Positions 1 through 64,000 of a stretch of DNA of 64,000 bases are shown here, in pieces. The translations under genes were made by a program, and so were the position numbers. The notes beneath the pieces were generated by a model. That model was given only the letters and a program-made list of their open reading frames with translations. It ran no database searches and had not been told where the DNA came from. Each line of letters starts with the position of its first letter. Positions within the stretch are counted from its first letter, which is position 1. This DNA comes from Phallusia mammillata. Its lineage: Eukaryota. Where the stretch lies: NCBI GenBank assembly GCA_965637545.1, contig OZ281500.1, forward strand, positions 12,772,001 to 12,836,000. Reading direction: 5' to 3'.

Positions 1-399
1 ATCAATACCTTGGGAGGAAATGGACACCACCAGGTTCTTTGTCCCATTAAGCACAACGATGAGCACACTAATTTTTCGGTAAACTCATCAAAGTCCCAGC
101 ATTGCGGGAATGACTTGAATTGTAAGAAATGGGAAAAACAGCTATTGCATGATAACTCAAGCTGCTAAAATATACGTCAATCTTTATGGATCGCGAATCC
201 TTCTCGAGATAATGGTGAAGGAACCATTATAAAAAAAAGAATCAAAAACGTTTAAGAACCACACTGTTCTAAATAATGATGCATCAAACCAAGCAAACCA
301 ATTGTGACGCCACACTAACCTTCAAAAGCATTCAGCTTTCAGACAAAAAGTGGTGTTACAGCAGGATATACCATACCCTTATCTTAGTTATGAGGTTTT

Positions 400-2367
400 T
401 CCACTGATCTCTGTAAACCCTGGATTGTGCTACTCCGTTGAACGGTTGGGTGATTTTTGAAGCAAATTGAAGCGTAATGGCGGCTGCAAAAGGAAGCCCC
501 AAAAATGCATTGCGGGCAATGGGGAGAGAGTGGAAAAATGTCGATAAATTTTGTTTTAAGCAATTTTATAGCGATTTTTGCAGATATGATTTGTAGTTTA
601 ATAGGACGCATGTATTCCAGTGTGTAATAACCTATAAATATGCGTAGATTGACTGTGAGGTGTTTGTATGTGTACTGGAATTAAAACGTTTTTAAGTTAG
701 TGTTGAAATAAATCTATACTGAGTTGTAATAAATGTTTTTAGTGCAATATGAGTAGTTTACATGCGTTCCTCTATATTTAAGACATAAATCCAACAAGAA
801 TGGCTCTTTCCTTCACACATGATGATCTGATACTTAATTTAACATCATCTTGTGCTGATCCAAACTGCTGTTTTTGATTGTCACCAAAGTCTTGGAACTA
901 AAATAAGACTGTTGTAGTAGGTTCAACATTATTTTGCTTGTATACTACAAACTGTACACCAAGTATGCTCAAAATTTTTTTAGCTTATTTAATGTAACCT
1001 TTTCAGTTTGCTACCAACATGTGTAGAATAAATTTTTGGTAAAATGTTTCGAATTGTCAAACTTAACTAAACTCCAAAATCTCAAAGAGATACATGTACA
1101 TAAATGCATTTAAGACCTCACACCCGAATGAAATGCCTTTTTATGTACTATTTTACTCAAAATCTTGTTTTATTTCATTTCCATTCAGTGAGCAATTTTC
1201 TGCAAAAAACATGCCTACACAACATTCCAACACTTAAATTCTTCCTTGCAAAAAAGGAATGAAGGCAATGATTACAAATTATGCACTATATAGCCAAGTT
1301 CGTACAGATATCCTGCATTTATTGTCAGATGCATCACTATTATTGGTGATCCCATTATAACAGATAGTGCATTCACCAGATATAAAAAATCTAAGTTGTT
1401 AATTAAGTTTAAAATGTGCAGTATATCATGTTACAGGCTATGCTTCAGAAATGATTACAAAACATACACAGTGCTAGTAAAACAGTATAAACAAATAAAA
1501 TATCTAATGTAATTCCAATTCCTTCATAGTGTATTTGTTGCAGAAAAAGGTCGTACTGTAATCCTGCAGTGCCATAAAGCTTGAGGTTTTTTGAGAGACT
1601 GAAACATTTTCAGTGGAATTTTTCCTGAGACAATTAATGTTGCTTATTGGAGAAACATAAACCCTATTGTATCTGAAATGTTCAGAAACAACTTCATGAG
1701 AAATTGAGAATTGAAAATTTTTATAATATAACCAATTTTATAATAGATAATAAACACCCAAATCAAATGCACTCAATCAAGAAAAACAAATCAAATACTG
1801 TTAAAAATATTTTGAGCAAAATAGTTGAAATAATATATTATTATTTTGTGTTTTTCTTTAAAACGTTCAAATCACTTGTTCCTTAGAATTTCCAGGAGTT
1901 TGATGACAGTCAAAAACCAGCAGTTTGGATAAGCAAGGTAATGTCATACAAAGTATCACATCATTTTGTGTGGAGAAAATAGCCATCTTGTTGGATTTAA
2001 GTCCAAAATACTTAAAAAAGCACGAACATTACTTATATTGGACAAAAAAACATTTATTACTGCTCAGTAAAGATTTATTTCAACACTAACTTAATAACGT
2101 ATATCCAGTACACCTACACTAATACACATCACAGTCAATCTACGAATATTTATAGGTTATTACACACTGGAATACATGCGTCCTATTAATCTACAAATCA
2201 TATCTGCAAAAATCGCTATGCAAATGCCTAAAACAAAAATTATCATCATTTTTCCACTCTCTCCGCAATGCATTTTTGGTGCTTCCTTTTGCAGCCGCCA
2301 TTACGCTTCAATTTGCTTCAACCGTGACGGCCAGTAGCGCGATCCAGTGTTTATAGAGATCAGTGGG
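400..2367. repeat. Degenerate inverted duplication; arms ~400-990 and ~1795-2367
   Basis: 400-680 matches the reverse complement of 2103-2367 (e.g. gaagcaaattgaagcgtaatggcggctgcaaaaggaagc). 690-780 matches rc 2010-2100 and 784-900 matches rc 1888-2005. Substitutions and small indels are present. Confidence 0.85.
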
Positions 2368-2624
2368 TTCGTATTTGTCTCTCCTTTCATTGCCAGTCTC
2401 CGAATGAGTGGTAGATTCTTTTCCGTGTGTTAAAAACGGTAATGTTTCGATAAATATTCGTTGACGCAATAATTAAACAACACCAGTCTTGTTTGTTTCA
2501 AGCCTAAGCCACCTAATTAATAAATGGGCTTTGGTCAAACCGAAAATAGGCACGTCAATAGTTCTAATGCGATCTGCGTAATTAAACAAACGTAAATTTC
2601 TATGTCAAAATTTTTTGTTACTTT

Positions 2625-2684
2625 ACTGGGGAAAGTCCCCACATTTGCGTTTATGTGGGAAATAAAGTTGAGTTGAGTTGAGTT
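2625..2684 (+). mobile_element. Possible 3' remnant of an L2-like LINE/SINE
   Basis: Short stem-loop (cccaca...tgtggg), then AATAAA at 2661 and a (GTTGA)n tail, resembling L2-type 3' ends. Confidence 0.35.
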
Positions 2685-3271
2685 AATTCTTCTGAAAACG
2701 TGTGTTTACTTGTGAGGTAGGTAAATACAGACGTTCAATGTTGGAGGCGGGTTTAGCATTCATCCAAAATTCCACTGAGCGTTGAATTTCTGTCAATATT
2801 GTCCGTTTCTAAATGAAAACTTGAAGCTGATCCATTTCATTCAAAATTCTGTGCAAAAACAATATTTGTGACAGCTGTTTTGCTCTGTAAAAAACACGGG
2901 CATTGCGTTGCACATTTTAAAAAAAAATGTGCATTTCTGGTTAGCTTAACTCAATTAGGAGTTTTTGTTGATAATGGCAATATTAAACCTGCCTAAAAGG
3001 CTTCTTACAAATCTCTTTAATACACATGTAACTTTACCAAAAATAAAAACTTATATGAAAGTGTGTAATTATTGTTTGCATGTTTTGAATTCAATGTGAC
3101 AAACACATAGAGAGAGAGATTATTAAAAAAAATGTTTCAGGTTCAAGTAGCTTAAACACAGGAATGCCAATTTGAAATTCTGGGCTTTGGTGTGTAAATA
3201 TTGGAGTCATTTTCATACATATGTTTAAACCCAATAGGTTGTGGAATGTAGGTAGAAGTTTGCTACTTACT

Positions 3272-6200
3272 ATGTCACGCCGTGGACGGTACCGAGGTAA
3301 GTTTTTTAAAGGTAGTTATGAAGCTCATTCAAGGCACCAGTGATGCTCCCTTTCTAAAGAATGTGACTAATGCAGAATGTAAATGAAATTTACCCAATAC
3401 TGGTCAAGTAAGCTAAGCCCACACCAAAATCTTAAAACAGCAGCTTTCACCGACAATTAAACGAATGGATTACTGTCGTTTATCTTTTCTTGTTTATGTT
3501 ATAGCGAGACCTTATTTATATGAGAATTGCTGGTACTGTTGTTTAAATGACAAAGACAAACAACCATCTTGCTAAAACCAACTTCAAAAATCGATTGAAA
3601 AATTTTGGCACCCGTATTATTAACATGTATTGTTTACACTTTTTTAATGATGACATAATCACTACAAAATGTTTACTGAATTGGCAATCTGGTTTCCAGG
3701 TTAATCTGTACAAAATTTTACTAAAAGTAATTAACATAAAACAAAAACTTTTTTACACATTACAAGGTTCATTTCAAAAAAGAGGCTATCACGAAGATCC
3801 ATTCAGTGACTTTAAACCTGGGTCATCCAGAGGACAGAGACATAATCGTGGGTCATACAACGAACAGCGTCAGAAGTCAGAGTTTGATAGTTTTGAGCCA
3901 AGGTCATCTAGGGGCCCCAGACATGGAACAAGGAGAGGTCGTGACATAGGAATGTTTTATGCTCAAAAAAGTCGAGCGAGAAAAAAGGACGCAGAAAAAA
4001 ACAATGTGTGTATTTACTTTATGAATGATATTCAGCTTAATTAAAATCGACTATGACAAAAAACTTCAAACATTTGTTTTTCTTATGTTCTCTTTTCAAT
4101 TAATTTTAACACATCTAAATCCAGTTTATCTTGTGTTTTGGGTATTTTACATTTGCCAAAAAAGTCTGTTTTATAGTAGTTGACAATATTTGTTTTCTTA
4201 AATAATATTCAAAAACTGGCTTTAGATTGCTGTTGTGGAAATGAATCACAAACAGATGGGTGCTGCACAACATGCTTTGCAACAGGTCGAATTAGCTTCC
4301 ATGTAAGTATGAAGGAAAGTACAGACTATGGTAATGGGCAAAACTTTTAGGCTATTACATTTGCACCAAGGCTTTTGTTTCACCAACGGCTTCCAGTGTG
4401 CCCATATTTTTTTAACTTTCAATGATACAGAAATACGATTTTTATCATAATATCTAATCATGGCGAAAGTCTAGTTTATCTTTATCTACTCATTTAAATT
4501 TTATTGTTTGTTGATAATGTATAATTGCTCATGTTAATCTAATTTATCTTTTTGTTTCATCTGGGTTCAGGTTTGATCAAAAGCAGACACATTCAGACCA
4601 CATTGCAGTTGCCAAGGTAGTTTGGTTTTATAGATGTTGGAAAATATATTTTCACCTTATTTGATTTTCTTAAAATTGTTTGTAATACATGTCTAGGGTA
4701 CCATTTTGTAAATGCCAAAAGTTTTAAAATAATCTTTGCCAAAAAAGTGAAACATAGTAAACATTTGCTAATATGTACTGAGTTCCCCCAATCCAAAGAA
4801 AACTTTAGGAACAAATGATTTGTAATGTTTTTCTTACTGCTTTAATTTATCTGGAATATTTTTTCCCCCGGGGAAAAATCTGGAGAAAGTTTGCTCTTTT
4901 TTTCCATTTGACGGAAGCAACTTTATACAATAGGTCATGTTGCTTCAATGCATACAATATACAACATTATAACTTGTGGACACTGTTGGCTAACTGACAT
5001 TGTTACCACATATAAGATGCAGCGGTGAACTGACATATTTGTTATGGTTAATCGACTGTGCCATATTAAGAAGTGAAATTATAGTTTGCAACAAACTTTA
5101 CACACCAAGAATAATAAAAAAAAATATTTTAAGAAGTTTGCAACTTCAATGTGATGGAGTAAGATATCCAAATCTAGATTAATTGGATGCTTTTGTAACA
5201 AAGCTGTATTATATTTTAGAAAGATTTGGATGCCGGAGGAAAACAAGGCTTTGAAGATAAAAGTTGGTTTCAATTTAAAAAAAGTTTTAAATCTTTGAGG
5301 TCAACTTAACTTAGACCCAATTTTGTCAAAAGACTACACTTTGCAAAAAAAACTGTGTAATGATGCTTAAAAATACTGTTGTTATGCTACAATCTGCACG
5401 AAACAAAACAATATTTTAATGGGTCCCCTTCCCTGAAGGGGACACATATTGATTTTACTCGAATTGTTTGTTTGTTTTTTCTTTTTTTTTCTTCCTTTTT
5501 TTTTTCTTCCCAAAGTTTGTCCGACTCGTTTTTCCATCAAATGTTTGATGGATTTGGCTGAAATTTACACAGATGGTAGATATAGTTATGTAGATGTGCA
5601 TCCCACTTTGTTTTTGTTGATAACCCCAGTATTTACCCCGCTCGCCCCCTAAAATGGGTGTGTTTACCCAAAGTTTGTCCGACTCGTTTTTCCATCAAAT
5701 GTTTGATGGATTTGGCTGAAATTTACACAGATGGTAGATATATTCATGTAGATGTGCATCCCACTTTGTTTTTGTTGATAACCCCAGTATTTACCCCGCT
5801 AGCCCCCTAAAATGGGTGAGTTTTTAAACTGTGTCAGAATTGGCTGAAATTTGGATTTCTTGTATAGTATGCCATTTATAGGTGTCGATTGTTGTGTTCA
5901 ACCCTGTAGTCCTAACATTTACCCCACAAGCCCCTAAAGTGTAAAACGTATTTGTATGTTACTGGGCACCACAAACGAAAGATTTCTTTGGAGCAATAGT
6001 GTTACAAGGGCAACCAGTTGTATGTTGCTCGTTGGTGGGTTGCTTGGTGGTCGTTTTTGCGCCATGGCAGTTAGGGGCTTGTTAACAGCCCTATGACGTC
6101 AGAAACGGTTGTTGCTCAAAACACCTCTAGTGGTCGAAATTTTAAACATTGGCGGATTGGGCTGAAATTTTGCAGTACTATTGATTGAGTCATTGTGGTT

Positions 6201-9200
6201 TTTATATATTTTTTAGTTTGTGTGTCGAACCCAATTAGTTGCCCTACTAGCCCCCTAAAATGGGTCAGTTTTTTAAAACGTTAAATAGGACATACTTCAA
6301 ACAATATCTGGAGTGAATTTAATTTTATAGTTTGTATTCTACATAGTATTATTATTTAAGCCCAGTGCCGATCACTGTGTTTTACCTTACAACACCCGAC
6401 TTTCTCATGGTTATCTCTTGAATTGCATTATTTTCAACTTTGCATGTGTGGGGACCCATAAGTTTTTGCCTGCAGAAACGACTAAAGTTATAAAAGACGA
6501 TGGCTAATATGGGACCCAATACAAAATAAGCGTAGGAAATATATTTATGTTTTAAAATAGGTTATAGTGTATATGCAAGGGCAATATGTGCTAAGCCACC
6601 CTTCTAGTTTATACTGACATTTAATTTGCAATGAGTTTATTAGATTAACCAAGCATGTTGTTGAGCAGTCTTTTTAACGTTGCAAATCTTGTTAAAAACA
6701 GAGTATTCATGGTTTCATAACACCAACAGCAACACAGATTTAGACAATCAACTGTTTGAGGAGTTTTCTAAAAAGAAAACATCTAAGTTACACAATAAAA
6801 TGCAGACCATAAGACAAAGATTACCATCACACAAAATACAAAAGGTAAAAACCATTTAAATTTGTTGCTAAAGTTTGGTTCGGAAGAAGTGCTTTAAAGT
6901 GTACATTCATATGCGATAGATATAAAACCTAAAGTTGCTCCATAAATTACGGGACCCCAAACCGATAAAATTAAAAAAAAGGGCATGGTACATGACATAG
7001 GCGTAGAGTGTTTAAAAATATATATATGGGGTGCGACTTTTTATCATTGGCGCCGATAATAAACGCTGTAATACATAAGCAGTATTTGTACTCATATGTG
7101 ACCAAATACTGATACCTTCTACGGGGTTTAGCCTGTAGTTTTTATCACATTAAGGTCCAAAGCAGTTGCTAACTTTTCTTTTTTAGGTATTGCTTATTCA
7201 AGTTATAAAGCTTTGGTTTAAAGAAATAATACAATCCTTGCTTTTTATCAATTTGTCTTTGCAAAAAATGATATTTCTGTTAAAAATTTGCATGTACCTG
7301 GTGTAGGGCACCCATTCGTTTCTGCTTGCAGAAACAAAAACATTGTTAAAGGCCGTGTCAAGTAAGCGATCTAATTAAAATTACATTTGCAAGTATGGCA
7401 AGTAATTTTTCTAGTTTTGTATGTGATTTGGATAAATGTTTGCTGAATTTACTGACTTATCTTTACAGGAACTGATAGACCTGATCAACTCCAATCAAAT
7501 TGTAGTTATTAGTGGAGAGACTGGGTGTGGGAAAACTACTCAGGTAAAATTAAGTTTAAATCAGCTAAAGATCTTTCTTTTATGTACTTATATGGACTTT
7601 TTGTCACCACCACCTATCAAATTGCCATCTCTACATGTTATCTGTGACATAACTACATGCGTCTGAGATTCCCCTTTCTGCTAAGTGCTTAAATAATCCT
7701 GGTTTCAAGTTTAGTTAACAACCTGCTCTAATGATGAAAACAGTCATTGTTAAAATGTCTGCACTAAAATATGTTTTACAAAAAATCAACTCACAGCAAG
7801 TTTTAGAATAAATAGTTTGTGCTTAGATTCCCCAGTACATCCTTGATGATGCGATTTATCGTGGTGTTGGTTCTTCATGTAAAGTTGTGTGCACACAACC
7901 AAGAAGAATTTCAGCTGTGTCAGTAAGTCTGAGAATTTGGTTATATTGCACATAAACATTTAAGTTAAAATCATCGTAGTATGTTCTCTGTTGATTGTGG
8001 TGTAATGTCACAACATATTTGATCAGAACAGCTGATCCTTACAAATGACAGTAGTAACATATTTGAAAATTGATGTATCTTAGCTGACTATTTCAGCACA
8101 CGTCAGTCTGTGTATTGCTTATTACAAACCACTGTGGATAACGATTTCACCCAATATATTTGAATAAGGACTGGTGATGCCTTATTTAAATCGATATCCA
8201 CAGTGGTTTGTAATACATGTTGAGTGTGCTAAAATTGTCAGCTACTATATGCCAATATATGTAACTGGAATCCTCTGTTGAGCATCTATAGAACAGGACA
8301 ATCCTGTATTAGAACATCTTTATGTTCGAAAATAGTGCCTTAACCATTTTTTATGCCGAATAATTTGTTTACCAACTTTAAAAAAAATAGGTTGCTGAAA
8401 GGGTTGCAAAGGAGCGAGATGAGAGGTGTGGTGAAGGAAACAGTTGTGGATACCAAATTCGATTGCAAAATCGCCTGCCACGACAAAATGGCTCTATTCT
8501 CTATTGTACTACAGGGATACTGGTACAGGTATGTTTCTTACTCCTATTGAAAATAGTGGTTGAGATATTATTAAACTAATGTTGTGCACATTCACTTCAG
8601 ACTTTATAATTACATTTGATGGTTTTTAGTGGCTTCGTTCTGATCCAAACTTGTCACAAGTTAGCCATGTTATTTTGGATGAAATCCATGAAAGAGATTT
8701 ATTATCAGACATTTTGATTACCATCATTAAAGAAATTGCTACCACACGGTAATGCCTTAATTGTTTTTATTTAATTTAACCTAGGCACCAGGGAAATTAA
8801 TTCTGTGCATTTATAAACAAACTTGTTTCAGGAAAGACATCAAAATTATTCTGATGAGTGCTACTCTAAATGCAAATCTTTTTGCTTCATACTTCAATGG
8901 CTGCCCAACAGTTAATATTCCTGGTTTTACTTTTCCTGTAGAGGAATATAGATTGGAGGACACCATGGAAATGATAAGGTTTCTGCAGTATAACACAAAT
9001 CAAGATGTTATCTAAATAAATGTGAATGCCTAAAAGGCTGGTTCAAAATAGTGCTGTGGTTATTAAAATAGTTAAATAGGTGTGACATAGATTGGACTAT
9101 ATTTTTGTTTAGATATCAGCCCACTGATGCGGCATACGATCAGTTTTCTAGATTGATGTCAAATAAACGAGATTGGAGAGAAAGAAGGATTGGTCGAGAA

Positions 9201-12200
9201 GAACGCCAGGCACTACAAGAGGATCGTGAAAATTATGTTAATGAACTGTGGGAATACAATGATGAGCTTCGCAAAACGTATGTTGTTTCTTTCTACGATT
9301 TAAATTTGAAAAACATTGTGAGATTTCACCACCTTTACATATTGGTTGTGTGCCTATCTTATTACTGGCAATACATGTACACATGTTTGTGCATATTCTG
9401 TTCCAATTTTGTGGCAGTTTTTATGAGCTATAAAACAAAAAAATTTATGCAGATACTCTGAAGAATTGAGTGAAGCAATATGCATAATGGATGCATTTTT
9501 GCAAAAAAATATTGATACAACACTGATAGTTTCACTTATAAAACATCTGGTACAAAATCCCCTCTCAGATGATGATGCTGCAGGTGGTGCCATGCTTGTA
9601 TTTCTCCCGGGTTGGGAAGATATTAAAAAACTGAATGAGATGATTACAAAAGACACAGCATTTTTTAAACCACGTAAGTAGTTTGTGTTTTTTTCACTTT
9701 TAAACAGTTTGTAACCCTTTTTTAAGCTTCTATGTGGTTTGGTCCTTCTGCAATTTGTTTTGATGTAAAAAAAAATATTTGAAAATTTTAAATAAGGTTG
9801 TTTGCAGCTACATATGCAATAGATTTGTTTCTGCAGAGACAGGGTGCTCTTCTTACTGTACTAATATTAACATTTCTCTTTTTGGCTGCATAATGACAGT
9901 ACTGATGTTGAATCATTGTCAAAGTTCCAAAAACTATATGTGATAAAAAAAATGGCTCAGCTTGGCCTATCCTTGCCATTCAGAACAATGTTAATGAAAC
10001 AGCATTTTAATTTTAACAGAATGAAAAACAAAAACTGTTTACATAATATGCCTCACTCTTTTACCATTGTGTAACTAGTGTGACAATTAAACCCGTGACA
10101 TAGACAAAGCATTGTTGCTAGTTGAAATAGCTTTGGATAATTTTCTTACCTGCCTTGATTATTGATAATTGCAGACAAATATAGAATAATTCCACTGCAT
10201 TCTATGATGCCCACAACAAATCAACAAGAAGTTTTTGAGCGGCCTCCAAATGGAGTCACTAAAATTGTTATTGCCACAAATATTGCAGAAACAAGGTTGT
10301 AGTTTCAGTTTTTTTAGTATTTGCTAGCAGGGCATTGGACTTGTACATTATTTGGCCTATTTTCAAGTCGTTTAACTTTGCACAAGGCAAAGTCTGACAC
10401 TTATTGATTTTGATAAATTTGTCTTTTATGAAATAAAAACAACAGATTTGCTACAGATGTGTGCACAAAAATTGAACTAAATGAAACCAGGCTTAAACTT
10501 GTTCTGCAAAACTAGCAAAACTAGGGTAAAAATTCTGTCCAATGTCCAATGCCTTATTTGCTAGCACTTAGAGTAGTACTTTCATCAATAAAAACTTGGT
10601 TTACACTTGCTGAACATTTGAATGATGTTGTTTTTGAAGTAGTACCTCAGATTTTTTGAGTTAGATTTTACCTATTTTTAAGATCCCTTGTTTTTAAATT
10701 TGTAGCATCACCATTGATGACATTGTGTATGTAATTGACTGTGGAAAATCAAAAATGAACAATTTTAATTACTCAAAAGATCTAAACACCCTTGGTGCAA
10801 ATTGGTTGACAAAAGCAAATGCAAGACAAAGACGTGGAAGAGCTGGAAGGTATGTATTTGTAAGTATACATGTACACATGTGCATGTGTGCTTTTCCACT
10901 TTCTGTTGTAGAGTTGTTTCTGTCTGTTTTTTTTACTCATTTTAAAACTTTTACAACATGTAGCTGAGATCAAAACATACATGCAGTTAAAGTAAAATAG
11001 CTGTTTATGTGATGGAAATTTGTTGAACTAAATAAAAACTCACACAGATGACAGTAGAAGTCAAGGGTGTTTCAACTGTTTGTTTAACCCAAAAGTAAAA
11101 TGAGAAATAAGTCATGCTAATTTGTAGTCTAAATTTTGGCTTTAGCCCCAGGAGATGTTATGGCCTACTTAAAATGGGACCATTTATGAAAATAGGTATG
11201 TAGAGGGTCATTGTAGTATTTGCCTTCAAACTACAGTATCTTCTACACTAACTTCTGGTTTTGACATGTATGGTACCTATCAAAACATACATAACAACTT
11301 AGAATTCATGGAAGCCATTGGTTACATGACATAGTGTTTATAAAGCTGTGCAGGCTTTTGGTAAATTTTAAATCACAACATGATTCTTTTTATTTGAATG
11401 TTCATTTTTTGTGTTGTGATATTTTATAAAATTAATTTTTAAGTACTTTAATAGATTTGTTAGTAACACAATAAAAAAGTGTACAATTAAATTGTATCAT
11501 CACAAATCCCATCTGTTAAAAGGTGGCATTTCTATCACTTCATGGTAACAGTTTTCTATTTCTTTCAAACTTCATCACTGCAATAAACGGAGTTTGTTGC
11601 ATTGATTTAGAGTACAAGCTGGCTACTGCTTTCACCTGTACACTAAGTTGCAAGAGGAAAAGTTAAGTGAGTTTATGCAACCAGAAATTTTGCGAACACC
11701 ACTTGATCAAACCTGCCTTCAAATAAAGGTATAATTTTGAAAATAAAATGCAAATTTAGGAAAAACCAAAATGCAGACCATGTGCGGCAATTGCTTTATT
11801 TTTATGCTCACTATATTGCTGTGAAAAATCCTTTGGTTTGCAGATTTTACAACTTGGTGGTTTGCATGAATTTCTGGAAAGGGTAATGGAGGCCCCTGCT
11901 AAAGAATCTATTGAATTGTCAATACAAAAACTTACAGCCCTTGGAGCCTTGGACCACAATGAAAACCTGACTCCTTTGGGATACCATCTTGCCAAGTTGC
12001 CTGTACCTCCTCAGATTGGTTAGTATCTAATAGGGATGCCAAAATTGCAAATGTTCTGTTTGGTCGAGCACGCTCGGTGCATTATGACGTCACAAAAAAT
12101 CCCCTTTCTACCTTTTAGCTCTACAAGGCATCTTACGTCACCAGCGGTGTATTAAGCTGTTACAGGCCTCAGAAGTACACGTTTTTCCACAATCTAATAC

Positions 12201-14587
12201 ATTTGAAAAATCATTTGTTTTTTTTCACAGACACCTTTTCGAACACTAGTTACCTATGTTGGCAGGGCATGAATATGCAAATTTAATGCTCGGGTCACTT
12301 TGTGCAACTGCTCGGCCGAGCACCGAGCATCAAAAATAGCGATGCTCGGTAGCGAGTACTCGGGTTCTGGTTAGGCTCGGCACATCCCTAGTATCTAATA
12401 AGACTTAAAACTGAATCTAAAATAATGGCTTACTAAATAAAATGAATCAACTTGTTTAAAAAGTTTTAGGAAAAGTCTGTTAAAGATGAAAATGTTCTTT
12501 CAACAGGAAAGATGTTGCTGATGGGAAGCATGTTTCATTGTCTTGAACCTATTTTAACAGTGGCTGCCTGCTTAAGCTTTAAACAACCTTTTGTTTTCCC
12601 ACTGGTATGTCGACCTGGACACCTGCATAAGCTTATCAAAACATTAGACGTTTTGCAGAGAATCTATTAATTTGTATGTGCACATTTTAGATACTTTAAT
12701 AAGTAAATGTTTCCATTTACATTGGTCAATTTAGCTAATGTTTCAGCCGTTTTCTTGTGACCTTGATGTGATTTTTATAAATAAGATTTAAATTCTTTGG
12801 TACATAAACTTTAACTCTACCATATAACAAGTTGCCACATAACACATATATGGTACTAGGGTAAGGAAAAGGCAGCAGATGCAAGAAGAAAGGCTTTGGC
12901 TGGTCCACATAATAGTGACCATCTAATGCTTGTTGAAGCTTATAGAGGTTGGCAAGAAGCTACAAAGCGTGGTTCAGCTGGTGACTACTGTTGGAGAAAT
13001 TTTATGTCTGGATCCATTTTGAATGCAAGTTAATTAGCTTCTGTTCAGGATTTTTTGTTAATGATTGATCTTTTTGAATTATGAGGAATGTGGTAAAAAT
13101 TAAAAACTCCACCGTCAAGCTGTTACAAAGTCTATACAACTTTTAATCGTGCAAAGTTTTAGAGAGGCGAAATGACCTTTATATGTAAACACTGGTACAT
13201 CATGTTTCTGTGGACAGCGTATACTTGAAAACTGGCACTTTTGATTTATGTTTTTTATTATTTCTCCAGATGATAAAAGACATGCGCAGACAGTTTACTG
13301 AGTACCTTCAAGACACTGGCTTTTTTCTACCTGGATCTGTAAAGCTTATGAACGAGCATTCCAATAAACCAGAGGTCTGCAAAAACTTCAGATTTGTAAA
13401 TTGGCAGCCTCTTGTTTTGTTGAACTTAAAATTTTTACAGTGTTGAGAAAACCATTTAACATCAAGCCGATTGAGCGGATAAAATGAAACGTTGTTTTCA
13501 TGTTGTTTAAGATTGTTAAAGCAGTGGTATGTTCCGGTCTTTACCCCAATGTTGCGAAAATGTTCAAAAAGCAGCCGCGTCGTCCTCCTAAAATCAGCTC
13601 ACAACGGGAACGAAATCTTTCTATTCACCCCAAATCTGTCAACAGCGAAAAACCAAGCGACAACTTTCGGGAACTGTGGTTGTGTTATTACGAAAAAGTA
13701 CAAAGCACGCAGGTACAAAAAAATTGCTTCGTTATTTTTAATTTACGGTTTTGTTGTTTTGTTTTGGAATTACTTTTTTAAACTGGTGAGTTGCAAAACT
13801 AAGGACAGTCCAGAGTGCTGGATTCAGTGGCCTGTCGTAACTCATCATGTGACCTTCTCTTAAAGAAGGCTGACAAAAATAGGATGGAAATCCGACGTTT
13901 TACTTGTTCGTATCGTATTTTGAGCCTAATCTGTCCTTAAGGTTTTATCCTGTGCTTCTACAGATTAATTTATATGACACAAGCGAAATTTCTCCATTTC
14001 CCATGCTGTTCTTTGGTGGGGACATAAACACTTTTTGCAATGATGAAGGCGAAAACATGATTTCTGTGGATGAATGGATTCAATTCCGAGCGAAACCTGA
14101 AGTTGCCTCCACAGTACTGGTAAGCTGAGTTTCACATTTACGTGGCCAACAGACACGAACTCGTACATTAAGGTTTCAAGCTCGGTACTGTTAATGGATT
14201 TAACTTTAATACTTTTTCACTTTATATAAGCTGATCTACCACAAAACAAGCTGCAACGCACCAGTGTTTTAGGAAAATAGTCTACGTCGTACATCATTAA
14301 ACCGTGGTTTGGTGTCGCCGCATAAAAATAAAACTCCACTTTCCTTTTGCTTCATCGTCTCATGCTTGGAAATTTAGCTGTTTGATAATCGATATTCCTC
14401 AACCGTGGTTAGGTGCGTGAAGTATTTGCTTTACTATGTATTTATGCTCGGGTTTGTTTTACAGGAACTCAGAGATCAACTCGATAAAATACTTGCCAAG
14501 AAAATCAAGTTTCCTTTTCGGTCATTAGAAGAAGCCGATTTTGCCGTTGTTCGAACTATAGTTGATCTTTTGTCCAAAAAGTCGTAG
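3272..14587 (+). CDS. DHX36: DEAH-box G-quadruplex/RNA helicase DHX36 (RHAU), multi-exon
   Basis: ATG 3272 (MSRRGRYR|). Exon 2 carries the DHX36-specific motif (RRGRDIGMFYAQK). Spliced exons give SGETGCGKTTQ, CTQPRRISAVS, DEIHER, MSAT, LVFLPGW, IATNIAETSITIDD and QRRGRAGR, plus HA2/OB-fold segments ([39 protein letters not shown]). Stop at 14587. Confidence 0.93.
5419..6608 (+). mobile_element. Non-autonomous Helitron/Helentron-like element with internal tandem repeats (copy 1, DHX36 intron)
   Basis: Starts atgggtcccc, then a T-rich microsatellite and a 158-bp direct tandem repeat (5509/5667). Subterminal inverted gggaccca near 6512; 3' hairpin aaggg...ccctt followed by CTAG. Homologous copy at 34918-35958. 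Confidence 0.6.
8081..8244. mobile_element. Small fold-back/MITE-like palindromic element in a DHX36 intron
   Basis: Outer IR tagctgactatttcagcacac / gtgtgctaaaattgtcagcta; inner IR ttacaaaccactgtggata / tatccacagtggtttgtaa. Confidence 0.6.
12031..12390. mobile_element. hAT (Ac-type) MITE
   Basis: TIR TAGGGATG...CATCCCTA; exact 8-bp TSD GTATCTAA. Second copy at 46072-46444. Confidence 0.9.
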
Positions 14588-14847
14588 ATTGCATTTCTGA
14601 ATCACCGTTTATTTTATCATTAGGCAAGCAGAATATAAAGTTTCACTCACGGCTTTAAAAATTAGCGATGATACAATACTTTTTGAGTTGTTTTTTTGGC
14701 CCCGCTGGCAACAAGAATGTATCACCCAGTTTCAAGTTACATAAAAGCTCTTGACCATGTTGATTATGAAATATGTAATTCAGCCAATAGAACAAGTCTG
14801 CCAAGCAAAGAAGCGAATCTTTTTTTGAAATACCAAAACCAATCAAA

Positions 14848-17800
14848 TTATTCGTGATCGTGCAGAGGATTTCTACACGGGTTTCCACATAAAAGAGCAA
14901 GCATTTTTCTGGAGAAGTTGACATCGAGTGCGTCGAAACCTCCCTCGACCGCATCACGCAGCACATATTGATCTTCACCAGCCATTACCTCGATTTCAGT
15001 CATGTTCAGATTTCCTTGCGGGGGTTTCACAGGAAGGACATAGAACTAAAGACAAAATTGTAATTTATTAATAGCATAACGAGATGCCCTCGGACGCAGT
15101 TGTTTGCGTAATACGTACAAACTGAATAACGCATAAAAGTTCTATGAGAGGCGATAAAAACGAGGTCAACGTTTCCAAAACATTTTAACGTTGCTTTAAC
15201 ATAAAAAAAAAACTTTACATGATAAAACAGCTTTGAATATAAACTGTGAAATATTTTACACCTGAGGAACCCACGTTAGTGGGCTTTCCTAAACTGTCCA
15301 TAATCCAAACACATCGCTGCTTCAACCAGGACACTAATTCCTGAAGCCAGTTGAAAACGGTTGCAACCTCTGTCAGAAAACCCAAATCTAATATTACAAA
15401 CACTAAGAACGAAGCACAGGTACAACGAATCATTCTTGACTTTTTTTCGTAATAGGCTACGTAGACGTTGACCTCCAATGACCTACAGCTGTAGCCAAAC
15501 GAGTAGTTTTCTATTAAGGACCTTATGGTCCGATTTAAGTGAAGAGCGTAGATGTGTTTTGTATCCAAAAGAGCTTTTACGTATCCGAAGTATCGTTTAT
15601 TGTTTAATTTCTGTTGGGTAAAGTAATACAATATGTAACCCTATGTCGGAACAAAAAAATCGGATGTTTATTTGATACGTTTTATTGAAACAGCTGTATA
15701 GCACTTAAATTCTTCATATAACTTGGCAGCAAAATAGCAACAAATGTAACGATTATCACTCTCCATGGCGTAATGCAACTGTCTAAAAACTTGACCGCCT
15801 AACTTACAGTGAAAAAATTGCCCAATGCAATTAATACTAAATGTGTTTACGGTCTTACCAGAGCTTGGTCGCGAATGCGTTTTGAAGGTGCCACAATATC
15901 GTCCTGTGAAGCTCCATCAGTGATGAGCAGAACAACATCATTCGCAATAGGTCGGTTTCCTATCCTAAGTAGTGTGTTGGCAACGTAATTTAGAGCATTT
16001 CCAGTCCTTGTGCCTGTAAACGATACGTATAATGGCACCAATATAGTATTTATACTGTGATAAATAGCCTAGATGCCCACGCCCTCGGCGATGGAATCTA
16101 AAATATAAAAAGTTTGCGTCTGAGCTCCTCACCGCTTCCATCGTACGGTATCTCATCAAACTTCTCCAGAACCGCCTGTGTACTGTCTGGGAAGGAATTA
16201 AGCAAAATCTAAAAGTACAAGATTGTCAAACACAATTCAAATAAGAATTCAAGAAAGCATTACCTGAGTGTCCGTATCCACCTCTCTGTTGTATCGGATT
16301 ACTGCAAATTGACTTGAGTCTGGTCTTACCACGAATTCACTGAAAACCCAAAGGTATGCCACTTAATTCTATCTGCTACAAAGAAGCCGTGTTTTTACGA
16401 GTATTGTGGTAAATCGCTATTGACTCCAAACGACAATAAAGCCAACTAAAAATTGTTCGTGTGGGAATCAGGGAGTCGAACCGGAACTGAACCCGAACCC
16501 GCGAACCGGTTTGAGCGGTTAATTTCATTAAACCCGAACCGAACCCGAACCGCTAATCACGATTTTCTAAAAACCCGAACCGGAGTTGAACCCCATATTT
16601 TGTTTGGCGGCGGACCCGAACCGGAACCGAACCAGTAAAAAATGCAGTCTGTTTTATATTTTATGATATTTTTTTCAAAACAGCGCACTGAAGAATACGC
16701 GAGATAACACTTATAGGGCGTGTCAAAAATAACAGTGCACGGTCAAATTTCTTTAAAAAAATTCTTCTGGAGTTTAAAACGGCTAGGTAGATGATGATGG
16801 GTAAAATTAAATTACAACAAATGAAAATTTGAACCGGTTTAAAAACCGCAAACCGGTTCGAACCGGATAATTTGTCCAAACCGGAACAAAACCCGAACCC
16901 GAAAATATACATTTTAAAAAACCTGAACCGAACCCAAACCCTTAAAAACAAAACGAAGTGAACCCGAACCGAACCTGAACCCATATGACAAGGGGTTCGA
17001 CTCCCTGGTGGGAATATACATATCCACTTTCAAATAAAGTACTCGCCTGAGAAAGCTTCGAACAAACTTCTTCATTTTCATCCAGTTTTCCGCACGCACG
17101 GATGAAGAAGAATCGAGAACGACCACAAAATCCATGATGGCATATGGTGGACACGGTACTATGGGGAAACATGTCAAAATATAATACCTGCAATTTATGC
17201 CCATCACATGTTTAATTATAAAACTTACGCCCACAACAACCAGCATTCGTCCATTCTTCATTCCTTTGACAACTGGCGGTCCTAAAACTCTTCGGGTAGA
17301 TTTGATATTCTTCCTTGCATTGCAACTGACAATTCGATCCCACATAGTTTTCATTGGTGCACTTGTATGTGCCGTGATTTACGCGTAGCTTTGTGCATTG
17401 TAGCGCTGTAGATTAAAGAGGTTCGTCTGCAACCGTTCTACTTGAACAGTAGATACATATAAGTATATTTATTTAAACAATATACAACTCCGTCTATAGT
17501 AGACAATATAGCAAATATAAAAGCTGCATGTGTTCCGCGGGTGCGCTAGTAGATTTCGGCCTATCCCTCAAGATTTAAAAGTTTTTCCACATACTTATTT
17601 GATGTCATGGTTCAACTGCATAAATGTAAATGTATGTAAAATGTTAATATGTCTTACGTGCCAAACAATACTCCTTAACTTTAATACAGTTAAGAAATGA
17701 AGGCTATTTTCGTGCACAATCTTTGTAATGCGTTCTTGTTTGTGACAAACAAAATTGGCGTCGGATCATTCGCATTCAATGTAATTCTGCAAATCTATAG

Positions 17801-20800
17801 CTGAGATTAATCTTGAACTGTAAGTCGGACTGATCGTCGTGTTCCAACTGGGTTCGGGCTAGGGCTCTACCAAATAAAACGGGTGTGATTTGGGCCTGAC
17901 TTTACACGTGGCCACATTATTATCGTTCACCGCGGTATTTTGGACATCTTTCGGGCATCAGTTTTAAAATGAACGGGTTAAAGGGCTGGGTTATGGACAA
18001 AATTTCAACTCGCTTACAACCCAGTGTGAATGCCTTTCCGAGCAGAAATATTTAGTTATTACCTACAGATTTCGTTTTTTTATTCTTCAAAATCTGCATT
18101 TTGGTTTCTACAAATATATTCAGCTTCGACTGCGATTAGCGTATAGAAAATACTATAGGATTGTTTTAAATTTCTTTATAGCAGTCACTGTGATTCTTAA
18201 CCTTTTTTAACTTTGCGAACCCCTTTTGAAAGTTTTGTAACACGGCGACCCCTTTACAAACACACGTAGGAAGGTTCACTATTGGAATGTGTTATCGGAA
18301 TTACAACAAAAACCTTTCCCGCCGTTGCAACCGTCACACCATACATGTATTGTTACGTCATAACTGCCGACCTTGTGTGTGTCCTACTTTTACAGTTTCC
18401 TTCGTTCCACACGTGTGGGTGTGGTGTGGTTAGTCTTTCAGCAGTATTTAAGTTGTGCTGTATGTATTTAATTTCGCTGTATTGGACAAGTTTATGTTAT
18501 ATAAGTTAGATTGTTTGGACTGTTTGGTAATTGTGACGTTTTTTGGTTATATTTGGTTTAGGACTTTAGGTGGTAAAAAATCCGTTTTAAATCACTGAAA
18601 ATAAAGTGCATCTGAAACCGGCTATCTTATTCTGCCAGTCAAGAGACTGTAAGGTAGAATTAGCGAGAAGGCTTGAATTCTACAATTGGTATAAATTATT
18701 TGGTATCAAAGGTTACTGTAAGATTTTGATTTTTTGCTGTGCAACATGCCCTTTTCGTGTTTTTTATGTCAAGTCTCGGGAAAAGTTTTTATGATACGGA
18801 TCAACTCATCCTGAGTTGGATTGCGTCTTCGCGGTCCCCTCAAAGTGCTTGGCAACCCTATTGGGGGTCGCGACCCCATGTTGAGAAACACTCGTTTGAA
18901 ACGTTTGGGGTTTATACAAATGGGTTTTATGCTTATGATGTTTTTATTTATTCCTACGTTTGCATTCTGGTTGTGGTCTTGTCCACAAGCCGTAAGGATC
19001 AGAGTCCAAATCTTCAATGCACTGCAATCGCTGACCTCCATGAAGACGATAACCTTCTTCACAACCAAATCTGAACGGAAATTCAAATTAACTCAGCATT
19101 TAAATCCAAAGTTAAACATTTATCGTTATGGTCCAAACTTGGAAAATATAGAAAATACCTAACTAGATACTAGGGGAGCTGTTAATAGTTAAACTGCCAT
19201 AATCATAACCAACGCAACGTAGAGAGATCGACAACATTAGGTGGATTGTCTACTACATGCATGCAACTAGCCCAGGGGTGGCCAACCCGCGGCTCGCGAG
19301 CCGCATGCGGCTCTTCGCCTGGTTTTATGCGGCTCTTAAGTTGTTGTCGAAGTTTGGGGCCATTGTGTATATTTGAGTTAGTAATGCTTCAATCCGTTGT
19401 TTTTCGGGTTATGACGATTTATATTTTATCGGCAGTTTGTCTTGGGTTTGAATTAAGCGATTGTTGGTGGTGAATGCATTAATGACGTCGCAATGTATTT
19501 AGTTTCACCACTTTGCACTTGGGACACATGCGCGTTAGGTGTTTGGGGCCCGTGCGCGTTAGTTGAAAATACCGCAAGTTTTTTCAGCAGGGAAAATCTT
19601 TTAAATAAACAATTTTTGTCAAGTTAGCCTTCAAATTGGCAGAGAAAAAAGATTACACCAGAAATGAATCTCACCGCACGTTATTTATAAAATGAGAAAA
19701 AATGGGGATTTTAATTCATCTGTTTTTCTTTGATATATTCGTTGAAATGAGGGTTTTGTGTGAGAGACAGTGTTTGCATGGACCATTTATTGTTGAAAAT
19801 GACTGGCCCGTGGTCTGTACAAGTCAAATTGTGTCATTATTATGTTGGTGTGCGACATTTAGAATAGATCTGGCTAAGCACAGGTCTCTGTGTGTGAGGA
19901 AGGGACGATCCATTTAACAAATGTGCTTATGTGTATAATGTGGCTCATTGTGGTAACACAATAAAAAATATGGCTCTTAGGCTTTGACCGGTTGGCCACC
20001 TCTGAACTAGCCCATTTAAGTTCAACTTGTCTTTACTTTCGCGTGGTTCTTGCGGTTAATTTTATGGTATAGCCTATATGATGGTCCATGTTGCACAGAG
20101 AAACTGTAAGTGTTCGCTTTAGTTTGCCATTGTCAGTAAACGAAAGGAGGAAACCATAGTTAACAGGTCGTGACCATCAAAGAAATGGCACTTAATAAAA
20201 GCATTCCATTAAAAATGTGTTTAATATTCTCGTCATTATTACACTGATCAGAAACTTACTCGCACACACTCAGCCAGTTTATGTCATCTGAGCAGCGTTT
20301 CCACCCGAATTGAGGAGTAAGCATGGCTGGTGGGCACGTGATTCGTTGACATTTCGGCACATTTCCACTCCATCTCCCATAAGCATCTGAGCAAATAAAT
20401 TTATTTTTTGTGTGACGAATAAATGTGTGTATTAAACAGCAGAAATGTTTGAAGGAGGGCATGGGCCCTGGTTGAGAACCACTGGTATAGCCATTTTCTG
20501 TTTGTCACATTGTTTGTTTTAATCGTTTCAGATGGTCACCGGTCGGCAGATTATGACATCGCTTGACAAATATGTTTGCACACTTCTTGCTTGGAAATAT
20601 AATAAAGATATATAATTTCTTATATTTTATAAAACACTCCATAATCGAGTGTTATTTGCACATTTTGACATATATGTTAAAATATGAATCTGAAGTTATA
20701 TTCCATGGGATAGATGTTTTCGGAGTTCTAAAACTAGTGATTTTTTAACAAAATGTGTGCCAGTTTCGAGAAAGTTAACAGAAGGTCTTTCGCAAAAAAA

Positions 20801-21985
20801 TGACTCACCACAAGTCAGGATTCGGTTGCCAATAAGACTGTATACTCGTGGGCAGCTGAACGTACAAACACTCATGGGAAGAGATCCACTAGTGCAGGAC
20901 ATGTAGCCCCCCTCCGGCGCTTCGAGTGGTGGACATATGTCTGTTGCAAAAATAAACACCGACAACGTTATGTGTGTGGGAGGGTTAGACGGTTTCCACA
21001 TAAATGTCATTGTATTTACCACCCCTCTCACAATCCAGTACGCCAAAATTACAGTTTTCCGTGGCACAACAACATCGACACACTGATGACGGTGGTTTGC
21101 CGTTGCACTGGATTTGACTCCCGCCTTTCGACCAGGCTTCGTGCCGATTCTGTTGTGGCAGCGTCACAATATTTTTAGAAAAGTTTATGTGCTTAATATG
21201 GTCGCCTTTATTTACGAATCTTTGATTAAACAATGCGATTGTTTACTTTCGAAACCAAGCATTGATGTCCCAGTGTGTTGTAGAATCACTGAAAACAATC
21301 AGTGGATTCACAATTTAAACGGAAATTTAATAACTTATAATGTGTTGTCTGCTTTAGTTAATAATTACACAAATATTTGTGTGGGAATTTCAAACTACTT
21401 AAGATAAAGTGGTTCATACCTGAACGAAGTTGTCTCCGCAAGCACTTGGACGTTTGCACGACTTTTGTATCATTTTTTCGGGTCCCCAACCTCCTTGCCG
21501 CAACTCTATGTGACACATTGTCTGCGGAATTCAAGGAATCCCATATTATTCGGGAAAATACTTTACGTTTGAAAGTCAAATGCTTCTTTACTAATGATGC
21601 AAAACTCCCCTTTGCTGAATACCTATTTCTAATTTGACGAAGACTGGCGCCCAAGCTTTAATAATGTTGGTTAGGAAACTGAAAGTTCTTTATTTAATTT
21701 GCCACAACTTTCTTAAAAGCACGGTTAATGGAGTGTAAATATGTCGTAATATTTGACGATTTTCACCTCAGATTCTGGACACAACGTCAGGTTTCCCCGC
21801 GCCTGGCATTCTTCCTCGGACTTTACGTTGTCACAAGTCCAGCAGGAAATTCCTAAAATAAAAACGTTTACCGCTGTTTCAGGTGCTTTTAACAAAACAC
21901 CACGCTAATAACAACTATTCTTACCTGACGCCAACTTGTTTGTTAGCAACCATAAAACTAAAATAAATTGTGCAAGCCTAATCAT
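14848..21985 (-). CDS. Secreted protein: signal peptide + Ly6/uPAR-like Cys-rich domain + 3 CCP (sushi) + vWA (paralog A)
   Basis: ATG 21985 [21 protein letters not shown]; then ISCWTC...[13 protein letters not shown]. CCPs: [12 protein letters not shown]...[15 protein letters not shown]...WTRPQPEC and [10 protein letters not shown]...WTNAGCC. vWA: [12 protein letters not shown]...GTRTGNAL...[12 protein letters not shown] with an intact DxSxS/T/D MIDAS. Stop at 14848. All exons join in frame, with one GC-AG intron. Confidence 0.85.
16469..17007. mobile_element. hAT MITE with (GAACC[C/G])n subterminal arrays
   Basis: TIR CAGGGAGTCGAACC...GGTTCGACTCCCTG; exact 8-bp TSD GTGGGAAT. Lies in an intron of paralog A. 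Confidence 0.9.
19273..20004. mobile_element. hAT (Buster/Charlie-type) MITE
   Basis: TIR CAGGGGTGGCCAACC / GGTTGGCCACCTCTG; exact TSD AACTAGCC. Confidence 0.9.
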
Positions 21986-22708
21986 TTTTGCAAAACTGTA
22001 AACGAAACCAAAATTATTTTCGTTTGGCATGTATTTATCATTCTTTTTTAGTGTTGTCCAAGAAATGTTTTCCGCTCAACTATTGGGTTTTCGTTCAGTT
22101 TAAATCAATAATCTATCTAAGTCTGCTTTGAAACTGTCTTAATCCCGCACAGTGATCGTACAGCCATTTCGTTGCAAATTGTCTACACAATGGGTCGCAT
22201 GCGTTCAGGTATATAAGTGATGAAATACTGAGATAAGTGGTTTCTTATCATCCAATCTTTGCTTAACTTAACCTTTTTCAAGATTTCCGAACTTTTCGCC
22301 ACCGAACGTGCAACCGCTAATCTTCACCTTAGGTGATCCAACTGGTATAACAACTTCGACAAACATACATAAATGAACGTTTAAGCTTTGTTAATTATTG
22401 TATATTGACACAACGAAAAACTGGGATTCACAGAGATTTGTCTTAAACCGCACGTTTTTCTACATGGTTTTAAACGGCTCAAATTCCCATTAGTGTATGG
22501 CTGGATTCAGCAAACATGGAACGACAAGAGGATAAGAAAAATGTCGTCTTACTCTCTTCTGACAGCAATTGATATTATAATGTTTATATGTGACAACCAC
22601 AAGCCTTGGTGATATCATCTAAATTCAAGGCCTTGTTTATTCATGTTAGGTTCGTGTGGATTTGGCGGTAGGTAATGTTTATTTATGATTAATCAACCGT
22701 CAGGCAGT

Positions 22709-25700
22709 TTAACGGTCGTGATCATGGAACGGGTTTTTGCAGGGATTGAGACAAAGGATTTCAGTGATCTTTTCTGCAAATAGGTCATTCAAGGCCTCAA
22801 AACCTCCCGTCAGCGCATCTTCGAGAACATTCTCTGGTTGACCGGCAATGGCGTTAATTTGATCAAGATCCAACCTTCCGTTTGGTGGCATTACAGGAAC
22901 AACGTACACCTAAACACATGGGTTTGCCATTTAAAAAGAGGCTTGGGACTCGTTTGAACCAAATTTTGGTACAGCCTCATGTCACGCATCCCATTGATGT
23001 TTTTACTTCCAATTTTTTAAAATTGCTTTGTCGCGCCTTTCGCCAGATTCTTAAAAATGATTTCAGTCAACAATTTATCGCCTGGAGTCAGATCAGTATA
23101 GTTCATGACTGAGGTCACCACTAAAATCAAACTCTACTCTCGCTTGACAGTATAGCAGTTGGAAATTAGTCATTGGGGTCAAAGACCACGAAACATTGAC
23201 AACAGTTTGGGTAAATATGCACTTTAAGTGTAAAGTTTTTCGCTCACCAAGACACGTTCATCGCGCAATCTCTGCGCTGGAATTGTGACGTCATCTTGAG
23301 ACCTTCCATCAGTGATCAGTAAAACGACGTCCTTTGCGTCTGCTCTGTTACCTCTTTTTAGCATAACATCGACCGTGTAGTTTAACGCCTTCCCTGTCTG
23401 TGTCCCTGTGTGGTCAAAAGTAAGTGTGGTAGAAACAGCAATTAGCACAAACACAAAATTACTTTATTAATTACCTAAGCGAATTTTGAAAAAAACGTTA
23501 AAACGAGAACCACCTGTCAAACCCATTTTACATACGGCCGAAATCTATGTCATTGTTGTATTTAGTCTAAATCGAATTGACATCAAACTAAACCACTTAC
23601 CGTTGCCATTGTAATCGATAAGATCAAAAGCATCAAAAAAATCTTCTTTGCTTTCCGGATATTCGTCCAGAAAGATCTACAAAGTAAGATATCTTTTGTA
23701 ATTGCAATTCTGACCTTATGGTCATGTGTAAAAATACAGACCTGTGTTCTTGTGTCAACCTCGCGATTGTACCTGAAACCACCGTATCGACTGGCATCAT
23801 TTCTCACAATAAAATCTCTATGAAACAAAAAAAAACATAAATTACACAACGTCCTGTCAGTTTCTTTGCGTTTCAAAATATTATCAAATCATATTTAGAC
23901 CAGACAGTCAAAACCTCTAAATGTTCATAAACACCTCCTTAAAAAGTTCAAACTATTCTGTGGAGTTTAGCGATTGCGTCAGCTATTTACATTCAATGTA
24001 TTGCTATTTTACTTTAAGAAACTTTTGACGAATTGTTTAGTGATGACCCAGTTATCTGCACCGACGGAAGACGACGAATCTAGGATGATAATGAAATCCA
24101 TGATTGCAAAAGGCGGACAGGGCACTAAAAGCAAAAAAAAATTAATGTTTCAAACTATTGGTAATTGCATTTGCCAGACTTACATGTGCAGCATGGCCAA
24201 CTCACGTCCCATTGTTCGTTACTTTGACAAGTTGTTATTGGTACCTGAGGATATAAAACGTATCCATCAGCCTCGTCACACTGGAATGAGCATTGTGAAC
24301 CGACATAGTTCTCGTCGGAGCAAGTAACGAATCCATGGTTGAACACGTCTTGGGTAGGACACTGCAACGCTTTACAAAACAAAAACATTTTTGTGTGTTT
24401 CGCGCTCGTGTAAACAACAAGTTTGGTGCTTACGTTTGCATACGGGTGGCGCCCTGCTCCACAAACCATACTTTCTACGACGAAATTCGAGACACGTAAT
24501 TGTCTCTGCACCATGCAAGCGATAACCTTCATCACACGAAAACCTAATGGAAAGATATTAACTTGGCAGCAGGAATGCAAAGACTACGGAGATAAACATG
24601 GCTGATTATGGGTAGCGGTTATGTAGGTTGTACAAGTGGGTATCCAAATCTCAATAGAAACGCGTCATGTTATTGCGACCAGAACCATCCTCCCAATTTT
24701 ACAAACACACCATTGACATATATTGCAATGTAGCTAGTTTAGTTGTATGAAGGTTATAATCAGTTTTTGAAAGCATTCATTTTGATATACGTAGCGATTG
24801 TTTACGCGGTCGAATTCAATACACTTACACTTAACGTAGTATTTAATTAAAATGGATCACAGAAGCTTACGTGCAGCGACTTCCCAAATCCACTCCTAGC
24901 GTACATTCAACAGAACCAAATTTGATTGTCTCCGGTCGATGCAGACATGAAACAGGGAGACATTGCGGTTTATCGTGACTCCACTTGCCGAAAATACCTG
25001 CGTTGTTAACAACAAACAATCGGTGATGCAGATTTGTGGTTGAGAATCGCGTGTTCCACTCGCAGCCAAGTGTCTCGCCACATTTATAGCAAAGTTACCA
25101 ACCACATGACATAGATGTAGAGCCGACCAGATTGTAGCGCCTGTTGCAACCAAATTCACAAGAGGAGAATATATTGTTTCCGCGAGTGCACTTCATCCAT
25201 CCATTCTCAAGTCGTGTCAAAGTACCGCAGTGGGCAACCGAAGCTGACAAAAACGTGCAATTTTAGCGGTTTACTTATGTTCTCTTGACACGAGCTGTCA
25301 CAAACATGCAAAATACCAGATTAAGATCGGACTATAGATACGTTAAATACAGCTTCACGTCTTCGAAAAAGTCTTACTTTCCTTGTCACATGTCAACGTT
25401 TCGTGATTACACAAGTCAGTTCCACAACAACATCGACAGACTGAAGATGGGGCATAAGTATTGCACTGAATCATGTCGCCCTTAAATGCCCAAGCCGGTT
25501 TCAAATTCTGAAAAATAAAGGCAAATATCGTTGTAGTGGAACAAATGTTTTAAAGTTAAGACTTGTTTTGATTCGTAAGGTTTGTTTCATCACATCGAAA
25601 CAAAACTAATTTTGAACTGTGTTTCATTGACTTGTTTTGCTTAACGTTTTTTTATCGAACCTTTGAGAGAAGTAAGTTGAACGATTTCTGTCGGCCAAAG

Positions 25701-26465
25701 TATTGATTGATATTTGTGTCGGGATTTTTCCCTCATATTTTTCTCCGTCTGTGTTAAAATTTTGCTCTGCGTTTTTCTATGCTCCTATGCATTATCGTGT
25801 CTTAACATAGCTGCGAATTCTCAAAATTAATTCAACTTTGTTGATTATACATCAGTTGACACCGAAAAACGAAACGCCCTTTCTGCAGTGCCGGAGGGAA
25901 AATTGCTTTATCCGAGGGTACCAAACTGCAACATCTTGAACGTTTGTAAAACTTACTTTTGTGAAAATGCTAATAATTATTACGTTATGTTTCAGAAAGA
26001 CCAACACCATTTTTTAAAACAAGACTATGTTTCATGCTTTTATGAAACACAGTTTACCTGAAAATGGTTTGAACCACACGCAGTTACGGTCTTGCACGAT
26101 TTGTCGAGCATTGGTTCTTCGCCCCAACCACCACGACGAACTTGAATTTGACACATATCCTGCACAAAATACGCAAACATATAATGCTGTTACCAGTGCT
26201 TCCCCGTAAATAAATGTGTCGAGATCATGACATAAACCACACCTGTTCAGGACCGCATACTGTTGCTCGGCCGACTTTAACACATTCTCTTTCACCCAGT
26301 GCATTCGCACATTCCCAACAGATAATGCCTGAAATATAACCAAAAATCAGCCACTGGATCTACTCACACCACGACAAAAACAAGATAACCGAAAACCTGA
26401 AAGTTAAAATTTACAGTAAGCCCGTGATAAAAGTGGGAAACGTAACTAACGACCGTATCTGTCAT
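22709..26465 (-). CDS. Secreted protein: Ly6/uPAR-like + 3 CCP + vWA (paralog B; 5' end unresolved)
   Basis: [15 protein letters not shown]...[13 protein letters not shown]; three CCPs; v[19 protein letters not shown]...GTQTGKAL...[11 protein letters not shown]; C-terminus [14 protein letters not shown]. Exon phases match paralog A, plus a 20-nt micro-exon at 25275-25294. The start codon is only a candidate. Confidence 0.82.
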
Positions 26466-29400
26466 TTTTTGCTGGATAGGCATTCCATTAAAAGTCTCCA
26501 CGCAAGCGTGACGATATTGAGAAATACCCGATCGTTTCGTTTAGTTATTCTACATATATAAAGTAGGCCCGAATGTTCAAAATTTAGATCAGGATTCGTT
26601 TGCTGTTTTGTATATTGTGGATAACTTAAAGGTAAATTTGAAAATATAACCAGGTGAGGCAAATTGGGTGTTGCACACCTGCGCTTGTTTTGGGTGTCAC
26701 CACAGACGGGCGCTTAAAAGCATTACACCTTCGCCCTTTAAGCCAATCGGCGCCCAGTTATGGGATTACTTGGTCTGATAAGCGTTGTCAGGAATGTTAC
26801 CAAACAGTTTTTTTTTTGCATTTTTGTCCATTTTGTGGAGTTTTACTTATACTCAATCAATTTATTTTGCTTTGTTTATAACTGATCGGTTTATTTTTAC
26901 TTCGTATAATAAGTACACTACAAACAAACATTTTTAAGTATATTACTACAGCAACCAACCTGATACAGCTTTATATTGAAGCAATGAACAAATCAAAACT
27001 GCGAAAGTTCTCATGATTCTTTTTCCAATAGTATTTTTTTCTGTCGCTTCAAGTCGCTTTAACGGAGTGCAGGATCAGAGTGACACGACGGATGACAGCA
27101 ACCGTCATTTATAACCTCAAGAGACTTGCTTCACTGCGTTCTAAACATAGCTGTTAAAAAACAATACTAGCAAAAATGCTGTGGCATACACCCACACGAT
27201 CTATTTGGCTCCATACCCATTTGAAAATTAATCTTTACTCCTGGCCGCTCGGTACCATGAGATCAAGTAATGCTCACTTGCGGGTTAAACCGTAATTCGT
27301 ACCTTGTTTTTCTGGTTCGGCAAATTAAATTCTGATTTCAAAAAATCTTACCACAAGCGTTTGACTGATCTTCAGACCTACCTGAGCGGACAAAAAACAA
27401 CACACAAATGCCGCTGCCTCATTGTAACCTATTATTTCAGCCTTTGGAATTTTTTTCGAGAGTCAAGTGTGAAATCCCCATTTTAGACATAAGCGAAAGA
27501 ACAAGAAAGCGGTTGGTTGTGCCGTCATGGATGTCGCGTTATACATACTTTAGATGTCACGGTGTGGCTCAACTTACAGACAGTACTGTTTCTCCATTTA
27601 CCATATGACACGAAACTTGTTAGTGCAAAATTCCAATGTGCATGGTACGTTTTTTTTTAGCTTAATAAACATTATTTTTAAAATTGATGGCATGACTGTT
27701 ACTGTGACCACTAACCATACATTGGATCCAACCGAAAAAAAGTCACGTTCGTGTTGTGCACAAGATTCAGGTTATTACATACGTCACAGGTATGCGAACA
27801 ATTTTGCGTTTTGTACTCGCAAATTTTTGAATTTCTTTTTCAAAACTTGCGTACATTGTTTTTTTACCTCAACGCACGTTTTAGTGTAAATGCGCTCAAA
27901 TCATGCATGATTTGAAGACCCGTTACCTTTTAAGGTGTTTATGTCCGAAATGTTGTCAAGACTCGCCAAAGTTTAGACGTCATAGGCATGTCAGTACGTC
28001 TTAGGTGCAAGTATTTGGCAAACGTTTTTCCCTCTACTGGCAGGTTTCGTGACAGTAACGTAAAAAAATGTCTTTACATTTTCGTTATGTCGGTGTATTT
28101 AATTGATTGTTACAAAACACGATTTTTGGCATATGCACCGAAGAGCACAAATATTTTTCGAGGCACTCAAGCAGGTTACATTTGCTTCGTCTCAGACTCG
28201 GGCTGATTGTTTGTTGTCTGCTCATGTTTTTGCAATGCGCATACTTTGGGTTTACAGTTTTTATCGGCACATTTTATTACATTATTAAGGTCGACTGTGG
28301 AAAAATACAGCAAACAACTGTCACACATTAGTCAGGCATTTTTCATTTTTAAAATGAATTGTCACTTATAACAAGGAAAAGCACTGTTAGTCTACAATGA
28401 AGCATATAGGCTGAAGATTATTTTACACCGCAAACGTAAAAGCATGGAGCCATTAATTAAATATTAAGCTGTTTCGACCCACAAGATGAGATAAGGTCAA
28501 TGATAAGACCCAAAAGGTATAGGACGAAACAGTATGCATGCACTGTTTACAGCTTGTATGTACTTAAAAAAAAACTAAAAAAAAAACTTAAAATTACATT
28601 CTTACTTTTCGGAGTAACCAATTTCTAAACACAAGTCCAGTGTAAAATTCACATAGAGGGCCTTTCAATCCAACTGATTGTCAAGCAAAACAGGCAATGT
28701 ATGTTTTACGCGTAAATGCGGCTTGAACGGCGCGAAATCGACCAAGAACTCGAACTTTGAGGAGTGTTTTACAGCATATAAAATTTTATTTGTCGCAAAA
28801 TTAACACACAACTTCACTGACCAAGAATTAGGGCTATAATAAAACAACATTCATAAAAACTTAGCCCTACACTACGAAATCACATTTTCTGGGTTAGTTG
28901 GTTCGACAGCCCCCATTGGCCCGATCCAGCCCACCAAGGCTCTTCTTTTACTATACTACACGTCAAATCTAAAAAAACTGCTTTGTCGAAACCAAACAAA
29001 ACTAGTGTTCAGGCGCCAAACTTCGTTGTGTCGAGAGTCGGGCCAACGTTGGTCAGGCATCTTGTGCTTTTGAAAAATGATTCTGAACTTGAAACTGAGT
29101 TAAATTTTACCATCAAAATCTAGGGTAAGCAAGGAAAAGTGGTTTCAACTTATACAAAAAGGATGCACAACAGACAATACCCTATATGCTCAAATAACGA
29201 CAAAGAAATTGTAACTTGTGATGCCCTACTACAAGCAAATAGCCATTCTAGTAACAATTGAAGACGTGCCGTGGCGACGCAATAATAACGTCATTTTGAC
29301 GATAAAGAAAAAGAACAACGCTCTGGTGTGATCATGTCAGTCAATTCTTCCTTGTTTCTGACACTCAAGCACTTTTTTTAGCACCACGACATATTCTGAG

Positions 29401-29791
29401 GAGGCGACCTCCCCTTTCCCCTTCACCTCGCCCCTTTGGGTCCCTCACTGACCTCTAGTGGTAAAAAAACATTGGCCGATTTCGCTCAATAATAATTAGT
29501 AAAATCTCGAATCTAAAACCTAAATCGTACATGGACGGAACCGTTCAACCAGAAACAGTTATTGGGACAATTCCCGTGATCTTCAAAACTCGACACAAGG
29601 ATAGCGCTGACGCTTTAAAACAATACAGGTGTACAGGTGTAATTTTGTTGTTGGACGCATTGTCAGTTAATTGGGACTTTCGTGGTTGAAAACTTTCATT
29701 GGCCCACCAAATTGTTAGATATGTCAACTGTTAACCCCACATCAAATGTTAAACCCCACTTTTGGAACGATCGAACAACTCAGTCTAAATG

Positions 29792-30337
29792 AATTCAAAA
29801 CCCAGTGTATAAACCCTAGGCCAAACAGAATCAACCGTACTTGTACACAGTATTTCACAGAATATATATTTCGCCAAAAAGTTTTGGCATCGTCAGTTCT
29901 GTAAGCGAATACAATACTGTTATAAAAGCATAGTAAAACAGTAAAAACAATAAATAAACATCCAGCGCATGATACTACCGCGTGTTCGCTAAATTCGTTT
30001 TCCACGCATTCCCCTCAACCCAATTACTGTCTTATCTTTTTCTGTACCTCCGCTTTTTTTCTGTTTTGCAACACACCTGCAGCATACTTGACAGCCCGAT
30101 AGTAAACAGTGCGGCGTTCACTCTGGAAAGTTTCTTCACCAGTTGCATGTTATTCTGGTAGCTTGTTTTAGTATTTTATTGTTTTTACTGTTTTACTATG
30201 CTTTTATAACAGTATTGTATTCGCTTACAGAACTGACGATGCCAAAACTTTTTGGCGAAATATATATTCTGTGAAATACTGTGTACAAGTACGGTTGATT
30301 CTGTTTGGCCTAGGGTTTATACACTGGGTTTTGAATT
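29792..30337. repeat. Perfect 163-bp inverted repeat with a 220-bp spacer
   Basis: 29792-29954 is the reverse complement of 30175-30337; no mismatch seen by eye. Confidence 0.9.
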
Positions 30338-30965
30338 GTATTGATGTAAGAACAGTAATCACCGGAAAACTGCTACTGTGGGTGGATTTCATTTCAAACT
30401 AGATTTTATTTTTCAGTCTAAATGAATTAACATTTTGCCGGCCAAGGTTATTTCGCAGGAAATTACCGAAACAGGATTGGAACCCACAACTATGTGAGCA
30501 TAAGGCGACTAAGCTATAACACTTGGTGTGGAAAATAAACGTATGTAGACAAAAGTGCATAAAAAACAAGGTAAACGAAAAAGCTTTGATGCTGGTTTCT
30601 TATGAAGACCCTGGTGTCAAACAAATACACAACACAATACATCAAACTCGCCCCATACATTAATTAGAAACAGAAGCAGCCTACTTAACACAAAATCTTT
30701 ACGAAAAAGTAAATATATATAATAACTTAACATGAAAATTTTTCGGTCGTACAATCTCTTACAATCGTATTCCCTTTGTTGTGTTAAAAACGTGTAAAGT
30801 GCGAGCTAAAAACTGAATTATAGCACAAAAACTGTAGACATTGCCGTTAGAGATCATTTAAAAACACTCTTTGGTGAATATGGTGAATAAGTTGTGCGTT
30901 TTTGTTTTGTTTTTTATTCATTTTTAAATTTCGTTCCGTACTGTTTTTAACGAGGTCTTTTAAAG

Positions 30966-31391
30966 CAGATGTCCGCAAATAGTGGGTCGCGACCCAAATT
31001 TGGGTCGCGAGACCTTCCAGTCTGGGTCGCAAAATATTTTAAATTTTCCATGAATATACCTAAGCATCGCATCTATAGTATTAATGAACTTTCAGCTTTT
31101 TTAACCAAATTATTATTGCATTGTTACATATGACTACGTAACTGTTACATGCAGTCTATGTAACAATGCAATAAGTTAAGCGTACCTCCGCAAGTAGTCA
31201 TGCTTTTCTGTTACCATTTTGCTGAATAAATACAAGAAAATAGCAACTGACAAAAGCATAATAGCAGTCTTAGTATTGGTATCTGGTTGATCCGTATTTT
31301 CCACAAACTTACATGCTAACAAAATGCTTGGGTCGCGATAATTTAGAGCAATTTTTTTAGGGTCGCGCCAAAAAGTATTTGCGGACCCCTG
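30966..31391. mobile_element. hAT (Buster/Charlie-type) MITE
   Basis: TIR CAGATGTCCGCAAATA / TATTTGCGGACCCCTG; exact TSD TTTTAAAG; internal gggtcgcga motifs. Confidence 0.85.
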
Positions 31392-32174
31392 TTTTAAAGG
31401 GTGCGGCTGCTGCGTCTAATAATATTATGTCCTTTTTTGTAAAATTTTTGGCGTTGGCTCATTTTCAACCGCGAGGATTTTGCAGCCGTTTCCCGGTTCC
31501 GTGGCGCTAGTGTAGTGTTTCCGTACTGCTATGTACCATTTTCATGCCCGGTTTCCAAATTAATACAATACAATATGTGCTTGGCTTCACTTCACACGCT
31601 GTGATTGGTGTAAAATTTTATGCATGACTGCAAAAAAAATTTATGGGGTAAGTCCCAAAAATTTTTTTGGACCAGATGAGAATATTTCAACTTTCAAGAT
31701 TCAACATATTTCCCAAGGAATAAGGATCAACTCTGATGATGATACAATTAAAATGATTTGTTGTTAACAAGAAACAACCTGTTAAGGGCACACTGGATTG
31801 TTAAGAAGGTTGGTATATAACTGTTGTGAGCAACTTAGGTGTTCATCCAAAGTCAATGTAACGTAAAGTCTTGTAATTTCCTCTTTTGAAATTTCCTTGA
31901 AGGAGCCAGCAGATTAGCTACAAACAGATGAAATCAGGGTGGTGCCTAGTCAAAGTACATTAGAAAAAAATTGTATTATCATTACCTATTGGGGTTGGGT
32001 AAATTTATCAGCTGTAAGAATAACAACAAAACTGTCATGTATTTTCAATTTTAGCGAACAAGTTTCTCAAATGCACATATACGGTACATATGCAAAGAAA
32101 GCTTACTTTATTCCTGAGTTGTTAATTTTTGTCTGGATATAAAAAAGTCAATACAGTGTAAAAAGTACACACAT

Positions 32175-32427
32175 CCAGTCTGCAGAGTGTGGCAGCAGCA
32201 CATGCGATTATTTAAAAAAAAAATTTGAATGCCAATTTTGGAGGGTTGCACGCGGAAATTTCGCACGAAAGGCATTTAATTGTACTGCCTTGACCTCTTT
32301 TACTTGTTTTGCGCCTGCTGAAATTGGCCTTGCACGCGAACTTACGGGTCGTGCATGTGCGCACATGGGACATGTTGGTCCTGCACGCACGAGATCTCGT
32401 CGGGAACTGCCATGTTCTGCAGACTGG
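32175..32427. mobile_element. hAT-like MITE upstream of the USP40 CDS
   Basis: TIR CCAGTCTGCAGA / TCTGCAGACTGG; exact 8-bp TSD ACACACAT. Confidence 0.8.
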
Positions 32428-32797
32428 ACACACATTTTAGCAAAAACTGTTGTCGTAATGTAAAAATGTTTTACACAGCTGTCACTACATAACAGAATGT
32501 GACCTTATATTTTCCTGAAGATTGGCAATGTACACACACTACTACAGAACCTATGCGATTAGCAGGATTTTAAATAAAGCATATTGCCTCTTGTAGTTGA
32601 AATTAAAGTTTGTAGGTGGGACAGATTGTACAATAAGTAAATCTATAGTCCAGCTAACAGGATTACAACATATAGGTGTATCTGATGTGATACCTTTTCA
32701 AATAGTTGTGTTTATTTAAGTTTAAAATGTTTGAATCAAATTGCTACAATTTTGTATTTCCATAAGGGTGGAAACAGAACAGAAGTTTATTACTGGT

Positions 32798-47986
<15,189 letters not shown>

Positions 47987-48688
47987 TGCGAAATATTTTT
48001 TGAATTTGTCTTTGGGTTGATCTGCTAATTGTGTTTTGCAGTTTTTTGTTTGGTACAGTTTGGTGCAATTTTTTTATGCAAAGTGCCATTTTCTATCAAG
48101 TTTCTCCTGACCATATATGTACCCATTTTGACATATGATTTGTGTTAATTAGCTTTGGGGCCAATGATTTAATTAAGTGCTGTGTTTTATTTCTATTTAT
48201 GAAATAAAGTTTTATATCAAAACTTAAAATTCCAACTTTTTTTCTCAATAATAATTTGAAAGAGAAAACAGCAAATACAAACAAGAAAAGACACATTATC
48301 AACCCTGCAAGTTTTATGGATATGTTCTGATCTTGGTAGCGGAAGTTCGTTTAGCAGTGATACTGTAATGATATAACTTTGCATTGATTAATAATATTAA
48401 AAAGTTTCCCGTTTTTTTACATTCATTTGTGGTGTAAGTTGTAACGAAAATATTTAGTAAATTTAGGAAGATTTTCGATCGTTTTCTGTCCCGCCGAGTA
48501 TTACAAAAACGCATTGTGTAGTTACATTTGTGGGATAATTCAAGATCAACATACATTGTGAGGTTCGGTTGTAGGCTACGCGACTACGCGCACGGTAAAA
48601 CTTGTACCACGTACACTTGCTCTACTTTACGACATATGTTGTTTGTTTGTTTGTACAAGGTAAAAGCATTCAAATATAGCAATAACGC

Positions 48689-48892
48689 TATGGGCCACCG
48701 TTCTCGAATAAATTAAGTTGCAGCAAATCATAATCAGCTAACTTGCGACACAAGATATTTAAGTTGCAGCAGATAGCTAACCTGCAACGAAATATAGCTA
48801 AGTTGCGGCAACTTTAGCTAACATGCAACGAAACATAGCTAACTTGCGACAACTTAGCTAACTTCTTAATTTATTCGACAACGGGACCCCAT
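48689..48892. mobile_element. MITE with an internal minisatellite, upstream of HID1
   Basis: ~29-bp imperfect TIR tatgggccaccgttctcgaataaattaag / cttaatttattcgacaacgggaccccata; the interior is short agctaa(c/g)ttgc units. Confidence 0.65.
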
Positions 48893-49123
48893 ATAACACT
48901 ACGATGGTGAAACCTGTAGTGTATTTCAAATTGTACCGTAATCGAATATGAATTGCCCCATGCCATATATGTCTGACACCAGCAGTCGACATGATGAAAA
49001 ATTATTTTTACAGTGTTTAGCGGATTTATTGACTTTTAGCAACATCCTAAACGACAAATAAAGTTCCACTGCCAACGCCCCAAAAATGAAATAACATCTT
49101 GATGCGTTCAAGCGAAACCGAAA

Positions 49124-49131
49124 TGACGTCA
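49124..49131. promoter_or_regulatory. Palindromic CRE (TGACGTCA) near the putative HID1 transcription start
   Basis: Perfect TGACGTCA, followed by a candidate donor at 49160 (gag|gtttgt) and an acceptor at 49973 just upstream of the HID1 ATG. Function is inferred only. Confidence 0.3.
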
Positions 49132-50005
49132 CACTGCAGTGCACTGCAGGAGCCAGGAGGTTTGTGACTTGTGTGTATTTATATGTTCTTGTTCATTCTG
49201 TAATTATGTTGCTTGTTGTAATTTGTAATCTACAGCTGTCAGGTCAGGTTTATGCTCAGTTTTCAGACATTTGTCGCGAGAAATAACTTCATGTATCATT
49301 AACAAAAAGTTAATGCGAGACTTCATTTTACGGGTATTTTTCATTTCAACTTGCCCCTAGAGTGCCTAGACACATTACTTTCTTCCTTTGCTCTCGAAAC
49401 AGCGACATGCGTGGCCGCTAAACTTTCACCTTTCCCAAGCAGTAATCACACTTAGTTGCGTTATGTATCTATAACACGGAACTACAATTGCTTCATTTTT
49501 TGGTGGTTTGCTAGCAAATCGCTACTAGAAGCGTAAAAGTGTGCAATCAGCTTCTGAAATATGCTAGCCTGGTCAAGAACAATAGGCCCGTTTCTTGGTC
49601 TACTTATTCAAACAGGGTGGTCAGTGATCCGTTTAAAGTTAAGTACCACTGCTTTAAAGCATAGAATATTGTGTAATAACTTTTTATTCGTATCGTTTAA
49701 ACTTATAACTATCAGTAAACAAATGAGACTAAAAAAGTTGTGATTCTGATATTTTTGCGGACCAGTCTACTTCTCTAAGGTGACATCTGCGAATATCAAT
49801 ATGAAAAAAAATATAAAATACGCATGTCTGGTCCTGATAGAAGTCAAGTCTTCAAACATTATTCACACTTGTACGGGATTGTCAATCAACTCATGTATGG
49901 AAGGCATTTAAATGTTGCATGGCGTACAGTTAAGTCTCTATCAATGTAACTTTGTCCTTTACCACATCTTTAGGTTTATTTTAATTTTTGAAATCTTTGC
50001 TTGTC

Positions 50006-52357
50006 ATGGGAAACACAGAGACAAAGCTTAATTTTCGCAAGGCTGTAATTCAGCTTACAACACGAATGCAGCCTGTTGAGGTAACAGATGATGCCTTTTG
50101 GGATCAATTTTGGTCAGAGTCTGTTAGCAATGTCCAAGATGTATTTGCTTTGGTACCTGCAGCAGAAATAAGGGCACTGCGTGAAGAATCACCATCGAAT
50201 GTTGCAACACTATGCTACAAAGCTGTGGAAAAATTGGTAACTGCTTCAGAAAGTGGTTGTAATTCTGAAAAGGATCAGCAGATTGTACTCAATTCTTCAA
50301 GATTGTTGACTAGAATTTTACCTTATATTTTTGAAGATCCAGATTGGCAAGGATTTTTTTGGTCAAGTCTTCCTAATCAAACCAGTGATGATAACCAACC
50401 TCAAGCTACTGTACCTCTTGCACAGTCTTTGATAATAGCTATATCCAATCTTCTGTTTTGTCCTGAATTTACAGTGGTATCTCATCACAAGAAAAACACA
50501 CCAGATAAGGCTGAAGATCTGTATAGCGTTGACAGCTGTGAATATATTTGGGAAGCTGGTGTGGGATTTCCTCGATCTCCTCCTGCTTATGGCCACATTG
50601 ACCAAAATCGGACTGAACTGCTAAAACTTCTTCTCACCTGCTTTTCAGAATCAATTTACATGAGTCCTGCTGTGGAGTTAGAAAGAGGAAACAGATGGGT
50701 TGAATGTTTTTGTTCATCCGAGAATCGCCAGGCTCTCCCTTTGTTTACTTCACTGTTAAATATAGTGTGTGCTTATGATCCTGTTGGAATGGGGGTTCCA
50801 TATAACCATCTACTGTTTAATGATTTCAGAGAACCATTATGTGAAATTGCAATTCAGATTTTGATTGTTACTCTGGACCTGGGGGCTTGTTTATCAGATT
50901 CTTCAACTCCGTCGGTTACTCAAGCAAGTTTAGGTTCTCCTTCATCTGTTTCGTCTTTGGGAATTAATGGCTCAAATTTGTTTGTAAATTATCTTTCTCG
51001 TATTCACAGAGATGAAGATTTTTCATTTATTTTGGCCGGCATTTGTCGCCTGTTAAATAATCCACTTCAGCAAACATACCTACCAGGTTCTGTTAAGAAA
51101 ATTGGTTTTCACCAGGAAATGTTGGTGTTCTTTTGGAAACTTTGTGACATTAACAAAAAGTTTTTGTTTTTTGTCCTAAAAAGTAGTGACGTTCTTGATA
51201 TTCTTGTCCCAATATTGTATCACCTAAATGATGCCAGAGCTGATCAGTCACGAATTGGTCTGATACACATTGGTGTTTTTATTTTACTGCTTCTTAGTGG
51301 AGAACGAAACTTTGGGGTTCGCCTCAACAAACCTTTTTCTGCTGCTGCTCCCACTGATGTTCCGGCTTTTGCAGGCACCCATGCTGACTTTTTGATATTG
51401 GTGTTTCATAGAGTTATTACCGCTGGACATCAAAGATTGCAACCTCTTTATGATTGCCTGCTGACCATTGTTGTAAATGTTTCTCCCTATCTGAAATCAT
51501 TATCAATGACAGCTGCATCAAAGTTGTTACACCTGCTTGAGGCATTTAGTACACCTTGGTTTCTATTTTCATCTCCCCATAATCACCATTTGGTGTTTTT
51601 CTTATTGGAAGTTTTCAACAACATAATTCAATACCAATTTGATGGCAACTGCAACCTAATTTATACTATCATAAGAAAAAGACAGGTTTTTCATCAGTTG
51701 GCAAATCTTCCTACAGATGCTGCATCACTGTCTAAAGGCACCACACGAAAGAAAGGAAATCAAAGATTATCCACAAATTTTCCCCAAGAAGAAATAAGTG
51801 ATGTTCTGCCTACTATTGATGGAACACTTAGTGCCTCACTCGCTGCCACTCCAGATTTAGGATACATAACTTCCCAAGTGCACAGTGATACAAATGAACA
51901 TGACCAGTTTGATTCTGAAAGCTCTGAAGTTGAAGCAACAAGAGAGGTTAAAACAAGATATCCAGACAGGGCAGTGGGTCCCAACCCCAGCACCTCACAA
52001 GTGCAAAGTGACTCTGCTGAATGGACACCATCTGCAGAATGGGTACAGTCTTGGAAAGGCAAGCTTCCTTTACAAACCATAATGAGAATGCTGCAAGTAC
52101 TTGTGCCACAGGTGGAAAAAATTTGCATTGACAAAAATCTTACAGATGAGTCCGAAATTCTCAAGTTTTTGCAACACGGAACATTGGTTGGACTACTTCC
52201 TGTGCCACACCCAATCCTAATTCGCAAATACCAAGCAAACACTGGAACTACTTCTTGGTTCCGAACTTACATGTGGGGTGTGATATACCTTCGTAATATT
52301 GATCCACCAATCTGGTACGATACAGATGTGAAGCTGTTTGACATTCAACGTGTATAA
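50006..52357 (+). CDS. HID1: HID1 (Dymeclin family Golgi/dense-core vesicle protein), 783 aa, intronless CDS
   Basis: MGNTETKLNFRKAVIQLTT...FWDQFW...LREESPSNVATLCYKAVEKL; PAFAGTHADFLILVFH; C-terminus RNIDPPIWYDTDVKLFDIQ. Single open ORF with a myristoylation-type MG start. Confidence 0.95.
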   Translation: MGNTETKLNFRKAVIQLTTRMQPVEVTDDAFWDQFWSESVSNVQDVFALVPAAEIRALREESPSNVATLCYKAVEKLVTASESGCNSEKDQQIVLNSSRLLTRILPYIFEDPDWQGFFWSSLPNQTSDDNQPQATVPLAQSLIIAISNLLFCPEFTVVSHHKKNTPDKAEDLYSVDSCEYIWEAGVGFPRSPPAYGHIDQNRTELLKLLLTCFSESIYMSPAVELERGNRWVECFCSSENRQALPLFTSLLNIVCAYDPVGMGVPYNHLLFNDFREPLCEIAIQILIVTLDLGACLSDSSTPSVTQASLGSPSSVSSLGINGSNLFVNYLSRIHRDEDFSFILAGICRLLNNPLQQTYLPGSVKKIGFHQEMLVFFWKLCDINKKFLFFVLKSSDVLDILVPILYHLNDARADQSRIGLIHIGVFILLLLSGERNFGVRLNKPFSAAAPTDVPAFAGTHADFLILVFHRVITAGHQRLQPLYDCLLTIVVNVSPYLKSLSMTAASKLLHLLEAFSTPWFLFSSPHNHHLVFFLLEVFNNIIQYQFDGNCNLIYTIIRKRQVFHQLANLPTDAASLSKGTTRKKGNQRLSTNFPQEEISDVLPTIDGTLSASLAATPDLGYITSQVHSDTNEHDQFDSESSEVEATREVKTRYPDRAVGPNPSTSQVQSDSAEWTPSAEWVQSWKGKLPLQTIMRMLQVLVPQVEKICIDKNLTDESEILKFLQHGTLVGLLPVPHPILIRKYQANTGTTSWFRTYMWGVIYLRNIDPPIWYDTDVKLFDIQRV

Positions 52358-53407
52358 AGTTAAGCAAGTTGTTGTAGAAGAAATAGATTTATGTCGTATA
52401 CACAGTAGTAGTGTATTATTTGTAGTGTTGATGTGTGTTGTACAATTGTGTATGTAAATTCTAAACTTGGCAATTTTTTCTTCAATTGTTAGTTAATATT
52501 ATGTGCTAGTTGTGTGTTTATCTGTGATAACAGCAAAACAAAAATGATCTACAAATTTGTGAGATGGTTAATAATGGCCAGTAGCGACAGGGTTATTTTA
52601 TGACACATTGCTGATAACCAGGCTTTTAAATATTTAATGTGCAATCTGCTTAATTGTGGTTTCATGAATACTTATTTTTTTAATATTCTTTGTAGTGAAT
52701 CATGTTAGTTTGCACAATATGAATCCACAAAATGTCTTGTGTAAATTTTACTTGCAGCATTTTTCAGTAATGGAATGGCTTATGGGGCACAGACCTTTAA
52801 ATAGATTTGACATATTGTATGTTGTGTGCAATAATGTCATGTTATATATTTGATATTTGCAAAACATGTTACTTATTGTTCTCAAACTTAACAGACCCAA
52901 ACATTTATATTTGTTGTCTTATTCATTTTATGTTGCACAAATGAACTTTGCGTAATATTTTTTGTGTTTTAAATGTTTAACAAATTTTGTAAATCCTTCT
53001 ATCATTGCTTACATGAACTTCTGGGGCATAATTCTAGATGCATTAATATTTTGGCAAACAAATTCTTTGGATTGAATTGTCATATTTTTAGTGTAGATGT
53101 TTTTTAATGTCCAGTGCAAATGCTGTTTTCTAGGTCCAATCATTAAGGTTTGTGTAAAAATTGTGATTGGAGTGAACTGAACTAAACTGTCCATGAAGGC
53201 CCCAAAGGACAGCATTGTATGAAAGGTACTAAACCATGTTTAGAGTTGCATTGATCACAACACACCCATATAATTGAAATCAGTGTTTTTGTTACATTCG
53301 CACCCTATTAATTTTAAAAGAAATAATTGCATTAACAACCATGGTGACAATTAGTTACTTGGTGGATGTCTGTAAACCAATTTTTGTTATTGTAGATTTT
53401 TAAAATA

Positions 53408-56400
53408 ATGAAAGCCTTGCTTATTGCCGATGATGCAACAGAACTGTTATACTTGTACCATGATGACGAATTTAAGAAACATGTTTCGAAAAAACTTCTA
53501 ACCGAAGCCACACCAGAGGTAAGGAAATCCCTAGCTAAACTGGGTTGATATGTTCATGTCATAACCAGTTTTTGTGTTTTTTTACCCAACTAAAACTCTT
53601 AAGTGGCTGAAAAATGTGATTGAATGTTACATTTCTGCTTCCAGTTCACCTGCAAAAACATGACAAACACTGTTTTACAAGATTGTAAATGTGTTTCAGA
53701 TACCCTTCGCTGCTTGCCTTCAAAATTTTCTTTCTCCAATTGTTTTGTCTTGTGTTACGCTCAAAGTGAAGTTAAACCTTCCCTGTTCAAATATTGAATG
53801 TTCTGATCAAGTTATTGTATTTAAGCAATTTGATGGCCTGCTGTATATAGGTAGGTGGTGGCAATAAACCTAATGTGAGGTACTGCATTTAATAGAATGA
53901 AAACTTTTTCCACAAAAGGCATACAAGCTACTAACAGCACTGTGTACAGTATGGAAGTGGAACTTCAATATTTGCACTGTTTAGTTGGAATGTTGTATGG
54001 ACCTGCTTACCATTACCAATTGAACCCTAACTCAATAACACAAAAGCAAAGGTGGTTGTATGATTTTACTTTTGGCTACAAAAGATTCTATTACATATTT
54101 ATAGTAATCTAACACCAAATGTTTTTGCAAAAAATGGAACAATTTAATGTACTTTTAATTACCATTTTCAATGGCATAAAATAAAAATCTACTTTGCTTG
54201 TATTTTTAGAGCATGGACAAATGTTTCTCTAGTGTTAGAAAGCTATTTAAATTTGTGCCTGAATGAAAGAGCTTTTCTATTTGAAGCTGTTGAGCAGCTA
54301 AAAGTCAATTCAAAAGTCTCTGAAGTATGTGGAAGGACCATTCACAAATGTATGGAAAAGTTAAATAAGTCATCAAAAAAAGACAACATACAATATGGAC
54401 TTATTTTTGTTGACACAAAAATTTTGGCATATCAATTAAGGTTTGGAAATGTTTTGCTTTGTTAAACTACTTAAATATCTCAATTTGTAACACTGTTGTT
54501 CTACTCAAATAGCTCAACAAGGCAAGATGAACTGACCACCAAAAACCTGCTGCAAATAATATCACTAATTAGTTCCAAAAGTCCATCAGTGGACAAATCA
54601 CCAGAAGTAAGATTGTTTTTCAAAAAGGTCTGGTGCCTCTTGACAAATATATATTGTTTTATTATCAGGTGATTTTTTCAGATGATGAGACAGCAACAGA
54701 TTATTTTCCAGAAATGGATTGTTCCCCTTTAAATGGAGTTTTTAGCACAGATGAAGAATTTAAAAGTTGCAACTCTGATCCAGGGGAAAGCTCTTCCACA
54801 GTTTCATTCAATTTTAATAATGTTGAATATTTAGGTTTGTCCAGGATTAGATGTTTCTTTTTATACTTAGAATATAAGCAAGTTTGTTACGCTCTGTTTA
54901 GAATCGGATAGTAACTCCCAGACCACACAATCGAATTCAGAGGAAGCTTCATTGTCTCATACTTTGGAAAAAGAAAACCACATAGAACCACATAATGATC
55001 ATTTTTCTTCTGATATTGATGGCAACTTAGAGGACTTGGTTTGTTGTTTGCATTAATGTCTTAAATTTATTTACTTTTTTGCTGAGTAAGTGCACGTATT
55101 ACCTGCTTCAAAGTTAGTGGTAGTTTAATTTGTTGCAAAGTTAAGAAAATTGTTTGGTAGATAATGTTCTATTTGAGTTTTTTTCTTGTGCAAAAATGAT
55201 ACAAGTTTTGGGGTGATTTTTATGTTATCATTAGGTTACTTATCGCATTCCAATTTTCTTGGCCTCAAACAGAAGCCCATTTATTCCATATATTCTGTAT
55301 TGTGTTCCTTTGTCCAAGTGCATCAAGATGGTATTTCTTTCCAAGGTACAAAAATTGTATGAAAAGTGTGCACTAAAACTTAATTTCTTTTTTTTTTCAA
55401 ATTATTTCAAATTCAAAAAATAAATATTGCTAGATGTATTCAAAAATTGGCAAAAACTCACTGTAAATCATTGGTGTGAAACTTATTGTAAAATGATTTT
55501 TACTGTTTGAGGTGAAAATTATGATAAAAATGTTTGACAGAGAAAAAATGCTGAGTTTTCGGATATATTGTGTGGAATGAGATACCTTCTCAGAAAAATA
55601 AAGTTTCAAGACAATATGTTGGTGGTGGAAGGAAGAGAAAACACAGTATCAAAATTGGAAACATGTTGCCGCAATTTACAGACCTACACGAAGTACACAA
55701 AGTTCAATTTTTGTAAAATATAGGCTATTTTTTGAAATTATTTAACCCAAAGCTTTTGAACTGCCCAATAAAATACAATAACCAAGTATATTGACATAAC
55801 ATAGTACAAAACTGTTTTGTCTTACTTTTATAAGTAAAGTGTTAGGTTGAAGGTGGGATTGAGAGAACTCCATATAGTCAGGGTTGCCATCGACTTAAAA
55901 CCAAAAATATGGACAAACTATAAATTAAAATTTTCATACGAAACGATTTAAACGTTTTTGAACAAACCTTTGCATTTATACGAGCCATGACATATCATAT
56001 GCAATATTTGGGCCAGAAACAATATTTTGCAGCTACTCCTTGTTCGTACAAAATACTTCTTGTATCTAACAACAGCTCAGGTCTAGGTTTACTTTTACTT
56101 GTAGCAGGAATTTGGCTAGTAATTGTTCAAAATAAGACAAAATAAGGACTCAAGTCAAAAACAAGGACATTTCTTAGAAATAAGGACAATAATTTTTCTA
56201 AGACAGCCCTTTAAAATAAGGACAAATCTTAGAAATATAGACGGTATGGCAACTCTGCATATAGGAGATCAAGTGCATAGAAAATTCATGATTGTAAAAA
56301 GAAAACTCAAAAAAATCAAAAATACATTGTTTTTTTGTTTGTTTTTTTAAGAAAACTTAATGGAAAACAACAACTAATCGGAAGAAAAATCTTGGAATCA

Positions 56401-57854
56401 TGGAAAGCCAATGGTCAAAAACAGCTTCAGATATTTTTGACAACAGACAGCACAGACAACAGTACTTTGTATGTTTTTTATTTATAAACTGATTGTTGAT
56501 TTTTTTTAAAATGTTTTATCCTAGGTTGGAAAGATGTGTTATGGAAACCCAAAGATCTCTGTTTTTGTTTTTTAAAACTTTATTTCCATCTGCTGCGGAG
56601 GAGAAAATTTTCAGGACTCCATGTGACTTCCATGAAATACAAAAATACACCAACTCAAAGTTGTCAGGTACAGTATTGTCAACTTTATTACTACAAAATT
56701 GACAAAGAAGAGTAAAAATACTTTGTTTTTAGGTTATCTTGATTATCTTTTACTAAAATCACAGTTAAGCATTGCAACATACAAAATATTTAAATATCCT
56801 GGATTAATCCAGTTTGCATTGGTACGTCGTATACGGAAAATGTCCTCTATTGTTGATGAAAGCAAGTCTTTGTTAGCGGTAAGTGAAACATGGCATATTT
56901 ATTTATTTGTCTGGCAATGTAAAGATATTATTTAGGATGAAGTTATTTGTCCATTTGTGGAAGGATTTAACAGTGAGGCAACAAGTGTCACTCTTTTGGT
57001 AAGTTTGGTAAGTTAAGCTGAAACTAATAACACTTTTAGGCAATCAGTTAAACTTTGACTGAAGAGGAGAAAGGTTTTGAAACTGTAGGGGTGGGGGTCA
57101 CAGTGACTTGCTTAAAATAAAACTCCTTTCAAATATTCTCTTTCAAACATTTGTTATCCCATAGCTCCACTAGTTCTACACTTTCCAATACAAAATCGAA
57201 ATAATATGCTATGTCTGTATTGCAAAAAAACAATTGTGAAGCATATACAGTAGCGTATTTTTTTAGGAATGTTTAAAGTGTTGTTTCTGACCTCACGGGC
57301 AGAGGTAGAATGGTGAAAAGTAACCTGTCAGTTAATAGTTTGGGGGGTACCTTTACATCCAAGGCAAGTACCCCACCCAATTGTTTTTTCGTAGATGACC
57401 TACTTTTAATTTTAGGTTGGTTTGCTTTTGCAGTTTTACAAACAAGTTCAAAACTCCTTCAGTGAACTGTGTGAAGGGAATTTGTCCACAAAAGTGGAAT
57501 CCGGTGATTTTTTATACTCTTCCAATGTGTGGTTTTCCTACACTGATACATTAGAATATGATGACAAGTCTTTAGTGAATGCAAAAACTGTCAAAACAAC
57601 TGACAACATGAAGTGTGCATCATTGTTTTCTGGTAATGTTTACAGGTATTATCGATATAACAAAGATTTAATGATCGCTTATCATTTACAAACTGTTATG
57701 TTTATGCAGACGATTGCTTGGAAGTTTAAAAATGTCTGGAAGCATTCTTACTGTTTTTCACCTCCATTGTATGCATTTTTCGGTTGTTCCTAGTGATGTT
57801 ATCGAACAACAGCAAAACGATATTGTTCGTAGTGCCTGTTCCCAATTTGCTTAA
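53408..57854 (+). CDS. HPS1: Hermansky-Pudlak syndrome 1 protein (BLOC-3 subunit), multi-exon
   Basis: MKALLIADDATELLY start; FLSPIVLSC; ERAFLFEAVEQL; GLIFVDTKILAY; PYILYCVPLSKCIKMVFL; GDFLYSSNVWF; last exon HFSVVPSDVIEQQ...FA*. Colinear with recalled HPS1 motifs. Confidence 0.85.
55879..56257. mobile_element. hAT (Blackjack-like) MITE in an HPS1 intron
   Basis: TIR CAGGGTTGCCA / TGGCAACTCTG; TSD CATATAGT/CATATAGG (7/8); internal aaaataaggac repeats. Confidence 0.75.
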
Positions 57855-59143
57855 ATGCGTTTGATTACCACCCAATTATTTAAAAGGGACTCATTTACAC
57901 TTATGTTTTTCATACATTTTTTTTCTGTTGCCAACACAGCTCTTTACATTTGTACACATGATCGATATGTATGCAAAGTTATACACTTTCACTTTGACCT
58001 TTTGAAAGTACCACAAGGTTGGTCACATGTTTTTACGACAACGAAATCAAAGCAAAGTTTGCTCAATTATAATGTTTCAGGATAGTATAATGGCCATCGA
58101 TCGTATTTATGTGTTCCGTCTCCTCACTATTTGAAACCAAGGACCACGCAGCAGACAAAAATGAACTATATCGTACGTTTACCGGCTGTAAGGGTGCGCA
58201 TGTTGGTATGATACTGCTGCTTCATACATCAACCGGCGCGATAACATTCTTTTTTTCTGCTTAAAAAATGGCACCCCCTATTTTGTCTGTAAAATCGCGT
58301 TTCACGTGTGACGGCAATGTTTTCAATGTCTTTCCTACTCTGCTGGCATATATTACAGCTACCAGCACATACTTATGTTTAGACATGCAGTAATTTTCAA
58401 CTGTGTTGTAACTTGTAACCAAATGTACCCTGTGATTTAAATAATTTCTGTGTATTTTGTTTGTGTTTGCAAAGTATGCTGCAAAAAAGTGGTTTTTAGT
58501 GCTGCTGGAAAAAAGTTCAAGATAAATCCAACTGTCAGAAAAAAATTACCTTTCATCTGTTTTTAATGTTTATGCGCTGCAACGACAATTTTAACTTTTA
58601 ATAGTGTGCAATATCAGTGGCTAAGTTGCGAATATTTTGCCAGCCTTAAAGTGTTACACATCACTGTGACTTTGGTTGCTGTAAAGTAAATGGTGCATTA
58701 TTATTTTTGCAATAAATTGACTTGGAAGTTTGTTACTTCGTTCATTTGAAATATTTACACAATGACAGGAAAAACAGAATGCATACAAGCACAGTGTGGT
58801 TGAATTACTGGCAGGTGAGTATTCCAGAGTGTGACTATTTCACGTGTCGTGGAAAACAATGGCGATTCTGCTAGACAGCAGGTCCTTGGTGTTTCGAGTT
58901 CACGTTTTAATGCGGAGTAGTGGAACACGAAATTGTTAAATAATAGAAATGCGAATGTTGTTTTTAAATCGGCATCAATTATGGTGAAAAAAGAGTACCG
59001 GTAACCAAACCTTTCTTTGATTTTTCGCACAGAAAAACAATAACGTATGTTCTGGAATATGACGTAACAAAGGTACTGCACAAGAGTTGCTAGTTTGGGT
59101 TTATTCGTATTCGCAGTAACTAGAAGTAATTCTAGATCAGGGA

Positions 59144-60759
59144 ATGGATAAAGACGTCAGTATGGACCGCGCGTATGTTTCCAAACCGTTTTTGCCGTTT
59201 AACGATTACTTGGGTTTATCAGAAGTGCTCAAACAAGTTCCAGATAAACATGAGACCAACAGGTAAAAAACTGCCTTATTTTTATCAACTTTTACTTCAA
59301 ATGCTGTGTTGGTTGGGTAGGTAATTTATGTGTGTGCCATTTTGATTCAAAAAAAGGTTTGGTTCAAATACATCGCACGAACATCAGAAAATGGTCATTA
59401 TCAAGGACAGTCAGGTTGCTGGTTGTAGATAATTTTTTTATGTCCGAAAAAAATATTTTGTTTTATTTGGTTTCTGTTTTTTCCCTAGATTGTTGCCTTA
59501 TCATTTAGGTAGCATTTAAGAATCATACCAACACTGCATTAGGTCGCTCGGTCCCATTACTTTAGTTTTAGAGGTGCAGTGTTAAGCTGAAACTAATAAC
59601 ACTTCTAGTCACAGTTAAAAATTGTTCACTAAGTGAATTCGACTGTATTAACTTTAAAAAAAATGTGTCTTAATAAGTTGATCACGTTTTAGCAACCTTT
59701 CCTCTTCCGAGATGGAGTATATCGACCAACGAATTAATGAAATCGTGGAAAAGTTCTATGCACAAAAGCAGCAATCGTCACAAGAGAAATCGATTTGTGA
59801 CCAACAATGGCAGGTTTTGTTACAATTTAATTGCGCCAAATCATAAAACAGTTTACTGTCATAGGAAGAGTTCCTCGGCAATGGTTTACAATAATCAGTC
59901 TATTCAAACCACGCCGACCGCAACGCCAGCTTCGGTTTTGAGTGACAAACCTGAGTTTTCCAGCTGGTCAGTAACTAAATCGCCCACACAATCGCGTACA
60001 AACATAAACGTAAGTTTTGTTATACCATGTGTTACAGTTTGTGGGAAACTTCGTTTAATTAAAAAAATGGTTTAATACATCGGTTGGCATGCTTAAATAT
60101 GGCTTGACCACTGTATCCAATTGTTTGTTTTTGTAGAGTCTTAGCAACTCTCCTATGTCACCGCACGTTACTAATGGTATGGCATGGTTTGCTTCTTCCA
60201 AACCTCAGGAAAATAGTTCCTCTGAAATGGATTGGAACAACGGATTAGGCGGCAATATTTTAAAAGATGCCACACCATTGTGAGTGATGTTTTTATTTTT
60301 AAGGTTGCTTATCGATAAATGATGGAATGTGGCTAAAGGTAACGTAATTTATGTATTTGAGTCAAAAGTCGATTTTATTCGTTTACATGTTTTATGCTGT
60401 ATTCAACCCATTTAGTGGTACGGCTCAACGTTTGCGAAAGAAATCGGGTTGTTCGTTTTGTCGAAATAACAAGGAAGTGGACGAGTGGGTGACCGGACAT
60501 CAGCTAAAAGATTCATTGAATAGAGTCACATGTCCTGTGCTACGAAAGTATGTAAATTTAGTCTGTGCTGAAAGCTAAAGCAAGGTGTAATTCCATAATA
60601 GACTATTTCCCTTCTAGCTATCAATGCCCACTTTGTTACGCCGTGGGAGATCATGCTCACACAATAGGACACTGTCCACTAAACCCTGACAAGAAAAAGA
60701 CTAGCCTCCCTTTAGCTGTAAGGCGTCGTACCAACGCCACAGGCAAGATGAAGCTGTAA
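59144..60759 (+). CDS. nanos: Nanos RNA-binding protein, 5-6 exons
   Basis: Exon 1 carries the NOT1-interacting-type motif PFNDYLGLSEVL. Fingers: CSFCRNNKE...HQLKD...TCPVLR and YQCPLCYAVGDHAHTIGHCP (2x CCHC). Stop at 60759. The middle exons are uncertain. Confidence 0.9.
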
Positions 60760-61122
60760 AGGTTCGGTAAATGGTTATATTGAAAATCAGGTTTTTGATT
60801 CCTATCTTGTCTTTTTGTGATTTTTTTTTCTTTTAAAAAATTTCCACCGGAGGTATTTGATTGCTAAATTAAATTGTGTCGATATTACGCAGTTCGGATG
60901 CTGTGCGTATGAATTCTACATTGTTTGTGGTTTTGTTTCTTATTTGTTCTTTTTATGAAATGTAAATGCGTTGTGTTTTTGTGGTTGGGCTAGACGTCTT
61001 TGCAGGGTGTGTAAAATATTTTCCAATGCAATTCTCGCAAGTTTTTCCAAAACTGTTTTTGCTTGTTAACGTTTCTTGTTGTTTTTTTTTGTTTCTGCCA
61101 ATAAACTAATGTTGTTTTAAAG

Positions 61123-62251
61123 CAGGGGTGGGCAAACTTTTCAGTGCAAGGGCCGCATTCAAAAGTTGTTAATCTTATGGAGCCGCATAGTATTTCACCA
61201 ACGGCCGCCAATTGCTTGCTAGTTTTTGTTTTAAAATAACTGGTGTAAAGAATTTGGTTTGTATCATATATGTATGCCATTTAAAGCCGCCTAAAATGCT
61301 CAAATTAATATTTTCAAACTTGGTGCATAAGTTTAGCTAAACGAAGCTAACCGTTTATGACGCCATAATCTGTATTGTGACGATTGCGGTGCCTGTTTTT
61401 TCGCATTGTTTGCACACAATAAGCGGATAAAAAGTCTGACGCATATAGTTACTATAGGCTGGTAATCTTTTTTCCAGTCTCACGAAATCTGTTTTTGGCA
61501 GTTTAAAAATCAAAATGTTTGGCAAAATAGTTTTAGTTTCGTCACGGCCGCCAGCGCATGTATTTTAATCAGTGGTTCTCAAACTCGGTTTTCGGGGCCC
61601 ATGCGGCTTCCAACTACTTTGTCTGTTTGCAAAGTACTGCAACAACCTAAACTTGATTCAAAGTGACCCAAGTTTTGGCGTCAACAGTGCAAAAGTTGAA
61701 ACTTGAATCGCTTTTACTTTTATCGAACGAAGAAATTGTGTCAAGCGACGATTTGCATAATAACGTGGCAGAAACAACAGGCTAAAGCACGTAAAAAGTA
61801 TGTGTGTTTAGTCCAGTGGTTCTCAAACTTTTTTATTGTCGGGGCCAAATGGTATTTTTTAAGTGTGCAGGGAGCCGCAAAAAAAAAACGAAACCTTAAG
61901 AAAATCACTAAAGAAGATGACTTTGAAAGCTAAAATAGTAATGTTTGGTGGTTTTCTGAGGTCTGGTGCGAGCCGCAAAATAAGTAGTTGGGATCCGCAT
62001 GTGGCCCCGAAAACCGAGTTTGAGAACCACTGGTTTAGTCCCTAAGTATGGTGTGGGTACAGATACTGCACATGGTATATAGGTATCGGCGAATCGCATC
62101 CCCGGTATTGTTTTTTTTTTCTCTACGTGTTATAATACTATTCAGCGTTGCTCGGTAACTTTCTCTTAAAAATGTACTAACATTTGGCGGGCCGCATGAA
62201 CTCCTTTGCCGGGCCGCATGCGGCCCGCGGGTCGTAGTTTGCCCATCCCTG
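61123..62251. mobile_element. hAT (Buster/Charlie-type) MITE carrying nested insertions
   Basis: TIR CAGGGGTGGGCAAAC / GTTTGCCCATCCCTG; exact TSD TTTTAAAG. Confidence 0.88.
61814..62032. mobile_element. Nested hAT MITE
   Basis: TIR CAGTGGTTCTCAAACT / AGTTTGAGAACCACTG; exact TSD GTTTAGTC. An inverted ~50-bp end of the same family lies at 61570. Confidence 0.88.
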
Positions 62252-63642
62252 TTTTAAAGCATATCACGTCGCGGTAGCACTAACCAGCCACAGGGCCAAA
62301 CTGGCAGTACAGAAGTAGTATCAAACATGGGCGTCCGCAGGAAAAAATACAGGGGAGGGCAAAACTATCGTCATATCGCCGTTCGATAAACGGTATTTCA
62401 GAACAAAAATCATCTGACTGTGCTACTCATTCTTGCCAATCCCAAAGTAGCAAAATAATACAATAAACACAATATTAAACATCACTGAAGTATGTGGTCA
62501 GTGGCGTATCTAGGATCGTTTTTAGGGGGGGTCAACAATATAAAATATATTGCGCCACCTTGCGGCGGCAAGTGCGCTATCTGGCGGTAGACTGTGTAGA
62601 CCTCTCTGTTAGCACCTGTTGTGCCTACTAAACTCGCAATATCAACTAAATGCTGGTTAGCCTAAGGCCCTGTGAAGCCCTTACTCTTGCTGCAAGTAAC
62701 GAACGTTATAGTCACGATTCGATCGTATACATGTAACACTTTTCAACACTCGACACAGTTGTTTCTAACAGTGGTTGCCTCTTAATCATATTGTAAATTA
62801 TCTTCACTTGTATGAGTGTGACCTAACAAAGCTATTATAAAATCCATTGTAACGTCATACGCGCAGTTGTACGCCAAGTGGCCTGGATTGGCATGTATTG
62901 TTTATTGAGATGTGTGACGAGCATCAATGCGTTACACACAAAATAGCGCACATTGCTATTCACAGTTTTGTCTGAAATTGCAAGATTTAATACTAAAACA
63001 GCCGGTCAAAATTTCTTGAGGGGGGACATGGCACGTAATAATATGCTTGTTACCGAACTATTGTTAAGTAATAATGTTCGATTCATTTAATTTGTTGTAA
63101 AACCTTATTCTGTTCTGTTACAGTTACACTTGTAATAAAGGGGTGGAGACCTACGGCGTCTTCAATTTACGTTCCAGGAATAGTTTTTGTATAACACTGT
63201 GTGAATGTTTATTGTGTTTTGTTTTAAGTTGCGGATTCTCCGACCGTTTGCGTTTTTCTTTTTTCCAGGGGGGGTCATGGTATCAAATAAAGGATTTTTT
63301 AGCAGACAGACCAACATTCCAATTATAACAGATAAGTGACAACATTGCTCTTGTTTTCTGAAACAAAAATTATTATTAACAAATCTCAAAAATTCACAAA
63401 ACATTTGTGAAAGGGGTGTACCTCTGAAAGTCTGTCGTGTACATGGCCCTCGACACACCTGTTTGGCAAACAATGTCTGGAGAAGTTCGACATCGCCAAT
63501 CATTAACGAACGTTTACCTGAGGAAAAAAGTGACAAGAGCTCGAGTAAATATTTGCTGTTGCGTCGTTCTGTGACCATTCTTTGCATCACACAAAAGTTG
63601 AAACGTTTAAACTGCACGTCGCATCGTTTTCACGAGGACAAG

Positions 63643-63882
63643 ATGGCTAACATGAACGATCCGAACGAAATAAGCTTTGAGGTGCCCGTTTTTCGTTGTT
63701 GGTGGTCCAGCACTGGGCAGGGATGTTCAGAAGTCAATCCAGATTCAAATATGTTGGATTTTAATCAGTATGGATGGCTTTACCTTGGAGGTCTTGTACT
63801 TATCGTGTTTGCGGTGTTGGGATTATTTTTCGGTATCTGCAAAGCAACTACCCCAAGCCCGAAGAAAGCTCAAGCATATTGA
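63643..63882 (+). CDS. Small single-pass membrane protein (79 aa), unknown
   Basis: ATG in aagATGg context; acidic N-terminus with a Cys pair (CWWSSTGQGC); hydrophobic WLYLGGLVLIVFAVLGLFFGIC followed by a basic KATTPSPKK tail. Confidence 0.55.
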   Translation: MANMNDPNEISFEVPVFRCWWSSTGQGCSEVNPDSNMLDFNQYGWLYLGGLVLIVFAVLGLFFGICKATTPSPKKAQAY

Positions 63883-64000
63883 CACAAACTGGTGAACATT
63901 TTGAGATGAATCTGGATTTTTATCATGAGCTCCCGAACAAATTTATTCTTTTTGTAGACTAATTTTAGTATCCGTTTACGCACTTTTGGTTTGATGACTT

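Follow-up and report, generated by a model that had tools for sequence, protein, structure and literature searches.

The window analyzed here, a stretch of 64,000 nucleotides from the genome of the tunicate Phallusia mammillata, contains two genes, A and B, which according to the exon models follow each other head to tail on the minus strand, are composed of 13 coding exons each, and encode proteins of 519 aa (A) and 514 aa (B) in open reading frames (Table 1). Between the stop codon of A and the ATG of B lie only approximately 0.7 kb; below B, a convergent, helicase-like gene is found on the plus strand. The introns of both genes are canonical GT-AG introns, save one GC-AG intron in B. The exon lengths (A/B) are 86/86, 102/102, 130/130, 141/132, 127/127, and 110/113 for exons 2–7 and 186/177, 112/112, 76/76, 76/76, 158/155, and 201/198 for exons 8–13, and the splice phases are the same at every junction, which bears out the description of two intact paralogs with matching exon phases in an earlier note on this DNA. 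The same note had placed the start of gene A at approximately 26465. We replace this position by 27014 as the most likely start because the exon 27014-26960 is predicted to encode a hydrophobic signal peptide that ends in SG and is followed by a phase-1 donor, as in B; its maximal 10-aa hydropathy window reaches 2.57, compared to 0.94 for the alternative at 26462 and 2.41 for exon 1 of B.

Both genes are real and transcribed. Spliced RNA contigs (run X3) match five introns of A exactly (5/6, 6/7, 7/8, 9/10, and 12/13), and the mRNA-derived Phallusia mammillata protein CAB3265960.1 deposited in GenBank is an exact substring of the spliced exons 9–13 of B. It is identical to the C-terminal 197 aa of B, including the Ser junction codon, and it ends at the same stop. 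The joining of exons by script served only for frame continuity and exact-substring identity, while the sequence searches with A and B were performed exon by exon, with CAB3265960.1 and the Ciona orthologue XP_078492910.1 as stand-ins for whole domains.

Table 1. Positions of the features of genes A and B in the 64,000-nt window.
Feature	Position	Strand	Basis
Gene A coding span, 13 exons, 519 aa	27014-22709	-	Exon model, spliced contigs
Gene A 3'UTR	extends to at least 22449	-	3' RNA contig 22449-22906 (run X3)
A exon 1, predicted signal peptide, phase-1 GT donor	27014-26960	-	Inferred: hydropathy, SG end and phase matching B exon 1
A exons 2-4, LU / three-finger domain	26328-26243, 26159-26058, 25507-25378	-	Invariant Cys and C-terminal CCC-x4-CN
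A exons 5-8, three CCP/sushi	25243-25103, 24997-24871, 24543-24434, 24369-24184	-	Pfam Sushi, spliced contigs
A exons 9-13, vWA and stop	24124-24013, 23817-23742, 23676-23601, 23405-23248, 22909-22709	-	Pfam VWA, MIDAS
Gene B coding span, 13 exons, 514 aa	21985-14848	-	Exon model, CAB3265960.1 match
B exon 1, signal peptide	21985-21925	-	Hydropathy 2.41
B exons 2-4, LU / three-finger domain	21852-21767, 21521-21420, 21149-21020	-	Exon model, invariant Cys
B exons 5-8, three six-cysteine CCP	20940-20809, 20386-20260, 19070-18958, 17405-17229	-	Pfam Sushi
B exons 9-13, vWA and stop	17158-17047, 16339-16264, 16208-16133, 16013-15859, 15045-14848	-	Pfam VWA, CAB3265960.1
GC donor (GCGAGT) of B	exon 9 end (17158-17047)	-	Exon model

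Domain architecture of the two proteins

Both proteins, with a length of approximately 515 aa, are laid out as a signal peptide, an LU (three-finger) domain, three sushi/CCP domains, and one vWA domain with a complete MIDAS, at which point the reading frame stops. Pfam domain calls, proposed as a check in the earlier note, yield in both genes Sushi in exons 5, 7, and 8 and VWA (PF00092) in exons 9 and 12, and the VWA model is matched by the full-length orthologues with E-values of about 1e-27 to 1e-29 and by CAB3265960.1 with an E-value of 3e-28. The MIDAS had been read as intact in both paralogs, and indeed all residues are present in A and B, i.e., D-x-S-x-S, the Thr of GT.TG, and the Asp of TDG. 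Likewise, neither A nor B lacks any of the 24 cysteines that are invariant in the family. Each CCP contains six cysteines, CCP1 and CCP2 being divided between two exons each; the vWA domain is spread over five exons and closes with a short Cys-x3-Cys tail directly before the stop in both genes, in agreement with the stop that had been noticed right after the vWA.

The LU domain keeps 14 of 14 invariant cysteines in A and B, together with a C-terminal CC-x4-CN motif. A fold search, conducted with a model of the LU domain of the Ciona orthologue only, returned LYPD6, LYPD6B, uPAR, and TbRII at a probability of 1.00, the best matches being LYPD6 and LYPD6B with a target-normalised TM-score of up to 0.72 at approximately 20% identity. 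The LU domain of A and B shares with LYPD6, LYPD6B, and uPAR the three-finger fold and the C-terminal CC-x4-CN motif but differs from them in having 14 cysteines, in lacking a GPI anchor, and in being fused to CCPs and a vWA. With Pfam, the single exons of A or B gave no LU match and a Ciona paralog gave one weak match to UPAR_LY6_2 (E 0.012, below threshold), and an LU-only fragment used as search query returned no matches.

Hydropathy analyses reveal hydrophobic N-termini and a hydrophilic C-terminus and, in A and B, no other hydrophobic segment, membrane anchor, or GPI signal. Neither a C-type lectin nor an EGF or a transmembrane segment was found in A or B by Pfam and hydropathy, there are no exons for EGF, coiled coil, or collagen helix, and the LU domain, the three CCPs, and the vWA with the signal peptide account for the whole protein. 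A trypsin motif is absent from the entire 64,000-nt window. The proteins encoded by A and B are predicted to be soluble and secreted, and the architecture suggested before, a secreted three-finger, three-CCP, vWA protein without protease, proves to be right according to Pfam, the fold of the Ciona LU domain, the signal peptides, and the lack of a trypsin motif.

Type of the vWA domain and comparison with factor B and C2

The arrangement of three CCPs followed by a single vWA with MIDAS is also found in complement factor B and C2, and the earlier note had described the pair as a factor B-like module and had suggested comparing the vWA with those of complement proteins, matrilins, and collagen VI. 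By sequence, the vWA groups with the matrilin/collagen VI type, which argues against the complement link: an HMM of the family vWA scores 108–139 bits on matrilin/collagen-type vWA domains from molluscs and fish, versus a summed 21 bits on the vWA exons of this genome's own factor B. Searched against the PDB, CAB3265960.1, which represents the vWA of B, matches collagen VI a3 (5e-41), PTMP1 (2e-13), vWF-A3 (1e-8), and integrin a2 (6e-6), and the family profile matches collagen VI a3 (1e-195), PTMP1 (4e-49), and integrin a1 (1e-21). No Bf/C2 chain appears among the best 60 PDB matches in three sequence searches. On these scores, the vWA of A and B is assigned to the matrilin/collagen VI type and not to the factor B/C2 type. 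The vWA domains of matrilins, collagens VI/XII/XIV, and PTMP1 are the closest by sequence and share with A and B the complete MIDAS and the flanking cysteines. However, A and B lack the collagen helix, EGF, and coiled coil of matrilins and collagens and carry an LU domain and CCPs in addition, and the vWA domains of the canonical collagen VI-like genes of this genome are encoded in single open frames, unlike the five-exon vWA of A and B.

The factor B locus of this genome encodes LDLa (read by eye)-WAP-CCP-WAP-CCPx3-linker-vWA-trypsin. Factor B and C2 contain a serine protease and a linker of approximately 40 residues with the activating scissile bond, both of which are missing in A and B. In A and B, the CC pair that ends CCP3 is followed by the first MIDAS Asp after only about 12 residues, so that there is no activation linker, whereas about 45 residues precede the vWA in this genome's factor B. 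Its CCPs contain four cysteines and are each encoded in a single open frame, in contrast to the six-cysteine CCPs of A and B, of which CCP1 and CCP2 are split; moreover, A and B carry an N-terminal LU domain. Paralog loci of this genome encode anywhere between 0 and at least 10 CCPs, and three is therefore not a constant of the family.

Some observations point toward factor B. Two of the four vWA introns lie at factor B positions and in the same phases (one in phase 1, within the Gly that precedes the MIDAS Thr, and one in phase 0, ahead of the strand [VI]YVV), although the other sampled multi-exon vWA genes of this genome are members of the same family as A and B, so that the sharing of introns with factor B is uncalibrated. 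The best PDB matches of the CCPs by sequence are the complement regulators CR1, CR2, Crry, factor H, MCP, and DAF, and E-selectin is matched with 5e-8. When the CCP3-vWA model of the Ciona orthologue (pLDDT 93.6) is compared by Foldseek, factor B ranks 10th and C2 37th; these chains are listed because they are co-linear with the model, and the search does not separate vWA classes because the E-values differ by no more than about one order of magnitude across the vWA folds.

Taken together, the sequence comparison does not support A and B as a protease-less derivative of complement factor B, and the CCPx3-vWA order found in both is most plausibly explained by widespread extracellular modules having been shuffled independently. 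Of the factor B-like module, the three CCPs placed directly before a MIDAS vWA stand, while the vWA type, the missing linker and protease, and the six-cysteine CCPs speak against it; metal-dependent adhesion and a convergent resemblance to factor B, which the earlier note had mentioned as hedges, would fit the evidence.

A tunicate family and its probable role

Co-linear orthologues of A and B are present in Ciona (LOC100186994), Clavelina, and Styela, and the family, LU-CCPn-vWA, is so far named only in tunicates, where its members are predicted proteins with the automatic name "P/E-selectin-like." In Ciona intestinalis, LOC100186994 corresponds to XP_078492910.1, earlier "P-selectin-like" XP_002124496.1, and the Clavelina lepadiformis orthologue is "P-selectin-like" XP_076807206.1/CAK8690957.1. 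These orthologues comprise 511–520 aa, align co-linearly with A and B, exon for exon, at 51–55% identity (Ciona 54–55%), and show the same architecture, with invariant cysteines and MIDAS all in common with A and B. Outside tunicates, the next named matches, with 26–27% identity, are collagen VI-like and matrilin-like proteins. The Ciona orthologue stands alone at its locus, which shares no conserved flanking genes and no synteny with the locus of A and B. In the Phallusia genome, the family is large and arranged in tandem over several chromosomes. A query with exon 12 is useful only for collecting family members, as giant multi-vWA proteins make up most of its matches. In Oikopleura, the house protein oik35 contains a vWA. 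As to novelty, we found no published study on the family, yet its architecture is already contained in databases as predicted "P/E-selectin-like" tunicate proteins.

These names result from the likeness of the CCPs to those of selectins, which have six cysteines. The E-, P-, and L-selectins share with the LU-CCPn-vWA family the six-cysteine CCPs and a CCP number that varies between paralogs, but A and B have no C-type lectin, EGF, transmembrane segment, or cytoplasmic tail.

By sequence, A and B are old tandem paralogs, identical at 50% of positions in the LU domain, 43% in the CCPs, and 55% in the vWA. The earlier note's strong divergence of the N-terminal and CCP regions reduces to a modest regional difference. 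Synonymous sites are saturated between A and B, so that dN/dS is not computable for the pair.

With moderate confidence, we regard A and B as tandem paralogs of a tunicate-named, secreted LU-CCPn-vWA family that would act in the extracellular space and would share its domain order with factor B by independent shuffling, the role most likely being that of a bridging or adhesion protein. The C-terminal vWA would dock on a matrix or cell-surface ligand via its metal site or, alternatively, as do the collagen-binding A domains known from collagen VI, vWF-A3, or mussel PTMP1. The N-terminal LU domain may bind a second partner, following the precedent of LU domains in uPAR, LYPD6, and TGF-beta receptors, and the CCPs could serve as a stiff spacer, the length of which varies between paralogs, as in selectins.

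Possible, but unlikely, is a role as secreted modulator of developmental signaling, either in metamorphosis like Ci-sushi or on a receptor such as LRP6 in the manner of LYPD6. The LU domain finds its best fold matches in LYPD6 and LYPD6B, albeit at fold level only and at about 20% identity. According to PMC8495957 and PMC13225635, both citing Chambon et al. (2007), Ci-sushi (KH.C11.274), annotated as "P-selectin-like," is needed for the apoptosis of tail regression, and Ciona members of the family carry the same automatic name. Nevertheless, many unrelated CCP proteins receive this name, no link between Ci-sushi and the family was found in literature, supplements, or chromosome records, and many tandem copies per genome would be unusual for a core signaling modulator.

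We also judge it unlikely, and somewhat more so, that A and B belong to a family of diversifying recognition proteins (for self/non-self, gametes, or microbes), whose numerous paralogs would present different binding surfaces. The size of the family, its tandem arrangement over several chromosomes, its restriction to one lineage, and the strong divergence of its paralogs (about 50% identity) would agree with such a role, and LU proteins such as Bouncer mediate species-specific fertilisation. However, the age of the A/B duplication, with its saturated synonymous sites, gives no sign of recent diversification, and the structural cysteines and the MIDAS are all conserved.

A complement-linked function, as protease-less relative of factor B/C2 or as independent binder of C3b/iC3b (decoy, regulator, or opsonin) with RCA-like CCPs and a MIDAS vWA, appears improbable. 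It could draw on the domain order, the intact MIDAS, the CCP and Foldseek matches, and the two shared introns, and furthermore on the integrin aM I domains, which bind iC3b via their MIDAS and are closer to the vWA of A and B than factor B is, and on CD59, an LU-domain complement regulator. CD59 is, however, absent from the best 50 fold matches of the LU domain, and the vWA scores, the PDB searches, the missing linker, the six-cysteine CCPs with CCP1 and CCP2 split over exons, and the variable CCP number all count against it. Its most specific form, in which the family is a protease-less sister lineage of factor B/C2 derived from one ancestral CCP-vWA cassette, with the shared introns as trace, and provides soluble binders of C3 fragments in complement or non-self recognition that engage a cell receptor via the LU domain, seems quite improbable. 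That A and B are non-functional copies or an annotation artefact is hardly conceivable, as nothing specific favors it apart from the indirect assignment of exon 1 of A, and open frames, conserved splice sites, spliced RNA for A, the mRNA-derived protein for B, and orthologues in three ascidian orders contradict it.

For most specialists the finding of this bridging or adhesion candidate will be a modest one, since the family sequences are already in databases. Still, a complement annotation as truncated factor B, tempting but probably wrong, is removed for A and B, and the name "selectin-like" is misleading as well. The LU-CCPn-vWA family is well-defined, expressed, and experimentally tractable, with a single-copy orthologue in Ciona. 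In tunicates, the closest living relatives of vertebrates, three modules that serve separately in the immunity, adhesion, and signaling of vertebrates have been combined into a large family of secreted proteins.

Structure and transcription of the gene pair

Genes A and B, arranged head-to-tail on the minus strand, were modelled from minus-strand stop-to-stop frames with bookkeeping of splice sites and phases. They are co-linear with 13 exons each, corresponding exons have the same length or differ by whole codons, the phases are identical throughout and the frames are open over 519 aa in A and 514 aa in B, which bears out the description of two intact paralogs with matching phases in the earlier note. 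The introns are GT-AG with the sole exception of B intron 9 (16340-17046, minus strand), a GC-AG intron with the donor GCGAGT. The upper limit of 26465 assumed in the earlier note misses what is, judged from the sequence, likely the true first coding exon of A. This exon lies approximately 550 bp beyond that limit, is followed by a 631-bp intron and encodes a typical signal peptide with an SG end and a phase-1 donor, as in B; the alternative start frame near 26462 is not hydrophobic.

Coordinates of genes A and B and of the loci used for comparison
Feature	Location	Strand	Basis or remarks
Gene A exons 1-5	27014-26960, 26328-26243, 26159-26058, 25507-25378, 25243-25103	-	frames + splice sites
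Gene A exons 6-9	24997-24871, 24543-24434, 24369-24184, 24124-24013	-	frames + splice sites
Gene A exons 10-13	23817-23742, 23676-23601, 23405-23248, 22909-22709	-	frames + splice sites
Gene B exons 1-5	21985-21925, 21852-21767, 21521-21420, 21149-21020, 20940-20809	-	frames + splice sites
Gene B exons 6-9	20386-20260, 19070-18958, 17405-17229, 17158-17047	-	frames + splice sites
Gene B exons 10-13	16339-16264, 16208-16133, 16013-15859, 15045-14848	-	frames + splice sites
Shared vWA introns, gene A	23601/23405 and 23248/22909	-	vs factor B, L023+L024
Factor B locus	contig 8 (G000:C8:15009000-15028999; L023+L024)		LDLa, WAP, CCP, WAP, three CCPs, linker, vWA, trypsin
LU-vWA array	contig 7, 11.24-11.29 Mb; fetched 11243000-11252999 (L027)		period 6,020 bp, at least 8 copies

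Transcript contigs of A from the RNA run X3 skip introns 5/6, 6/7, 7/8, 9/10 and 12/13 exactly, with CT..AC ends corresponding to GT..AG on the minus strand, and run at least 260 nt beyond the stop. For B, the mRNA-derived GenBank protein CAB3265960.1 (P0116; 197 aa, named 'P-selectin-like [Phallusia mammillata]') is contained residue for residue in the product of spliced exons 9-13, with the same C-terminus, and it confirms the exon 9/10 junction, at which a Ser codon is formed across the GC-AG intron. An 18-nt stretch present in opposite orientations at 23797-23814 and 26809-26826 matches a 1,252-nt contig of depth ~450 in the runs X2-X4; these matches give depth spikes and loose ends that do not come from gene A's own transcript.

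Domain architecture

A and B were searched by single exon, and whole domains were represented by P0116, covering the vWA domain of B, and by the Ciona intestinalis orthologue LOC100186994 (P0135). In both genes, exon-by-exon Pfam searches place Sushi in exons 5, 7 and 8 and match exons 9 and 12 to VWA (PF00092); P0116 matches Pfam VWA at 3e-28. Direct reading gives six cysteines in each of the three CCPs of A and B, CCP1 and CCP2 each being divided between two exons and CCP3 being a single exon. Exons 2-4, searched as fragments, gave no Pfam match in either gene; across 19 aligned family members this N-terminal part carries 14 invariant cysteines and a CRCCC-x4-CN end, and all 14 are kept in both A and B. 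Because the AlphaFold model of this part, made from the Ciona orthologue (pLDDT 78), matches LYPD6, LYPD6B, uPAR and C4.4A, and also TGF-beta receptor II, Lynx, PSCA and snake three-finger toxins, at probability 1.00, the three-finger domain proposed earlier is right at the fold level. The MIDAS is likewise intact in both genes as first read, with D-x-S-x-S, Thr and Asp complete. The signal peptide is the sole hydrophobic segment found in A and B, and with a hydrophilic C-terminus both proteins are expected to be secreted in soluble form. Four extra cysteines are conserved, two at the CCP3/vWA junction and two in a C-terminal Cys-x3-Cys tail, which probably staple the vWA ends together in the manner of the terminal disulfide in vWF A domains.

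The absence of a protease also holds: trypsin motifs were found nowhere in the 64-kb window, and the next gene fills the space downstream of each stop. A convergent plus-strand gene at ~3500-14130, with DEAH-box helicase-like exons (e.g., GETGCGKTTQ at ~7500), ends ~700 bp from the gene B stop. A block at 38000-42000 has a GC content of 0.47 vs ~0.35 in the background.

Type of the vWA domain and comparison with factor B

Among PDB entries, P0116 matches collagen VI a3 (5e-41), mussel PTMP1 (2e-13) and vWF-A3 (1e-8) as well as collagen VI a1, MIC2 and integrin I domains, and a family CCP3-vWA profile of 33 units matches collagen VI a3 (1e-195), PTMP1 (4e-49), collagen VI a1/a2, integrin a1 (1e-21) and vWF A domains (2e-20). 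The CCP part of the full-length Ciona orthologue matches CR1, CR2, Crry, factor H, MCP, DAF, beta2-GPI and E-selectin. Factor B and C2 each carry CCPs as well as a vWA domain, so that the scores of the two domain types would sum; neither protein is among the best 60 PDB matches of P0116, the profile or the full-length orthologue. A family vWA HMM scores P0116 at 235 bits and the five vWA exons of gene A at 195 bits in sum, while individual fish and mollusc vWA domains resembling those of matrilin or collagen XII/XIV/VI reach 108-139 bits vs 21 bits for the five factor B vWA exons of this genome, summed. By sequence the domain is thus nearer to the matrilin/collagen types, an outcome which the earlier note had itself named as refuting the complement link when joined by an absence of C3 binding.

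The factor B gene of this genome was found through its WAP modules; its LDLa was read by eye, its vWA domain extends over five exons and its trypsin exons carry TAAH and GDSGGP motifs. Its linker comprises ~45 residues, whereas in A and B ~12 residues separate the CCP3 end from the first MIDAS Asp, so that the pair is without an activation linker. Moreover, its CCPs have four cysteines and one open frame each, in contrast to the six cysteines in A and B. Given the vWA scores and these linker and cysteine differences, the factor B interpretation is unsupported.

Two observations point toward a link. The CCP3-vWA model, made from the Ciona orthologue (pLDDT 93.6), ranks factor B 10 and C2 37 in Foldseek because their chains are co-linear with it; the scores of all vWA folds span about one order of magnitude, with an identity of 15-17% for factor B vs 21-27% for collagen VI and vWF. 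Furthermore, two of the four vWA introns coincide with factor B introns of this genome in identical phases: one, in phase 1, interrupts the Gly codon preceding the MIDAS Thr, and the other, in phase 0, precedes the [VI]YVV strand. This comparison is uncalibrated, the other multi-exon vWA genes sampled in the genome being family members themselves. Canonical collagen VI-like vWA domains of this genome are single open frames. A third vWA intron lies at nearly the same place in the family and in factor B with a different phase. A repeat in B intron 9 (~16400-17030; translation …GVEPLVIW…, GFGFGSG runs) recurs in a factor B intron (L023:3166-3455 of the fetched locus) and probably represents a short dispersed repeat.

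A tunicate family and its possible mode of action

Full-length proteins close to the pair are Ciona LOC100186994 (511 aa), a Ciona 'E-selectin-like' protein (519 aa) and Clavelina 'P/E-selectin-like' proteins (513-525 aa); A and B align with the Ciona and Clavelina proteins exon by exon and in order at 51-55% identity. Sushi repeats are more numerous in longer relatives, of which the Ciona proteins of 835-840 aa carry seven and that of Styela clava has 846 aa; JGI/IMG, Logan and marine-catalogue sources add many further matches that are unnamed. The next named matches outside tunicates, a clam collagen VI-like protein and a snail matrilin-like protein, cover the vWA domain only at 26-27% identity. 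With the last exon as sole query, eight further loci were found in this genome, and the flanks of these loci repeat the LU-CCP-vWA order with ~2 to at least 10 CCPs; in the tandem array on contig 7, LU exons are directly joined to vWA exons, with no CCP. A and B share 50% identity in LU, 43% in the CCPs and 55% in vWA with saturated synonymous sites, and are, by their sequences, old duplicates. In Ciona, AP043580.1:5466762-5497528 holds a tandem cluster of sushi-VWA genes with products of 201, 761 and 1887 aa.

A literature search on the accessions or the LU-CCPn-vWA architecture found no paper. In PMC8495957 and in PMC13225635, each with reference to Chambon et al. 2007, Ciona Ci-sushi (KH.C11.274, 'P-selectin-like'), alike by name, is stated to be needed for tail regression. 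A developmental signal modulator and a recognition family are rival readings of the pair, as is a complement binder. At the cell surface, LU domains as a rule engage another protein. LU and vWA, at opposite ends of the protein, could form two binding modules, the vWA with its intact MIDAS having its nearest relatives in matrix assembly and collagen binding, and the selectin-type CCP run between them, variable in number between paralogs, may behave as a spacer. The pair is part of a large, transcribed, secreted LU-CCPn-vWA family whose named members so far all come from tunicates, and by analogy the most economical role of the protein would be to serve, once secreted, as an adaptor or bridge that joins a ligand in the matrix or on the cell surface to another partner.
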